DNA of 63,812 nucleotides, counting the filler, from NCBI GenBank assembly GCA_964501035.1. It is 4 parts of 4 records of this genome, joined end to end, with 100 filler letters (N's around TTAATTAATTAA, not from the genome) between each part and the next. Parts side by side here need not be neighbours in the genome. Positions count along the whole stretch, not along the records: positions 52,889 to 63,812 come from CAZCRK010000055.1; 3 more parts are not named here. One strand, 5' to 3'. Within the stretch, counting starts at the first letter, position 1, and each line of letters opens with the position of its first letter. Positions 1-63,812 of the stretch are shown here, one piece after another. The position numbers and the translations under genes are program-made. The notes under the pieces are model-generated. The model worked only from the letters and a program-made list of their open reading frames with translations, had not been told where the DNA came from and made no database searches.

Positions 1-609
1 TTCTTTAAAATCAGCTTTAAATATTCTTCTAACACCGGATAAATGCTTTTTTAGATGGGGAATAACCTTTTTAGATAAAAGCGTAACCCTATCTTTTTCA
101 CCCTTTCCATCTCTGACGATTATATGTTTTTTATCGAAGTCTACATCCTTAACACGCAATCTTAAACATTCTGTTAATCGAAGTCCTGAACCATAAAGGA
201 GAGAAGCCATCAATTGCTTTTCGCTGGAAAGGTTTATCAAAATTTGTTTAACTTCTTCTTTTGTGAAAACAACTGGTATTTTTTTACTTCGTTTCGCTCT
301 TACCACATTCCCAAAATCGCCTAATTCTTTGTGGAGTACGTGTTTATATAGAAATAGAATAGCGCTCAATGCTTGATTTTGAGTAGATGCTGAAACCCGT
401 CGATATGTAGCTAAATACGACAAGAATTGATTCACTTCTTTTTCACCCATTTCTTTTGGATGCTTTTTATTATGAAACAAAACAAACTGTTTAATCCATT
501 GCTTATATGTCTTTTCTGTTCTTCGACTATAATGTAAAGTATGAACTTGAATTGATACTTGTTCCAATAACTTGGGATTTTGTTGAAAATGGGGTTGTGT
601 GTCTGGCAT
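1..609 (-). CDS. intI: Integron integrase (tyrosine recombinase), 3'-truncated by window edge; absent from the ORF track
   Basis: Manual translation of the minus strand gives MPDTQPHFQQNPKLLEQVSIQVHTLHYSRRTEKTYKQWIKQFVLFHNKKHPKEMG...VSASTQNQALSAILFLYK...KIPVVFTKEEV...LLYGSGLRLTECLRLRVKDVDF...VRDGKGEKDRVTLL, the hallmark IntI N-terminus and box I. Alternative in-frame ATGs at 618 and 621. Confidence 0.93.
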   Translation of the reverse strand, partial: MPDTQPHFQQNPKLLEQVSIQVHTLHYSRRTEKTYKQWIKQFVLFHNKKHPKEMGEKEVNQFLSYLATYRRVSASTQNQALSAILFLYKHVLHKELGDFGNVVRAKRSKKIPVVFTKEEVKQILINLSSEKQLMASLLYGSGLRLTECLRLRVKDVDFDKKHIIVRDGKGEKDRVTLLSKKVIPHLKKHLSGVRRIFKADFKE

Positions 610-652
610 GGGAACCATCATCTGTTTTTGAACTATTTAATCCTTATTCTAT

Positions 653-680
653 TTGACTTTTCATATTAACCACGCATAAT
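653..680 (+). promoter_or_regulatory. Candidate sigma70 promoter (possible integron Pc), pointing away from intI
   Basis: TTGACT (653-658), 16 bp, CATAAT (675-680); near-consensus and divergent from intI. Confidence 0.45.
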
Positions 681-805
681 ATTAACGATAATAAGAGGTA
701 ATTAGCAAAGTTTAATTTTGAGACCCGCATCACGAATTTACGGCTGATAATTGTTTAACTTTACTCCACAGAAAGTATGTCTGTCTGCTCGGATGTGTTT
801 CTGTT

Positions 806-844
806 GTAGGGAATAACTTGAATAAGGTTGTTCCCTACTTTTTA
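806..844 (+). terminator. Hairpin plus T-tract overlapping the copA stop codon
   Basis: GTAGGGAATAAC...GTTGTTCCCTAC (806-838) followed by a T run on the + strand. Confidence 0.55.
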
Positions 845-3021
845 AATCGCTTGAGTAATAATGTATTACTCACAACAGAAACCGAAGAAAATGCCATGGC
901 CAACCCAGCCAACATGGGTTGTAATAAATACCCATTTAAAGGATACAATACCCCCATGGCTATAGGAATACCAATAATATTATAAGCGAATGCCCAAAAC
1001 AAGTTTTGTTTAATTTTTCGCATCACCTGTTTACTTAACGACAATGCAATAGGAAGTGACATTAAACTTGGGTTGAGTAATACAACATCACCGGTTTGCA
1101 TAGCGACATCCGTTCCACTTCCAACAGCTATACCAATATCCGCTGTGGCTAATGCCGGTGCATCATTTACACCATCACCTACCATTGCTACACTACCATG
1201 TGACGCCTGCAATTCGGCAATCTTTTCAGACTTTTCATGGGGCATCACCTCAGCCATAATATGGGATATTCCCAAAGTGTGCATCATGGGTTGTGCAATG
1301 GCCTGTCTATCTCCTGTAATCATCCAGGTTTCATAATGATGTGAATGCAATGCATCAATCACCTTTTTAGACTCATCTTTTGTGGTGTCAGCAATCCAAA
1401 AACATGCTACCCATTCTCCATCAATAGCAAGATGCACCACATTCATTCCTTGTTTTTGTCCTGCTTCATCCTGAGAATTTGCATTCTTACTCACAAAGTT
1501 TGATTGCTCATTTAGGAATCGAAGGGAACCCATCACTATATTTTTATTCTGTGAAATACCTTTAATACCCTTGCCTTGCACCGATTCAAATTGTTGGATA
1601 GGTATATCGGTTACTTGGTGAGTTGTGCAATATCTGACAATGGCATTTGCTAAATGATGTTCAGATAACTGTTCAAGTCCCAATGCAATCCCCAAATTCG
1701 TTGTATCATTTCCATCAGAAACAAATTTTTGTACCGACATTTCACCGGTTGTTAATGTACCCGTTTTATCAAAAACTACGGTGTTAACTTCACTTAATCG
1801 CTGTAATGATTCAGCTGATTTAAAATGAATACCATGTTTTGCACCAATTCCAGACCCCACAACAATAGCTGTTGGGGTTGCCAAACCAAGGGCACATGGG
1901 CACGCAATAATGAGAACTGAAATTAAAATATTTGTGGAAAAGAGCAGATTCTCACCACCTATAAAAAACCAAAATAATGCACTACCCAATGCAAGTAAAA
2001 TAACAATAGGTACAAATACGGAGGCTATCAAGTCTGCCAATGATTGAATGGGTGCTTTTGTAGATTGTGCTTCTTTGACCAGCTCAATAATGCGTGAGAA
2101 AACAGTATCTTTTCCAACCGATGTAGCACGAAAACTAATCACACCATTGGTATTGATGGTTGCACCCGTAACATGATCACCTTTTTGTTTGAAAACTGGA
2201 CTAGATTCACCCGTTATTACAGATTCATCTACATAGGATTCACCTTCAATAACATCACCATCGACGGGTACCTTTCCCCCCGGCTTGACTCGAATGATAT
2301 CACCCACTTCAATATCCATGATATTGACTTCTACCCATTCATCATTTATGTTTTTCCACCCCGTTGCCGGTGCAGTGGAAAGCAATGATTTTAATGCCTC
2401 AGTAGTTTTATTTTTTGCTCTGGATTCTAAGTATTTACCTAAAGTGATAAAAACTAAAATAACACCTGCAGATTCAAAATAATAGGATGTGAATCCAGCA
2501 AATTCCAATGCAAAATATTCATTTGCTCCTGATATGAGCGAGAAAACAAATGCTGATCCAGTCCCCAATGCTACTAAACTATTCATATCGGGATGACGAT
2601 TTAACAATGCCTTAAAACCAGACGTAAAATAATGATGACATAGTACAATAATGGGGGTGGTTAAACTCAATTGGATTAAGAGTGATATTGTGGGTGAAAA
2701 AAGGGGTGATATAAACATTTCCCACATGGCAAAAATTAACAGAGGAAAACCAAATACGGCGACCCATATTGTTCGCTTAAACCAAACATCTACTTCATCC
2801 ACCGACTTTTTGGATGACTCCTCAGACAGCGAATATCCTGCTTTTTCTATGGCATCAAAAAGAGACTGTTTTTTCACATGGTCTGTACAAGTGATAGATA
2901 CAGTTTCAAGTGGTAGATTTACGGAAACAGATTCAACACCCTCAACAGCATTTAATGCTTTTTCTGCATTAGAAACACATCCTGCACAATGGAGTCCATG
3001 AATTTGAAACCTGCGAGTCAT
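835..3021 (-). CDS. copA: Copper-translocating P1B-type ATPase
   Basis: N-terminal HMA CAGC, TGES, CPC, DKTGT, GDGVND, and the YN / MAFSS Cu(I)-type transmembrane motifs. Confidence 0.93.
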   Translation of the reverse strand: MTRRFQIHGLHCAGCVSNAEKALNAVEGVESVSVNLPLETVSITCTDHVKKQSLFDAIEKAGYSLSEESSKKSVDEVDVWFKRTIWVAVFGFPLLIFAMWEMFISPLFSPTISLLIQLSLTTPIIVLCHHYFTSGFKALLNRHPDMNSLVALGTGSAFVFSLISGANEYFALEFAGFTSYYFESAGVILVFITLGKYLESRAKNKTTEALKSLLSTAPATGWKNINDEWVEVNIMDIEVGDIIRVKPGGKVPVDGDVIEGESYVDESVITGESSPVFKQKGDHVTGATINTNGVISFRATSVGKDTVFSRIIELVKEAQSTKAPIQSLADLIASVFVPIVILLALGSALFWFFIGGENLLFSTNILISVLIIACPCALGLATPTAIVVGSGIGAKHGIHFKSAESLQRLSEVNTVVFDKTGTLTTGEMSVQKFVSDGNDTTNLGIALGLEQLSEHHLANAIVRYCTTHQVTDIPIQQFESVQGKGIKGISQNKNIVMGSLRFLNEQSNFVSKNANSQDEAGQKQGMNVVHLAIDGEWVACFWIADTTKDESKKVIDALHSHHYETWMITGDRQAIAQPMMHTLGISHIMAEVMPHEKSEKIAELQASHGSVAMVGDGVNDAPALATADIGIAVGSGTDVAMQTGDVVLLNPSLMSLPIALSLSKQVMRKIKQNLFWAFAYNIIGIPIAMGVLYPLNGYLLQPMLAGLAMAFSSVSVVSNTLLLKRFKK

Positions 3022-3024
3022 TAA

Positions 3025-6000
3025 CTACGACATTAAGATGATAACAATTTCAAGAATATCCAAAACATTAACAATACCATCAGCATTCATATCTGCAATA
3101 TAAAATTCAACAGAACTAAGGGTTTCAATTTCCAAAATTGAATTGACTACAAAGACCACGTCCAACACATTAAGTTCGGAGTCAAAATTGACATCACCCA
3201 AATTAATTTCAGGCAAGAATGGAGTGGACCAATATCCAGTTCGCTGGGGATTGCCTCTATGGATATTCCACTCACTGGCATACCCATCTGGTTTAAAATC
3301 AATGACATGTAACCCGCTTGTCATACCGGCAACCAATTCTAAATCACCATCATTATCAATATCAGATATTGCAGGTGGACAATCATCAATTTGATATGCA
3401 ATAGACATTGAATAATCTGTGTTTATATTTCCATTATTATCTAAGATAATTACATCACCCGATGTAGATATAGTTAATATTTCATTCATACCATTCAAAT
3501 CCATATCTGCAAAAACGGGTGAATGCAATGTATTGCCTCCTTCAAAGGGCCATCCATTATTTATTGCACCCATTCTGTTTATAGAATATAAATGATTGCC
3601 TTCGTTGGAAATAAAAATATCAACTCCATTGGTAGATGGTGCAGACCTAATTTTATCATCGGTATGAACATTAAAAATCAATTGCCCAATTTCGCTAATG
3701 CAATACAAATTTCCATTATCATTCCCAATAAGGATTTGATGTTCATTCACTCCATATGCATCAATTATCAAAGGAGCGGAACGAAATTTGTCATCCACAA
3801 AAAATGGAAATCCTTCGGCAATATTACCATCATCTAAAATTACGAACACATATCCATCATTGCTTGATGTTGCAACCACAATATCGTCCAAGCCATTATG
3901 GTTGAAGTCTGCTAATGCGATATCTGCATATACCTTTTCATCCAGCTCTAATGGAAAATTTTCATGCACAGGTGAACCATCCATATTAATTGCATAGACA
4001 AATCCACTATTCATTGACGCAAAGGCAATTTCTAATTCATCATCCTCATCTAAATTTCCAATTGCAGGGGAAGATATTAAAAACTCATCGGTTTCAAAAT
4101 CCAATATTACATTTCCTTGTGTATCTAAAATAAATGCATGCTTGCTTTTCGAAACCACCACCAGTTCAATATTTCCATCACCATCTAAATCACCACCAGC
4201 AATGGGTGCCCAAATTTGATTTCCTGTATCAAAGGGCCAACTTCCATCTAACATTTCACCAATATGATTTGTTGCATACACAAATCCATCCATTCCGCCC
4301 CAAATTACATCCTGATTTCCATCATTATTTATATCTATTACTAGAGGGGAAGATTTTACATTTTGATTGCTTATGAAGGGATACCCCTGCTGATTAATTG
4401 TAATTTCGAAATCAACAGTAAGGGTCTGTTCAAACACTTCCCCATCTATTTCTCCAAGCAATAATAACTCAATATTATGATTTCCTAGATGTGCTTCATT
4501 CGTAATATCAATAGTAATTCCATCTGCTATAGTAGTGTAACTCGATGCAGTCATATTTGGTATATCTATTGAATTCGTAATGATGGAAATTTCAGAGTCA
4601 GTGGTGGTAACTGTTCCAGTTATTGAATCAATATATTCATTGGATGGATTAAACAGAGTGGTAAACAATTCAATTGTTTCTCCGGGATTTGCTACTGAAT
4701 CACCATCACCATTTACTTCCACTACATTGGTAGATTCAATAATAACAGTGGGATGATTTCTAAATGTTGCAACTACTAAATCGCCAGTTTCTTGAATGTT
4801 ATACACACTGACCCCCGATGGGTTTTCATTATAAAATCGAGAATTTGGAATAGTTCCATCGTTGAACTCAGTATTTCCCGATAATCCAGGCCAAATATCA
4901 TACGAATCACCATTGTTGGTTCCATAATTTAAATTAAAATTACCGTCAGCCTGTTCCAAATCAACTCGTCTATGCCATTCATCTGAGTTACACCCATTTC
5001 CGGCACAAGACACATTATCATCAATATGCCAAATCAGCAAGCCACTTCCACGCAATGTTTGATCAAACCCAACTTGTTGGCGGTTTTCAAACAAAAAATA
5101 TTGATTACTATCTTCTAATCCCGACATTTTGAAAATTAATGGATTAAACTCAACAGGGTCAAGTTCTAGAGTAATATTAGCATCATCAATTTCAATTGCA
5201 TCCACCCATCCTAACGTTGTTTTTGACCACGCACAAAAATGGGAAGGATACCATGGCGATCCACCATTACCACCCCAAGATCCACCCGACATGAGTCCCC
5301 ACGTACCTATTCCTGAAGATGAATAGTCAATATCATACAAATCAGGTAATCCAAGTGCATGACCAAATTCGTGACAGAAAACACCAATATGTACCATGGA
5401 TGTACTTGGTGGTGAACCAGTTTGTTCGGGGTTTATCGTATAACTATCAATGATGACACCATCATAATTTCGTGCATATCCTCCTAAACTCCATTTATGT
5501 GACCATATATAACTGCTATTTCCTTCTTCAGCCCCTGGACCCGCATGAACAACATTTAATGCATCAACGTATCCGTCACCATCATTGTCAAACACAGACC
5601 AATCTACACCTTGTTCTTCGGCATCATCCACTGCTTCTGCGATGAGTTGCCGAACCATATTCCAACCATTGGGTGCATTATCACCATAATTTTGATAATC
5701 TTCTGCAGCTCTAAACCAACCAAACACCGTAACATTTGGATTAAATTGACCATATGAGTTTTCAATATAGAAATCTTTAAAACTACCCGTAGCACCTTGG
5801 GATGAAACATATCCTTCTTCATTCATTAAATCATAAAAATTTTCAAGAGGATACGAATGTTCCATATTTGGATAATCAACTAAAATAAGTGGAACTTCAA
5901 ATTCGGTTCGTAACTGAATATTTGGAATAGGTGATGTATCTATATGTTCTCTTCGTGGAGGTTGAATATGTTTTTGAATTGATGATGGCAGATTTGACGA

Positions 6001-6249
6001 TGAAACATGAGCAAAAGTCTGAGTTAAAACAAATGCATTATCTTCAACTTTTTCTACATATACCCAGAACGAGTTTTCATCTTGAGTAATTGTAAAACCG
6101 TCTTGGGTTTCATTCCAATGATGCCATTCACTTCCACGTACATACCCATAAAACTGAATACCATTGGGTTGTTCATATTGGATTTTATTTGTCGTTGCTG
6201 GCATTGCAACCAGTACTGAATAAAATATAATAAATATTAGTTTTTTCAA
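3025..6249 (-). CDS. Secreted M6 (immune inhibitor A-like) metalloprotease with FG-GAP-like repeats and C-terminal dockerin-like domain
   Basis: Signal peptide; HEFGHALGLPDLY zinc motif; IWSHKW; DxDxDG repeats; C-terminal GDVNFDSELNVLDVV...ADMNADGIVNVLDIL. Confidence 0.88.
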   Translation of the reverse strand: MKKLIFIIFYSVLVAMPATTNKIQYEQPNGIQFYGYVRGSEWHHWNETQDGFTITQDENSFWVYVEKVEDNAFVLTQTFAHVSSSNLPSSIQKHIQPPRREHIDTSPIPNIQLRTEFEVPLILVDYPNMEHSYPLENFYDLMNEEGYVSSQGATGSFKDFYIENSYGQFNPNVTVFGWFRAAEDYQNYGDNAPNGWNMVRQLIAEAVDDAEEQGVDWSVFDNDGDGYVDALNVVHAGPGAEEGNSSYIWSHKWSLGGYARNYDGVIIDSYTINPEQTGSPPSTSMVHIGVFCHEFGHALGLPDLYDIDYSSSGIGTWGLMSGGSWGGNGGSPWYPSHFCAWSKTTLGWVDAIEIDDANITLELDPVEFNPLIFKMSGLEDSNQYFLFENRQQVGFDQTLRGSGLLIWHIDDNVSCAGNGCNSDEWHRRVDLEQADGNFNLNYGTNNGDSYDIWPGLSGNTEFNDGTIPNSRFYNENPSGVSVYNIQETGDLVVATFRNHPTVIIESTNVVEVNGDGDSVANPGETIELFTTLFNPSNEYIDSITGTVTTTDSEISIITNSIDIPNMTASSYTTIADGITIDITNEAHLGNHNIELLLLGEIDGEVFEQTLTVDFEITINQQGYPFISNQNVKSSPLVIDINNDGNQDVIWGGMDGFVYATNHIGEMLDGSWPFDTGNQIWAPIAGGDLDGDGNIELVVVSKSKHAFILDTQGNVILDFETDEFLISSPAIGNLDEDDELEIAFASMNSGFVYAINMDGSPVHENFPLELDEKVYADIALADFNHNGLDDIVVATSSNDGYVFVILDDGNIAEGFPFFVDDKFRSAPLIIDAYGVNEHQILIGNDNGNLYCISEIGQLIFNVHTDDKIRSAPSTNGVDIFISNEGNHLYSINRMGAINNGWPFEGGNTLHSPVFADMDLNGMNEILTISTSGDVIILDNNGNINTDYSMSIAYQIDDCPPAISDIDNDGDLELVAGMTSGLHVIDFKPDGYASEWNIHRGNPQRTGYWSTPFLPEINLGDVNFDSELNVLDVVFVVNSILEIETLSSVEFYIADMNADGIVNVLDILEIVIILMS

Positions 6250-6397
6250 TGAAAATTCCTTTAAATAATAATGAAAACTACACTCTATTTGTTACATTGG
6301 TCATCTCTTTTTTTATTACACTTTGTAAGCAATTTGGTAACAACTTTTTACATTAATCCTATTGGTCAACTGCTTATTACATAATTAATTTTGAACT

Positions 6398-8392
6398 ATG
6401 TTTGGAGTTACTATGAGACATATATTCACAACTTTTGTTGCATTAACATTTGTATTTGGAGTACAAAAATTTCCAGTAAATATAGAGTTTTCACATAAAT
6501 CTGAAATTCAGTCATTAGTTGATTTAAACATTGATTTTGACCACCATCGTAATGAGTTTGAAGTGCATGCCTATGTTAGCGATGCAGAATTTGCCGAAAT
6601 TCAATCACGTGAGATACCAATTACAAAAATACCAAATTATGCATTTGAATACTATCAAGCACTTCTGCATGAAACTCGAGATTCTTCTAATCCATTGCGT
6701 GGCTATCACGATTATAATGAACTCACAGACTTCATGCAAAATATTGCAGCTCAGTTTTCAAGCATAACCAATTTGTTCTCAATTGGTCAGTCAGTTCAAG
6801 GTAGAGAATTATGGGTGATGGAAATTTCAGATAATCCTGGAGTAAACGAAATAGAACCAGAGTTTAAGTATATTGCAAATATGCATGGGGATGAAACGGT
6901 CGGGCGTGAACTTAGTTTAAATTTAATTGAATGGCTATGTTCGAACTATGGGGTAGAAGATAGAGCAACAAACTTAGTGAATAACGCTGATATTTTTATA
7001 ATGCCAAGTATGAATCCAGATGGTTTTGAATTGGGACAACGTTATAATGCCAATAATGTGGATTTAAATCGAGATTTTCCTGACCAATTTGACGACCCTG
7101 CAAATATAACCAATGGGCGACAACCCGAAACCCGTGCAGTTATGGATTGGTCTAATAATCATAATTTTATTCTTTCAGCCAACATGCATACAGGGGCATT
7201 GGTTGCAAATTACCCCTATGATGGTCCATCGTCATATTCCTACTCAGCAACACCAGATGATAACCTTTTTATTCATCTAAGTAATAATTATGCAAACAAC
7301 CATGCAAGTATGTGGGATAGCCCAGTTTTTGAAAATGGAATTACCAATGGAGCTGAGTGGTATGCCGTATTTGGTGGCATGCAAGATTGGAATTATGTAT
7401 GGAAGCAAAATTGCGAGATCACGTTAGAACAATACGATGTAAAATGGCCAGATGAAAGTTTACTTCCTCAACTATGGCTTGATAATAAAGAATCTATGAT
7501 TAATTATATTGAGCAATCATTCATAGGATTGCACGGTCTAGTATTAGATGCTTATACAAATGAACCCCTTGATGCGATTGTTCAGATTGAATCCATTGAC
7601 CATGAAATTCGTACTGATTCAGAACATGGCGATTATTACCGCTTGTTAACCAATGGTGAATACACAGCAACAGCATTTGCAGTGGGATACGAACCACACA
7701 CAATTTCATTTGTACTGGACGAATCCTATGAATACAATTTTTATTTATTACCTTTGTCCGAATCCCAAAATATTATTGAAGATTTTGAAACAAATGATTT
7801 TTCATTAGATTGGGTACTATCAGGCGATTCGGATTGGTTTATTGATAATACAGAATCGTTTGAAGGTGGATTTTCTGTAAGGTCAGGCAATATTGGAAGC
7901 AATCAAGAATCAACAATTTCTATTGATGTAGATTTTCCCGAAGCTGGAAACATATTTTTTGCGAAGAAAATTTCATGTGAAAACGTAGGTTCATCATCTG
8001 GAAATTATTATGATTATTTAACTTTTCAAATAGATGGTGCAGAAATAAATAAATGGGCAGGTGAGCAAATTTGGTCAGTTGAATGGATACCTGTTTCTAC
8101 AGGATTACATAATTTTACCTGGACATTTGTTAAAGATGGTGGTGTATCTTCTGGAGAAGATGCAGTTTGGATTGATTTTATAGTATTCCCACAATCAGAA
8201 AATATCTATCCAATTGGGGATTTAAATTTTGATACGGTAGTAAATGTTATTGATATTGTTTTGTTGGTAAATGTAATTCTTGGTTTTGAAAACTGGACAG
8301 GTGAAACGCACTTGATTGACTTAAATGGCGATGGCAATATCAATGTTCAAGATATTGTAATGTTGGTTGGAATAATCCTAGATGAAATATAA
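6398..8392 (+). CDS. Secreted M14 carboxypeptidase (CPD/CPE, M14B-like) with regulatory domain and C-terminal dockerin-like domain
   Basis: PEFKYIANMHGDE, DLNRDFPD, NMHTG, ITNGAEWY..GGMQDWNY; C-terminal GDLNFDTVVNVIDIV...DLNGDGNINVQDIV. Start may be 6413. Confidence 0.88.
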   Translation: MFGVTMRHIFTTFVALTFVFGVQKFPVNIEFSHKSEIQSLVDLNIDFDHHRNEFEVHAYVSDAEFAEIQSREIPITKIPNYAFEYYQALLHETRDSSNPLRGYHDYNELTDFMQNIAAQFSSITNLFSIGQSVQGRELWVMEISDNPGVNEIEPEFKYIANMHGDETVGRELSLNLIEWLCSNYGVEDRATNLVNNADIFIMPSMNPDGFELGQRYNANNVDLNRDFPDQFDDPANITNGRQPETRAVMDWSNNHNFILSANMHTGALVANYPYDGPSSYSYSATPDDNLFIHLSNNYANNHASMWDSPVFENGITNGAEWYAVFGGMQDWNYVWKQNCEITLEQYDVKWPDESLLPQLWLDNKESMINYIEQSFIGLHGLVLDAYTNEPLDAIVQIESIDHEIRTDSEHGDYYRLLTNGEYTATAFAVGYEPHTISFVLDESYEYNFYLLPLSESQNIIEDFETNDFSLDWVLSGDSDWFIDNTESFEGGFSVRSGNIGSNQESTISIDVDFPEAGNIFFAKKISCENVGSSSGNYYDYLTFQIDGAEINKWAGEQIWSVEWIPVSTGLHNFTWTFVKDGGVSSGEDAVWIDFIVFPQSENIYPIGDLNFDTVVNVIDIVLLVNVILGFENWTGETHLIDLNGDGNINVQDIVMLVGIILDEI

Positions 8393-8416
8393 CTTAAACG
8401 ATATGAATAGACTTTA

Positions 8417-8599
8417 TTAGTCTTTTTTGCTAGTAAACCCAAATGGCAAATAGGCAGGGCACCATCCCAATAATCCAGTTAAAAGAGGAACAAGCCCAAT
8501 TGCACCGAGCCAATTTTGTTCAGAATAACCCCATAAAATAACCCCAAGTCCAATTAATATTCGAATTGCTTTATCCATTTTTCCAACATTACACTTCAT
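8417..8599 (-). CDS. Small membrane protein, DUF2892/YgaP-like
   Basis: MKCNVGKMDKAIR...TGLLGWCPAYLPFG pattern. Confidence 0.85.
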   Translation of the reverse strand: MKCNVGKMDKAIRILIGLGVILWGYSEQNWLGAIGLVPLLTGLLGWCPAYLPFGFTSKKD

Positions 8600-8702
8600 T
8601 TTATATCCTTTGGTTTATAATTCTAAAATTACTATGCTTTCGTCTTTGGTTGAAATACAATTTACTCCCTAAATTTATCCCATAAATTTCGAAGGGGAAA
8701 CA

Positions 8703-9050
8703 TTGAAAATTGAACGCATGAATAAAGGTAGCTGGGGTAAAATTAGAGCATTTTTTGATATTGCCACAGACGAAGGATTTATCATTAAAGGATTCAAACT
8801 TATCGAAGGCATAAATGGTATGTTTGTAGGCTTTCCAAGTCAAAAAGGGCAGGACAATGAATATTATGATACGGTCTATGCTGATAAAGTTTTGAAGGAT
8901 AATCTTTCACAAATTGCAATTACTGCTTATGGTCAAGAAGCTGCAATGCCTTCATCACCAACAAATGCAGGTTTTACACCACCGCCGGCACCAACGGAAT
9001 CAAGCATGCCCCCTGCTGAAGCATATAACGACGACGATATTCCTTTTTAA
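8703..9050 (+). CDS. spoVG: SpoVG-family nucleic-acid-binding protein with Pro-rich tail ending DDDIPF
   Basis: IKGFKLIEGINGMFVGFPSQK...YYDTVY core; TTG start preceded by GAAGGGG. Confidence 0.8.
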   Translation: MKIERMNKGSWGKIRAFFDIATDEGFIIKGFKLIEGINGMFVGFPSQKGQDNEYYDTVYADKVLKDNLSQIAITAYGQEAAMPSSPTNAGFTPPPAPTESSMPPAEAYNDDDIPF

Positions 9051-9053
9051 CAC

Positions 9054-9428
9054 ATGAAACATATATTTTGGGTTGGTCTAGGTGGTTTTTTGGGAGCGAG
9101 TTCTCGCTTTGCAACCGGTGTATGGCTTTCCCGATATGTTTCACATAGCTTTCCATTCTCAACATTTATTGTTAACTTCATTGGATGTGTCCTGCTGGGT
9201 GCATTGGTAAGCATTGGATTTGACAAACAATCACAATTCCCAGTAAATGAATTTCTCGCAATTGGTGTTTTGGGTGGATTTACTACATTTTCCACATTTG
9301 GATTAGAATCATTTCACCTAATACGAGATGGTCATTTTAATACAGCTATTGTGTATGTATTTAGCAGTATTGTTATGGGGCTTTTGGGTATTTGGATTGG
9401 CATGGCAGTCTCTCGGTTTTCACTTTAA
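9054..9428 (+). CDS. crcB: Fluoride efflux channel FluC/CrcB
   Basis: GGFLGASSR, TFIVNFIGC, GGFTTFSTF motifs; 124 aa with four hydrophobic helices. Confidence 0.93.
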   Translation: MKHIFWVGLGGFLGASSRFATGVWLSRYVSHSFPFSTFIVNFIGCVLLGALVSIGFDKQSQFPVNEFLAIGVLGGFTTFSTFGLESFHLIRDGHFNTAIVYVFSSIVMGLLGIWIGMAVSRFSL

Positions 9429-9454
9429 TTCCATAAATATGTAAGGAGTAGCGT

Positions 9455-10132
9455 ATGGAATGGTTTTTTAAGTTTTTCAACTCTTCAATCGGCAAGAAAT
9501 TTTTCATGGCACTTACCGGATTGTTGTTAAGTTTATTTTTGATTATTCATCTTGGAAACAATCTCATGTTATTGGTGGACACCACCGGGGGTGTTTTCAA
9601 TAATCTTGTTGGTGGTTTGGGAGGTCTAAAACCACTTGTCAGGACTATTGAAGTGATGTTGGCAATATTGTTTTTGATGCATATTTTAAATGGTATTCGG
9701 CTCACATTACAAAATAAAAAATCTACGGCAACTGGATATAAGATTAATGGTGGTTCGGAAACAGCAACACTATCATCTCGTTCTATGGCACTTACTGGGT
9801 TGATTATTTTTGCCTTTTTAGCATTTCACTTAAATACAATTTGGTGCAAATTTCAAGAAATGCATGCATCCCACGACCATAATTTCTTTGATGTGGTTGT
9901 ATCATCCAATATTGGATTTGGAAATGTATGGGTTACCTTGTTTTATATTCTTGCTTTAGTTTTGTTAGCAGTGCATTTAAAACATGGATTTCAATCTGCA
10001 TTTCAAACATTTGGCTTGTCTGATGGCCGTTACAAATCAGTTGTAAATTGTATTGCAGTGTTTTTTTGGTTCATTATACCAGCACTGTTTATTGGTATCG
10101 CAATATACTTTGGCTTCATTTTTAAACATTAA
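9455..10132 (+). CDS. sdhC: Succinate dehydrogenase/fumarate reductase cytochrome b subunit
   Basis: SSIGKKFFMALTGL, HLGNN, HLKHGFQSAFQTFG; lies upstream of sdhAB. Confidence 0.9.
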   Translation: MEWFFKFFNSSIGKKFFMALTGLLLSLFLIIHLGNNLMLLVDTTGGVFNNLVGGLGGLKPLVRTIEVMLAILFLMHILNGIRLTLQNKKSTATGYKINGGSETATLSSRSMALTGLIIFAFLAFHLNTIWCKFQEMHASHDHNFFDVVVSSNIGFGNVWVTLFYILALVLLAVHLKHGFQSAFQTFGLSDGRYKSVVNCIAVFFWFIIPALFIGIAIYFGFIFKH

Positions 10133-10147
10133 AAAAAGGGTTATATA

Positions 10148-12058
10148 ATGGCTTTAGATTCAAAAATTCCTAAAGGACCGCTCTCCGAAAAGTGGACACA
10201 ACATAAGTTTAACATGAAGTTGGTAAACCCTGCCAATAAACGAAAATACAAAATTATCGTGGTTGGTACTGGACTCGCAGGTGCATCAGCATCTGCAACT
10301 TTAGCTGAACTTGGTTATGATGTTGAAGCATTTTCGTACCATGAATCACCCCGACGTGCACATAGTATTGCTGCTCAGGGTGGAATTAATGCTGCAAAAA
10401 ATTACCCCAATGATGGCGATAGTATTTATCGTCTTTTTTATGATACCATAAAGGGTGGTGATTATCGAGCAAGAGAGGCCAATGTTTATCGGCTTGCTGA
10501 AGTAAGTAATAATATTATTGACCAATGTGTTGCACAAGGAGTTCCCTTTGCTCGTGAATATGGTGGGCTATTGGATAACCGTTCGTTTGGTGGCGCTCAA
10601 GTATCACGTACTTTTTATGCGCGTGGCCAAACTGGACAGCAGTTATTGTTAGGTGCATATTCCGCTTTAATTCGACAAATGAATACAGGTAAAGTAAAGT
10701 TCCATAACCGAACAGATATGTTAGATGTTATTATTCATGATGGTAAAACTCGTGGAATTGTAACACGAAACTTAGAATCTGGTGAGATAAAAGCCCATAC
10801 TGCAGATGCAGTTATTCTAGCAACTGGTGGATATGGAAACGTATTTTTCCTTTCAACAAATGCGATGGCTTCCAATGTGACTGCATCATGGAGAGCTCAT
10901 AAAAAGGGCGCATATTTTGCGAACCCTTGTTTTACGCAAATTCATCCAACATGTATTCCAGTAGCAAGTGACCATCAATCCAAACTAACATTAATGAGTG
11001 AAAGTTTACGAAACGATGGTCGAGTTTGGGTGCCCAAGAAAAAAGGTGATGATAGAAAGCCTGCAGATATTCCAGAAGATGAACGTGATTACTATCTTGA
11101 GCGACTATATCCTTCATTTGGTAACTTAGTACCTCGTGATGTTGCTTCACGACGTGCAAAAGAAATGTGCGATTTAGGTCATGGGGTTGGTCCAACCAAA
11201 CTTGCTGTGTACCTTGATTTTGAGGATGTTATACATCGAAATGGCAAGCAATGGGTGGCTGAAAAATATGGCAATTTGTTTGATATGTATCAACAAATTA
11301 CGGGCGAGAATCCGTATGGCACACCTATGATGATTTATCCTGCAGTACACTATACTATGGGAGGGTTATGGGTAGATTATAATTTAATGTCAACCTTGCC
11401 AGGCCTACATGTCTTAGGAGAGGCTAATTTTTCTGACCATGGCGCAAATAGATTAGGCGCAAGTGCATTGATGCAGGGGCTAGCAGATGGATACTTTGTA
11501 ATACCATATACCATTGGCGATTATCTAGCGAGTGAAACATTGGAACCATTATCAAAAGATGCAGATGTATGTGTCGAAGCTGTGCGTGAGGTTACAGAAA
11601 GAACTGAAAAATTATTAAATATTAATGGAACCAAAACTGTAGATGATATACACAAAGAGTTGGGTAAAATAATGTGGGAAAATGTGGGAATGGCTCGAGA
11701 AAAATCTGGGCTTGAATCTGCATTAGAAAAAATCCCAAAACTCCGTGAACAATTTTGGAAAGATGTTAAAATACCCGGAACCGCGAATGAGTATAATCCA
11801 GAATTAGAAAAGGCAGCACGACTTGCTGACTTTCTCGAACTAGGCGAGTTAATGGCTCGCGATGCATTAGAACGTGAAGAATCATGTGGTGGTCACTTCA
11901 GGGTTGAGCATCAAACTGAAGAAAATGAAGCGAAACGTAATGACGAAGATTACACACATGTTGCAGCGTGGGAATTTGAAGATGCTGGGTCATCCAAACT
12001 TCATAAAGATGAACTTGAGTTTGAAAATGTTAAGTTAACCACAAGGAGTTATAAATAA
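10148..12058 (+). CDS. sdhA: Succinate dehydrogenase/fumarate reductase flavoprotein
   Basis: [37 protein letters not shown]. Confidence 0.96.
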
Positions 12059-12798
12059 TGAAAGTTACTTTACAGGTATGGAGACAAAAAAATAGAAATA
12101 CTTCTGGTAATTTTGTTAGTTATGATGTTGAAAGTGTTTCGGGCGACATGTCTTTTTTTGAAATGCTGGATATGTTAAATAATTCCTTGATTTCTGCAGG
12201 GGAAGACCCTATTGCATTTGATCATGATTGCCGAGAAGGGATATGTGGAACATGCGGAGTTTCAATTAATGGCCGAGCACATGGACCTTTAAATGGGGTT
12301 ACTACATGTCAGTTGCATATGCGAAGTTTTAATGATGGAGATGTGTTAGTTGTTGAACCTTGGAGAGCATCTGCATTTCCGGTTATTCGCGATTTAGTGG
12401 TAGATAGAACTGCTTTTGATAGAGTTATGGAGTCGGGTGGCTATGTGTCCATTAAAACTGGGGGTACACCAGATGCAAATGTAATACCTATTCCAAAATG
12501 TGATGCAGACCAAGCAATGGATGCTGCAGCATGTATTGGATGTGGTGCCTGTGTAGCCTCATGTAAAAATTCTTCAGCTATGTTATTTGTAGGTGCAAAG
12601 GTTTCTCAATATGCATTGCTTCCTCAAGGTAAAGTAGAACGAAAAACACGTGCACTCAATATGGTTGAACAAATGGATGCTGAAGGGTTTGGAAATTGTA
12701 CAAACACTGGTGCTTGTGAAGTTGAGTGCCCTAAAGAAATTTCTATTGTCAATATAGCACGATTAAACAGAGAGTTTTTTAAGGCCAGTATTTGTTAA
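12058..12798 (+). CDS. sdhB: Succinate dehydrogenase/fumarate reductase Fe-S subunit
   Basis: [32 protein letters not shown]. Confidence 0.96.
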
Positions 12799-12820
12799 AT
12801 TGGTACATTCAACTTAGCGT

Positions 12821-12854
12821 AAAAAAAAAAGCCAGGAATTACCTGGCTTTTTTT
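12821..12854. terminator. Bidirectional intrinsic terminator between convergent sdhB and tonB
   Basis: A10-GCCAGG-AATTA-CCTGGC-T7. Confidence 0.85.
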
Positions 12855-12872
12855 AAATGTTTTAAATTTTGA

Positions 12873-13496
12873 TTAATGTGAGGTTAACTCAAATACAACT
12901 GGGACCGTTTGCCATACTCCCACTTTTTTATCCCGTTGTTGAGCAGGTTTCCATTTTGATTTTAACACAGCACTTAATGCTGCTTCATTTAGGCCTGTAT
13001 TCGGAATCCCTTTTTGAATATAAGCTTCTGTCACATTTCCCTTATCATCGATGAAAAATTGCACCCAAACTTTGCCCTCAATCCCAGCTTCTTGAGCAAT
13101 TTCTGGATAAATGGGTCGAATTGGAATTCGTGCTTTAGGTGGTTTGTCAAACGGAATAAATGTTATTTTTGGACCATCTGATGGTGGTGGTGGCGGTGCA
13201 TCCCAGTCATCAAAATCATCAAAATCAGTATCCTCAATAGTAATATCTTCATCAAAAAATTCATCCTCAGATGCAACCGGAACGGATGGTCTAGCAGGTG
13301 GTTCAGGTAGTTTGATTTGCTCGGTTTGAGGAATATCAAACGTTTCAATTTCTTCCACCACAGTCATATCAATTTTTTCAGCCTCACCCAAGAATCTAGG
13401 AAAAATATAAAAAATCAATGAAATCCCCAATATAACACCTACGGTTACTTCACGAATTCTAACAGGGTAATGGTCAATTAATGGATCAACTCTCAT
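12873..13496 (-). CDS. tonB: Energy transducer TonB
   Basis: N-terminal TM helix, Pro/acidic linker, YPEIAQEAGIEGKVWVQFFID C-terminal domain. Confidence 0.9.
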   Translation of the reverse strand: MRVDPLIDHYPVRIREVTVGVILGISLIFYIFPRFLGEAEKIDMTVVEEIETFDIPQTEQIKLPEPPARPSVPVASEDEFFDEDITIEDTDFDDFDDWDAPPPPPSDGPKITFIPFDKPPKARIPIRPIYPEIAQEAGIEGKVWVQFFIDDKGNVTEAYIQKGIPNTGLNEAALSAVLKSKWKPAQQRDKKVGVWQTVPVVFELTSH

Positions 13497-13498
13497 AA

Positions 13499-13909
13499 TT
13501 AATTCTTTTGAGGAAGTGCAGAATACGATAATTTTAATGCCTGTGCATTCCGCAATTGAGTGTGAATATCTGTAATCAATTTCATGGTTGAATTTTCATC
13601 CGACTTTAACGATACAGTTAATTTTGGATCTTTAGCAATTTTGGTGTACATCATTCCACCCAAACTGTTGATGTTAATTATTCGATCGTCAACAGAAATC
13701 AAGCCATCTTTGGTTGTCCATACATACGAAGTATGTCGTTTTGATTCTAATTTTTCAATCATCTTAGCATGTGGCATAATAACATCCAAACCTTCATATT
13801 CTCGCATTACAGTTGTCACCATGAAAAATATGAGGAGCATGAAAATAATATCAGGCATTGCTGATGTTGAAATTTCTTTTTTAGAATGTGTCTTTCTTTC
13901 GATTTTCAT
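13499..13909 (-). CDS. exbD: Biopolymer transporter ExbD
   Basis: MPDIIFMLLIFFMVTT. Confidence 0.9.
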   Translation of the reverse strand: MKIERKTHSKKEISTSAMPDIIFMLLIFFMVTTVMREYEGLDVIMPHAKMIEKLESKRHTSYVWTTKDGLISVDDRIININSLGGMMYTKIAKDPKLTVSLKSDENSTMKLITDIHTQLRNAQALKLSYSALPQKN

Positions 13910-14311
13910 TTAAAAACTCGGAGGGTTAGCTATAGAAATTTTCTGTGCTTTTCCAGCTTTTAATTCATCAAGTACTTTTATGTAAGACACGTATTTTGTA
14001 CGAGGATGAGTTTGAACAGAAAAAATCAAATTTGGATTTGAAGCCAATTTTTTCTCAACAGTTCCTTTAATGCTTTTTACATTAATTGGTTTATCATCTA
14101 GCAGAACTTTACCCGATTCATTCACCAGAATATTGACAATATTTTTTTTGTTAACTTCTAGCTCATTTCCTTCAGCTGGCAATACCAAGCTGATACCTTT
14201 ATCCATAGAAATTGTAGTGGTAACGAGAAAGAATACTAATAACAAGAATGCAATATCTGCCATAGATGAAGAGTTAACTTCTTGAGTTTCGCTTCGCTTA
14301 TTTTTAATCAT
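13910..14311 (-). CDS. exbD: Biopolymer transporter ExbD
   Basis: MADIAFLLLVFFLVTT. Confidence 0.9.
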   Translation of the reverse strand: MIKNKRSETQEVNSSSMADIAFLLLVFFLVTTTISMDKGISLVLPAEGNELEVNKKNIVNILVNESGKVLLDDKPINVKSIKGTVEKKLASNPNLIFSVQTHPRTKYVSYIKVLDELKAGKAQKISIANPPSF

Positions 14312-14326
14312 TGTGATTAAACTCTG

Positions 14327-14932
14327 TTATTTTCTATCAGAAATACTGTGAAGTAAAGAAGTTGTACTTTTTTGTAAAGTAACAATTTGATGGTCAATAA
14401 TATACATCACTGTATTTTGTAGTAATTGTAAAATAACCGCAACTACGAGTCCAAATGCAGTTGTCAAAAGGGCAACAGAAATACCACCCGCAACAACGGC
14501 CGGTGAAATATCATTTGCCATTTTGATATCGTTAAATGCTTGAATCATACCCCATACTGTTCCCAAGAATCCCAACATGGGAGCTGTTGCAATACATAGT
14601 GAAATCCATGTCATATTTTTTTCAAGAGATGCCATTTCAATACTGCCGGTATGATCTAATGCTTTTTCTGCTTCATCAACACCTTTGTCGGCACGTTCTA
14701 AGGCAGCTAAACATAAGTTTGCAACAGGACCTGTAGCACCTTCACACATGGAAGAAGCATCTTGTATGCCTTTATTTCGAACCGTGTCAGCAACTTCATT
14801 TGCAAAATCTTCATTGCTTGATAAACCTTTAACCAAGTGGTATAATCGTTCACCAACAAAAACAAAACCAATTACAAAAATACCCAAAATTGGCCACATG
14901 AACCCACCACCATCTATAAACAACTGAACCAT
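14327..14932 (-). CDS. exbB: MotA/TolQ/ExbB proton channel
   Basis: APMLGFLGTVWGMI, GISVALLTTAFGL. Confidence 0.92.
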   Translation of the reverse strand: MVQLFIDGGGFMWPILGIFVIGFVFVGERLYHLVKGLSSNEDFANEVADTVRNKGIQDASSMCEGATGPVANLCLAALERADKGVDEAEKALDHTGSIEMASLEKNMTWISLCIATAPMLGFLGTVWGMIQAFNDIKMANDISPAVVAGGISVALLTTAFGLVVAVILQLLQNTVMYIIDHQIVTLQKSTTSLLHSISDRK

Positions 14933-15045
14933 TATGTTTCCTTCCTATTACTTTTTAAACAACGATAAAATTATATAAATCTAAATACATATAAAAACAG
15001 TCCCAAATTTTAGAGGTTTTTATCCCTATCAACAAAGAAAAATGT

Positions 15046-16602
15046 TCACCTATTTGATATGAGTTTTTGAGCATCTCCAAAATGATTTAATGCTTCCTGA
15101 ATCTGTTGATCGGTATCTAACAATTTTTGATAAAAATAAGACTTACCCCAAACTGAACTTGCAATTTCAGACAAAATTCTATTTTCAATATAATCCCAAT
15201 CATCTTCTAACTCGCTAACTTCAAACTCAATTTCTTTTTCTTCTAGCCATTTAAAAAATGTCTTACGTTCTTTTTTGTTTAGAGAATAAGAAGATGCAAA
15301 TTCGTCAAAATTCATTCCTTCAACATTATCTTTAATTTTATGCGCATAATTAAATGGCAATCTGTCTGAATGTGTTAAAACGGTTTGTGTACTTTTTGAT
15401 AAATCCAAATCTATTTCAACATAAAAATCTGGTGTAATGCCCCCGCCACCATACACAATCCGACCCTGTTTAGTAGTAAATTGTGGACGGTCAGTTACGG
15501 TTGAATCGGTTAGTTCTCTATTTTCATTCGCTAAATCAGTATAATAACTATCTAACCCTTCATTATATGGTCGTTGAATTAGTCGCCCAGATGGAGTATA
15601 ATATCTTGCAATAGTTATGCGTGATGCAGACCCATCACTAAGTGGGAATTGTCGCTGAACAAGGCCCTTACCAAAACTGGTTTCACCGACCACAATTCCT
15701 CTATCTAAATCTTGAAATGCTCCCGAAACAATTTCGCTGGCACTTGCAGATCCTCTATTAATGAGAATGACCACTGGATATTTTTTATCAGAATATTGAC
15801 TGCGTGCTTTATACACTTGACTAGATCCACGAATTCGTCCCTGTGTAAATAATAAAGTATCTCTACTATTGATAAACATGTCCATAATCTTGATAGCTTG
15901 ATCCATCATGCCACCACCATTATTTCTAAGGTCAAGAAGCAATTGGTTCATGCCTTGGTCTTCAAGCGATTCTAATGCATTTTCCACTTCTTTTGCAGTA
16001 GTTTGCGCAAAACGATTCACTTTAACATACCCTGTTTCTTCATCAATCATGAAGGTTGCCAGAACACTATGGATAGGAATTTTATCTCGAATTAATGTTA
16101 CGACAAAATCATCAACACCGCTGCGCATAATATTTACTTCAACTTTTGACCCCTTTGGACCACGAAGTTTTGCAACCACTTCTTTTTGCGTGATCTTGTA
16201 TGCAGACTCACCATCAATTTTTGTGAGTTTGTCACCAGTTTGTAATCCAGCTCTGTCTGACGGAGTTCCTGGGATGGGAGAAATCACGGTAATGTAACCA
16301 TCTAAAATTGCAAACTCAATGCCAATTCCCTCAAATTCTCCTTCAAACTTTTCTTGAACATTTTCAAAATCTTTTTCAGCAATATATGTAGAGTGAGGGT
16401 CTAATCGTTCTAAAAGCCCAACAATTGCACCCTCAAGAAGATCGTCCATATCCACTTCTTCCACATAATTATCAGTAACAAGTCGAATGACTTGGCTTAG
16501 AGTTTTCATTTTTTTGAAATGGTCTTTGACTGAATCTGATTTAAATCCATAAACCAAGACAATAACTAAAACGGGTAAAATAATATAGCGTAATTTTTTC
16601 AT
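15046..16602 (-). CDS. S41 C-terminal processing protease (CtpA/Prc-like)
   Basis: LDPHS, PDZ GIGI, DLRNNGGG, SASASEI, GKGLVQ. Confidence 0.93.
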   Translation of the reverse strand: MKKLRYIILPVLVIVLVYGFKSDSVKDHFKKMKTLSQVIRLVTDNYVEEVDMDDLLEGAIVGLLERLDPHSTYIAEKDFENVQEKFEGEFEGIGIEFAILDGYITVISPIPGTPSDRAGLQTGDKLTKIDGESAYKITQKEVVAKLRGPKGSKVEVNIMRSGVDDFVVTLIRDKIPIHSVLATFMIDEETGYVKVNRFAQTTAKEVENALESLEDQGMNQLLLDLRNNGGGMMDQAIKIMDMFINSRDTLLFTQGRIRGSSQVYKARSQYSDKKYPVVILINRGSASASEIVSGAFQDLDRGIVVGETSFGKGLVQRQFPLSDGSASRITIARYYTPSGRLIQRPYNEGLDSYYTDLANENRELTDSTVTDRPQFTTKQGRIVYGGGGITPDFYVEIDLDLSKSTQTVLTHSDRLPFNYAHKIKDNVEGMNFDEFASSYSLNKKERKTFFKWLEEKEIEFEVSELEDDWDYIENRILSEIASSVWGKSYFYQKLLDTDQQIQEALNHFGDAQKLISNR

Positions 16603-16611
16603 CTTTGTTCT

Positions 16612-17796
16612 CTAATTTTGAATTTGGTTAAAAAATTCTTCAAAGCAAACTTTAGATCTGGATTTAGAAGACACAATTTGACCATTGACAAGTACGGTTG
16701 GTGCTCTTGTGATTCCATGTTTACGGGCTTTTAACCCTTCAAATTTAATATAGTTTTTATAGTCATCATTTTCAATTCGTTTAACCATATTAGAACCGTC
16801 CATTCCAATTTTGTTTGCAATTCTTTTCAATGTATTGAGAGATAACCCTTGCTTTGGATTTTGAATTTTAAATTGTTCCTCAGCCATTTCATAAAATAGC
16901 CCCTCCTCGTGAGCAATATGAAGTGCTTGAATTTGAATATAAGAATATTCCCAAAGTGGTATCATCTTAAACACGAAATATACATCGGGGTGTGCATCAA
17001 TTAATTCACGCATTACAGGTTCTAACTTTTTGCAATGCTTACAATTAGGGTCAAAATATTCAATTATGGTTACATCAGAATTAGGGTCACCAGCAGTAAT
17101 ATCATTTTTATTGAATAAATCTGTGTAATTGGATATAACGTCTTTTTTCTGATTATACGCACAATCTTCAGGGTTGATATTTTCATCGGAATCAGTTGTT
17201 TTGGTTGATTCTGTTTCATCGCTATTTAGAATATCTTGTGATTTAAAATAACCAAAATCCACCATTGCAATTACGCACACTGCAATAATTGCTTTCTTGA
17301 AAAACTCTTTTTCTGCTACATTCGCATGCAAAGAGGGAATACGATGTTTTATCAAATAAACAATTTGACTTATGAAAAGAAGCATAGTTACAACAGCGGA
17401 CATTAAACACAGAGCACAAAACTCTCCGAGTATAAAATATTGTGTATAAATTAAGTAAATGGAATATAAAATTCCTGCACTAATCATAAAAGTTCGAATC
17501 AGTCTAAACTGTTTTTGTTTTTCGGCATTGGACAGAAGAATTAAAACCCCAATACCGGACATAGCAATATAGAAAAGTAACCCCCAATACACATTCGATA
17601 TGCCCAAGAATTGACTATACTCACTATCTAAAACGGATTCGCAATCAAATGCTTCTTCCACACCTTCAGATGTCGTGAACCCCATACATCCTCTGTCAAA
17701 TCCTCTGCTATCTTGTATCCACAAATGTACTGCAACCAGCACACCAATGAGTGATAACACAATCAATAATCTGTCAAATTTTCGTATATTTCTCAT
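16612..17796 (-). CDS. VKOR-family membrane protein fused to a DsbA/thioredoxin domain
   Basis: TM domain with loop cysteines and CALC; C-terminal EYFDPNCKHC...TRAPT. Confidence 0.85.
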   Translation of the reverse strand: MRNIRKFDRLLIVLSLIGVLVAVHLWIQDSRGFDRGCMGFTTSEGVEEAFDCESVLDSEYSQFLGISNVYWGLLFYIAMSGIGVLILLSNAEKQKQFRLIRTFMISAGILYSIYLIYTQYFILGEFCALCLMSAVVTMLLFISQIVYLIKHRIPSLHANVAEKEFFKKAIIAVCVIAMVDFGYFKSQDILNSDETESTKTTDSDENINPEDCAYNQKKDVISNYTDLFNKNDITAGDPNSDVTIIEYFDPNCKHCKKLEPVMRELIDAHPDVYFVFKMIPLWEYSYIQIQALHIAHEEGLFYEMAEEQFKIQNPKQGLSLNTLKRIANKIGMDGSNMVKRIENDDYKNYIKFEGLKARKHGITRAPTVLVNGQIVSSKSRSKVCFEEFFNQIQN

Positions 17797-17896
17797 AAGT
17801 TTCTAACTATTTCCTAATAAATCAATCGTGAAAGTTAGGGTAAATCCTAATATCTAAGTTATCATTAATTGATATTAGCTGAATTTGTTCCTAGGA

Positions 17897-17996
17897 NNNN
17901 NNNNNNNNNNNNNNNNNNNNNNNNNNNNNNNNNNNNNNNNTTAATTAATTAANNNNNNNNNNNNNNNNNNNNNNNNNNNNNNNNNNNNNNNNNNNN
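17897..17996. other. Artificial contig-join linker
   Basis: Ns flanking TTAATTAATTAA (stops in all frames). Confidence 0.95.
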
Positions 17997-17998
17997 TA

Positions 17999-20900
17999 CA
18001 AGATTGTGCTGGTGTTTGGGGAGGGACAGCACAATTAGATGAATGTGATGTTTGTGATGGTGATGGTTCTACATGCAATCTAGACCATACATATATATCT
18101 GTTCCTTCAGATTTTAATTTGATTAAGGATGCAATTGCATCGGCAGAGCCAGGGGATACAATTATAGTTGATGATGGTATTTATTCAGAAAATTTGACAA
18201 TTGATAAACCCATTGTCTTAGCAAGTCAATTTTTACTTGATGGTGACCCTAGTCACATTCCAAATACAGTTATTGATGGTGGATCACCAGTAGATCAAAA
18301 TAAAGCAAGTGTAATTTTATTTCATACAAATGATACTTCGTACGTTGGTTCAACTCCAGAAGTTCATGGGTTTACGCTTAAAAATGGATATGGAACGTTG
18401 GTGTATAAACAAAACCAAGATGGAACGGTTGGTTCGGGTGTTGTTGGGGGTGGCTTTTTGATTTTAAATATGTGCCCAATTTTAAACAATAATCATATCA
18501 GAAATAATGGTGAATCCACTCAACGCGGAACAAGAGCAAGTAGAGGTGGAGGTGGAGTAGTTGGAGATGATATTGGGATCGATGAATTTAGAGATGAAGA
18601 TCGTAACCCCACTTTAGAATGCGGTGAATTAGATTTTTCAACCAATATCTTTACCGAAAATAAAGCAGATGTAGGAAAATCGTTTCATGTAAGTGGTTCA
18701 TCACAAACAATCAATTTAAGAAACGGTAATTTTGATGTATTTAGTGAAGGACAAGGTGCATCAAATTATTGGTTTTCACGAGGACCATCTGCTGGAAGTA
18801 CAATTGCGTATGATTTTGCTGGTGGTTCAGGTGATACGCCCGCATTAGATGGTGAAATATTCGTTAATGGGTCAAATGGAAGCGATGAAACTGGTAATGG
18901 TACAGAAGACAATCCATTCCAAACTGTTTCGTATGCTCTAAGTTTAGTGTATGGCGAAGCAGATTCAGAAGTTTCTATTATTATCGCTGATGGCACATAT
19001 TCTGAATCAATGGGTGAGGATTTCCCACTCACATTTGTAGATTTTGTAAACCTTTTTGGAAGTTCAAATGTAGATTTTGATGACTTAGATGATATTTTTG
19101 ATTGGGAAGATATGGAAGAGTCAGGAATGTATGGGTTTGAATTTGGTGACGACGATTTGGATGATTGGGAAGATGAGTTTGATGATATGGAGTTTGGATG
19201 TACAAATCCGAATGCACAAAACTATGATGAAGACGCAGAGTTTAATGACGGTACTTGCTATTTTGGTACAGATTATCAACAACCATATTGTGGTGATGGA
19301 TATTGTGATTATAATGAGTTAATTTACAATTGCCCTGAAGATTGCGACCAATCATCTGGACAAAATTATTACTGTGGAGATGGTGAGTGTAATCCAGGTG
19401 AGGAAGAACATTGTGAAAGTGATTGCGAAAATGCTGAAGGATATGGGGCTCAAAATCAACAAGTTCATACTGATGAAGACAATGCTGTTCAAATTTGTTT
19501 AGAAACTCATACTAATGAAAACAATTGTGGTAATGGATTTTGTGAAAACACTTGGGGTGAGAATTTATATAATTGCCCTCAAGATTGTGGTGAGCAACCT
19601 GCCTGTGAAAATGGTTTTATTTTAGATTGTGATGGTTCAGGTGATTGTTTTCCTGAATCATGGATTGGAGATGGTTACCCAGATTGTGCAGATCAACAAT
19701 TTGGCGCAGATTTATCATGTTATGATAATGATGGAGGAGATTGTAATGGTGCTTTAAATTATAATCCACACGGTAAAGAAAAGTTTGAATCAGGTAAAAT
19801 TAGACAAGTAAATAATTCAAATGAAAATTCAGAACGAGACGGAGATATAGTTTTTAGTTTAGTTGAAGCACCTGAGAATGGAACTCTTGGTGAATTTTCG
19901 GGGGCTTGTATCACATATACTCCATTTTTGAATTATAATGGTCCAGATCATTTTCGTTTTCAAGTATCTGATGATGATTATACTTCAAATATTGCAAATG
20001 TTGTTATTATTGTTCATGAAGTAAATGATGCACCAGAAGTCATATTTGAAGTTGGAAATCAAATCGTAAATATTGGGGATAATCCCTTGCAATTTGATTT
20101 GTCACAAATATTTACCGATATTGATAATCAATTCCAAAGCTTGACCTTTTCCATTTCACTTTCAAATAATTTGTTTTCATCAAGTACAAATGCAAACTTC
20201 TTGTATTTAAGCGATTTTAATATTGCAGGTACAGAAACAGTTTTGGTTTCTGCTTATGATAACAATGGTGCATCTGCATCCACATCATTTTCAGTAACTG
20301 TTAATGAACAAACAAGTGACTTTACTTATGTACCAGATGATGTAACAACTATAAATGAGGCTATATTTAGAGCTGAAGTAGGGGACACAATTATTGTTAG
20401 AAATGGTGTCTATTTTGAAAACTTAGTGATTGACAAACCGGTTCATATTTTAAGCGAGTATTTCATTGATGAAAATGTTGAACATATTGCTAATACTGTT
20501 ATTGATGGACGAAATGCAGAAAAAAGTGTGGTGTTGTTTCATACAAATAATCCAGATTTTATTGGAAGTACTCCAGAATTATCAGGATTTACTTTACAAT
20601 ATGGCTTAGGTACATCAGTTTTCTATTCAGAAACTGATACAACATATATTGCTGGGGGTGGATTTTTAGTGCTAAATATGTGCCCAGTAATTACCCATAA
20701 TAAGATAAAAAATAATGGATTTTTACTAGACAATAGAGGAACCCGTGCAACACGTGGTGGTGGTGGAGTTGTTGGAGATGATATTGGAATCGATGAATTC
20801 AGAGATGAACCAATCCCTCTGGTTTGTGAATCTATAGATATTTCAAACAATAGATTTGTTGGAAATGATGCTTTATTAGGTAAAGATTTACATTTTACAG

Positions 20901-22204
20901 GATTTTCTCGAAACTTAAATTTAAATAATAGTTACTTTGAAGTATTTAGTCAGGGTTCAGAGACTATATCCAATTACTGGGTAAGCTCTGCAATGAGAAA
21001 TGGAGAGTCTTTAACATATCAATGTAATAACTGTTATGGAGATGAATCCTATAGAACTGAGGATGTTTTTGTTTCTCTTCAAGGTGGTGAAAGTGGAGAT
21101 GGCTTTCAGGCAACCCCATTTAATTCTATTTCTAAAGCTTTACGTGTAACTTATGGTAATAGCGATCAAAATGCAGTTATTCACATTGCTCCTGGAGAAT
21201 ACAGTACTCAAACCGGTGAAGTATTTCCCTTACCTATAGTGAACTGGGTTACCCTTAATTCGCCTGATGGTGCGGTCATTAATTCAGGGGAAGATGATGC
21301 ATTTGTTTGGGATGATATTTGGGGCTCAAATATGTTTGGTTTAGATTTAACTAGTACATCGTCACAACAAGTACTAGGGTGTAGCGATCCATTAGCAATT
21401 AATTATAACTCTCAATCGGTTGTAAATGATGGAAGTTGTATTTATGGAATTTCAGGTGATGTACTTGAAGATGGTATTATAAATGTATCAGATATTATTC
21501 TCTTGGTTGCCATTATTCTTGATGAAGTAAATCCATCCTCATATATGTTAGCAACAGGTGATTTAAATCAAGATGGTATATTAAATGTGGTTGATATTAT
21601 TGCAATTGTGGATATCATATTAGCTCGTGAAGTTATTGAATCATCTTCTATTGAGAATGCAAGTATTCAAAACTTTGATAATCAAATTTTTATAGATTCT
21701 GACGGTGGAATTGCAGGTCTGCAAATTGAATATATAGGAGATTTTAATTTGATTTCCCATGAGCTATCTAATGATTGGAATATTTCATTTAATGACCATA
21801 TAATACTTGTTTTCAATGTAAATGGTGAAACACTACCAAATGGTAAAATTTTAACATTTAATGGAAACTTAGAAATTCAAGAATCGATAGCTGTTGATTG
21901 GTTTCAAAATTCAGTTATGGTCGATGTTCAGAACTTACCATCTTCCACAAGTTTGTTACCTAGTTATCCAAATCCATTTAATCCAAGTGTAAATATTCAC
22001 TTTACTTTGAACCATGAATCTCAGGTGAGTGTTGATATATACAATATTGCCGGGCAAAAAGTCGTGGAACTTTTTAGTGGAGTTAAATCTGGGGGATATC
22101 ATCACTTGAATTGGGATGCGAATGATTTTGCGAGTGGGATGTATATTGTTAAATTGGTTTCAAACTCAAATATATCTTCCCAAAAAGTATTATTAATGAA
22201 GTAA
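17999..22204 (+). CDS. Large secreted protein (5'-truncated): duplicated beta-helix/DUF1565-like region, Cys-rich repeats, cadherin-like module, dockerin-like domain, degenerate cohesin-like module and PNPFNP C-terminal sorting tail
   Basis: Frame is open from the contig start (QDCAGVWGGTAQLDECDVCDGDGSTC...). RGGGGVVGDDIGIDEFRDE occurs twice; GDVLEDGIINVSDII...GDLNQDGILNVVDII; IAGLQIEY; YPNPFNPS...ASGMYIVKL...QKVLLMK. Confidence 0.8.
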   Translation, partial: QDCAGVWGGTAQLDECDVCDGDGSTCNLDHTYISVPSDFNLIKDAIASAEPGDTIIVDDGIYSENLTIDKPIVLASQFLLDGDPSHIPNTVIDGGSPVDQNKASVILFHTNDTSYVGSTPEVHGFTLKNGYGTLVYKQNQDGTVGSGVVGGGFLILNMCPILNNNHIRNNGESTQRGTRASRGGGGVVGDDIGIDEFRDEDRNPTLECGELDFSTNIFTENKADVGKSFHVSGSSQTINLRNGNFDVFSEGQGASNYWFSRGPSAGSTIAYDFAGGSGDTPALDGEIFVNGSNGSDETGNGTEDNPFQTVSYALSLVYGEADSEVSIIIADGTYSESMGEDFPLTFVDFVNLFGSSNVDFDDLDDIFDWEDMEESGMYGFEFGDDDLDDWEDEFDDMEFGCTNPNAQNYDEDAEFNDGTCYFGTDYQQPYCGDGYCDYNELIYNCPEDCDQSSGQNYYCGDGECNPGEEEHCESDCENAEGYGAQNQQVHTDEDNAVQICLETHTNENNCGNGFCENTWGENLYNCPQDCGEQPACENGFILDCDGSGDCFPESWIGDGYPDCADQQFGADLSCYDNDGGDCNGALNYNPHGKEKFESGKIRQVNNSNENSERDGDIVFSLVEAPENGTLGEFSGACITYTPFLNYNGPDHFRFQVSDDDYTSNIANVVIIVHEVNDAPEVIFEVGNQIVNIGDNPLQFDLSQIFTDIDNQFQSLTFSISLSNNLFSSSTNANFLYLSDFNIAGTETVLVSAYDNNGASASTSFSVTVNEQTSDFTYVPDDVTTINEAIFRAEVGDTIIVRNGVYFENLVIDKPVHILSEYFIDENVEHIANTVIDGRNAEKSVVLFHTNNPDFIGSTPELSGFTLQYGLGTSVFYSETDTTYIAGGGFLVLNMCPVITHNKIKNNGFLLDNRGTRATRGGGGVVGDDIGIDEFRDEPIPLVCESIDISNNRFVGNDALLGKDLHFTGFSRNLNLNNSYFEVFSQGSETISNYWVSSAMRNGESLTYQCNNCYGDESYRTEDVFVSLQGGESGDGFQATPFNSISKALRVTYGNSDQNAVIHIAPGEYSTQTGEVFPLPIVNWVTLNSPDGAVINSGEDDAFVWDDIWGSNMFGLDLTSTSSQQVLGCSDPLAINYNSQSVVNDGSCIYGISGDVLEDGIINVSDIILLVAIILDEVNPSSYMLATGDLNQDGILNVVDIIAIVDIILAREVIESSSIENASIQNFDNQIFIDSDGGIAGLQIEYIGDFNLISHELSNDWNISFNDHIILVFNVNGETLPNGKILTFNGNLEIQESIAVDWFQNSVMVDVQNLPSSTSLLPSYPNPFNPSVNIHFTLNHESQVSVDIYNIAGQKVVELFSGVKSGGYHHLNWDANDFASGMYIVKLVSNSNISSQKVLLMK

Positions 22205-22228
22205 TAACTAAAAAATAAATCTAATTTA

Positions 22229-22260
22229 AAAGCCTCTGAACATTCAGAGGCTTTGTTTTT
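22229..22260 (+). terminator. Intrinsic terminator
   Basis: AAAGCCTCTGAA-CA-TTCAGAGGCTTT followed by GTTTTT. Confidence 0.85.
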
Positions 22261-22311
22261 TACAAGAAGATGTTGAAAATTATACTATATGATTTTGAAA
22301 AGTTTTAACCA

Positions 22312-23826
22312 ATGACAGACAAAGTAAATAGTAGAAAAGTAACTATCATGTTTACGGATATGGTTGGTTATAGTAAATTAACAGGAAGAGATCAAAAACT
22401 TGCTCTCTCCTTATTAAAAGAACATGATAAGATTCTAGAACATGCTATATCCCATCATTCTGGAAGGATAATAAAACATATAGGTGATGCAGTATTTGCA
22501 GAATTCACTAAAACTTATGACGCTGTTCATTGTGGTATTGATATCCAAAACCAAATTAAAAAGAGAAATGATTTAAATTCAAAAGATAGAGAAATACTCA
22601 TTCGGGTTGGAATTCACTTTGGAGAAGTATTTGAAAAAAATGATGATGTATATGGTGATGGTGTAAATATTGCATCTCAAATTGAACCTATAGCACCAAC
22701 CGGTGGTATTGCAGTGAGTGAAACTGTAAATCAAGCTATAAAAAATGAAAGTGATATTTATTCTCAAGAATATACTACGTTTACTCCCAAAGGAAGCACT
22801 AAAAAGTTAACTCTATATCAAGTATTTATACATATTTTGGATTGGATGGATGAGGCGAGTACGCAAGAAAGCAATGAAAATACATATGATTTATCGACCG
22901 CAAGGAAACTTTCTGAAAATGGGGATTATTCTTCTGCATTAAAAAGTGCAATGATTTCTGGCTCGTCATTAAATCAAACAGATAAACGGCATTTAGAATC
23001 AAAACTGTTTATTTCGAATTTGTTAAATATACTAGGTCAGTCTGATTTAGTTTTAAAAAACATAAGTGAATTAGAAGAAATATTTAATTCAAAATTAAGC
23101 ACATTACAACATGCAGAACTTCATAAGTTAAAAGCAGAAGTTTATTTTAATAAAAGTGTAACCAAACATTCAGTTTCTGAATGCGAAAGTGCAATAGATT
23201 TATTAAAAGATACTCCTGGAGAACTTTTGGATGAAGTGATTTACTTGTTCTGTTATATCCATATTAAATCAAATAAAATTGAAGAGTGTTCTTCTTTGTT
23301 GAAATTTAGGTCAAACGATGAAAATTCACATGCACAACTTATTTTGAGTGGGATTGAATTAATTGTTAAATGTAAAAACAAGGAAGCAGAAATTGCTATC
23401 GTGGAAGATTTTTATAAATTGATTAAAACAACATGTAAAAATTCTCATTGTTGTGCGCATGTGTTTTGGCTGATTTGTAAGGCGTATTTGATATTAAATG
23501 AGAACGACTTAGCATTGGAAGCCCAAGAAGAAGCTCAAATTCAATTATTGGCAGCTCAAGATAAAATTTCTGATTTTTATATGAGAAATGATTTTGTTAA
23601 AAAAAATATTATTCACCAAGATATTATGAAAGACTTGCATTTTGAAACGTCGGATTATGATTTAGAATTAAATGAATTTGGTGAAGATATGGAATTTGAG
23701 GTTGAAGATGATGATTCAAACGATTCCACAAGTTCATCATTCTTTCAATTTTGTCCGAATTGTGGTAACAACAATCAAGATCAGTTTCAATTTTGTCCAA
23801 ATTGCGGATGCAATTTATCAAACTGA
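22312..23826 (+). CDS. Class III adenylate/guanylate cyclase-domain protein with helical region and C-terminal double zinc ribbon
   Basis: MFTDMVGYS, KHIGDAV, RVGIHFG, DVYGDGVNIAS; C-terminal FCPNCG...FCPNCG. Confidence 0.85.
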   Translation: MTDKVNSRKVTIMFTDMVGYSKLTGRDQKLALSLLKEHDKILEHAISHHSGRIIKHIGDAVFAEFTKTYDAVHCGIDIQNQIKKRNDLNSKDREILIRVGIHFGEVFEKNDDVYGDGVNIASQIEPIAPTGGIAVSETVNQAIKNESDIYSQEYTTFTPKGSTKKLTLYQVFIHILDWMDEASTQESNENTYDLSTARKLSENGDYSSALKSAMISGSSLNQTDKRHLESKLFISNLLNILGQSDLVLKNISELEEIFNSKLSTLQHAELHKLKAEVYFNKSVTKHSVSECESAIDLLKDTPGELLDEVIYLFCYIHIKSNKIEECSSLLKFRSNDENSHAQLILSGIELIVKCKNKEAEIAIVEDFYKLIKTTCKNSHCCAHVFWLICKAYLILNENDLALEAQEEAQIQLLAAQDKISDFYMRNDFVKKNIIHQDIMKDLHFETSDYDLELNEFGEDMEFEVEDDDSNDSTSSSFFQFCPNCGNNNQDQFQFCPNCGCNLSN

Positions 23827-24434
23827 AGTTAAATAATAACACAAAACTTCAATTACAACAGTTTTCCCTGTTTTGGATTTTAATTAGTTTTTATTTTATA
23901 ATTCCATTCGTTTCAAATACAAAAGCACCACCTCAATTATTTCTAGATATTGATAGTAAAATTCCATTTGTTTGGTGGCTGATATTACCATATTATTTTC
24001 ATTATATTGCAATTATAATTCCACCTTTTCTAAAATGGGAAAGAGATCAATTTAAACATTTAACACAAATTTTATACATATCTACAATCTTCTGTTATAT
24101 AGTATTTGTATTATGGCCAATTGGATCGGGGAATTTGGAATCAACAATTACACCCAATTTGTTTGATGGATTATTTAGGACCATTGACTTACACTGGCAT
24201 AAGCAAAATTATTTTCCTTCGTTGCATGTAGTCGCATCAGGAATTATTGGGCTTTGTATTGGGTCTAAGTTTCCTAAATGGAAGGTGTGGATGTGGGGGT
24301 ATGTATTTATTATATTTTTATCAACATTTCTAACAAAACAACACTTTATTGCAGATTCTATATCTGGACTTATCATTGCAATATTAGGGTGGAAATATTG
24401 GCTAGTTAAAGTTAAAATCACGTCAAAAATTTGA
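23793..24434 (+). CDS. PAP2-superfamily membrane phosphatase/phosphotransferase
   Basis: FPSLHV and STFLTKQHFIAD motifs with multiple TM helices; start uncertain. Confidence 0.75.
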   Translation: MSKLRMQFIKLKLNNNTKLQLQQFSLFWILISFYFIIPFVSNTKAPPQLFLDIDSKIPFVWWLILPYYFHYIAIIIPPFLKWERDQFKHLTQILYISTIFCYIVFVLWPIGSGNLESTITPNLFDGLFRTIDLHWHKQNYFPSLHVVASGIIGLCIGSKFPKWKVWMWGYVFIIFLSTFLTKQHFIADSISGLIIAILGWKYWLVKVKITSKI

Positions 24435-24496
24435 TTCAATATTGTTTATAAATATGAGTAAATTTATGCTTTCCAATTTCCATAAAATGGTAGAAT

Positions 24497-25237
24497 TTGC
24501 CACAAAAAAGATTTAAACTAAACATAATGTACGACGGAACAGACTTTTTAGGTTGGCAGATCCAAGCTAAAGGCAGAACGGTTCAGGGGGATATTGAAAG
24601 TGCATTACAGGCCATATATTCAAAGAATATTTCATTATTTGGTTCTGGTCGTACCGACTCTGGTGTGCATGCATATGGACAAATAGCTCATTTTGATGTT
24701 GAAACAACAATGTCAAATAGTCAAATTGTTAAAGCACTCAATTCACACCTAAAAAATGATGTATGGGTTTCTGATTGTAAAGAGATTAATTCAGACTTTC
24801 ATGCTCGATTTTCAGCAAGAAAAAGAGAATATATTTATAAGATTTCAACGATGTATACACCATTTAATAGACATACATCTTGGGTGCTAAAATGGGATGT
24901 TGATATTGAAAATATGAATAAATGTGCAGAACTTATATTGGGTAAACATGATTTTACGAGTTTTTGCAAAGCAACAGCAGAAGTTAAAGATAAAATATGT
25001 TCAATATTTTCTGCTGAGTGGGAGAAAAATGGAGAAGAGCTATCTTTCAATATTACTGCAAATAGATTTTTGCAACATATGGTTCGGTTTTTAGTAGGCA
25101 CTATGGTTGAAGTTGGACGTGGAAGATATTCCATTGACGATTTTACACAATTTCTTAATGGAAAACATCCAACATTATCAGTTGTAAGAGCGCCAGCCCA
25201 TGGACTTTTTTTAAAAAATGTGAGTTATGAAAACTAG
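24497..25237 (+). CDS. truA: tRNA pseudouridine(38-40) synthase
   Basis: YDGTDFLGWQ, GRTDSGVHA, FHARFSA, FLQHMVR. Confidence 0.96.
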   Translation: MPQKRFKLNIMYDGTDFLGWQIQAKGRTVQGDIESALQAIYSKNISLFGSGRTDSGVHAYGQIAHFDVETTMSNSQIVKALNSHLKNDVWVSDCKEINSDFHARFSARKREYIYKISTMYTPFNRHTSWVLKWDVDIENMNKCAELILGKHDFTSFCKATAEVKDKICSIFSAEWEKNGEELSFNITANRFLQHMVRFLVGTMVEVGRGRYSIDDFTQFLNGKHPTLSVVRAPAHGLFLKNVSYEN

Positions 25238-26357
25238 TTTAAAAATTATCACTATATTAGTTTGTTTTGCGTTTGGATTTTGGCTTTTAACAAAAAACTC
25301 GATTCCAACAAATGATATTGAATTATCACGATTCACAGCAATAACCCGTGCAATTGAAGTAGCATCCCCATCAGTAGTTGGAATTAATGTCACTCAACTC
25401 AAAAAACAACGTGCAGTCAATCCTTTTAGTAATCCATTTTGGGGTAGTTTTTTCCCTTATACACGTACATACGAAGTTGAAAGTTTAGGGTCAGGTGTAA
25501 TTATAAGTTCTGATGGATATGTAGTTACGAATACACATGTTGTAGAAAATGCACATGAAATAATTGTTACTCTAATGGGTGGGGACAGATATCAAGCTGA
25601 ATTGATTGGTTCAGATCAGTTAACCGATTTAGCGTTATTAAAAATTGATGGAAATGTATTCCCATCTGCTTCATTAGGAGATTCTGATGAGCTCATAGTC
25701 GGTGAATGGGCAATCGCTTTAGGCAATCCATTGGGACTCTTTTCAGTGTCTGAACAACCTACTGCAACATCGGGCATTATAAGTGGTGTAAACATGGATT
25801 TTGGTTTAAAAGAATCCGGACATGTGTATCAAGATATGATTCAAACAGATGCATCCATCAATCCGGGAAATAGTGGTGGTCCTTTGGTCAATGCATTGGG
25901 GAATGTTATTGCGATAAATACGTTTATAATGACGGGGTCAAACCGAACAACCGGTTCTATTGGAATTGGGTTTGCAATTCCAATTAATCGGGTAAAGGAA
26001 GTCACAGAAGATTTGAAAAAGTATGGTAAAGTTGAAAGAAATTATACAACGGGTGTTCACGTTCAAAAAATTGATAAAATTATCCAACAATACTTTAATT
26101 TACCCACATCAGATGGAGTGATAGTTACTGATATTGAAGAACAATCAAGTGGGGAACAAGCAGGATTACAAATAGGCGACGTAATTTTACATGTTGATTC
26201 AAAAAAAGTGAATAGTCCACAAGATATAATCAGAGTAATCGATGAAGGATTTCACAAAGTGGGTGATGTCATTGATTTAAATGTATTGAGAGATGGTGAA
26301 TTATTAGAAATTCCATTAACTCTTGAAGAGCCAAAATCAAAATTATGGGGATTTTAA
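25227..26357 (+). CDS. HtrA/DegQ-like serine protease with one PDZ domain
   Basis: GSGVII, TNTHVV, DLALLK, QTDASINPGNSGG. Confidence 0.92.
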   Translation: MKTSLKIITILVCFAFGFWLLTKNSIPTNDIELSRFTAITRAIEVASPSVVGINVTQLKKQRAVNPFSNPFWGSFFPYTRTYEVESLGSGVIISSDGYVVTNTHVVENAHEIIVTLMGGDRYQAELIGSDQLTDLALLKIDGNVFPSASLGDSDELIVGEWAIALGNPLGLFSVSEQPTATSGIISGVNMDFGLKESGHVYQDMIQTDASINPGNSGGPLVNALGNVIAINTFIMTGSNRTTGSIGIGFAIPINRVKEVTEDLKKYGKVERNYTTGVHVQKIDKIIQQYFNLPTSDGVIVTDIEEQSSGEQAGLQIGDVILHVDSKKVNSPQDIIRVIDEGFHKVGDVIDLNVLRDGELLEIPLTLEEPKSKLWGF

Positions 26358-27650
26358 ATGATAGATAGATATACAACTCCTGAAATGGGGCATATTTGGT
26401 CGGATCAAAATAAATACAAAACGTGGCAAGATGTAGAAATCACTGTTACAGAAGTGCTCAGTGATATGGGAAAAGTACCCAAAGAAGCTGTGGAAGTAAT
26501 TAAAGAAAAAGCTTCATTTTCTGTTGAAAGAATTTTAGAAATTGAAGAGACAACCCATCATGATGTAATTGCATTTCTTACAAATTTGGCTGAAAATATT
26601 GGACCTGAATCTCGATTTATTCACATGGGGATGACATCATCTGATTTACTTGATACAAGCACTGCCTTACTGTGTAAAGAGGCTGGTGAGTTAATTTTAG
26701 AAAAGTTAATTTTATTTAAAGATATACTCAGAAAAAAAGCAAGTGAGCACAAGGAAACATTTCAAATTGGTCGTTCGCATGGTATTCACGCTGAACCAAT
26801 TACATTTGGATTAAAAATTGCATTATGGAGTGAAGAATTTACACGACATATTGAGCGTTGGGAAGAGGCTGTAAAGAGTATTGCAACCGGAAAAATTTCT
26901 GGTGCTGTGGGAACATACCAACACCTAGATCCATCTGTTGAAGAAGAGGCTTGCAAAAGACTTGGGCTAAGTCCTGCCACCGTCTCTAGTCAAGTTGTGC
27001 AACGAGACCATCACGCACATTATATGACTATTCTAGCACTCATTGGTGCGAGCATAGAAAAAATTGCTGTTGAAATTCGACATATGCAACGGACTGAAGT
27101 ATTAGAAGCTGAAGAGTTTTTTTCAAAAGGGCAAAAAGGGTCTTCAGCAATGCCGCATAAACGAAATCCCATTATTACTGAACGAATGACTGGATTTGCT
27201 CGGTTACTGAGAGCAAATGCTCATGCTGCTCTTGAGAATGTTGCTCTTTGGCATGAAAGAGACATTTCCCACTCATCCGTTGAACGAGTGATAATACCTG
27301 ATTCAACTATTATGATGGACTATATGCTCAATAAAATGATTGCCTTAATGGATAATTTGTTAGTGTATCCTGATAATATGATGAAAAACTTAAACCTAAC
27401 AGGTGGACTTATTTTTAGTCAAGAGGTTCTCTTAGCGTTGGTGAATAAAGGAGTAACTCGCGAAAACGCCTATGCTATGGTTCAACGAAATGCAATGCAA
27501 GTTTGGGAAGAGGGTAAAGATTTTAAAAAATTATTAATGAATGATTCTGAAATTATGAATTTGATGAATGAATCTGAAATTGAAACCCTGTTTGATTTGA
27601 ATAAAGTACTAATTAATATTAACAAAGTATTTAAGAGATTGGAGCTATAA
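26358..27650 (+). CDS. purB: Adenylosuccinate lyase
   Basis: GSSAMPHKRNP, GRSHGIHAEP, WHERDISHS. Confidence 0.97.
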   Translation: MIDRYTTPEMGHIWSDQNKYKTWQDVEITVTEVLSDMGKVPKEAVEVIKEKASFSVERILEIEETTHHDVIAFLTNLAENIGPESRFIHMGMTSSDLLDTSTALLCKEAGELILEKLILFKDILRKKASEHKETFQIGRSHGIHAEPITFGLKIALWSEEFTRHIERWEEAVKSIATGKISGAVGTYQHLDPSVEEEACKRLGLSPATVSSQVVQRDHHAHYMTILALIGASIEKIAVEIRHMQRTEVLEAEEFFSKGQKGSSAMPHKRNPIITERMTGFARLLRANAHAALENVALWHERDISHSSVERVIIPDSTIMMDYMLNKMIALMDNLLVYPDNMMKNLNLTGGLIFSQEVLLALVNKGVTRENAYAMVQRNAMQVWEEGKDFKKLLMNDSEIMNLMNESEIETLFDLNKVLININKVFKRLEL

Positions 27651-27652
27651 GA

Positions 27653-28594
27653 TTGAGTAAAATACAAGAACAATTACAACACACTTTAAATGATTTTTCA
27701 ATTGATTTAGGAACACATTATAAAGGGAAGGTTAGAGATAATTTCTTATTGGAAGATAAAATGATTATGGTAACTTCGGATAGAGTATCAGCTTTTGATC
27801 ATGTCCTTGGAACCATACCATTTAAGGGACAAATATTAACTCAAATTGCTAATTTTTGGTTTGAGAAAACAAAACACATAGCACCAAATCATATCATCAC
27901 AACCCCTGACCCTCAAGTGTTAGTGGCAAAGAAAGCTAAAACACTACCTGTTGAAGTTATTGTTAGAGGATATATAACAGGAAGTTTATGGAGAGAATAT
28001 TCAAGTGGTATTAATGGCCAGTATGGATTTGATTTACCTGAGGGTTTAAAAGAAAATCAGAAATTTGATACACCAATTTTAACACCATCAACTAAAGCTG
28101 AATATGGTTTACATGATGAACCAATTTCGCGTGAAAAAATTGTTAATGGATTAGTTGAAGAAGAAATTTATGCAAAAGCAGAAGACTATGCATTGCAGTT
28201 ATTCTCTGCTGGACAAGACTGGGCCGAAAAACAGGGTCTAATTTTGGTTGATACAAAGTATGAGTTTGGAATAGTAGATGATGAATTAATTGTTATTGAT
28301 GAAATTCATACCCCAGATTCAAGCAGATATTGGGTTGCAAATGAATATGAAGCACGCTACAATGCTGGTAAATCTCAGCTAATGTTAGATAAAGAAAATA
28401 TTAGACAATGGTTGATTGATAGAGGGTTCTCTGGGGAGGGTACACCACCAGAATTATCCGATGAAATTCGAATTTCACTCTCCAAAAGGTACATGGAATT
28501 GTTTGCTCAGTTAACTGGTGAAGAATTTATCCCAGAAACTGGAAATGTGAATGAACGAATTATAAATAATTTAACCAAAGTTGGTATTCTATAA
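27653..28594 (+). CDS. purC: SAICAR synthetase
   Basis: GKVRD, SDRVSAFD, DTKYEFG, DEIHTPDSSRYW. Confidence 0.96.
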   Translation: MSKIQEQLQHTLNDFSIDLGTHYKGKVRDNFLLEDKMIMVTSDRVSAFDHVLGTIPFKGQILTQIANFWFEKTKHIAPNHIITTPDPQVLVAKKAKTLPVEVIVRGYITGSLWREYSSGINGQYGFDLPEGLKENQKFDTPILTPSTKAEYGLHDEPISREKIVNGLVEEEIYAKAEDYALQLFSAGQDWAEKQGLILVDTKYEFGIVDDELIVIDEIHTPDSSRYWVANEYEARYNAGKSQLMLDKENIRQWLIDRGFSGEGTPPELSDEIRISLSKRYMELFAQLTGEEFIPETGNVNERIINNLTKVGIL

Positions 28595-29235
28595 TGATTG
28601 CACCTGAAGGAAAGATTATTTTAATTCCTATAATATGTCTTGTTCTAATTGGGACTGGAATTCAAATATACTTTCAGATTAATGCACTGAAATGGGTGAA
28701 CATTTCAATGGCATTGTTAACCGTATTTTGTCTGTATTTCTTTCGAGATCCAGTTCGTAGCGTGGATGATAAAATAGATAATTTTCTTTCACCTGCTGAT
28801 GGTAAAATTGTAAAAATTATAGATGTAAATGATCCTGTGTTAGGTGATGCAAAACAAATTTCAATTTTTCTATCTGTGTTTAATGTACATTGTCAACGTG
28901 TTCCAATTGATGCGAAGGTTGTTGATTATACGTACAATTATGGAAAGTTCTTTGCAGCATTTAAGCATAAGGCATCGTTGGACAATGAGCAGACCATTAC
29001 ACTGTTTGAAACCCAAGACGGAAATCAGTTTAAGATCAAACAAATTGCAGGTTGGATTGCACGAAGGATTGTGAATTACATGAAACCTGGTGTTTCTGTG
29101 AATAGAGGTGACCGACTTGGATTTATTCGTTTTGGGTCGCGAGTTGATATTATCGTACCAGCAGATTTTAAAATCAATGTAAATTTGGATGATGTTGTTC
29201 AAGGTAATAAAACAGTGATTGGTACATTCAAATGA
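28594..29235 (+). CDS. psd: Phosphatidylserine decarboxylase proenzyme
   Basis: FFRDP, SPADG, FNVH, GFIRFGSRVD self-cleavage motif. Confidence 0.93.
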   Translation: MIAPEGKIILIPIICLVLIGTGIQIYFQINALKWVNISMALLTVFCLYFFRDPVRSVDDKIDNFLSPADGKIVKIIDVNDPVLGDAKQISIFLSVFNVHCQRVPIDAKVVDYTYNYGKFFAAFKHKASLDNEQTITLFETQDGNQFKIKQIAGWIARRIVNYMKPGVSVNRGDRLGFIRFGSRVDIIVPADFKINVNLDDVVQGNKTVIGTFK

Positions 29236-29966
29236 AAATGAGACATCATTTACCTAGTTTGTTCACGTTGCTAAATCTGTTCTTAGGGTTTTTGGCAATA
29301 CTAAATACACAAGCAGGAAATGTAGAAATTGCATGCTACTTAATTTTGTTTGCTGGAGCATTTGATTCTATTGATGGTAAATTAGCAAGATTATTTGGTA
29401 TAACCAGTAATTTTGGTAAAGAGATAGATTCATTGGCAGATATGGTTTCGTTTTGTCTTGCTCCATCTGTTCTGATCTACCATTTATACACTCAAAACAT
29501 GCCAGGGTTGTCAGGTGAGATAATAGCATCTACTCCTATGATTATGGGGGCAATTCGTTTGGCTCGATTTAACATAGAATCAACTGAACAACCATCTGCA
29601 TTTTTCACAGGATTGCCAACACCTGTAAATGCTTTAGCTATTGCTTCATTAGTATTGTTTATTGAGCATATCAAATTGGGAAACCCAGAGTATTCTCAGC
29701 CTAGATTACTTTTACCGATAATATTTTCAACATCATTTTTGATGGTAAGTAGGGTTAAATATGCCAAATTTCCATTATTGAATTTATCTTCAGGAAAATC
29801 AAATACTTTTGCGTTGGTGGGTGTAGGTTTATTTACTGTTTTGTTTTTTGCATCGTTTCTTTGGAATATGCAGTACAGAGTGTTAATGTTTTTTGTAAGC
29901 TATTATATTGTTATGGGGATTATCAGACATTTCTTGAACCATAATAAGGAAATAAAGGAAAGTTAG
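29232..29966 (+). CDS. pssA: CDP-diacylglycerol--serine O-phosphatidyltransferase
   Basis: DSIDGKLAR...FGKEIDSLADMVSF, RLARFN, FTGLP. Confidence 0.92.
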   Translation: MKMRHHLPSLFTLLNLFLGFLAILNTQAGNVEIACYLILFAGAFDSIDGKLARLFGITSNFGKEIDSLADMVSFCLAPSVLIYHLYTQNMPGLSGEIIASTPMIMGAIRLARFNIESTEQPSAFFTGLPTPVNALAIASLVLFIEHIKLGNPEYSQPRLLLPIIFSTSFLMVSRVKYAKFPLLNLSSGKSNTFALVGVGLFTVLFFASFLWNMQYRVLMFFVSYYIVMGIIRHFLNHNKEIKES

Positions 29967-29975
29967 GAAGGTATC

Positions 29976-30224
29976 ATGAAAGCTAAAATTTATGTAAAAT
30001 ATAAAGATGGAATTTTAGATCCACAGGGGAAAACTGCAGGTCATGCATTAAAATCAATGGGTATTGATGGTTTCGAAGATATGATGATTGGAAAATATAT
30101 CGAAATGACATTTGACAATATGGACAAGGCAAAAGCTGAAACAGTGACAGATGAAGCATGCAGGAAATTACTTGCAAATCCAAATACTGAATCATATTCT
30201 TTTGAAATTGTGGAGAGTGAATGA
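29976..30224 (+). CDS. purS: FGAM synthase subunit PurS
   Basis: ILDPQG, GKYIE, LLANP. Confidence 0.94.
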   Translation: MKAKIYVKYKDGILDPQGKTAGHALKSMGIDGFEDMMIGKYIEMTFDNMDKAKAETVTDEACRKLLANPNTESYSFEIVESE

Positions 30225-30892
30225 AGTTTGCTATCACTGTTTTTCCAGGTTCAAATTGTGATCATGATGCATATCATGTTTTAAAACATATTTTGAATAC
30301 ATCTGTTGATTTTGTATGGCATAAAGAAAATGATTTATCAAAATATGATGCAATTTTAGTTCCAGGTGGTTTTTCATATGGTGACTATTTACGTTCTGGG
30401 GCAATTGCCCGATTTTCTCCAATTATGGAATCAGTTATTGCAGAAGCAAATGCAGGTAAACCAGTCATTGGAATTTGTAACGGTTTTCAAATATTAGTTG
30501 AATCTGGACTCTTGCCAGGAGCTCTCATTAACAATAAGTATGTTAAATTTTTAAGCCAAAATGTTACTCTTCAAGTTGAAACAACGCATTCAATTTTTAC
30601 ACAAAATTTAAGTAAAGGTCAACATTTAACGATGCCAATTGCTCATAGACAGGGTAATTACATGGCAAGTGATGATATGTTAAAACAACTTCAAGACAAT
30701 GACCAAATTGCCTTTACGTATGCTCCAGTAAATGGAGGTAACCCCAATGGATCAATGTTGGATATTGCTGGCATTATGAATGAGAAGAAAAATGTTCTAG
30801 GAATGATGCCACACCCTGAACGTGCCGCAGAAAACATACTTGATTCAATGGATGGATTAGGAATATTTGAATCTATGCTAGGTGCTGCTTAA
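30221..30892 (+). CDS. purQ: FGAM synthase glutaminase subunit PurQ
   Basis: FPGSNCD, GGFSYGDYLRSG, GICNGFQ, MMPHPER. Confidence 0.96.
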   Translation: MKFAITVFPGSNCDHDAYHVLKHILNTSVDFVWHKENDLSKYDAILVPGGFSYGDYLRSGAIARFSPIMESVIAEANAGKPVIGICNGFQILVESGLLPGALINNKYVKFLSQNVTLQVETTHSIFTQNLSKGQHLTMPIAHRQGNYMASDDMLKQLQDNDQIAFTYAPVNGGNPNGSMLDIAGIMNEKKNVLGMMPHPERAAENILDSMDGLGIFESMLGAA

Positions 30893-31164
30893 TGCGGCAA
30901 ACTGGCAAACGGTCTATTTGGTTTGTGTTGGTTATTGTTATACTTGGAGCAGCAATTGCTACAGGATTAAGTCAATTCATTGGTCTTGTTATTCCCGAAG
31001 GAGTTGTGAGAGAATTTTTCTTGACAACCTTACCACTCGGTTGGGATCCATTTACACTGAATTTACAAATCATCACATTTACCATTGGGTTTGCGATAGA
31101 TGTTTCAGTAGTAAGTTTATTGGGTATGGCAATTGCCTGGTACTTTTTACGATATTTCAAATAA
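30892..31164 (+). CDS. Small membrane protein (DUF4321-like)
   Basis: Two hydrophobic segments; coupled to the purQ stop. Confidence 0.6.
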   Translation: MRQTGKRSIWFVLVIVILGAAIATGLSQFIGLVIPEGVVREFFLTTLPLGWDPFTLNLQIITFTIGFAIDVSVVSLLGMAIAWYFLRYFK

Positions 31165-31183
31165 GTTCCTTACTAAATAAAAA

Positions 31184-31801
31184 TTGACTCTCCAATTTAA
31201 AGAGATAAAAACAAGTGATAATCCTGTCCGAGCTGTGATTGGTATTCATGGCTGGAAAGGCAATAAAAGTAGTTTTTTACCTATTGTCAAATCTGCAAAG
31301 TTACCCGATACACACTGGTTTTTACCCGAAGCTCCCTATGATGTGGATTTAAGTCCAAACGAAAAATCATGGTCATTTGAAATTACTCCTGGTAACTGGG
31401 AAGTAGATGAACCAACTCAACTACTCCATTCATTTATTAAGGATAAAGTCCTTAGACACTATAATCCGAAAAATGTTTATGTGATGGGATTTTCTCAAGG
31501 AGCATTAGTCTGTTTTGAGTTTATTTTGAAATTAGATATTATATTTGGTGGGGTGTTTCCTGTTGCTGGATTCATGCGAGACCCCAAAGCAAATGAAGTT
31601 AAAATCCATCCCGATCAATTGAATACACCAATTTTAATTGGACATGGAAAAAAAGATAATACAGTGCCAGCAAAAGCATCAGAATTAGCGTATGAAGTTT
31701 TGAAAGAACAAAAAGCAAATGTAGATTTATTTTTGTTTAATGGTGGTCATAAAATGGATTTACAGTTTATTCGAAGGTTTAGAGAAAGTATTTTAAAATA
31801 A
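31184..31801 (+). CDS. Phospholipase/carboxylesterase (alpha/beta hydrolase)
   Basis: GFSQG nucleophile elbow, HGKKDNTVP, GGH. Confidence 0.85.
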   Translation: MTLQFKEIKTSDNPVRAVIGIHGWKGNKSSFLPIVKSAKLPDTHWFLPEAPYDVDLSPNEKSWSFEITPGNWEVDEPTQLLHSFIKDKVLRHYNPKNVYVMGFSQGALVCFEFILKLDIIFGGVFPVAGFMRDPKANEVKIHPDQLNTPILIGHGKKDNTVPAKASELAYEVLKEQKANVDLFLFNGGHKMDLQFIRRFRESILK

Positions 31802-31819
31802 ATTTCTAATTGTTTCAAA

Positions 31820-32200
31820 TTAAAATGTGCGTCCAATTTTTAGTAATTCAAAATCCCAAATCATTTTTGATTCACTATCATATGCACCTTCTAAATATAA
31901 ATCTTGTGCCTTAAAGTACCGACCAGCAAACAAACTGGTTCCCCAATACCATCCCATTTTACTAAAGATTCGATATCCAATTCCGAAAGTCATGCCAAAT
32001 TTATTATCTGTTTGTACTTTATGTGAGTTATAATCATAACCATGTAAATACGAATATCTTAATCCACCCATTATATAAAATCCCTTTCGGTATTTCCCTA
32101 AAAATTGACGATATTGTGCATCTCCTAAATCTAGGACATAATATAACACTTTTATTATTTTAACAATTAAGTATAACTTCGAGAGTGAATCCAATACCAA
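31820..32200 (-). pseudogene. Probable 5'-truncated outer-membrane beta-barrel gene remnant
   Basis: Amphipathic beta strands (GFYIMGGLRY, FGIGYRIF, WYWGTSLFAGRY) with terminal Phe; no signal peptide; 5' end overlaps the divergent gene. Confidence 0.4.
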
Positions 32201-33777
32201 AACATAAAAATGATTACGATGTTATTATAATAGGGTCAGGATTTGGCGGGTCTGTGTCTGCACTTCGTTTGGCAGAAAAGGGGTATAAAGTTCTTGTGCT
32301 TGAAAAAGGCAAACGATTCACACATACTGACTTCCCAAAAACAAATTGGAATACCCCAAAATATCTTTGGTTTCCCAAACTGTTTATGACGGGGTTTCAA
32401 TGCATGACATTTTTGAAGCATGTATTTATTTTACATGGATCCGGTGTTGGAGGTGGTAGTTTAGGTTATGCAAATACGCATTTAGTTCCATCTGATAATG
32501 CATTTGAAAATAATGGTTGGCCTGATAATTCCTGGAAATCAAAACTGATCCCATTTTATTCATTAGCCAAAAAAATGTTAGGAACTACACCTGCTCCAGT
32601 TAAAAGTGAAACTGACCAATTCTTAGAAAACTATGCCAAAGACCATAATTGTGTGGACTCACTGTCTCAAGTGGATGTGGGAATTTACTTTGGTGAATCA
32701 GGAAAAGAAAGCAAGGACCCATATTTCGACGGGAAAGGACCACATAGGGTAGGGTGTACGTTTTGCGGTGGATGTATGGTTGGATGTCGATACAATGCAA
32801 AAAACTCTCTTGATAAAAATTATTTATTTTTAGCTGAACAATTAGGTGTGGTTATTAAACCCAAGTCCGAAGTAACCCAAATTAATCCAATTGAGGGAGG
32901 GTATTCAGTTTCCGTTAAAAACCCAATTGGATATTTTAGAAAATCAAGGTCAATTACCGCACAAAAAGTAATTTGTTCTGGTGGAGTCATGGGGACAATT
33001 AAACTTTTATTTTCCTGTAAATTAAATGGAAGTTTAGTGAATTTATCAGATAAACTGGGTGATGTTGTGAGAACTAATTCTGAGGCAATTATTGGAGTAA
33101 AATCAAAACAATTACCATCTAAAGATTTTTCAAAAGGGATTGCAATTTCTGCATTATTTCACCCAGATAAAGATACGTGTATTGAAACCGTTAGATATGG
33201 AGAAGGACAAAATGCAATGGGGTTATTAACCACACATATTGTTAATAGAAATTCTCCATTTCCTAATCTGTTAAAATGGATATTCATGTGTGTTCAACAT
33301 CCGTTACAAACCTTGGGAAATTTCTTTCCCCGAAAATGGTCTCAAAAATCAGTCATTTTGCTTGTTATGCAACCCATAAAAAATCACATCAAGTTAAAAT
33401 TTCAAAGGAAATGGTGGAAGTTGGGTCGTAAATCAATGAGCAGTTCATTAAGTGATGGCCAACCCATACCATCTCATATCCCCGTTGGTGAAAAAGTGGC
33501 TGAACATATTGCAAAACAAATAAATGGAACTTCACTAACATCCTATATGGACACGTTAATGGACATCCCCACAACTGCCCATATTTTAGGGGGTGCAGTT
33601 ATTTCAGATTCGGTGGAAAATGGTGTTATAAATGAGCAATGCGAAGTGTATAACTATCCTGGGTTATACGTAATCGATGGTTCATCTGTCCCCGCTAATT
33701 TGGGGGTGAACCCCAGCTTGACTATTACTGCTTTAGCCGAGTATGCCATGAGCAAATTTCCAGAGAAAGAGGACTAA
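32185..33777 (+). CDS. GMC oxidoreductase, cholesterol oxidase (ChoD)-like
   Basis: GSGFGG, GVGGGS, CxxCGGCMVGC, HILGG, GVNPSLTITALAE. Confidence 0.88.
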   Translation: MNPIPKHKNDYDVIIIGSGFGGSVSALRLAEKGYKVLVLEKGKRFTHTDFPKTNWNTPKYLWFPKLFMTGFQCMTFLKHVFILHGSGVGGGSLGYANTHLVPSDNAFENNGWPDNSWKSKLIPFYSLAKKMLGTTPAPVKSETDQFLENYAKDHNCVDSLSQVDVGIYFGESGKESKDPYFDGKGPHRVGCTFCGGCMVGCRYNAKNSLDKNYLFLAEQLGVVIKPKSEVTQINPIEGGYSVSVKNPIGYFRKSRSITAQKVICSGGVMGTIKLLFSCKLNGSLVNLSDKLGDVVRTNSEAIIGVKSKQLPSKDFSKGIAISALFHPDKDTCIETVRYGEGQNAMGLLTTHIVNRNSPFPNLLKWIFMCVQHPLQTLGNFFPRKWSQKSVILLVMQPIKNHIKLKFQRKWWKLGRKSMSSSLSDGQPIPSHIPVGEKVAEHIAKQINGTSLTSYMDTLMDIPTTAHILGGAVISDSVENGVINEQCEVYNYPGLYVIDGSSVPANLGVNPSLTITALAEYAMSKFPEKED

Positions 33778-35250
33778 ATGAGTTGTAGATTGCAAAAAAA
33801 TCATATTGAAGTGTTTAATCCCGCGACGGGTAAAGAGATAGAAACAATCCAAATTACCCCATTTGAAGATGTTGAAACAATTCTTGAAAAAGCAAAACAG
33901 CATACGCAATGGGGTGCATTATCCGTTAAAGAACGAGGCAAAGTAATCAAAAAGTTTCAAACTGTAGTTACGCAAGAGATGGATAATTTCATTGATATCA
34001 TTTGTGCTGAAACGGGTAAAAAATCATCTGAGGGATTGTTGGAAATATTTACCTCACTTGAACATATAAAAGAATCCATTAAAATAGCTCGACGGACATT
34101 GAAGAAAGAGAAACGACGAGTTGGACTTATGAAAACCAAAAAGGCATGGGTACAATATGAACCTATGGGAGTAGCAGGTATAATCTCACCGTGGAATTAT
34201 CCACTAATTTTAACATTGACGCCTGTTGTTGAAGCATTGCTTGCTGGAAATACGGTTGTTTTGAAACCATCTGAACAAACACCCCTTACTACAGTATTGC
34301 TGAAAAAGGTCTGGGATGATTCTACGAATATGCCGGATGTATTTCAAGTTGTCTATGGTGGCGGTGATGTGGGAAATCAATTGGTAGTGTCAGACAATAC
34401 GGATATTATTTGTTTCACAGGCAGTACGGTTATTGGACGTAAAATTGCAGAAGCATGTGCACCTCTGTTCAAACCTGTTATTTTAGAACTGGGCGGGAAA
34501 GACCCACTTATCGTTTTAGAAGATGCCAATATAGAACGTACGGTAAATGCGGTACTTTGGGGGGGATTCAGTAATGCTGGACAAACCTGCACTTCGGTAG
34601 AGCGTGTATTTGTACATGCTTGTATTTTTGATTCCTTTTTAGATCAGTTATCACATAAGATAAAAGAAATAAAATCTGGAAGTGATGTTAATAGTCAGGT
34701 CGGTGCAATTTCGGTTGAAGCTGGAATTAGTAAAATTAATGATCAAATAAGTGCGGTCAAAAATTTATGTACCATTATTGAAGGTGAAAGTGAAGACAAT
34801 ACATGGTTTATTCCACCTACAATTGTGGTGAATCCTCCGTTAGATGCGGATATTTCAAAAGAGGAGACATTTGGCCCCGTTTTAACTATCACATCATTTA
34901 CATCCGATGAAGATGTTATTGAAAAAGCAAATAACACAGGATATGGTCTCAGTGCTTCGGTGTTTGGTAAGAATACGTCTCACCTACATTCAATTGTGAA
35001 TAAACTTAGAGCAGGATCGATAGCAATAAATGACGTTATGACCCAATATGGAATTGCAGATTTACCCTTTGGCGGAATTGGTTTGAGCGGGTTAGGTCGA
35101 GTACATGGTCCCGAAGGGCTCAAGGCATTTAGTCATCTAAAATCTGTCATGGATACTAGGATTTCTCAAAAATCGGAAATTTGGTGGTTTGAAAAGCGAC
35201 AAAAAGCCGAAAAATGGTTAAAAATTGCCATAAAACGTTTATTTATCTGA
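33778..35250 (+). CDS. Aldehyde dehydrogenase
   Basis: PWNYP, FTGS, LELGGKD, NAGQTC, EETFGP. Confidence 0.93.
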   Translation: MSCRLQKNHIEVFNPATGKEIETIQITPFEDVETILEKAKQHTQWGALSVKERGKVIKKFQTVVTQEMDNFIDIICAETGKKSSEGLLEIFTSLEHIKESIKIARRTLKKEKRRVGLMKTKKAWVQYEPMGVAGIISPWNYPLILTLTPVVEALLAGNTVVLKPSEQTPLTTVLLKKVWDDSTNMPDVFQVVYGGGDVGNQLVVSDNTDIICFTGSTVIGRKIAEACAPLFKPVILELGGKDPLIVLEDANIERTVNAVLWGGFSNAGQTCTSVERVFVHACIFDSFLDQLSHKIKEIKSGSDVNSQVGAISVEAGISKINDQISAVKNLCTIIEGESEDNTWFIPPTIVVNPPLDADISKEETFGPVLTITSFTSDEDVIEKANNTGYGLSASVFGKNTSHLHSIVNKLRAGSIAINDVMTQYGIADLPFGGIGLSGLGRVHGPEGLKAFSHLKSVMDTRISQKSEIWWFEKRQKAEKWLKIAIKRLFI

Positions 35251-35439
35251 AATTATTTATTAATATAAATCACTAATAAACATACACTTAATATAGTTTT
35301 AGTAAAATTTTACTTAAAGTAATACATTAAATGCTTGTACGCATTTATTTAAGTTTTGTAAAATATGCACGATTATGGGTTCATCAAGGCCAAAGTTTGA
35401 ACCTCATTTTATAATCATGGGAAAAACTTTGTAACTCGT

Positions 35440-35539
35440 NNNNNNNNNNNNNNNNNNNNNNNNNNNNNNNNNNNNNNNNNNNNTTAATTAATTAANNNNN
35501 NNNNNNNNNNNNNNNNNNNNNNNNNNNNNNNNNNNNNNN
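35440..35539. other. Artificial contig-join linker
   Basis: Ns flanking TTAATTAATTAA. Confidence 0.95.
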
Positions 35540-36801
35540 ATAACTCAAATTATGACGAATGGGCTGAAGCAGATACAATTTATTCTTATGATACTACTTA
35601 CTGGAACGGAAATAATTGGGAATTCCAGTATGATTCGCTTTATTGGAACGGAGAAAATTGGGATATACCGGATAGTGTTTTAATTGAGGAACCAGATTCA
35701 GAAGGAATACTATTTTGTCAAGATGAAGATTGGATGTTTAAAGTTAATGAAAAATCTATTAAATTATCAAATTATGTCCAATTACAATTTCCTGTTGGAA
35801 AACGAACTAAAATTTCGAGTGGGTTTAGAGCAGATTATTTTGATGTAACTGATGAAATAGTTTTTTCACCTCGATTTAACTGGGAATTTAAAATAAACCA
35901 GGTTACGACCATCCATGGTGGTGCAGGACGTCATTATCAGTATCCAAATTATATAATCTTGTATGTTGATAATGAAGGAAGAAATAAGAATATGAAAGCC
36001 AAGTATTCAGATCAAGCTGTAATTGGTATAGAATATTTGTTTGCATATGATTTTAAAGGATCCATTGAAACATTTTATAAAGAATATGGCAATATTCCAT
36101 CTAAATATTATTGGACGTACACTCCCGATGAAAATGATGTTGAATTAAGCCATAGAAATCATTGGCTAACTGAAGGTGAAGCACGAAGTTATGGTATTGA
36201 GTTTTTCTTACAGAAAAAACTAACCAATAATTGGCATTGGCTTATGAGTTATGCATGGAGTAAAAGTCAAACCAAAAATGTCCAAAATGCATTTAACAAT
36301 ACACATTCAATTCATGACAATTCTATGGCAAATATATGGATTGATTCCGAGTATGATTTTGGACATCAATTGACACTTATTGCAGGCTGGAAATCTCGTT
36401 TATGGGAAAAACAGTGGTATAGGGACATTCGAGATAAGTGGTGGTTAAATGTACTTGGTCCTTTAAATCCATTAGCTGATGAAATTGAAATAACTATACG
36501 TTATGCATACATGGGTGGAAAACCATATACAAAAAAAACATACCACCCCGAGTTATTTGATTGGACGGTTGATGAGGGAGCAGATTGGAATGCTTCCCGT
36601 TACGATTCATATAAGCGATTTGATATTATGCTTTTACAAAGATATCATTTTGAAACATTTAACATTGTTACATTTATTGATTTTATCAATATTTTTGATA
36701 GAAATAATATTTGGGATTTATCCTATAATCAAAATGGGACAAAAGAAGCAATATATCAGTATAAAACAATGCCTATTGGTGGTGTAACTCTCGAGTTTTA
36801 A
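35540..36801 (+). CDS. TonB-dependent receptor, C-terminal barrel portion (5'-truncated at contig start)
   Basis: GFRADYF, FSPR, YGIEFFLQK, DFINIFDRNN, C-terminal GVTLEF. Confidence 0.82.
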
Positions 36802-36894
36802 AAGTCCTAATTATTAGTTTGAAAAAAATATCAATTTTGTGATGAGTTCATTTTGATATAATCCAAAGGGTAATGCAAATTATCCTTTGGTATA

Positions 36895-39800
36895 ATGGCA
36901 ACTATTTACACACAACTAACTAAAAAATTAACAAATAGATGGGTTTACTTTCTATTTGGTGTATTTTCATCACTTGTTTTTGCTACATCTCCAGGAGATA
37001 TTGTGTTTACTGAATTTTTCGGTCGTTCTGAAGGTGAACTTCCGGATTACATTGAAGTATTTAACACTACAGAAAATGATGTAAATCTTCAAAATTGGAT
37101 GTTTAGAGTAAGCCACACTGCACAATTTCAAATTCAATCATCATTCATAATCTCTGCAAAATCGTATGCATTTTTCATCGGTGAATTTGGTTATTTTTCA
37201 GATAGTGAAGGTCTAATTTATCTCCCAGAAAATGACCCTCGAAGAGATGAATCCCATGATGAATATTTAGAAGGATTTGAATCTGCAGAAGTTTTAGAAA
37301 ATGCCTATTGGTTAAACTTTTCTAATTTAAGTCATGCATCTGCGATTATTGAGTTACAAGATGTTGAATCTCAAGTTATTGACAGAATAGAATATGAAGG
37401 AGCCAACGGTGAAGATTGTACTGATTTCTGCACTGAACGGGGCTATTCAACTGAATTTAAATTAAATCCAAGCATAGAGAATAGCGTTGAATTAAATGAT
37501 GATGGAACTAACTGGGGAATTAGTGAACATCAAGCAGATATTTTATTTAATAATAGTCCACTTGTGGAAGATGGTGATTTCGGAGAGCAAGAATTTGGTT
37601 CACCTGGTTATGCAAACCATACTCCAATTAATTTGAATATATTTAGCGGTACCGAAGACGGTTTTACAATTCAATGGGAAAATGCTCATACCGAAGCAGA
37701 TGTAATTCAGTTTCGTGTGTATAGAGATGGAAATGAAATATTTACCCAAGATGTTTCACAAGAAATGTATTCTGATAACGGGTTGATAAATGGAGTGTTG
37801 TATGAATATGCAGTATCCGCTCAAAATACAGAAGAATCTGCATTGTCTAATTCTATTTTTGTTTCCATTCCGACTGCAGACGCTGGCAATGATATTCAAG
37901 TTAATATAACTCATGATGGTGATCCGCTTACAGTTACCTCTGATAATTTTTCTTTAAATGGGAATAGTAGTTCTGATTTAGATGGAGATGCGTTAACATA
38001 TCAGTGGAAGTATGACGAAAATATAATTGGAAATAATTCAATTTATTCTGGAACACTTGATGGGGCAGGTACGCATACAATTGTACTTAATGTTTCTGAT
38101 ATGTACGGTTCCAATCATAGTGATGAGGTTGATGTAATAGTATTGGAAGAGCCAAATGGAACCCCCATATCAAATGCTGGAAATGACATCCAGGCAAGCA
38201 TTCCTCATGATGGTGACCCAGAAACCGTGGATTCAGAAGAATTTATTTTGAGTGGGGAAAATAGTTCTGACCCTGAAGATGATACACTCGAGTATGAATG
38301 GTTTTTTGATGGTGAGTCAATTAGTCTTAACCAAATTTACACTGGCACATTATCTGGAGTGGGTGATTACATTTTTACTTTGGTTGTTACTGATCCCTAT
38401 GGGGCATCAAATAGTGATGAAGTTATTGTAACTGTTCTTGAAGAAAGCAATACGGAGCCTATTGCAAATGCAGGGGATGATTTATCGGTTCAAATTCCCC
38501 ATGACAGCGACCCATTAACAATAACTTCTGAAAATTTTACTCTAAATGGAGAGCTTAGTATTGACCCTGATGGAGATGGTTTAATCTATGAGTGGTATTA
38601 TGATAATGAATTAGTTAGTAATGAAATATCCCTTACGGATTCTTTAGAAGGAAGTGGTGATTATACTTTTACACTCATTGTAACTGACCCCTTTGGTGGA
38701 AGCAATTCAGATGATATTGTCATCACCGTATTAGATGAGCCAAATGAAACTCCACAAGTCGATGCAGGTACTCTTCAATCAGTATCAGAAGGTGCTACTG
38801 TTCAATTAAATGGTGAAGTTTTAGACGATGATAGTATTGATGTACTAATAATTGAATGGACGTCAGACTATGGAGGCTTAGAATATAATGATAATTCAAT
38901 TTTAAACCCTATATTTATAGCTCCAGATGTATTAATGGATGATGAAGTTCTCGATATTACATGTATGCTTACTGTAACTGACCCGTATGGGATTTCAAAT
39001 TCTGATGTGGTAGTAATTTCTGTAACTAATATAAATCAACCCCCTGAAGTTACAGGACAAGTTAATATTTCAATCGCTGAGGATGGAAATAGAGAAATTA
39101 CATTAGATGATTTAACTATTGTTGATGAAGATAGTAATCCTGAGGATTTTGTATTAACACTAATGGATGGAGAAAATTACTCACTTGCTGAAGATATGGT
39201 GATACCTGCATCCAATTATTTTGGCTCTTTGATAGTTCCTCTTGTTGTAAGTGATGGTTCAAACTCTAGTGAAATATTTGGTTTAGATATATTAGTGTTT
39301 CCTGTAAATGATGCACCAATTATTGTATCTGTACCTGATACTGAAGCTACAGAAGATATTGAGTGGACCCATCAGTTGGTAGTAGAAGATGTGGATGATA
39401 CAGAATTTTTGTATGAACTTATACAGGGTCCAGTAGATTTTGTAGTTACTGAAACTGGTTTGTTAAGTTGGACGCCAACTGAAGGTATTACAACATCAGG
39501 AGAAGTTATAGTTTTAGCTAAAGATGGGGGAGAAAATGGAGCCTCCCCTGATACATTAGAATTTGAAATATCTGTAGTTCAAGTGAATGATGCACCAATT
39601 GCACAAAGTCAAGTTGTTGAGACACCCTTAAACACTTCGATTGATATAATTTTATTTGGTGAAGATGTAGAGAATGATAATCTCACATTTCATATCCAGC
39701 AATTAACAGAAAATGGGATCATTTTAGGAAGTCCTCCCAATATTACTTATTCTCCTGATACCGATTTTATATGCAATGACACAATAAAATATTACATTGT

Positions 39801-42800
39801 GGACGATGGACTTACTAATGGACAACTAGACCCACAACAAAGTGAATTAGCTGAAGTAGTTATAGTGGTTGGAAACTGTAATAATATTCAACCAGAGATT
39901 GTAAGTACTGAAAATTTAAATGTTGATGAAGATTCATCCATTTTGTTAGAATTATCTCATATAACCGTAGTTGATGAGGATAATAATTGGCCTGATGATT
40001 TTACACTTGTTATCAATGAGGGTGAAAATTATTCCGTTGTCGAGAATACAGTGTATCCAGATGAAAACTATAACGGATTATTGTTAATTGAAATTCAGGT
40101 AGATGATGGCCAACCTATTAATAGTTTAAGTGAATCGGTGTTTTTATCATTAACTGTAACACCAATTAATGATGCTCCAATTATTGAAGAAATTGAAAAC
40201 CAAGAAATAAATGAAGATGAAGATTTTACATGGGTAATTGAAGCATTTGATATAGATGAAGATGAATTAGAATATTCAGTTGAAACAGATGAAAGCTCAA
40301 CATTAAATATTGTAGAAAATGTGTTAACACTTACTCCATTGATTGATTGGAATGGAGAAATTCAAGTTTCAATTACAGTAAGTGATAGCGAGTTGACAGA
40401 CGAAGCTTTGTTTACATTAACAGTAAATCCACAAAATGATGCACCAGTTATCGAAGGACAAGTTGAGTTAAGTATTTTAGAGGATAATACACTCAGTTTG
40501 AATTTATTAAATCTTGATGTAAATGACGTAGATAACGTGTTTCCAAACGAACATGATTTATTAGTATTAGAAGGTGATAATTATTCATTCAGTGATTTAG
40601 ATATTACACCAGATTTGAACTATTTTGGTGATCTTGTTGTAAATGTATTGGTCGACGATAATGAAAATGAAAATAATGAAAGCGAGATTTACTCGTTGTC
40701 GATTGATGTAACTGCAGTAAATGATCCTCCAATTTTGACTGAAATTGAAGATCAAACATCATTTGAAGATATTCCATTTGAATATGTTTTAGAAGCGCAA
40801 GATGTTGATAATGTTAATTTGGAGTTTTCTGGTGGGGTAGATGGAAATGCCCTTTTTGAAATTGATGATCAGCTATTACGAATAACACCAAATCAAGATT
40901 TTACAGGAGATATACTTGTTTCAATAACAGTCACTGATTCTGAATTTGAAGATTCAGATGAGTTTGTTTTAACAATATTAGAAGGAAATGACCCACCAGT
41001 TTTAGCACCAATAATTGATGCAAATATTGATGAGGATACANNNNNNNNNNNNNNNNNNNNNNNNNNNNNNNNNNNNNNNNNNNNNNNNNNNNNNNNNNNN
41101 NNNNNNNNNNNNNNNNNNNNNNNNNNNNNNNNNNNNNNNNATATGGCGAGTGAGTCATTTACTTTAACTGTTTTAGCTCAAAATGACCCACCAGTTTTAG
41201 CACCAATAATTGATGCAAATATTGATGAGGATACATTTTATGAAGTTGAGTTGTCTGCTACTGACCCTGACTCGGAAGATTTAATTTTTTCTGCTGGAAT
41301 AGATGGAAATGCAAATGCATATGTTGAAGGGACACTTCTTTCCGTCTACCCAGATGAAAATTTCCACGGTGATATAATTGTATCCGTTGTAGTTTCAGAT
41401 GGATTTTTAGAAGATTCTCAAGAGTTTACATTAATCGTTAATTCTATCAATGACCCTCCAGTACTTGAATCAACTAGCAATCAAACTATTGATGAAGACC
41501 ATACATATTCCCAACTAATTATTGTTGAAGATCCAGATACAGAAAATTTAAATATTTCTGGTGGGGTTGATGGTAATTCAACATTTTCAATTAGTGAAAA
41601 TATTTTATTAATTACACCTGATGAAAACTGGTACGGTGATATTTTAGTTAACTTAAGTGTCTCTGATGGAGAATTTATAGATCAAGATGATTTTGTTATT
41701 ACAGTCATTCCCGTTAATGATGCACCGATTATAGACATAATTGAGGATCAAAGTATTTTCGAAGACTCAACATTCGAGTATGAACTTTCAGTAAACGATG
41801 TAGATGGTGATGAAATTGTATTTACAGCGTTTGTAGATGGAAATGCAACACCAATAGTGAATGGCGACTCTCTATTTGTATATCCAGATGAAAATTATTT
41901 TGGAGATATCCTTGTTACAATTTATGCAGATGATGAACAAGAAAGAGATATGGCGAGTGAGTCATTTACTTTAACTGTTTTAGCTCAAAATGACCCACCA
42001 GTATTAGATACTATTGAAAATCAATCAATTGATGAGGATACAGTATTGAATCAAGTTTTTTCTGCATTTGATGAAGAGGACGATCCATTAGAGTTTAGTG
42101 TGAATATACTTGATGGTAATGCAATCGCAGAAGTTGAAGAAAATATGGCAATTTTTACACCAAGCCTAGATTGGAATGGTTTAGTTGAAATTGAAGTCAT
42201 TGTAAATGATGGTTTATCTTCAGATACAACCTACTTTACACTAACGGTTATTCCTGTGAATGACTACCCAATTTTCACTCTATCAGAATATGATATTACC
42301 GTTAATGAAGATGATTCAGAATTAGTTAACAATGTTACAATTGTTGATTATATACCAAGTGATGAGATAAATCAAGAAGTACATTATTCATTAACACCAG
42401 ATGAATCAGATTTACTTGACATTGAGTTTAATCAAGCAACAGGAGAATGTAATATTTCATTAATTCCAAATGCTAATGGAGCTGAAATGTTTACTATTAC
42501 AGCAGATGATGGACAAGATGAAAATAATATGTATTCTCAAGAGTTTATGTTGACAATTTATAGTGTTAATGATGCCCCTGAATTAATTTCTTTTGAATTA
42601 GCAAATGGATTAACATCTGTTCAAGAAGATTCTCTTTCGGTAGAACTTGAAGTCTCATATTTCGATATTGATTCAGATCCAATATTAAATGAATTACCAT
42701 TTGATTTAAATGAATTAAATTGGAGTTATTTTTCTGATCATGAAACAGCTTTAACTTTAAATTCGGGTGGAATATTTACTATAGATAGTTTGAAGTCAAA

Positions 42801-45800
42801 CTGGAATGGAATTGATAATATTTTAGTCATTGTTAATGATGGTCGTTCACTATCTGATTCAATTATATTTGAGCTCACTGTGGATGCTTTAAATGACCCA
42901 ATTTCAATCTTGGACGTTTCATTTGAAAATAATCTAACAAGTATTCCAGAAGATACTAGTTTTGTGAGTTTTAATATTTTGTTAGAAGATGTAGATTCGA
43001 ACCCTCAATTGAATCAACAAAGCGAGGATCCTCTTGATAATTTTAATTTGACATGGAATATAGATGACACAGATGTTACGTATGTAAGCATATTGGACTC
43101 ATTGGTAAATAATGAAAATGGAAATCTCACTCAGTATTATATGCTTGACTCATTATTACAAAACTGGAATGGGCATGATACATTAAACATACTTGTTCAA
43201 GATGGTACATATTCAGACTCAATTCAATTTCCAATTCATGTTACAGGCGTTAATGATGCTCCAGAAATTGATACCATTTACTTTGAAAATGATATTTCAT
43301 TTATATATGAAGATACATCAGATGTTGGTTTTGTAATTGACATATATGACGTTGACTCTGACATTTCACTAAATTTTGATGGTGATAATCCTTTAGATAA
43401 TATGGACAGTTTTGTTTGGAGCATTAACGAGAGTGAATATATCCATTTATCGGAAGTGGGAATCATCAACGGTGAAAATTCATTGCTAAATATGAATTTT
43501 GAAATTGATTCTTTGCTTAGTGATTGGAATGGATATGATACGATTCAATTTGCACTTGAAGATGGTATTTTTTCTGATACTATCGATTTTCCAATATTTG
43601 TAGAACAAGTAAATGATTATCTAATTTTGGATTCTGTATATTTTGAAGGTCATATTTCATGGATTCCAGAAGATACGTCTAATGTATTATTTCATGTAGA
43701 GTACAGGGATGTTGATATGAATAGTTTACTGAACTATGCACCTGATTCTAACGCAGAAACTGTAGTATGGGGTATTTCAAATACTGAACAAATTCAAACA
43801 GACGCATTAGAAAGCATATCAATTTCTAATGATATTGCACTTAAAAACTATTCAATTACTACCCTTCTTGCAAACTGGAATGGGCATGATACATTAAACA
43901 TACTTGTTCAAGATGGTACATATTCAGACTCAATTCAATTTCCAATTCATGTTACAGGCGTTAATGATGCTCCAGAAATTGATACCATTTACTTTGAAAA
44001 TGATATTTCATTTATATATGAAGATACATCAGATGTTGGTTTTGTAATTGACATATATGACGTTGACTCTGACATTTCACTAAATTTTGATGGTGATAAT
44101 CCTTTAGATAATATGGACAGTTTTGTTTGGAGCATTAACGAGAGTGAATATATCCATTTATCGGAAGTGGGAATCATCAACGGTGAAAATTCATTGCTAA
44201 ATATGAATTTTGAAATTGATTCTTTGCTTAGTGATTGGAATGGATATGATACGATTCAATTTGCACTTGAAGATGGTATTTTTTCTGATACTATCGATTT
44301 TCCAATATTTGTAGAACAAGTAAATGATTATCTAATTTTGGATTCTGTATATTTTGAAGGTCATATTTCATGGATTCCAGAAGATACGTCTAATGTATTA
44401 TTTCATGTAGAGTACAGGGATGTTGATATGAATAGTTTACTGAACTATGCACCTGATTCTAACGCAGAAACTGTAGTATGGGGTATTTCAAATACTGAAC
44501 AAATTCAAACAGACGCATTAGAAAGCATATCAATTTCTAATGATATTGCACTTAAAAACTATTCAATTACTACCCTTCTTGAAAACTGGAATGGGCATGA
44601 TGAATTAAACATACTTGTTCAAGATGGCACATATTCAGACTCAATTCAATTTTCAATTCATATCAAACAAAGAAATGATAGTCTAATTCAATCATTTGAG
44701 GTAATCCCAGATTTTATTAGTTACAATCCTGATCCAACGACTTTCTATTCTGACACCTTAGAAAATACAAAGCTATTTTATCGCTACCCAAAAGATATTG
44801 ATAATAATTCAATTCTAGAATCACTACCCCTTCAGTTTAAATGGTCGCGTGATGAATTGTTGGATATAGATACTGATACATTTTTAAATAATGATACATT
44901 ATTATCCTTGTATTATAGGTTGGAACTTTCAAGTGATGACACTAATTTCATTGTTGTGAAAGATAGTATAGAAGATAAAAAATTCAGCGGAAAGGATTCA
45001 GTAACCGTAAATATTGATTTGTTACATGAATTTTTAGGTTATAAGGATGATTATTATATTCCAGACAATTCAAATGGGAGCGTGTATTTAGATACATTAG
45101 GTACTACTGAATATTCTTGGCGAGTTACAGCAATGAATTATTGGAGAGATGATTTAGAAAATGATCCTGAATATATATCTGTTTCTGACACATTAAATTT
45201 CTACATAGATTTAAAAGAACCCATTATTGATTACGCAATATTGCAAAATGAAGTATATTCAGAATATTATGATGTGTATATGCTAACAACTGAAGAAGTG
45301 ATTGCTGACTCAACAGATTTAATCATTGTAGATGAAAATGATGGTGTAAACAATCAAGAATTCAATTTAAACGCACCTCTTGAAACCAATATATATAGTA
45401 TTACCACTTCATTCCCAAGCGCAGGATTGTTTACTTATAATTTTGATGGGTGGGATCATGCGCGGAATAATTTCAATTCTACTCAAAAATTTGGTTTTCA
45501 ATATATTGCACCCAGTGAATTATCCCGATATTCTTCACCATCAGGTTTTGCAATTATAGAACTCATTTCACATGCAAACGAGAACCAACCCATTTTGATA
45601 TATGAATCTGAAATTGATTTATCCCTATCTCGTTCAAACTCTACTCAAGTGAGTCCAACGGTTTCAATTTTATACAAAAATACAGAATCAATGAGTGATG
45701 CCAAGGTTGAATTTGATTTAACTGTATTTTTAAATGAAGATATACCATATTGGCAATACCAAATCATGCAATTCATTGACGGTGAGTGGAGCGATATTGA

Positions 45801-46167
45801 ATCACAATATTCAGGCAATATATTGTCTGCAAATATTGATTCTTTTGGTGATTTTTCAGTGTGGGTAAATACTGATTTGCTCGAACCGTTACCCGAAGAA
45901 TTTTCAATTTTTCCATCATATCCAAATCCATTTAACCCAAGTTTAACTATTCCATATTCTTTACCTCATGATGGGAATGTAGAAATTATGGCTTACAATA
46001 TTTTGGGACAACATGTAGCGTCTATTTTGGATGGATTTCAAACTGCAGGGTATAAACAAATAATTTGGAATACAGAAGCCACGCCACATTTGAGTAGTGG
46101 TGTTTATTTTGTACAAATCAAATTTGACAATGTCCATTTAACACAAAAAGTGATGTTCTTAAAATGA
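36895..46167 (+). CDS. Giant acidic surface protein: lamin-tail-like, FN3, PKD-like and many cadherin/tandem-95 repeats, PNPFNP C-terminal sorting tail; spans a 100-N gap
   Basis: ANAGxD...SSDPDGD..YxW PKD repeats; many VNDAP/QNDPP repeats; YPNPFNPS...SSGVYFVQI...QKVMFLK. Confidence 0.85.
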   Translation: MATIYTQLTKKLTNRWVYFLFGVFSSLVFATSPGDIVFTEFFGRSEGELPDYIEVFNTTENDVNLQNWMFRVSHTAQFQIQSSFIISAKSYAFFIGEFGYFSDSEGLIYLPENDPRRDESHDEYLEGFESAEVLENAYWLNFSNLSHASAIIELQDVESQVIDRIEYEGANGEDCTDFCTERGYSTEFKLNPSIENSVELNDDGTNWGISEHQADILFNNSPLVEDGDFGEQEFGSPGYANHTPINLNIFSGTEDGFTIQWENAHTEADVIQFRVYRDGNEIFTQDVSQEMYSDNGLINGVLYEYAVSAQNTEESALSNSIFVSIPTADAGNDIQVNITHDGDPLTVTSDNFSLNGNSSSDLDGDALTYQWKYDENIIGNNSIYSGTLDGAGTHTIVLNVSDMYGSNHSDEVDVIVLEEPNGTPISNAGNDIQASIPHDGDPETVDSEEFILSGENSSDPEDDTLEYEWFFDGESISLNQIYTGTLSGVGDYIFTLVVTDPYGASNSDEVIVTVLEESNTEPIANAGDDLSVQIPHDSDPLTITSENFTLNGELSIDPDGDGLIYEWYYDNELVSNEISLTDSLEGSGDYTFTLIVTDPFGGSNSDDIVITVLDEPNETPQVDAGTLQSVSEGATVQLNGEVLDDDSIDVLIIEWTSDYGGLEYNDNSILNPIFIAPDVLMDDEVLDITCMLTVTDPYGISNSDVVVISVTNINQPPEVTGQVNISIAEDGNREITLDDLTIVDEDSNPEDFVLTLMDGENYSLAEDMVIPASNYFGSLIVPLVVSDGSNSSEIFGLDILVFPVNDAPIIVSVPDTEATEDIEWTHQLVVEDVDDTEFLYELIQGPVDFVVTETGLLSWTPTEGITTSGEVIVLAKDGGENGASPDTLEFEISVVQVNDAPIAQSQVVETPLNTSIDIILFGEDVENDNLTFHIQQLTENGIILGSPPNITYSPDTDFICNDTIKYYIVDDGLTNGQLDPQQSELAEVVIVVGNCNNIQPEIVSTENLNVDEDSSILLELSHITVVDEDNNWPDDFTLVINEGENYSVVENTVYPDENYNGLLLIEIQVDDGQPINSLSESVFLSLTVTPINDAPIIEEIENQEINEDEDFTWVIEAFDIDEDELEYSVETDESSTLNIVENVLTLTPLIDWNGEIQVSITVSDSELTDEALFTLTVNPQNDAPVIEGQVELSILEDNTLSLNLLNLDVNDVDNVFPNEHDLLVLEGDNYSFSDLDITPDLNYFGDLVVNVLVDDNENENNESEIYSLSIDVTAVNDPPILTEIEDQTSFEDIPFEYVLEAQDVDNVNLEFSGGVDGNALFEIDDQLLRITPNQDFTGDILVSITVTDSEFEDSDEFVLTILEGNDPPVLAPIIDANIDEDTXXXXXXXXXXXXXXXXXXXXXXXXXXXXXXXXXXMASESFTLTVLAQNDPPVLAPIIDANIDEDTFYEVELSATDPDSEDLIFSAGIDGNANAYVEGTLLSVYPDENFHGDIIVSVVVSDGFLEDSQEFTLIVNSINDPPVLESTSNQTIDEDHTYSQLIIVEDPDTENLNISGGVDGNSTFSISENILLITPDENWYGDILVNLSVSDGEFIDQDDFVITVIPVNDAPIIDIIEDQSIFEDSTFEYELSVNDVDGDEIVFTAFVDGNATPIVNGDSLFVYPDENYFGDILVTIYADDEQERDMASESFTLTVLAQNDPPVLDTIENQSIDEDTVLNQVFSAFDEEDDPLEFSVNILDGNAIAEVEENMAIFTPSLDWNGLVEIEVIVNDGLSSDTTYFTLTVIPVNDYPIFTLSEYDITVNEDDSELVNNVTIVDYIPSDEINQEVHYSLTPDESDLLDIEFNQATGECNISLIPNANGAEMFTITADDGQDENNMYSQEFMLTIYSVNDAPELISFELANGLTSVQEDSLSVELEVSYFDIDSDPILNELPFDLNELNWSYFSDHETALTLNSGGIFTIDSLKSNWNGIDNILVIVNDGRSLSDSIIFELTVDALNDPISILDVSFENNLTSIPEDTSFVSFNILLEDVDSNPQLNQQSEDPLDNFNLTWNIDDTDVTYVSILDSLVNNENGNLTQYYMLDSLLQNWNGHDTLNILVQDGTYSDSIQFPIHVTGVNDAPEIDTIYFENDISFIYEDTSDVGFVIDIYDVDSDISLNFDGDNPLDNMDSFVWSINESEYIHLSEVGIINGENSLLNMNFEIDSLLSDWNGYDTIQFALEDGIFSDTIDFPIFVEQVNDYLILDSVYFEGHISWIPEDTSNVLFHVEYRDVDMNSLLNYAPDSNAETVVWGISNTEQIQTDALESISISNDIALKNYSITTLLANWNGHDTLNILVQDGTYSDSIQFPIHVTGVNDAPEIDTIYFENDISFIYEDTSDVGFVIDIYDVDSDISLNFDGDNPLDNMDSFVWSINESEYIHLSEVGIINGENSLLNMNFEIDSLLSDWNGYDTIQFALEDGIFSDTIDFPIFVEQVNDYLILDSVYFEGHISWIPEDTSNVLFHVEYRDVDMNSLLNYAPDSNAETVVWGISNTEQIQTDALESISISNDIALKNYSITTLLENWNGHDELNILVQDGTYSDSIQFSIHIKQRNDSLIQSFEVIPDFISYNPDPTTFYSDTLENTKLFYRYPKDIDNNSILESLPLQFKWSRDELLDIDTDTFLNNDTLLSLYYRLELSSDDTNFIVVKDSIEDKKFSGKDSVTVNIDLLHEFLGYKDDYYIPDNSNGSVYLDTLGTTEYSWRVTAMNYWRDDLENDPEYISVSDTLNFYIDLKEPIIDYAILQNEVYSEYYDVYMLTTEEVIADSTDLIIVDENDGVNNQEFNLNAPLETNIYSITTSFPSAGLFTYNFDGWDHARNNFNSTQKFGFQYIAPSELSRYSSPSGFAIIELISHANENQPILIYESEIDLSLSRSNSTQVSPTVSILYKNTESMSDAKVEFDLTVFLNEDIPYWQYQIMQFIDGEWSDIESQYSGNILSANIDSFGDFSVWVNTDLLEPLPEEFSIFPSYPNPFNPSLTIPYSLPHDGNVEIMAYNILGQHVASILDGFQTAGYKQIIWNTEATPHLSSGVYFVQIKFDNVHLTQKVMFLK
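41041..41140. other. Scaffold gap in a collapsed intragenic repeat
   Basis: 100 N; left flank recurs at ~41181-41234 and right flank recurs at ~41948-42000. Confidence 0.85.
43161..44660 (+). repeat. 711-bp (237-aa) near-identical tandem duplication, about 2.1 copies
   Basis: AAACTGGAATGGGCATGAT at 43161, 43872 and 44583; identical antisense ORFs at 43278 and 43989 are 711 bp apart. Confidence 0.93.
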
Positions 46168-46886
46168 GAATTCTGTTTCCCATATTAATACTGTTTTACT
46201 TTGGGTGTAGTAACCCCTTTACCGAATTAGAAGAACATTCAGGAATGTTTGAATATAAGTATTATATTCAACAAGGGTGGACTAAATTTGTCGAAAATGA
46301 ATTTGAAGATGCCATGGAATTATTTTCAATGTCATTAAACACAGATACAAACCAATATCTAAATTCTGCATATGTAGGACTTGCATGGTCATCTCTATAT
46401 CAAGCAAATTCATTACTTTCTTCAGACTCTGAGTTAATGAATACATTTCGAGAAGATTCAGAAACATATTTTGATAAATCTGCTATTGATACTTCAGAAG
46501 CATTAGCAGAATATGGTGAAAATTCATTCCAATTCGATAAAGATTTGATTGTAGGTCGATCCTATTATTATTCATTAATGTCATTTATCACAGATGAGAG
46601 TGAATATTTAGACTCAATTATTTTGAAAACGGATAGTATTATTGAGTTAGATCCTGATTATGCGTTCATAAATGGAGATAAACTTTCAGATACCCTTTAT
46701 TCGCAAATAAACATAGATTCATATCTAACCATTGATGATATTTACATCCTTCGAGCCCAAACATTTATTAAACAAGGTGATTTTGAATCCGCTAATTCAG
46801 CGTTAAAAGAATTACTCATCCCCGGTTGCACAGACTTAAATGATGACGACCATCAAGAAATCATAAATTGTATCGCTTCATTTTAG
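46164..46886 (+). CDS. Putative lipoprotein with helical (TPR-like) body
   Basis: Lipobox-like YFGC; overlaps the giant-gene stop (ATGA). Confidence 0.6.
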   Translation: MRILFPILILFYFGCSNPFTELEEHSGMFEYKYYIQQGWTKFVENEFEDAMELFSMSLNTDTNQYLNSAYVGLAWSSLYQANSLLSSDSELMNTFREDSETYFDKSAIDTSEALAEYGENSFQFDKDLIVGRSYYYSLMSFITDESEYLDSIILKTDSIIELDPDYAFINGDKLSDTLYSQINIDSYLTIDDIYILRAQTFIKQGDFESANSALKELLIPGCTDLNDDDHQEIINCIASF

Positions 46887-46987
46887 TTTAATTCCATATA
46901 CAAATTGTTACAGAATTTTACATTCAAACAGTTATGGATTAGATGTATAATTATACTGGTAATACCAAACGAATTAAGGATTTTATT

Positions 46988-48559
46988 ATGAGATTTATAC
47001 TTTTTTTATTGATTTTCTCGCTTCCACTTCTTGCGGAAACAGATTTGCAAAAGGAACTTCCAATTGGACTTACTGAAGATGAATTGCAAAATTTACACAT
47101 TATCAATGAAATGGGTCGAGAAACTGATCCCCCTCAATATCCCGTTCGAAATATTGCAGAATTTGAACCCATGCAAGGTGTGTTGATTCGATATCCATTT
47201 GGTATCTCAACATCATTTATTAGAGAAATGGCTGAAGATGTAATCATTTATTGTTTAGTTTCATCTTCTCAACAAAATAGCGCATATAACTCAATGTCGA
47301 ATGCTGGGGTTGATATGAGCCAAGTTGAGTTTATTGTTGGTTCTACTGATAGTTATTGGACGCGTGATTATGGCCCATGGTGGGTAGTGGATGGCAATAA
47401 TGATGTATCCGTCGTTGATCATACATATAATAGACCTCGACCAAACGACAACCAAGCACCACAAAAGATGTCAGATTATTTATCAACACCCTATTTTGCA
47501 AGTGATATCATAACTGCAGGGGGTAATTACATGACTGATGGGTATACCATTGGTGCATCGAGTAATCTCATATATGAAGAAAATCCAGATTTAACAGATT
47601 CTCAAGTGAATCAAATTATGCTAGATTATTATGGAATTTCCAATTATATGGGCATAGATGACCCCAATAATACATACATTGACCATATTGATTGCTGGGG
47701 TAAGTTTTTGTCACCTAGTAAAGTATTAATTCGTTCTGTGCAAAATTCACATGCACAATATGATGAAATAGAAGAAGTGGCTGAGTTGTTTGCAAACAGT
47801 TTGAATACATTTGGTGAACCATGGGAAGTATTTCGTGTTTATACTCCACAAAACCAACCCTATTCCAATTCATTAATTTTAAACAAGAAGGTATTTGTGC
47901 CTATTATGAACAGTTCATACGATGACGATGCACTCGCATCTTATGAAGAAGCAATGCCAGGTTATGAAATCATTGGTGTTACGGGTTCATGGCAATCCAC
48001 AGATGCTTTGCATTGTAGAACAAAGGGCATTCCCGATTTAGAAATGCTTCAAATCTTTCATAATCCAATAAATGATCAAGACAATCCACAAGAAAATTTT
48101 GAAGTACAAGCAATTATTAATGATTTATCTCAAGCCGGACTTATATTCGATGAATTGAAAGTATTTTGGAAGAATCAAACAATGGACGATTATGAATCAA
48201 TTAATTTAGATTATTGTGTCGATGATATTCCTAATTGTTATGTTGCACTTCTTCCAAATCAAACTGAAGATGGAAATGTACAATACTTTATCCAAGCTAT
48301 TGATTTAACAGGCCGAGTTGAGAACCTTCCCATGGCAGGTTATTTTGACTTTGATGTAGTTGGAGGACTTCCCACTCAACAGGGTGATGTTAATCAAGAT
48401 TCTGCATTAAATGTATTAGATATTGTACAAATTGTGAACAATATTTTAGGTACCAATGAATTTTCAGAATATCAAATGCAGTTGGCGGATATGAATTCAG
48501 ATAATATTGTTAATATTCTTGACGTCATTTTACTTGTAAATATTATCATAGGAGATTAG
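46988..48559 (+). CDS. Secreted peptidylarginine/agmatine deiminase-family enzyme with C-terminal dockerin-like domain
   Basis: AAGGA RBS and signal peptide at 46988; AEFEP, WTRDYGP, GGN, HID, YSNS, LHC; GDVNQDSALNVLDIV...ADMNSDNIVNILDVI. Confidence 0.88.
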   Translation: MRFILFLLIFSLPLLAETDLQKELPIGLTEDELQNLHIINEMGRETDPPQYPVRNIAEFEPMQGVLIRYPFGISTSFIREMAEDVIIYCLVSSSQQNSAYNSMSNAGVDMSQVEFIVGSTDSYWTRDYGPWWVVDGNNDVSVVDHTYNRPRPNDNQAPQKMSDYLSTPYFASDIITAGGNYMTDGYTIGASSNLIYEENPDLTDSQVNQIMLDYYGISNYMGIDDPNNTYIDHIDCWGKFLSPSKVLIRSVQNSHAQYDEIEEVAELFANSLNTFGEPWEVFRVYTPQNQPYSNSLILNKKVFVPIMNSSYDDDALASYEEAMPGYEIIGVTGSWQSTDALHCRTKGIPDLEMLQIFHNPINDQDNPQENFEVQAIINDLSQAGLIFDELKVFWKNQTMDDYESINLDYCVDDIPNCYVALLPNQTEDGNVQYFIQAIDLTGRVENLPMAGYFDFDVVGGLPTQQGDVNQDSALNVLDIVQIVNNILGTNEFSEYQMQLADMNSDNIVNILDVILLVNIIIGD

Positions 48560-48560
48560 T

Positions 48561-50774
48561 ATGCTGAAATCTATAATTATCTTGATGTTAACACAAATAC
48601 TTTTTTCTGCTGAAGTGTTCAAGCAGATTCGCATTGAACCCATTGATGAAACCACCATTTCTACACTTCAATCTATAGGGATTGACTTAGACCATGTCTA
48701 TCAGAAAAAGGGTGTATTTATTGAATTTGCGGTATCAGAATCTGATATCACTCGTATCGAAGATAGAAATATTTCCTTTGAGGTAGTTCACGAGGATTTA
48801 CAGTCATTTTATGAGCATCGTTTAACTACGGATTATACTCGAGATTTTGGAACTGGTTCAATGGGTGGCTATTATACATTTGAGGAAATTGTTGACCATC
48901 TAAACGAACTGCATAACGATTATCCTAACTTAGTCAGTGAAATCCAATCGATAGGACAAACACTTGAAGGTCGAGAAATATGGTCTGTTAAACTTAGTGA
49001 TAACCCCAACGTAGATGAAGATGAACCCGAAATGCTGTATATTGGATTACATCATGCACGTGAGCCAATGAGTTATATGAATTTGTTTTATTATATGTAT
49101 TGGTTAACTGAAAACTATGGAACAGATCCCGAAGCAACTGCACTTCTTGAAAATAGAGAACTCTGGTTTATTCCAGCTATGAATCCAGACGGATTGGTGT
49201 ATAATCAACAAATTGCACCAAACGGTGGGGGTATGCAACGCAAAAACCATCGTGAAACCTGTTCGCAAGACTGGGATGGTATTGATCTAAACCGGAATTA
49301 CAGTTTTATGTGGGCATACGATGATGATGGTTCAAGTCCATACGGATGTGACCAAACCTATCGTGGAACCGAACCCTTTTCAGAACCCGAAACAGAAGCA
49401 GTCAAAAATTTTATTGAATCGCATGATTTCCCAATTATTTTATCCTATCATAGTTATGGAAATTTACTCATTCACCCATTTGGATACATACCTGGACTTT
49501 TACCTCCAGAACCCGATTTAACAATTTTCAGAGAGTATGGAAATGAAATGGTCAAATATAACCATTATTCAATGGGAACGGGTATTGAAACTGTGGGCTA
49601 TACTGTGAATGGAGAGGCAACTGACTATTATTATGGTGAATATGGAATTTATGCCTACACACCTGAAGTAGGTGCATATTATGATGGTTTTTGGCCATCA
49701 TCTGATCGGATACTTCCATTAGCAGAGGAAAATTTACACCCAAATCAATTTTCAGCATGGATGGTTGGTGCAGGTTATACTGCATCCCTTGAATATGATA
49801 ATGAATATTTTGAATTTGGTCAAACTTATTCGATTGATGTAAACATTTTTAATCAGGGGTTGGGTGAATCCAATGGAGATATTGATGTGAATATTTCTTC
49901 ACCATTACTTGATGAAGATTTGACATTTAACTTAAATCCCTTAAATGGTCGCCAATCGGCAGCAATTCCTATCGAGTTCAGCATATCAAATACATATCAA
50001 AATGGGGATATTGTGGATATTACTGTTTCGATGTCGGATAATACCAATTACACTTTTGAAAATGTCATATCCATCACCATTGGCGAGCCAGTGTTACTGT
50101 TTTCTGATGGTGCAGAATTTGGATTAGTAAATTGGGAGACCAATGCATGGGGAACAACATCCGATGCGTATAATGGAAATTCCGCATTTACGGATAGTCC
50201 ATTTGGAATATATGGTGCAAATGCAGTTAGTTATTTGCAATTAGCTGAACCCTTAAACTTATCAGATGTATCTACAGGATATATTTCTTATGCTGCAAAA
50301 TGGCAAATTGAAACCAGTTGGGATTGGGCACAAGTTGAAGTCTCCACGGATAATAATAATTGGATTCCCTTACAAGGTGAACTCATGAATGGGGGAACTG
50401 GTCAAGGAGTACAATTTACCGACGAGTATGGTTATGATGGAATTTCTGATTGGGTGACTGACCAGGTTTCCATTGCATCACTTGCAGGTGAGGAAACGGT
50501 ATGGTTTCGGTTTAGTTTGAGTTCCGATGGTGGAGTAGAACGTGATGGAATATACATTGACAATATCGGAGTATATGCCTATCAACAAACGGCACAAATT
50601 GGAGATATCAATACCGATGGAAATATAGATGTTTTGGATGTGGTACAAATGGTTCAAATTATTATAGGTGCAGCAAATCCAACTCCAGAGCAATTCAGCC
50701 TAGCAGATTTAAATACAGATAATACAATCAATGTACAAGATATTGTTCTTTTAGTGAATCTGATTATTGGATAA
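48561..50774 (+). CDS. Secreted M14 carboxypeptidase (carboxypeptidase T-like) with beta-sandwich domains and C-terminal dockerin-like domain
   Basis: HHAREP, RKN, DLNRNY, SYHSY, TPEVG; GDINTDGNIDVLDVV...ADLNTDNTINVQDIV. Confidence 0.9.
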   Translation: MLKSIIILMLTQILFSAEVFKQIRIEPIDETTISTLQSIGIDLDHVYQKKGVFIEFAVSESDITRIEDRNISFEVVHEDLQSFYEHRLTTDYTRDFGTGSMGGYYTFEEIVDHLNELHNDYPNLVSEIQSIGQTLEGREIWSVKLSDNPNVDEDEPEMLYIGLHHAREPMSYMNLFYYMYWLTENYGTDPEATALLENRELWFIPAMNPDGLVYNQQIAPNGGGMQRKNHRETCSQDWDGIDLNRNYSFMWAYDDDGSSPYGCDQTYRGTEPFSEPETEAVKNFIESHDFPIILSYHSYGNLLIHPFGYIPGLLPPEPDLTIFREYGNEMVKYNHYSMGTGIETVGYTVNGEATDYYYGEYGIYAYTPEVGAYYDGFWPSSDRILPLAEENLHPNQFSAWMVGAGYTASLEYDNEYFEFGQTYSIDVNIFNQGLGESNGDIDVNISSPLLDEDLTFNLNPLNGRQSAAIPIEFSISNTYQNGDIVDITVSMSDNTNYTFENVISITIGEPVLLFSDGAEFGLVNWETNAWGTTSDAYNGNSAFTDSPFGIYGANAVSYLQLAEPLNLSDVSTGYISYAAKWQIETSWDWAQVEVSTDNNNWIPLQGELMNGGTGQGVQFTDEYGYDGISDWVTDQVSIASLAGEETVWFRFSLSSDGGVERDGIYIDNIGVYAYQQTAQIGDINTDGNIDVLDVVQMVQIIIGAANPTPEQFSLADLNTDNTINVQDIVLLVNLIIG

Positions 50775-50782
50775 ACCATTGG

Positions 50783-51045
50783 AAGTTTGAAGGGAGAAGT
50801 TTGAAGTGTGAAAAAAACTTCAATATCCAAATCCAANNNNNNNNNNNNNNNNNNNNNNNNNNNNNNNNNNNNNNNNNNNNNNNNNNNNNNNNNNNNNNNN
50901 NNNNNNNNNNNNNNNNNNNNNNNNNNNNNNNNNNNNAGAAGTGTGAAGTTTGAAATGAGAAACAACTCCACTTTTAACTTTTCACTTTATCAACTTTCAA
51001 CTTTTTAGACTTTCAACTCCTTTTCACCCTTCACCCTTCAAACTT
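50783..51045. repeat. Intergenic heptamer-based element with 17-bp terminal inverted repeats; contains a 100-N gap
   Basis: AAGTTTGAAGGGAGAAG (50783-50799) versus CTTCACCCTTCAAACTT (51029-51045), 16/17 complementary. Confidence 0.7.
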
Positions 51046-51113
51046 ATTATGTTAGTTGTTGCATAATGAATGGATAGTATGTAAAATATGCTATTCAATT
51101 TTTAAGGAATAGT

Positions 51114-52547
51114 ATGAAAAAAATAAATATAATGATATTTATCCTTACTTCGTTTTTACTCTCACAAGACGTTGCAGGAAATTATAAACTATCAGGTATT
51201 AATGCAACCTATCACGATATTGCCAGACAAACTGTACCTTTACTTGTAAGCGATATCTATGGACAGGATATCCAAATTTCCATTGGTGCAATCAATCAGG
51301 GTGATATTTTCAGTTCTACATACAACGGCCCCCATGGTGAGATGTATCTTACGCTAGCAGGTGTGAATCTAAACATAAATTTGTATGATGATGGCACAGG
51401 TCATATTGCCGAAGGTAGTTATTATCCGATGGTTGAGTTTAATGGAGACTGCTATTCAAATTTAAATATTTTACCCATAACGGATAATCTCATATATTCT
51501 TCAAATTTGAATGCAGGTTTATCTTGGCCAACGATGAATGTTATTGGTTTACCTTCACACAATCCCTATGCTTTTGATGAAAGCACATTTGGAAATGTGG
51601 GGTCATTTTCGCTTACTCAATCAGTTGTTTTTGATTTTTTTCCAGCGATACCTACGCAAACATCTATTCCCTTTCCGATTAATTTTGAAAGTAGCCAATA
51701 CCCAGAATATAGTTTTATTCCACCTGGATATACCCTACCAGGAGTTGTGGGCGGATTTGTCATAAAAGGGGATGCAAACGAGAGTGTTTTGGGTGATGAT
51801 TTTGATGGTGATGGGATTCAAGAACCCAATACTCCGTGGGATATTACTCTAGAATGGCATGCCATTGATGGATTGATTTCTGAGAGTGGATTGGGTAATT
51901 TTATAGGTGAAGATGAAGATGGTGATGGCACCGATTTTGATGCTATTTTTGGCTTACCGTTTATTTCTGCAGTATTTGTAAATCCCAGCCCAGATTGTGG
52001 TGGACTAAATTACCCCATTTATGGTGATGCATCCATTCTACCTCTTTTATCCGAAATCAATATTCATGCAGATTGCATTGATACTGAAGATGGATTAGCC
52101 AATGATGGTTATGTTATGGATGCATCTTTGGAAAATTGGGGATACTTTTTGACCTATAATGCATCCCAGTTTCAAAATTGTTTAGCCGAAAATGGGGGAG
52201 ACCCAACCCCATGCTTAGGTTTTATGGTAGATGATAGTGACCATGATTTTAATGGTACCGATGGTAAATTGGTGATGCGTTTTACTCCAACCTGTATTCC
52301 GAAATTTAATGTACGACAACTCACAACTGAATTTTATGAAATTGGATCAGAAGCATGTAACCATGAAGGGGATGTAAACTCTGATACGATTGTAAATGTT
52401 TTGGATATTGTCTTGGTTGTTGGTGAAATTATTGGTAGTAATGATCCCTTATCGGGTTCCGCATTTTGTCAAGCCGATGTTAATGCAGATTCAATTATCA
52501 ATGTGCTTGATATAGTAGCACTTGTAAATCAAATCATTGGGAATTAA
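51114..52547 (+). CDS. Secreted protein of unknown function with C-terminal dockerin-like domain
   Basis: Signal peptide; DxDGDG loops; paired cysteines; GDVNSDTIVNVLDIV...ADVNADSIINVLDIV. Confidence 0.8.
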   Translation: MKKINIMIFILTSFLLSQDVAGNYKLSGINATYHDIARQTVPLLVSDIYGQDIQISIGAINQGDIFSSTYNGPHGEMYLTLAGVNLNINLYDDGTGHIAEGSYYPMVEFNGDCYSNLNILPITDNLIYSSNLNAGLSWPTMNVIGLPSHNPYAFDESTFGNVGSFSLTQSVVFDFFPAIPTQTSIPFPINFESSQYPEYSFIPPGYTLPGVVGGFVIKGDANESVLGDDFDGDGIQEPNTPWDITLEWHAIDGLISESGLGNFIGEDEDGDGTDFDAIFGLPFISAVFVNPSPDCGGLNYPIYGDASILPLLSEINIHADCIDTEDGLANDGYVMDASLENWGYFLTYNASQFQNCLAENGGDPTPCLGFMVDDSDHDFNGTDGKLVMRFTPTCIPKFNVRQLTTEFYEIGSEACNHEGDVNSDTIVNVLDIVLVVGEIIGSNDPLSGSAFCQADVNADSIINVLDIVALVNQIIGN

Positions 52548-52788
52548 GTTTGAAGGGTGAAGTTTGAAGTTTGAAATGAGATATAGCCCCACTTTTAACT
52601 ATATAAACGTTTCAATTTATAGACTTTCAACTTCCTTTTCCATCTTTCAAACTTCTTTTCTCGAACTTAGAGATTTTACTTTAAACTTTTCCCCCTTCAC
52701 CCTTTCAACTTCCTTTTCCCCTTTCACCCTTTTAACTTCCTTTTCCCCTTTCACCCTTTTAACTTCCTTTTCCCCTTTCACCCTTTTA
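52546..52788. repeat. Second copy of the heptamer element, ending in a 27-bp tandem repeat at the contig end
   Basis: AAGTTTGAAGGGTGAAG at 52546; TTCACCCTTT(C/T)AACTTCCTTTTCCCCT at least three times from ~52696. Confidence 0.8.
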
Positions 52789-52888
52789 NNNNNNNNNNNN
52801 NNNNNNNNNNNNNNNNNNNNNNNNNNNNNNNNTTAATTAATTAANNNNNNNNNNNNNNNNNNNNNNNNNNNNNNNNNNNNNNNNNNNN
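52789..52888. other. Artificial contig-join linker
   Basis: Ns flanking TTAATTAATTAA. Confidence 0.95.
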
Positions 52889-53061
52889 TGGTATGGGCTC
52901 AACAAATATTAGACCCAAGTCAAACGGTGATAATTTTTACACTCGAACCACTTTTTGCATCATTATTTGCATTGATAGTTGTGGGTGAAGTTTTAGGATT
53001 TAATGGGTGGATTGGTGGAATTTTAATTATTATTGGAGTTCTAGTTGGGGAAAAAGATTGA
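52889..53061 (+). CDS. 3' end of a DMT/EamA-family transporter (5'-truncated)
   Basis: VWAQQILDPSQTVIIFTLEPLFASLFALIVVGEVLGFNGWIGGILIIIGVLVGEKD*. Confidence 0.8.
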
Positions 53062-53062
53062 T

Positions 53063-54169
53063 TTACAAATACCTATAATTTTTAAATCCCCACATTAGTT
53101 CTTCAACCACTACTTTTATAATCGCAACAACAGGCACTACAAAAAGCATCCCAATTGGGCCGGCTATAGAACCACCAACCATGATTAGAATAATGACCAG
53201 CATTGGGTGTAAACCTACACTACCTGACATGATTATAGGCGAGACTAAAATATTATCTAACAATTGTACAATTCCAAAGGAACTCATAATCAAGAGAACA
53301 TGTAAAAATGATAATCCAGTGGGTTGATCAGAGATCAAATAAATTATTATTGCAGGAATCATTCCCATAATAGGTCCAATAAATGGAATCAAATTACTCG
53401 CACCAGCAATGCACCCAATAATAATGGTATATGGAATGTAGATACCTGTTATCCATTGTAAAAGATATAAACCAATGATGGACAAAATTCCCACAGAAAA
53501 TGCTGCAAGCAATTGTCCCCGAATGTATGCCCCAATCTGATGTGAAATTCTATCTAATATTTTCAGGGTCATTTCAAAATATCGATTGGGTATTGCTCCA
53601 ATAAACATTTTCTTAAAAAGTTGCCCATCCAGAAGTAAGAAAAAGGTGAAAACCAGTATAAAAATTGTGGACAAAATAAGTGATCCAACAGCCAAAACTA
53701 ATGTACCAGCATGAGAAATTGTAGATTGAACATCATTTAAAATTATTTGCCATAGACTACTAAATGCTTCATCGAATGAATGTAACATATTTTGTATTGT
53801 GCCATACATAGATACAGGTAAAATTGATTTTGCAAGCGTTTCAATTTTTTCTATTAAACTATGAAATGTTTCCATGGAAAATAGGGTGGACATTGCAATT
53901 GCTTCATCATACAAAATAGGCCAAATAGATTTAACTAAAATGACTAATCCGATTACAAAAAGTGAAAAGACAATTCCGATACTTAATAATCTATTATGTA
54001 ATAATCGTTCAATTTTATTTACAATTGGATTCAAAATTATCATAATGAGAAAAGCCAATACAATTTTGAACAAAATTGGAGATGTATAATCCCACAAACT
54101 TACAATGAGAATTAAGGGTACAGTCCAAAATAGATTCCGAATGATAAAAGATAGGGGGGAGTTTTTCAC
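53063..54169 (-). CDS. AI-2E family transporter
   Basis: YIRGQ, NLIPFIGP, VQLLDNILVSPIIM, GLHP, GPIGMLFVVP. Confidence 0.9.
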   Translation of the reverse strand: MKNSPLSFIIRNLFWTVPLILIVSLWDYTSPILFKIVLAFLIMIILNPIVNKIERLLHNRLLSIGIVFSLFVIGLVILVKSIWPILYDEAIAMSTLFSMETFHSLIEKIETLAKSILPVSMYGTIQNMLHSFDEAFSSLWQIILNDVQSTISHAGTLVLAVGSLILSTIFILVFTFFLLLDGQLFKKMFIGAIPNRYFEMTLKILDRISHQIGAYIRGQLLAAFSVGILSIIGLYLLQWITGIYIPYTIIIGCIAGASNLIPFIGPIMGMIPAIIIYLISDQPTGLSFLHVLLIMSSFGIVQLLDNILVSPIIMSGSVGLHPMLVIILIMVGGSIAGPIGMLFVVPVVAIIKVVVEELMWGFKNYRYL

Positions 54170-54672
54170 ACGACATCCATTTTAGCTGAGTTTTCTAATA
54201 ATTCGTTTGCTTTTTTCAAACGTGAACCTAACGTTTTCGCCAAGTTTAGTAAAATGTGATTACCCAAAGATGGTTTTCGAGTTATGATATCCATCAATTC
54301 AGTTCGAAAAAATGCAATGAGGTGGCAATCGTTTTGAGCAATTGCACTTGCCGAACGGTTATCTTCACTCACCAACGATATTTCCCCAAAAAAATCACCG
54401 GTTGAAAGTTCTGCATAAACTGATGATTTGGCATCATCATTAATTATATTCACATTTCCTTTTAAAATGATATACATGCCCAAACCGGGTGTATTTTCTT
54501 TAAAAATTATTTCATCCTTTTCATAGGTTCTATGATGGACAATATGTTCAATAGTTTTAAAATCATTGTTTTCTAATCCTTTAAACACAGGCACTTGTTT
54601 GAGTGCAAGAATCGTATCCGATTCAGAATTCTGTTTATTTTTGAAAATATTTTCCCATAATGTATTTTTCAT
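54166..54672 (-). CDS. Cyclic-nucleotide-binding domain protein
   Basis: MYIILKGNV, GDFFGEISL, RSASAIA. Confidence 0.88.
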   Translation of the reverse strand: MKNTLWENIFKNKQNSESDTILALKQVPVFKGLENNDFKTIEHIVHHRTYEKDEIIFKENTPGLGMYIILKGNVNIINDDAKSSVYAELSTGDFFGEISLVSEDNRSASAIAQNDCHLIAFFRTELMDIITRKPSLGNHILLNLAKTLGSRLKKANELLENSAKMDVV

Positions 54673-54767
54673 AGATTAATTCCTGTTTAATCAGTCGATA
54701 AATTCAATAATTATTTGCATCATAAACAAGGAAAATAAAATTTATAAGCAAGACGCTAATTTTTTGT

Positions 54768-54796
54768 TTGAACATGTTTTCTTACAGTTGTAATAT
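54768..54796 (+). promoter_or_regulatory. lexA promoter candidate with overlapping SOS-box-like site
   Basis: TTGAAC, 17 bp, TAATAT; GAAC-ATGT-TTTC (54770-54781) overlaps the -35. Confidence 0.45.
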
Positions 54797-54823
54797 ACTT
54801 ACGAGCAACATACGGGGTATATT

Positions 54824-55426
54824 ATGCAACTAGGATTATCGCCAAAAAAACAACGATTTGTAGATTTTATACGAGACTTTACAAAGAGAAATGAAAGGCC
54901 ACCAACCTTTGTAGAGATTATGGATGGCTTACATTTTCGATCGCTGGGTACGGTAAATTGGTATGTTCAAGAATTAGAAAAAGAAGGTGTTATTTGTAGG
55001 GAAAAAGGATATAATGGTAAACGTGCCCTCTCTGTTTTTGAAAAGAAAATGAATAATACACTTCCACTTCTTGGTTTAATTGCTGCAGGCCACCCACTAG
55101 ACGTATTTGAAAATACTGATCAAATAGAAGTACCACCTTCGTACGCAAATTCGAGCAATTATGTATTAAGAGTAAATGGTGAATCTATGAAAGATGATGG
55201 TATTTTAGATGGAGACCATGTTATTATCAAGAAAACCGAAATAGCAAATTCAGGCGATACCATTGTAGCTTATGTAAATGATGAAGCCACCTTAAAACAA
55301 TATATTCCTAAAAAGAACCATATTGAACTCCACCCAAAGAATCCACAGTTTAAACCAATTAAAGTAGATAAAAATGATGATTTTAGAATCGGTGGAATAG
55401 TTTTAGCTGTATTTCGAAGTTTTTAA
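54824..55426 (+). CDS. lexA: SOS repressor LexA
   Basis: N-terminal wHTH (PPTFVEI), IAAG cleavage site, VNGESM catalytic Ser, EATLK catalytic Lys. Confidence 0.92.
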   Translation: MQLGLSPKKQRFVDFIRDFTKRNERPPTFVEIMDGLHFRSLGTVNWYVQELEKEGVICREKGYNGKRALSVFEKKMNNTLPLLGLIAAGHPLDVFENTDQIEVPPSYANSSNYVLRVNGESMKDDGILDGDHVIIKKTEIANSGDTIVAYVNDEATLKQYIPKKNHIELHPKNPQFKPIKVDKNDDFRIGGIVLAVFRSF

Positions 55427-55583
55427 TTTCTTTTCTTATGTAGTCCTCTTTTATTGATGTCGCAGGTTGTTTAACTGTCTGCAATTTTCTTTCTTCTCTC
55501 TTTAAACTTCTTGAATTAGAATGTTTAATGTGGAAATTGTTTAATAATTGGGTGTAATATCTATGACATAATTTGAGGGAATA

Positions 55584-56132
55584 ATGAAAAAGTTAGCAAT
55601 TTTTATCGTATCACTTTTGGTAATTACACTGATTGGATGCCAGAATGAAACTAAAGTCCAAACTAAAATTGAGACAAGTCAACTCAAACGAGTGGGCGGT
55701 CCAATTACAACTTCAAATGAATCAAACATATCTTCAAATGAGTTAGGTATAGAATCTATTACTGAGTTAAAAGATGGGTCATACGAGATTAATGTATATG
55801 CTCTCAACATTGACCCAATTGCAGGCATTCAATTTGAATTGATACCCAACAACATTTTTGAAATTAAGGAAATTTATGGTGGTAGGTGTGACAAATCTGG
55901 ATTTATGTTAAAATCGAATGAAAGAGGTGTTATGCTTGGATTTTCAATGCAGGGAAACATAGTAGAACCCTCTAATAATTCAACAAAGAGTAGTAACTTG
56001 TTGTTTTCTTTAAAAGCAAATTTAATTTCAACTAAATCACAAGAGACCTTATCACTTGCCCCTGTGTTAGCAGGGCAAAAAGGTAAAACATTATCTGTAG
56101 ATTCCGTTCCATATACATGGATAAAAGGATAA
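55584..56132 (+). CDS. Lipoprotein with a single cohesin-like module
   Basis: Lipobox LIGC; IAGIQFEL...GG...SGF...SN...MLGFSMQGNIV aligns by eye with module 1 of the downstream giant ORF (IGGFQFIL...GG...ASF...SN...ILGFSMTGDVI). Confidence 0.7.
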   Translation: MKKLAIFIVSLLVITLIGCQNETKVQTKIETSQLKRVGGPITTSNESNISSNELGIESITELKDGSYEINVYALNIDPIAGIQFELIPNNIFEIKEIYGGRCDKSGFMLKSNERGVMLGFSMQGNIVEPSNNSTKSSNLLFSLKANLISTKSQETLSLAPVLAGQKGKTLSVDSVPYTWIKG

Positions 56133-56218
56133 TGTATCAGTTTGTAATTTTTAATATTTAAATGCATGAACTTGTTTAAATTTATTTCTAATTGTTTAAT
56201 CTAAAAGTGGAGAAAAAA

Positions 56219-59200
56219 ATGAAATCAATAATCAAATTAACCCTAATTACAATATTATCAATTGGTTGGATGTCCGCCCAAGATGTTACATTAAGTATAT
56301 CTGATGTGGTGGACAATACAGCTAGTATTTACATTGAAAGTACAGAAGATATTGGAGGTTTTCAGTTTATATTAGATGATAATCCTAATATTCTTTCTGC
56401 AACAGGTGCATCGGGTGGATTGTCTGCAGATGCTTCATTTACAATTAGTTCAAATGTTGATGGCTTAATCCTTGGCTTTAGTATGACGGGTGATGTCATT
56501 CCAGCTGGTTCTGGCAATTTAATTAATGTTTCATTTGATATGGATGGTGATTATACTGTTTTAGAAATTATTGATCCTATTATTGCCGATGCATTAGGGA
56601 ATACCCTAGAAACTGAAACAGGACCTCCCTTTATAATTGGTACTCCACCAGATCCAGAAATTACTTTGCATTCCCCTACTGATGGTGAATTGATATATGG
56701 AAATACGATTGACGTTTCTGTTTCTGCCAATTATTATAATGATGGTGATCACTATCATGTATACTTAGATGGTGCTTCCTTAGGAATGTTTTACAGTAAT
56801 TCTTTTTCATTTGAAGCAGAATACGGTGAACATTCACTTCAAGTAATAATTGCTGATGCTTCTCATATTGAGTATAGTGACCCTGCATCGTCGGTTACCA
56901 TTACATTTACAAATGACGAAGAACCCCCTATAGAAGGAATTGCGTTGTATATTGGTGATTTAGTTTTGGATGCTGGTAATTCAGGTGAACTTGATGTTTC
57001 CCTTACAAATTCAGAGGATATCATAGGGGGCTTTCAGTTAAAATTAATTGATTGGCCAAATAGTGGTGATTTTGTAAATGTAACCACAACCGAACGAACA
57101 ACTCAATTTTCCACGAGTTTCAATGAACAACCTGACGGATCTGTCATAATTGTTGGATTTGATATGACGGGTCAAGGAATTGCTACTGGAGAAGGTGCAA
57201 TATTATCGTTAACCTATGAATCCACAAGTATCTACTCTGCAGATGTTGAACTTTATTTAGATGAAAATCAATCTATTTTGTCAGATAGTTTTGGGACTCC
57301 ACTTGAATTTACACAAGTACCCGGTATGATTACAGTAAATGGTGAAACACCACCACCATTATTTGCTCCAGAAAATCTATCTGTAGTAGGTGGCTTCCAA
57401 ATGACAAATTTAGAATGGAGCCATCCTGATCCTACCTCTGTTGTGGGATATTACATTTTTAGAGATGGTGACTTAGTTGGGGATGTATCAACAACTAACT
57501 ATGCAGATGTTGGATTAGAAAATGAAGTAGAATACTGCTACACAGTAAGTGCATATAACGATATGGTTCAATCAGATGAATCCAATTCTGCATGTGCGAC
57601 TACTGAAGCTCAATATTTCGAAGAACCTCAAAATTTAACTGCTACAGAAAATGGTTTAGAGGTATTTTTAGATTGGCAAACGCCACCAAGTGCTATAGGT
57701 GTTGGGGATGATTGCGATTTAGAAGATGGAAGTGCTGGATATATAGATTGTTCTGGTGTTTGCTTTGCAACTGGTTTAGCTGATTCATGGATTGGCGATG
57801 GTTTTTGTGATGGAACTGCAGCTGATTATGGTGTTAATTTTTCATGCCCCGAATGGGATTGTGATGGATGTGATTGTGCCGGATTAGGTCAAAATAGTGA
57901 TGAATGCATAGAAGTATGTGGTTCAATACAAAATAATCACGACCATGGTGATGAAACTAAGGAAATGGCAGTAGGCACATATCCTGTTCAAAGTAGAGAC
58001 CTTGAAGGATATGAAATTTATAGAGATAACCAACTTCTCGATTATACAACAGATACAGAATATACAGATTCGGATGGATTGAGTTATGTTACTGAATTTT
58101 GCTATAACGTTACTGCAGTGTATGATGAAGGCACGTCAGGATTTTCCAATACTGCATGTGCAACTCCTCAATTAGAAGGTCCGTTTGGATTATCTGCTAT
58201 GGGCACAGGTAGTTTTATAACGTTAAATTGGAACCCTACCCTAGAAAATGATCAATCATATTTTAATATTTATCGCGATGATGAATTATTAACGACATCA
58301 ACTGAACCGTTTTATGAAGACTTTGATACAGAATTAGGTGTTGAATATTGTTATTTCGTTAAAGCATACTACGATGGTATTGGAGAATCTCCGTCAACAA
58401 ACACCTCTTGCACTAGTTGGAATATCTATCCACCATCTGATATATCTGCAACCGCTGGTGATGGTTTTGTTGATTTAGCATGGGATGAACCCGTTGGTGG
58501 TGAAGAGGTTAGTTTTCAATATGATGATGGAGTACTAGCAAATGCATTTTATTTTTTTGACACCTATGAATTAGGGTATGCTCACGGTATTCGTTTTGAT
58601 GTGGGTACTGAATTTGATATACTATCCGCTTCAGTAAAAATTTTATCAGAAGGTGATGAATATTGGCCATGGCCCGATGCTACTCATGGACCAGTAAGAA
58701 TTTTAATATTTGATGATAATAATGGTATTCCTGGTAATGTTTTACACGAGGAAGAAGCAGTTGCAAGTGATGGATGGGCGACGATTCAACCCAATATCAA
58801 TGGTTTAAGTGGTTCGTTTCATGTAATTGTTACACATGCTGATGGCTGGGCTGACCCTGAAGGGTTTGGTGTAGATGGATTTGTAGATTTTCCAGATAAT
58901 ATGATGACTCTAAATGGTGATGGCAACTGGTATTCTGGTGATATTTTGGGATACGGTGGTGATTATATGATGGCATCTCAAGTTCTTGCATATGGATCTG
59001 TTGGTGTTGTTGAGTTAAACAACACTCTACCAACCCTATCAGCAAGTGATAACTCTGCAACTCATTCAGTTCATGATGGATCTTTGACAGGTCAACATAG
59101 TATTGAATCCCATCCGTTTTATATAAACGCGGAAAATTCTAGAGAATTACTATCATTCGATATTTTCAGAGATGGTGAGTTTATTGTTAACATTGCGTCA

Positions 59201-62200
59201 GATATATTTGAATATCATGATGCCCCGCTTACCAATATGACAGAGTATTGCTATACATTAGTTTCCAATTATGATGAAGGAACCTCAGAAACATCAGATC
59301 CTGTTTGTGCAACTCCAAATCCTGGACCACCAGCATCAGATTTGATTGCTACCGATTTGGGTGGTACAATAGGTCTTGAATGGACAAATGCACCTAGTCT
59401 TGAATTATTAGACTACCAAATTTATCGAGATGGTGAAAATATTGGAAGCACAACAGAAACATCATTCATTGATTCTGGAGATATTATTGCAGGTATTGAA
59501 TATTGTTACGAAGTACGAGCGAATTATCCATCAGGAGAAACATTTCCAACCAATACTGCGTGTGCAATTTATGTATTAGATCCACCAATTGGAGTTATGG
59601 CTTCAGGAGATAATGATGCACAAAATATTACAATTACATGGTCTGCACCGGGTACAGAAGGGTCTGGGGAAACCATTGAAGATCCATTATTTGTCTCTGG
59701 AGTTCCATTTGAAACCTTTGGAACCACATTAGGTTTTGTGGATGATTACGATGAAGAGTGTCCTTATACTGGAAGTACATCTCCAGATGTAGTGTATATG
59801 TGGTCAGCAACACCTGGAAATTACAATTTAGATATTTGTGATTCAGATTATGATACTAAAATTTATCTATATGATGAAAACCAAACAAATCTCGGATGTG
59901 TAGATGATTCATGTAATGACCCTGCTGGAAATCCGTTTAGATCAAACCTAAATGTATCTATAACTGAAACCGGAACATATTATGTTGTTGTCGATGGGTA
60001 TGGTGGAGATGCAGGAAATTACCATTTAACAATCGAAGAAGGATTTTTTATTTCTGAACATAGTGATACTCAACCCCTAAAAGATGGTAGTAATATGGTT
60101 GAATATGTTAATCCTAATCCATCAATAGATGATAATATTCTTACGCGTGATTTACTCGTATATAGGGTATATAGAGATGATGAATTGCTTGCAGAAGTTG
60201 ATACAGAAACGTTTGAATATGTCGATGAAACATCTGAACATGATATTGTATATTGCTACACAGTAAAAGCTGTTTATGATGATGGGGAATCGATTAATTC
60301 TAATGTATCATGTACTGAATGGATTTTACCGCCTGTGACCGATTTTGAAGCTGTAGGTACAAATGGACAAATAGAGTTATCATGGGTGTCCCAATCTGTT
60401 AATACTTCATCGTTCACAATATTAAAAGATGGAACAGAATTAGCAGTTGTAACCGATACTTTTTACAATGACAGTGCTACGACACCGGGAACAGAATATT
60501 GTTATTCAGTTACTGCAAACTATGATATTGGTGATTCTGACCCTTCTGAAGAAGAATGTACAATGTGGGAAACATTACCCCCTGCTGATGTTACTGCAGT
60601 GGGTGCTGACGGAGTAGTTCACCTTGAATGGACGGACCCTCCTGAAGGTGGGACTGGAGGAATTGGTGATGAATGTTTAACTGAAACTGGCACACCTGGT
60701 TTCATAGACTGTATGGGCTTATGTTTTGACGCAGGCTTACTCGGATGGCTAGGTGATGGATTATGTGATGATGGTTCTTGGGGCGTTTATTTTGATTGTG
60801 ATGAATGGAATTGGGATGATGGCGACTGTGTTCCGGGTGTAATGGAATATAATCATGATTTAAATGCTAAATCTTACGTTGAATCTAGTCATCCTCAATC
60901 ACCAATATCTCGTTCTCTTGTTGGGTTTGATATTTATAGAGATAATCAATCCATTGCTTCTGTTGATGCAAACACGTATGAATATGATGATCTCGATGTT
61001 CAAAATCTTACAAACTATTGTTACACCATTGTTGGTGTATATGAAGAGGGAGAATCAGAACATTCAGAGGAAGCATGTGCTACGCCCATACCTGGAATTG
61101 CTCCAACCAACTTATTTGCTATTGGAGAATCTGGAAATATAAACCTTGAATGGGTCGCTGGTTCTTTAGACGTAATTGAATATATAGTGTACAGAGATGG
61201 AGTACAATTGGCAACCACCAATGATAATATATACACAGATACAGAGGCAGAACACGATGTTGAATATTGCTATACCGTTTCAGCAATGTATCCTTCTGGT
61301 GAATCATTACCAACAAATGAAGCATGTGCAATGTGGGTATTGGCGGCACCATTATCGGTATCTGCAGTAGGTGGAAATGGATTTGTGCAATTAGATTGGA
61401 CAGAACCAGGTGTTAGTGTTTGTGCAGATGAAGTGATTCCATCCCTACCGTTTACAGCACTCGGATCAAATGTAGGAACAGGTAATGATTGGTTGGTGCA
61501 AGGTTCTGAAGGTGAAGATTATGCATATTTGCTAAATGTTTCTTCTCCAATTACAATAACGGTATCATTATGTAGTCCGAATACAATGTATGATACAAAG
61601 CTTGAGATTTTTACTGCAGATCAAGAATGCAATGAAACAAGTACGGGTTATTATATAGATGATTTCACATGCAATGATTCCCCAGTAAGTAGTTTGGCTT
61701 CAACACTTGAAAATGTAAGCTTAGAACCAGGGCAATATTACATTGTGGTTGATGGGTTTGGTGGAGGAACTGGAGATTTTGAAATTTCAGTAACTCAAAC
61801 TGGGCTAACGTCATCTACACCAAATGATATTCATGAATCGATTGCATTGGAATCTGAAAAATCTGAAACTGAAATACCATTTGAAGATTGGTTGATAGCA
61901 GATGGCTCTCAAAATATAAATGAATCTAGAAACCTGACTGGCTTTGATATTTACAGAGATGATACATTTATTACATCGGTTGAACCAAACGTATATTCTT
62001 ACACCGATTTAGGTTTAGAAAATGGTACTGAGTATTGCTATTTCATAATTGCAACATATGATGAAGGTGATTCTCAACCTACTCCAGAGGTTTGTGCGTC
62101 ACCTGATGCCGGACCAATGTGTCCACCAGAACATCTAACAGTTATAGGTGAAAATGGTGCCACTGAAATCCATTTAGACTGGGATGCACCAGACCCTCTT

Positions 62201-63812
62201 TGTGATGATGGAGGTGGAAATGGTGGTGGAGATGGCGATATTGGAACGGCATGTGAAGGTTGTGAAGGAGAATCTTGTATTTACGATTGTGAAATGCAAT
62301 GTGTTGATGAAAACACAGCATTATCATGGATTGGTGATGGGTACTGTGATGATGGAACATGGGGTATTTACCTAGATTGTGCTGAGTTTGAATTTGATTA
62401 TGGTGACTGTGATGGTGAAGTGGAGCATCAAGATCATAAAGAAATATATGTTGTCAATCAAGAAGAACCTGTACGGTTAAATGGGTTCTCAATTTATCGT
62501 GATAATATTCAAATTGCTGAAGTTGCACCTGAAGTAACGGAGTATGATGATGCCACAGTAGAATTTAGTACGGAATATTGTTACAAGGTGAAAGCATTGT
62601 ATGATGATGGTGAATCGAATCCTACCAATACAGAATGTGCTTCATTAACAGACCCCGCAGATTTCTCCATTGTACAAATGGGATCTGGTGGAGTTGAATC
62701 AGCTGGTGTCATATCTATATCAATTGATTTGGAAAATCAGTTTGAAGTTGCAGGATTCCAGTTTAACATTTCTGATACTCCAAATTTACTCACAACTATT
62801 GAGGTAAATACAACTGAGCGAACAGATGATTTTACTGTGGAATACAATGAACAACCCGATGGTTCAGTAATAGTTGTTGGTTTCAATATGATTGGTGGAG
62901 TTATTGACATTGGGTCGGGTTCAATTCTCGAATTATCATTCCAAGCATCCTCTGTTTTAGAGGTTGAGGAAGTACTATTAAGTATTTCTGAATTTTATTT
63001 AGGTGATGAATTGGGAGGGGATATACCTGCATTTGCAAATGATGGAGTTGTTACTATTTCACCTGCTGGTGCATCCACTTTATCTGTGAATACAACAGAA
63101 TTCGTTGTAGGTGAACAAGGCGAAGTTGCAATTTCTTTAACAAATGAAATTGACATTGCAGGATTCCAACTTAACTTAACTGATACACCAGATATTTTAA
63201 GTTATGTGGATGTTGCAGTAACAGAACGAACTGAAGGTTTTATGGTTACAGCAAATGAAACTGACAATGTGATTACATTGATTGGGTTTGATTTGAATGG
63301 TGGAACCATTGCACCAGGTGAAGGTCCAATTGTAACCTTTACATTTGATGCTGATTTACCAGGTGAAACAGTATTAGATTTGTCTGCAGTGATTCTATCA
63401 GACACTGAAGGTACACCTGTGGCAGTCATGTTAGAGTCTGGGACTGTGATTGTAAATGATGAAGCCCCTGCACCTGAATTGCAACATTTTACTGACTTAC
63501 CGCTTGAAACAGGTGAATCTTCTCTCATCATTATTGAGGATGTTTCTGGTTTGGAAATTGGTGATGAAATTGGTTTGTTTGATACCAATGGAATAAATAT
63601 GGATGTTACTGCTCCAGCTAGTTGTGATGAAACACCACTCGGTCCAATTTTAGTTGGTGCTGGAGTATGGACAGGTGAACAACTTGAAATAGTAGGTGTT
63701 GGAGCATTAGATCTATGTGATTTTGCAGGTCCACAGTTATCTGGTTATGTTGATGGAAATGCGGTCACATACAAAGTATGGAAAGCAAGTGAAGATGCAG
63801 AATACAATGCAG
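56219..63812 (+). CDS. Giant secreted scaffoldin-like protein (>2531 aa, runs off window): 4 cohesin-like, 11 FN3-like, 3 LNR-like Cys-rich and 2 PPC-like modules; absent from the ORF track
   Basis: GGAG RBS, ATG at 56219, signal peptide MKSIIKLTLITILSIGWMSA; frame open to the window end; GFQ cohesin-like motifs near 56354, 57026, 62750 and 63158; YCY FN3 motif 11 times; W[IL]GDG.CD three times. Confidence 0.85.
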   Translation, partial: MKSIIKLTLITILSIGWMSAQDVTLSISDVVDNTASIYIESTEDIGGFQFILDDNPNILSATGASGGLSADASFTISSNVDGLILGFSMTGDVIPAGSGNLINVSFDMDGDYTVLEIIDPIIADALGNTLETETGPPFIIGTPPDPEITLHSPTDGELIYGNTIDVSVSANYYNDGDHYHVYLDGASLGMFYSNSFSFEAEYGEHSLQVIIADASHIEYSDPASSVTITFTNDEEPPIEGIALYIGDLVLDAGNSGELDVSLTNSEDIIGGFQLKLIDWPNSGDFVNVTTTERTTQFSTSFNEQPDGSVIIVGFDMTGQGIATGEGAILSLTYESTSIYSADVELYLDENQSILSDSFGTPLEFTQVPGMITVNGETPPPLFAPENLSVVGGFQMTNLEWSHPDPTSVVGYYIFRDGDLVGDVSTTNYADVGLENEVEYCYTVSAYNDMVQSDESNSACATTEAQYFEEPQNLTATENGLEVFLDWQTPPSAIGVGDDCDLEDGSAGYIDCSGVCFATGLADSWIGDGFCDGTAADYGVNFSCPEWDCDGCDCAGLGQNSDECIEVCGSIQNNHDHGDETKEMAVGTYPVQSRDLEGYEIYRDNQLLDYTTDTEYTDSDGLSYVTEFCYNVTAVYDEGTSGFSNTACATPQLEGPFGLSAMGTGSFITLNWNPTLENDQSYFNIYRDDELLTTSTEPFYEDFDTELGVEYCYFVKAYYDGIGESPSTNTSCTSWNIYPPSDISATAGDGFVDLAWDEPVGGEEVSFQYDDGVLANAFYFFDTYELGYAHGIRFDVGTEFDILSASVKILSEGDEYWPWPDATHGPVRILIFDDNNGIPGNVLHEEEAVASDGWATIQPNINGLSGSFHVIVTHADGWADPEGFGVDGFVDFPDNMMTLNGDGNWYSGDILGYGGDYMMASQVLAYGSVGVVELNNTLPTLSASDNSATHSVHDGSLTGQHSIESHPFYINAENSRELLSFDIFRDGEFIVNIASDIFEYHDAPLTNMTEYCYTLVSNYDEGTSETSDPVCATPNPGPPASDLIATDLGGTIGLEWTNAPSLELLDYQIYRDGENIGSTTETSFIDSGDIIAGIEYCYEVRANYPSGETFPTNTACAIYVLDPPIGVMASGDNDAQNITITWSAPGTEGSGETIEDPLFVSGVPFETFGTTLGFVDDYDEECPYTGSTSPDVVYMWSATPGNYNLDICDSDYDTKIYLYDENQTNLGCVDDSCNDPAGNPFRSNLNVSITETGTYYVVVDGYGGDAGNYHLTIEEGFFISEHSDTQPLKDGSNMVEYVNPNPSIDDNILTRDLLVYRVYRDDELLAEVDTETFEYVDETSEHDIVYCYTVKAVYDDGESINSNVSCTEWILPPVTDFEAVGTNGQIELSWVSQSVNTSSFTILKDGTELAVVTDTFYNDSATTPGTEYCYSVTANYDIGDSDPSEEECTMWETLPPADVTAVGADGVVHLEWTDPPEGGTGGIGDECLTETGTPGFIDCMGLCFDAGLLGWLGDGLCDDGSWGVYFDCDEWNWDDGDCVPGVMEYNHDLNAKSYVESSHPQSPISRSLVGFDIYRDNQSIASVDANTYEYDDLDVQNLTNYCYTIVGVYEEGESEHSEEACATPIPGIAPTNLFAIGESGNINLEWVAGSLDVIEYIVYRDGVQLATTNDNIYTDTEAEHDVEYCYTVSAMYPSGESLPTNEACAMWVLAAPLSVSAVGGNGFVQLDWTEPGVSVCADEVIPSLPFTALGSNVGTGNDWLVQGSEGEDYAYLLNVSSPITITVSLCSPNTMYDTKLEIFTADQECNETSTGYYIDDFTCNDSPVSSLASTLENVSLEPGQYYIVVDGFGGGTGDFEISVTQTGLTSSTPNDIHESIALESEKSETEIPFEDWLIADGSQNINESRNLTGFDIYRDDTFITSVEPNVYSYTDLGLENGTEYCYFIIATYDEGDSQPTPEVCASPDAGPMCPPEHLTVIGENGATEIHLDWDAPDPLCDDGGGNGGGDGDIGTACEGCEGESCIYDCEMQCVDENTALSWIGDGYCDDGTWGIYLDCAEFEFDYGDCDGEVEHQDHKEIYVVNQEEPVRLNGFSIYRDNIQIAEVAPEVTEYDDATVEFSTEYCYKVKALYDDGESNPTNTECASLTDPADFSIVQMGSGGVESAGVISISIDLENQFEVAGFQFNISDTPNLLTTIEVNTTERTDDFTVEYNEQPDGSVIVVGFNMIGGVIDIGSGSILELSFQASSVLEVEEVLLSISEFYLGDELGGDIPAFANDGVVTISPAGASTLSVNTTEFVVGEQGEVAISLTNEIDIAGFQLNLTDTPDILSYVDVAVTERTEGFMVTANETDNVITLIGFDLNGGTIAPGEGPIVTFTFDADLPGETVLDLSAVILSDTEGTPVAVMLESGTVIVNDEAPAPELQHFTDLPLETGESSLIIIEDVSGLEIGDEIGLFDTNGINMDVTAPASCDETPLGPILVGAGVWTGEQLEIVGVGALDLCDFAGPQLSGYVDGNAVTYKVWKASEDAEYNA

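Follow-up and report, generated by a model that had tools for sequence, protein, structure and literature searches.

Multi-cohesin scaffoldin and an expanded, peptidase-rich set of dockerin proteins in a Marinimicrobia genome: a probable protein-digesting counterpart of the cellulosome

Results and discussion

The scaffoldin locus

The DNA analysed here (the window, 63,812 nucleotides in all) consists of four contigs, C31, C32, C33 and C55, of a single 1.87-Mb genome assembly, joined by spacers of the form N44-TTAATTAATTAA-N44. The nearest named homologues place the host, an uncultured bacterium of the ocean, within the Marinimicrobia (SAR406), as the initial annotation had thought probable. 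On C55 a small lipoprotein gene precedes a long ORF, with the following features:

55584..56132, plus strand: 182-aa lipoprotein with lipobox LIGC; its single cohesin-like module, at 55728-56129, is divergent (ORF call, profiles)
56192..63811, plus strand: 2540-aa ORF of a non-catalytic scaffoldin, open at its 3' end where the contig stops (ORF call, Pfam scan, homologues)
56276..56653, plus strand: cohesin-like module 1 (module alignment; domain E 1.3e-30 with the non-window-module profile)
56930..57355, plus strand: cohesin-like module 2 (module alignment; domain E 5.8e-15, same profile)
57356..62656, plus strand: spacer of ~1770 aa with fn3-like (fn3, RGI_lyase beta-sheet), PPC-like and Cys-rich modules (Pfam scans)
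62657..63067, plus strand: cohesin-like module 3, the module chosen for modelling (domain E 1.5e-16; AF2; Foldseek)
63065..63472, plus strand: cohesin-like module 4 (module alignment; domain E 1.3e-18, non-window-module profile)
63473..63811, plus strand: domain 'X', the first ~113 aa of a conserved ~135-aa domain cut by the contig end (homologue comparison)

The long ORF starts with TTG at 56192 and has its first ATG at 56219, from where the initial annotation had read it to the window end with four modules; that reading is confirmed, and the module coordinates given then differ from the present boundaries by no more than a few tens of bases. Its N-terminus resembles a signal peptide. Judged as a cellulosomal scaffoldin, it has four cohesins and no recognised catalytic family, the spacer included. 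Pfam scans recognised no CBM or other substrate-binding module on it, and no CBM, SLH or sortase-type anchor on either the scaffoldin or the lipoprotein.

The assembly lacks the end of the scaffoldin. Its last 126 aa align to a domain that lies ~420 aa before the C-termini of its homologues (31-44% identity, two of them named Candidatus Marinimicrobia), and a Por_Secre_tail (PF18962) terminates four of the five homologues scanned, the fifth being labelled partial. Since the full-length homologues end in a T9SS sorting domain, ~420 aa appear to be missing here, and by this comparison they most likely hold such a domain as well. Independent metagenome contigs with >99% identity to the scaffoldin also break at its end. 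Domain 'X', which comes after the last cohesin in homologous scaffoldins and is repeated in the same genome, matched no Pfam family; its AF2 model (pLDDT 67) gave no PDB match. The genome contains 37 Por_Secre_tail domains in total, including those on the cohesin ORFs C9_36823, C14_1280, C29_10180 and C1_66824, together with a SprA_N match and two secretin genes; a genome search for GldM_1st gave no match.

The lipobox of bacterial lipoproteins follows the consensus [LVI][ASTVI][GAS]C and stands at the end of the signal peptide. The lipoprotein ORF (55584-56132) starts MKKLAIFIVSLLVITLIGC, with the lipobox within, and was also flagged by a crude lipobox scan. Its gene occupies the same position in a same-genus relative, where the order of LexA-like gene, lipoprotein and scaffoldin is kept at 80% identity.

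Cohesin-like modules

The modules are ~130 aa long. In the alignment, modules 2-4 and the lipoprotein module are 27-33% identical to module 1, and the columns G, Q, P, F, N, GF, G, L and G are invariant across all five. The non-window-module profile, for which only modules from the genome's other contigs were used, recovers all five. The lipoprotein module, already pointed out in the initial annotation, is borne out by this profile (E 6.1e-12) and by one built without it (E 5.5e-14). No window module exceeds the curated cut-off of the Pfam Cohesin family (PF00963; 24.1 bits): module 3 comes closest at 22.8 bits (E 1.1e-4), and modules 1, 2, 4 and the lipoprotein module gave no match to this family. 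The cut-off is passed by paralogues on C9 (56.2 bits), C29 (31.8) and C52 (26.5), and by four of the five scanned scaffoldin homologues.

Searched against PDB, a profile of the five window modules found 16 sequences at E <= 1, 14 of them cohesins, with 5n5p_A the best (E 1.7e-4); a 37-module profile matched 5n5p_A only (E 6.1e-6). The AF2 model of module 3 is all-beta (pLDDT 95.6, pTM 0.86). Foldseek returned 132 PDB matches to it at E <= 0.001, and among the matches listed all are cohesins, the best being 4dh2_C (E 2.5e-11, TM 0.83). The window modules are thus predicted to adopt the cohesin fold, a nine-stranded beta-sandwich jelly-roll, as the initial annotation had proposed.

Dockerin proteins of the window

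Six ORFs of the window had been noted for a duplicated dockerin motif:

3025..6249, minus strand: M6 (immune inhibitor A-like) peptidase with FG-GAP propeller and C-terminal dockerin at 3031-3219 (38.3 bits)
6398..8392, plus strand: M14 carboxypeptidase with C-terminal dockerin at 8198-8389 (36.8 bits)
17999..22204, plus strand: 5'-open ORF with DUF1565, Big_9, an internal dockerin at 21437-21619 (21.0/26.5 bits) and a T9SS Por_Secre_tail (51 bits)
46943..48559, plus strand: Porphyromonas-type peptidyl-arginine deiminase (PAD_porph) family protein with C-terminal dockerin at 48365-48556 (37.8 bits)
48561..50774, plus strand: M14 carboxypeptidase with InhA-like MAM domain and C-terminal dockerin at 50583-50771 (38.1 bits)
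51114..52547, plus strand: 477-aa secreted protein with C-terminal dockerin at 52350-52544 (31.5 bits), in which no other family was recognised

All six are Pfam dockerins in the genome scan, where they exceed the Dockerin_1 (PF00404) cut-off of 22.9 bits with 26.5-38.3 bits; in the protein scan five do so, the exception being 17999..22204 (the ORF at 18119; 21.0 bits). The endoprotease, two carboxypeptidases and arginine deiminase first described as cargo correspond to the M6, M14 and PAD_porph proteins. The uptake route suggested at the same time was only partly recovered: TonB_C (12873-13496) and ExbB (14327-14932) are present, but a scan of all 35 window ORFs of at least 150 aa gave no match to a TonB-dependent receptor family.

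Genome-wide census and distribution

Six partners proved to be a large undercount. The genome holds 67 PF00404 matches spread over 64 ORFs. Its cohesin-like modules number 32 and are distributed over 16 ORFs (up to six per ORF), and the dockerin and cohesin sets together account for 8.6% of its DNA. The dockerin ends within 20 aa of the C-terminus in 46 of the 64 ORFs. Type I dockerins consist of two tandem ~22-residue segments, in each of which a Ca-binding loop (D-x-N-x-D...D) leads into a helix. The same duplicated loop-helix is seen in an alignment of 59 dockerins from the genome, in which D19, D42 and D53 are invariant and at least 90% of the sequences keep D8, N10, D12, N44 and D46.

Peptidase domains are found in 17 of the 64 dockerin ORFs (six C25, four S8, two M14, and one each of M6, C10, M1, S9 and trypsin-like). 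Another 12 have other enzyme-like domains, namely nuclease, phosphatase, esterase, sulfotransferase-like, deiminase, glycanase, kinase-like and monooxygenase-like, and further ORFs carry FG-GAP, PKD, LRR, LTD, Sortilin, Kunitz or thyroglobulin-1 domains. A second Pfam family is lacking in 17 of the 64, so the cargo balance is only partly known. Glycoside hydrolase families were recognised in none of the 64 (E <= 1e-4, or <= 0.01 for the window ORFs), which extends to the whole genome the earlier remark that no such enzyme could be seen. The label 'proteolytic' given to the complex fits in that peptidases are the largest recognised class; with 12 other enzyme-like proteins it is too narrow.

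The two module types are expanded together in related genomes. All 14 sampled genomes of the same family have at least 20 dockerin matches and 12 of them at least 14 cohesin matches. Both types occur in 14 of 14 genomes of family f1 and neither in any of the 30 of family f7. Across the phylum, dockerin matches were found in 181 of 301 sampled genomes, often in 1-10 copies.

The partners named at first do sit on different contigs of one assembly, which raises the question of whether the scaffoldin contig and the dockerin contigs come from different organisms of the metagenome. The tetranucleotide profile of C55 is comparatively atypical (r 0.943 against a median of 0.990, fourth lowest of the 67 contigs of at least 8 kb); one repetitive acidic gene makes up ~70% of this contig. 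Against such a binning artefact, five single contigs (C1, C9, C14, C43 and C52) each carry both cohesin and dockerin ORFs, the contamination of the assembly is estimated at 1.33%, Candidatus Marinimicrobia is the name attached to homologues of the scaffoldin as well as to those of a C32 housekeeping gene, and the locus has an orthologue in a same-genus genome. Because both kinds of ORF share those five contigs and are expanded in every family relative sampled, we regard an artefact as extremely improbable and take the contigs to belong to one genome.

Proposed cohesin-dockerin pairing

The complex of module 3, the dockerin of the second M14 carboxypeptidase (50583-50771) and two Ca ions was predicted with a score of 0.42 (runs 0.42, 0.46 and 0.37), against 0.02 for the best of three controls; at least 98% of contacts agree between runs, and partner pLDDT is at least 89. 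Of 157 solved complexes, 116 reached the mark used for such predictions, as did two of 215 mismatched pairs; with scores of 0.60 or less, only 18 of the solved complexes did so, along with both of the mismatches that passed. As like complexes are already solved, the passing score may reflect likeness only. The prediction thus weakly suggests that the window cohesin binds a dockerin of the genome.

These homologous modules might no longer pair at all, the dockerins acting as independent Ca-binding tags for stability or adhesion and the cohesin-like modules as Ig-like spacers. The same is suspected for many isolated non-cellulosomal modules, and it would sit well with window modules that stay under the Pfam cut-off, with the weakly supported complex and with the small dockerin numbers common in the phylum. 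It would leave the multi-cohesin proteins without catalytic domains hard to account for, however, and it fits poorly with the strongly conserved Ca-loop and helix positions and with the family-wise co-expansion of the two types. We therefore consider loss of pairing highly unlikely. The analysis shows the modules with their homology and predicted fold, the families of the cargo, the T9SS tails on full-length homologues and paralogues, and the lineage-wide expansion of both module types; we infer from there the binding itself, the match of each plug to its socket, the surface location, the passage of tail-less dockerin enzymes over the outer membrane and the physiological substrate.

Comparison with known systems

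Among the closest known systems are the clostridial and ruminococcal cellulosomes. Module 3 is predicted to have the same jelly-roll as the cohesins of their type I pairs (PDB 4dh2, 2vn5 and 1ohz; TM 0.77-0.84), although its sequence identity to solved cohesins is only 15-20%, and the dockerins share the same duplicated Ca-loop-helix. Both sides also have multi-cohesin non-catalytic scaffoldins, adaptor-like proteins combining cohesin and dockerin, and single-cohesin anchoring proteins. In contrast to the cellulosomes, the Marinimicrobia cargo is devoid of recognised glycoside hydrolases, the window scaffoldin and lipoprotein show none of the CBM, SLH or sortase-type modules sought with Pfam, and the small-genome host is marine and has both an outer membrane and T9SS. 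Assignment to the cellulosomes sensu stricto, with their cargo dominated by glycoside hydrolases, was considered and rejected, as a glycoside hydrolase family was recognised in none of the 64 dockerin ORFs and peptidase domains in 17. Cohesins do exist outside cellulose degraders: PDB 2xdh, a cohesin from Archaeoglobus fulgidus that belongs to no cellulosome, ranks high among the structural matches of module 3 (E 3.8e-10, TM 0.80, 20% identity). The 2009 survey by Peer et al. reportedly found such cases mostly as isolated modules, in contrast to the large co-expanded set in Marinimicrobia.

In function, a close likeness is the 'planctosome' proposed in freshwater Planctomycetes (Nemodlikiaceae), a non-cellulolytic cohesin-dockerin assembly proposed for peptide degradation, with an M14 carboxypeptidase in its cargo (Andrei et al. 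2019, PMC6461901). As set out in that account, its anchor protein has a lamin-tail domain (LTD), which also occurs on the Marinimicrobia cohesin ORFs C14_1280 and C21_19217. The model described there has one single-cohesin anchoring protein and one adaptor, against 16 cohesin and 64 dockerin ORFs here, and anchoring by LTD alone, against a probable T9SS tail or lipid. Williams et al. (2021, PMC8542988) likewise inferred a cellulosome-like system from Gram-negative MAGs, those of 'Ca. Stygibacter' in the Cloacimonadota. By that description, its cargo includes GH18 and GH57 and its scaffoldin CBM2/CBM3, whereas in this Marinimicrobia genome 0 of 64 dockerin ORFs have a recognised glycoside hydrolase family and no CBM was recognised. 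The Marinimicrobia system is also much larger and belongs to another phylum; its scaffoldin carries cohesins at either end, and a cohesin lipoprotein is added. Peptidase-loaded cohesin-dockerin systems have already been proposed from genomes of Planctomycetes and Cloacimonadota, and the present case is a further real example. A literature search found no paper on such a system in Marinimicrobia.

A probable surface array for digesting marine organic matter

The host bacterium probably builds a protein-digesting counterpart of the cellulosome at its cell surface. We consider it likely that this is a cell-bound cohesin-dockerin array of hydrolases on anchored scaffoldins, digesting proteinaceous and other polymeric marine organic matter. 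ORF 56192-63811 would encode the first ~2540 of the roughly 2950 residues that make up an enzyme-free scaffoldin, with two N-terminal cohesins, a spacer of ~1770 residues and two cohesins near the C-terminus. A T9SS sorting domain would hold it at the outer membrane; the upstream single-cohesin lipoprotein would serve as a second kind of membrane anchor. Enzymes exported by signal peptides, mostly ending in a dockerin, would dock onto the cohesins that the anchored scaffoldins carry: C25, S8, M14, M6, C10, M1, S9 and trypsin-like peptidases along with nucleases, phosphatases and an esterase. So docked, the hydrolases would act close to the cell.

The same parts could form a more general network for surface display or adhesion, holding unrelated exoproteins on cells or particles, with peptidases merely the largest annotated class. 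This would suit the mixed exoproteins, among them binding modules, inhibitors, nucleases and sulfotransferase-like propellers, and the modest share of peptidases beside the other enzyme-like proteins and those without a second family. Three ORFs of the genome combine cohesin and dockerin, a sign of chains or networks more than of a single defined complex. Yet no other recognised class comes near the peptidases in number, and several of these act in series, with endopeptidases beside M14 carboxypeptidases and an M1 aminopeptidase. The network overlaps the protein-digesting array and differs from it in emphasis alone; as an account of its own we think it unlikely, and the array remains the preferred reading.

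Among the points that count against a surface array, a T9SS tail is absent from 46 of the 64 dockerin proteins, for which a signal peptide provides no route beyond the periplasm of a two-membrane cell. If the array is correct, these enzymes would presumably cross the outer membrane all the same. In this lineage the dockerin might replace the T9SS sorting tail: tail-less enzymes would meet tailed scaffoldins in the periplasm, pass the T9SS translocon as their passengers and be anchored by proxy. We rate this mechanism as quite unlikely. Were it true, one secretion signal would serve dozens of interchangeable enzymes, and, given the 8.6% of a streamlined 1.9-Mb genome devoted to the system, it would be the main means of harvesting protein in an abundant clade of the deep ocean.

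Cohesin-like modules of the scaffoldin and the lipoprotein

The scaffoldin lies at the end of the window, in an ORF of 2540 aa that is open on its 3' side. It is preceded by a gene for a 182-aa lipoprotein, which starts MKKLAIFIVSLLVITLIGC, and a LexA-like repressor gene stands directly upstream of the pair:

54824-55426 (+), LexA-like repressor gene
55584-56132, lipoprotein gene, with one cohesin-like module at 55728-56129
56192 (first ATG 56219) to the last base of the window, scaffoldin ORF, with cohesin-like modules 1 to 4 at 56276-56653, 56930-57355, 62657-63067 and 63065-63472

In L001, a locus of a same-genus relative, a LexA-like gene, a cohesin lipoprotein gene and a scaffoldin gene follow one another in this order too. 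The locus is 80% identical, and the relative was the sole one returned by a search with a two-module protein. The ORF at the LexA position there, at 213 aa, is of similar size and was taken as an assumed LexA homologue.

As the initial annotation had proposed, the four scaffoldin modules and the lipoprotein module belong together: they align over about 130 residues, with 27-33% identity to module 1 and ten invariant columns. A profile built solely from modules on other contigs of the genome, so as to avoid circularity, matches each of scaffoldin modules 1 to 4, with domain E values from 1.3e-30 to 5.8e-15, and also the module of the lipoprotein (E 6.1e-12). The scaffoldin spacer (57356-62656) holds three copies of a Cys-rich module with a motif like C..GDG.C, and a similar module is found at the start of an ORF on contig C32 (17999-18100); no Pfam family was found for these modules.

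When the window modules were scanned separately, Pfam Cohesin matched module 3 at 22.8 bits, below the cut-off of 24.1, and matched none of the other three scaffoldin modules or the lipoprotein module. We therefore turned to profiles, paralogues and structure. A five-module profile found 16 PDB sequences at E <= 1, 14 of them cohesins (best 5n5p_A, E 1.7e-4), and the same cohesin was the sole PDB match to a 37-module profile (E 6.1e-6). Paralogous modules exceed the Pfam cut-off in ORFs on contigs C9 (56.2 bits), C29 (31.8 bits) and C52 (26.5 bits). An AF2 model of module 3, with the 37-module alignment as input, is all-beta (pLDDT 95.6, pTM 0.86). Foldseek returned 132 PDB matches to it at E <= 0.001, and all among the matches listed are cohesins, including the non-cellulosomal Archaeoglobus cohesin 2xdh; the best are the type I cohesins 4dh2_C (E 2.5e-11, TM 0.83) and 2vn5_A. 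The model and its matches thus argue, at the level of prediction, for the cohesin fold that had been proposed. Since the structural matches are specifically to cohesins, a reading of the modules as fn3 or Ig spacers was rejected.

Dockerins and extent of the system

All six ORFs of the window that had been singled out for a duplicated calcium-binding motif do carry dockerins: Pfam Dockerin_1 exceeds its cut-off in five of the six in the protein scan and in all six in the genome scan. Aligned with one another, 59 of the dockerins of the genome show a duplicated calcium loop-helix whose acidic loop positions are invariant or nearly so. Across the genome, PF00404 gave 67 matches in 64 ORFs, and the module profile gave 32 cohesin-like modules in 16 ORFs. 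A second giant cohesin protein, encoded on C9, accounts for six of these modules, and C87 and C130 have four-module ORFs. The 77 cohesin- or dockerin-bearing ORFs occupy 161 kb, or 8.6% of the assembly.

The dockerin lies at most 20 residues from the C-terminus in 46 of the 64 ORFs; in ten ORFs it is followed by Por_Secre_tail, the C-terminal sorting domain of type IX secretion (T9SS). By a crude hydropathy test, nearly all cohesin or dockerin ORFs with an intact 5' end have a hydrophobic, signal-peptide-like start. Three ORFs combine a cohesin-like module with a dockerin and so look like adaptors:

L031:1-1161 and L031:1962-3578, two ORFs on contig C52
L003:1-3741, ORF C1_66824, with a T9SS tail at the end after cohesin and dockerin

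One dockerin match (G000:C39:4522-4695, in the same genome) is interrupted by an in-frame TAG, which may reflect a sequencing error or a gene that is no longer intact. The 3' end is open at a contig edge in half of the cohesin ORFs (8/16; contigs C9, C19, C21, C43, C55, C87, C126 and C130). Repeated modules seem to break short-read assemblies, and cohesin counts in such MAGs are therefore lower bounds.

Cargo of the dockerins

A Pfam scan over all 64 dockerin ORFs found a peptidase catalytic domain in 17 and other enzyme-like domains in 12; in a further 17 the dockerin is the sole recognised family.

Table. Domains found on dockerin-bearing ORFs
Peptidases: C25 gingipain-like (6), S8 (4), M14 (2), M6, C10, M1 and trypsin-like (1 each); weak member, S9 (1, 24.2 bits)
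Other enzyme-like: arylsulfotransferase-like (4); PAD_porph, PNGase F C-terminal, Endonuclease_1, Exo_endo_phos, Metallophos/purple acid phosphatase, PETase-like, CotH and Cu2_monoox_C (weak) (1 each)
Arylsulfotransferase-like loci: L028:10239-13014; L029:1-2715; L036:2226-3668
Inhibitor-type proteins: L003:4374-5915 (C1_71197); L006:1-2268 (C4_56356)

The initial annotation had called the complex proteolytic and its enzymes unlike glycoside hydrolases. The first description fits the largest class, the peptidases, and does not cover the whole cargo; the second extends to the entire genome, as Pfam recognised a glycoside hydrolase family in none of the 64 dockerin ORFs. For want of such cargo, a reading as a true cellulosome was rejected. 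Protease-inhibitor-type domains, Kunitz/BPTI and thyroglobulin type 1, are found in two dockerin proteins, so that inhibitors may be docked beside the peptidases. The arylsulfotransferase-like beta-propeller domains, present in four dockerin proteins of which one has LRRs, are an unexpected cargo class.

Anchoring and the missing C-terminus

A search with the C-terminal 392 residues of the scaffoldin found 14 large homologues, 30-64% identical over the best local alignment. NCBI names two of the 14 as Candidatus Marinimicrobia, and one of these two is named a "T9SS type A sorting domain-containing protein". Every homologue has cohesin-like modules (2 to 13), placed at both protein ends, as in the window ORF, in most of the largest (e.g. 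P0001-P0006 and P0008) and in one long series in others (e.g. P0011). When five homologues were rescanned, Pfam Cohesin passed in four, and Por_Secre_tail was found at the end of four, the fifth being labelled partial.

In the homologues P0001, P0003 and P0004, the domain to which the last 126 residues of the window align (at 45-65%) is followed by about 420 residues up to the C-terminus. Judging from this position, a stretch of about 420 residues that includes the sorting tail is probably missing from the window scaffoldin. The L001 scaffoldin is also cut, about 80 residues further on. The gene is also present in contigs of two independent metagenome studies, as pieces of 4.7-4.9 kb and about 2 kb that carry 6-22 differences each. 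Every piece ends near 63,790, at the start of short contigs with higher depth. A common break point of this sort fits a repeat, and the window-end domain recurs on C9, C14 and C21. No contig of the assembly overlaps the end of C55, the scaffoldin contig, at k = 21-127. Several 5'-open fragments with T9SS tails (C135, C146, C81 and C9_36823) were tried as the missing end; they are 25-28% identical to the homologue C-termini and none is assignable.

The window-end domain, here called X, is conserved and about 135 aa long. In scaffoldins it comes after the last cohesin, and further copies occur in the C9, C14 and C21 cohesin ORFs. Its copies are 41-74% identical, with the motif GDEIGLFD...LVGAGVW:

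63473-63811 of the window, cut
L001:10814-11230, in the same-genus relative
L016:823-1632
L022:607-1419
L044

X has no Pfam family, and its AF2 model (pLDDT 67) has no PDB match at E <= 0.001. In the homologues a second domain of about 60 aa comes after it.

Elsewhere in the genome, cohesin ORFs with a T9SS tail are C9_36823, C14_1280, C29_10180 and C1_66824. Por_Secre_tail was counted 37 times in the genome, and there is a match to SprA_N of the T9SS translocon. This match (G000:C12:28161-29980) is divided between two open frames (1487 and 857 aa), possibly owing to a frameshift or an assembly error or because two genes are present. A genome search for GldM_1st (PF12081) found nothing, which does not count against a T9SS, because the family may be too divergent. 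The window also encodes a giant protein in which Pfam finds neither dockerin nor cohesin:

36895-46167 (+), giant T9SS-sorted protein of 3090 aa, with lamin-tail, PKD, Big_9, cadherin-like repeats and Por_Secre_tail

Binding, export and uptake

For the complex prediction, module 3 was paired with the dockerin of the ORF at 48561, an M14 carboxypeptidase, and two Ca, with an alignment of its own for each partner. The complex scored 0.42, against 0.02 for the best control; runs gave 0.42, 0.46 and 0.37, with contacts agreeing at >=98% and partner pLDDT >=89. The mark for the complex score is reached by 116/157 solved complexes versus 2/215 mismatches, and those reaching it with scores <=0.60 comprise 18 of the 157 solved complexes and both passing mismatches. 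The prediction weakly suggests that module 3 may bind the M14 dockerin; because cohesin-dockerin complexes have already been solved, the pass may reflect likeness only.

Most dockerin enzymes have a signal peptide and no T9SS tail; with an outer membrane present, the signal peptide by itself would bring them no further than the periplasm. The genome has two unassigned secretin genes. A bolder possibility is that the enzymes are exported bound to tail-bearing scaffoldins. As for uptake, a TonB system and TonB-dependent receptor had been suggested as a route. TonB_C and ExbB are present on contig C31; among the 35 window ORFs of >=150 aa, Pfam found no TonB-dependent receptor family, and the window thus lends this suggestion no support.

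12873-13496, TonB_C
14327-14932, ExbB

Assembly and taxonomic placement

The assembly comprises 1,874,623 bases in 167 contigs, with a completeness of 95.7% and a contamination of 1.33%. The four contigs of the window are joined by N44-TTAATTAATTAA-N44 runs at 17897-17996, 35440-35539 and 52789-52888; two more 100-N gaps lie within C33 (41041-41140 and 50837-50936), one of them inside the 3090-aa ORF. The window opens with a tyrosine recombinase of the phage integrase family (1-621, minus strand), cut by the contig end and adjoining a heavy-metal P-type ATPase (835-3021).

The partners do lie on different contigs, as had been noted, the scaffoldin and lipoprotein on C55 (52889-63812) and the six dockerin ORFs on C31, C32 and C33. 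In five contigs of the genome a cohesin ORF and a dockerin ORF occur together. The tetranucleotide profile of C55 is the fourth least typical among 67 contigs (r 0.943), and C55 consists mostly of a single repetitive acidic gene. The adenylosuccinate lyase on C32 has homologues 81-84% identical, and among the best 120 of these all three organism-bearing names are Candidatus Marinimicrobia. By the names of the homologues of this enzyme and of the scaffoldin, the nearest named relatives of the genome are Marinimicrobia (SAR406). Among the public sequencing runs listed as containing this DNA, none is of RNA.

Spread in the phylum

A sample of 300 other genomes of the phylum gave a dockerin match in 180 and a cohesin-profile match in 151. 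In the family of the window, all 14 genomes have at least 20 scored dockerin matches (78-181 first-look candidates) and 12 of the 14 have at least 14 cohesin matches. Most genomes in three other families of the order show the same. Neither module type was found in any of the 30 genomes, of about 1 Mb, of a further sampled family, f7. Since scored matches per genome are lower bounds and relatives are not independent, the spread of both module types is a pattern, not a statistic.

Known systems and significance

For freshwater Planctomycetes, a "planctosome" has been proposed, in which cohesins and dockerins would assemble M14 and M12B cargo to degrade polypeptides (Andrei et al. 2019, PMC6461901); M14 peptidases are likewise cargo in the Marinimicrobia genome (two). 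In the Cloacimonadota system, as described, two glycoside hydrolases carry dockerins, as do S8 and C25 peptidases, and a scaffoldin of 3,755 aa has a C-terminal sorting domain (Williams et al. 2021, PMC8542988); in contrast, no glycoside hydrolase is docked in the Marinimicrobia genome. As their descriptions present them, both systems were inferred from genomes alone (PMC6461901, PMC8542988). A full-text search, outside subscription journals and supplements, returned no paper on dockerins with Marinimicrobia, Marinisomatota or SAR406.

We consider the finding real and its core interpretation supported. Its kind has already been proposed: non-cellulolytic, peptidase-rich Gram-negative cohesin-dockerin assemblies with T9SS-anchored scaffoldins, a concept with precedents in two other phyla, all of them predicted from genomes. 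What is notable in the Marinimicrobia system is its size relative to the genome, its family-wide conservation and the putative extra lipoprotein anchor. It would be a rich Gram-negative source of divergent natural cohesin-dockerin pairs, with 64 plugs for 32 modules, which could find use as orthogonal parts in protein assembly.

Marinimicrobia (SAR406) rank with the most abundant uncultured bacteria of the dark ocean; to our knowledge, their route of carbon and nitrogen acquisition is poorly known. The share of a small genome devoted to the system and its expansion in every sampled genome of the family suggest that a modular array of enzymes, bound to the cell, is a central means of feeding. 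If so, it would bear on the remineralisation of sinking and dissolved protein.
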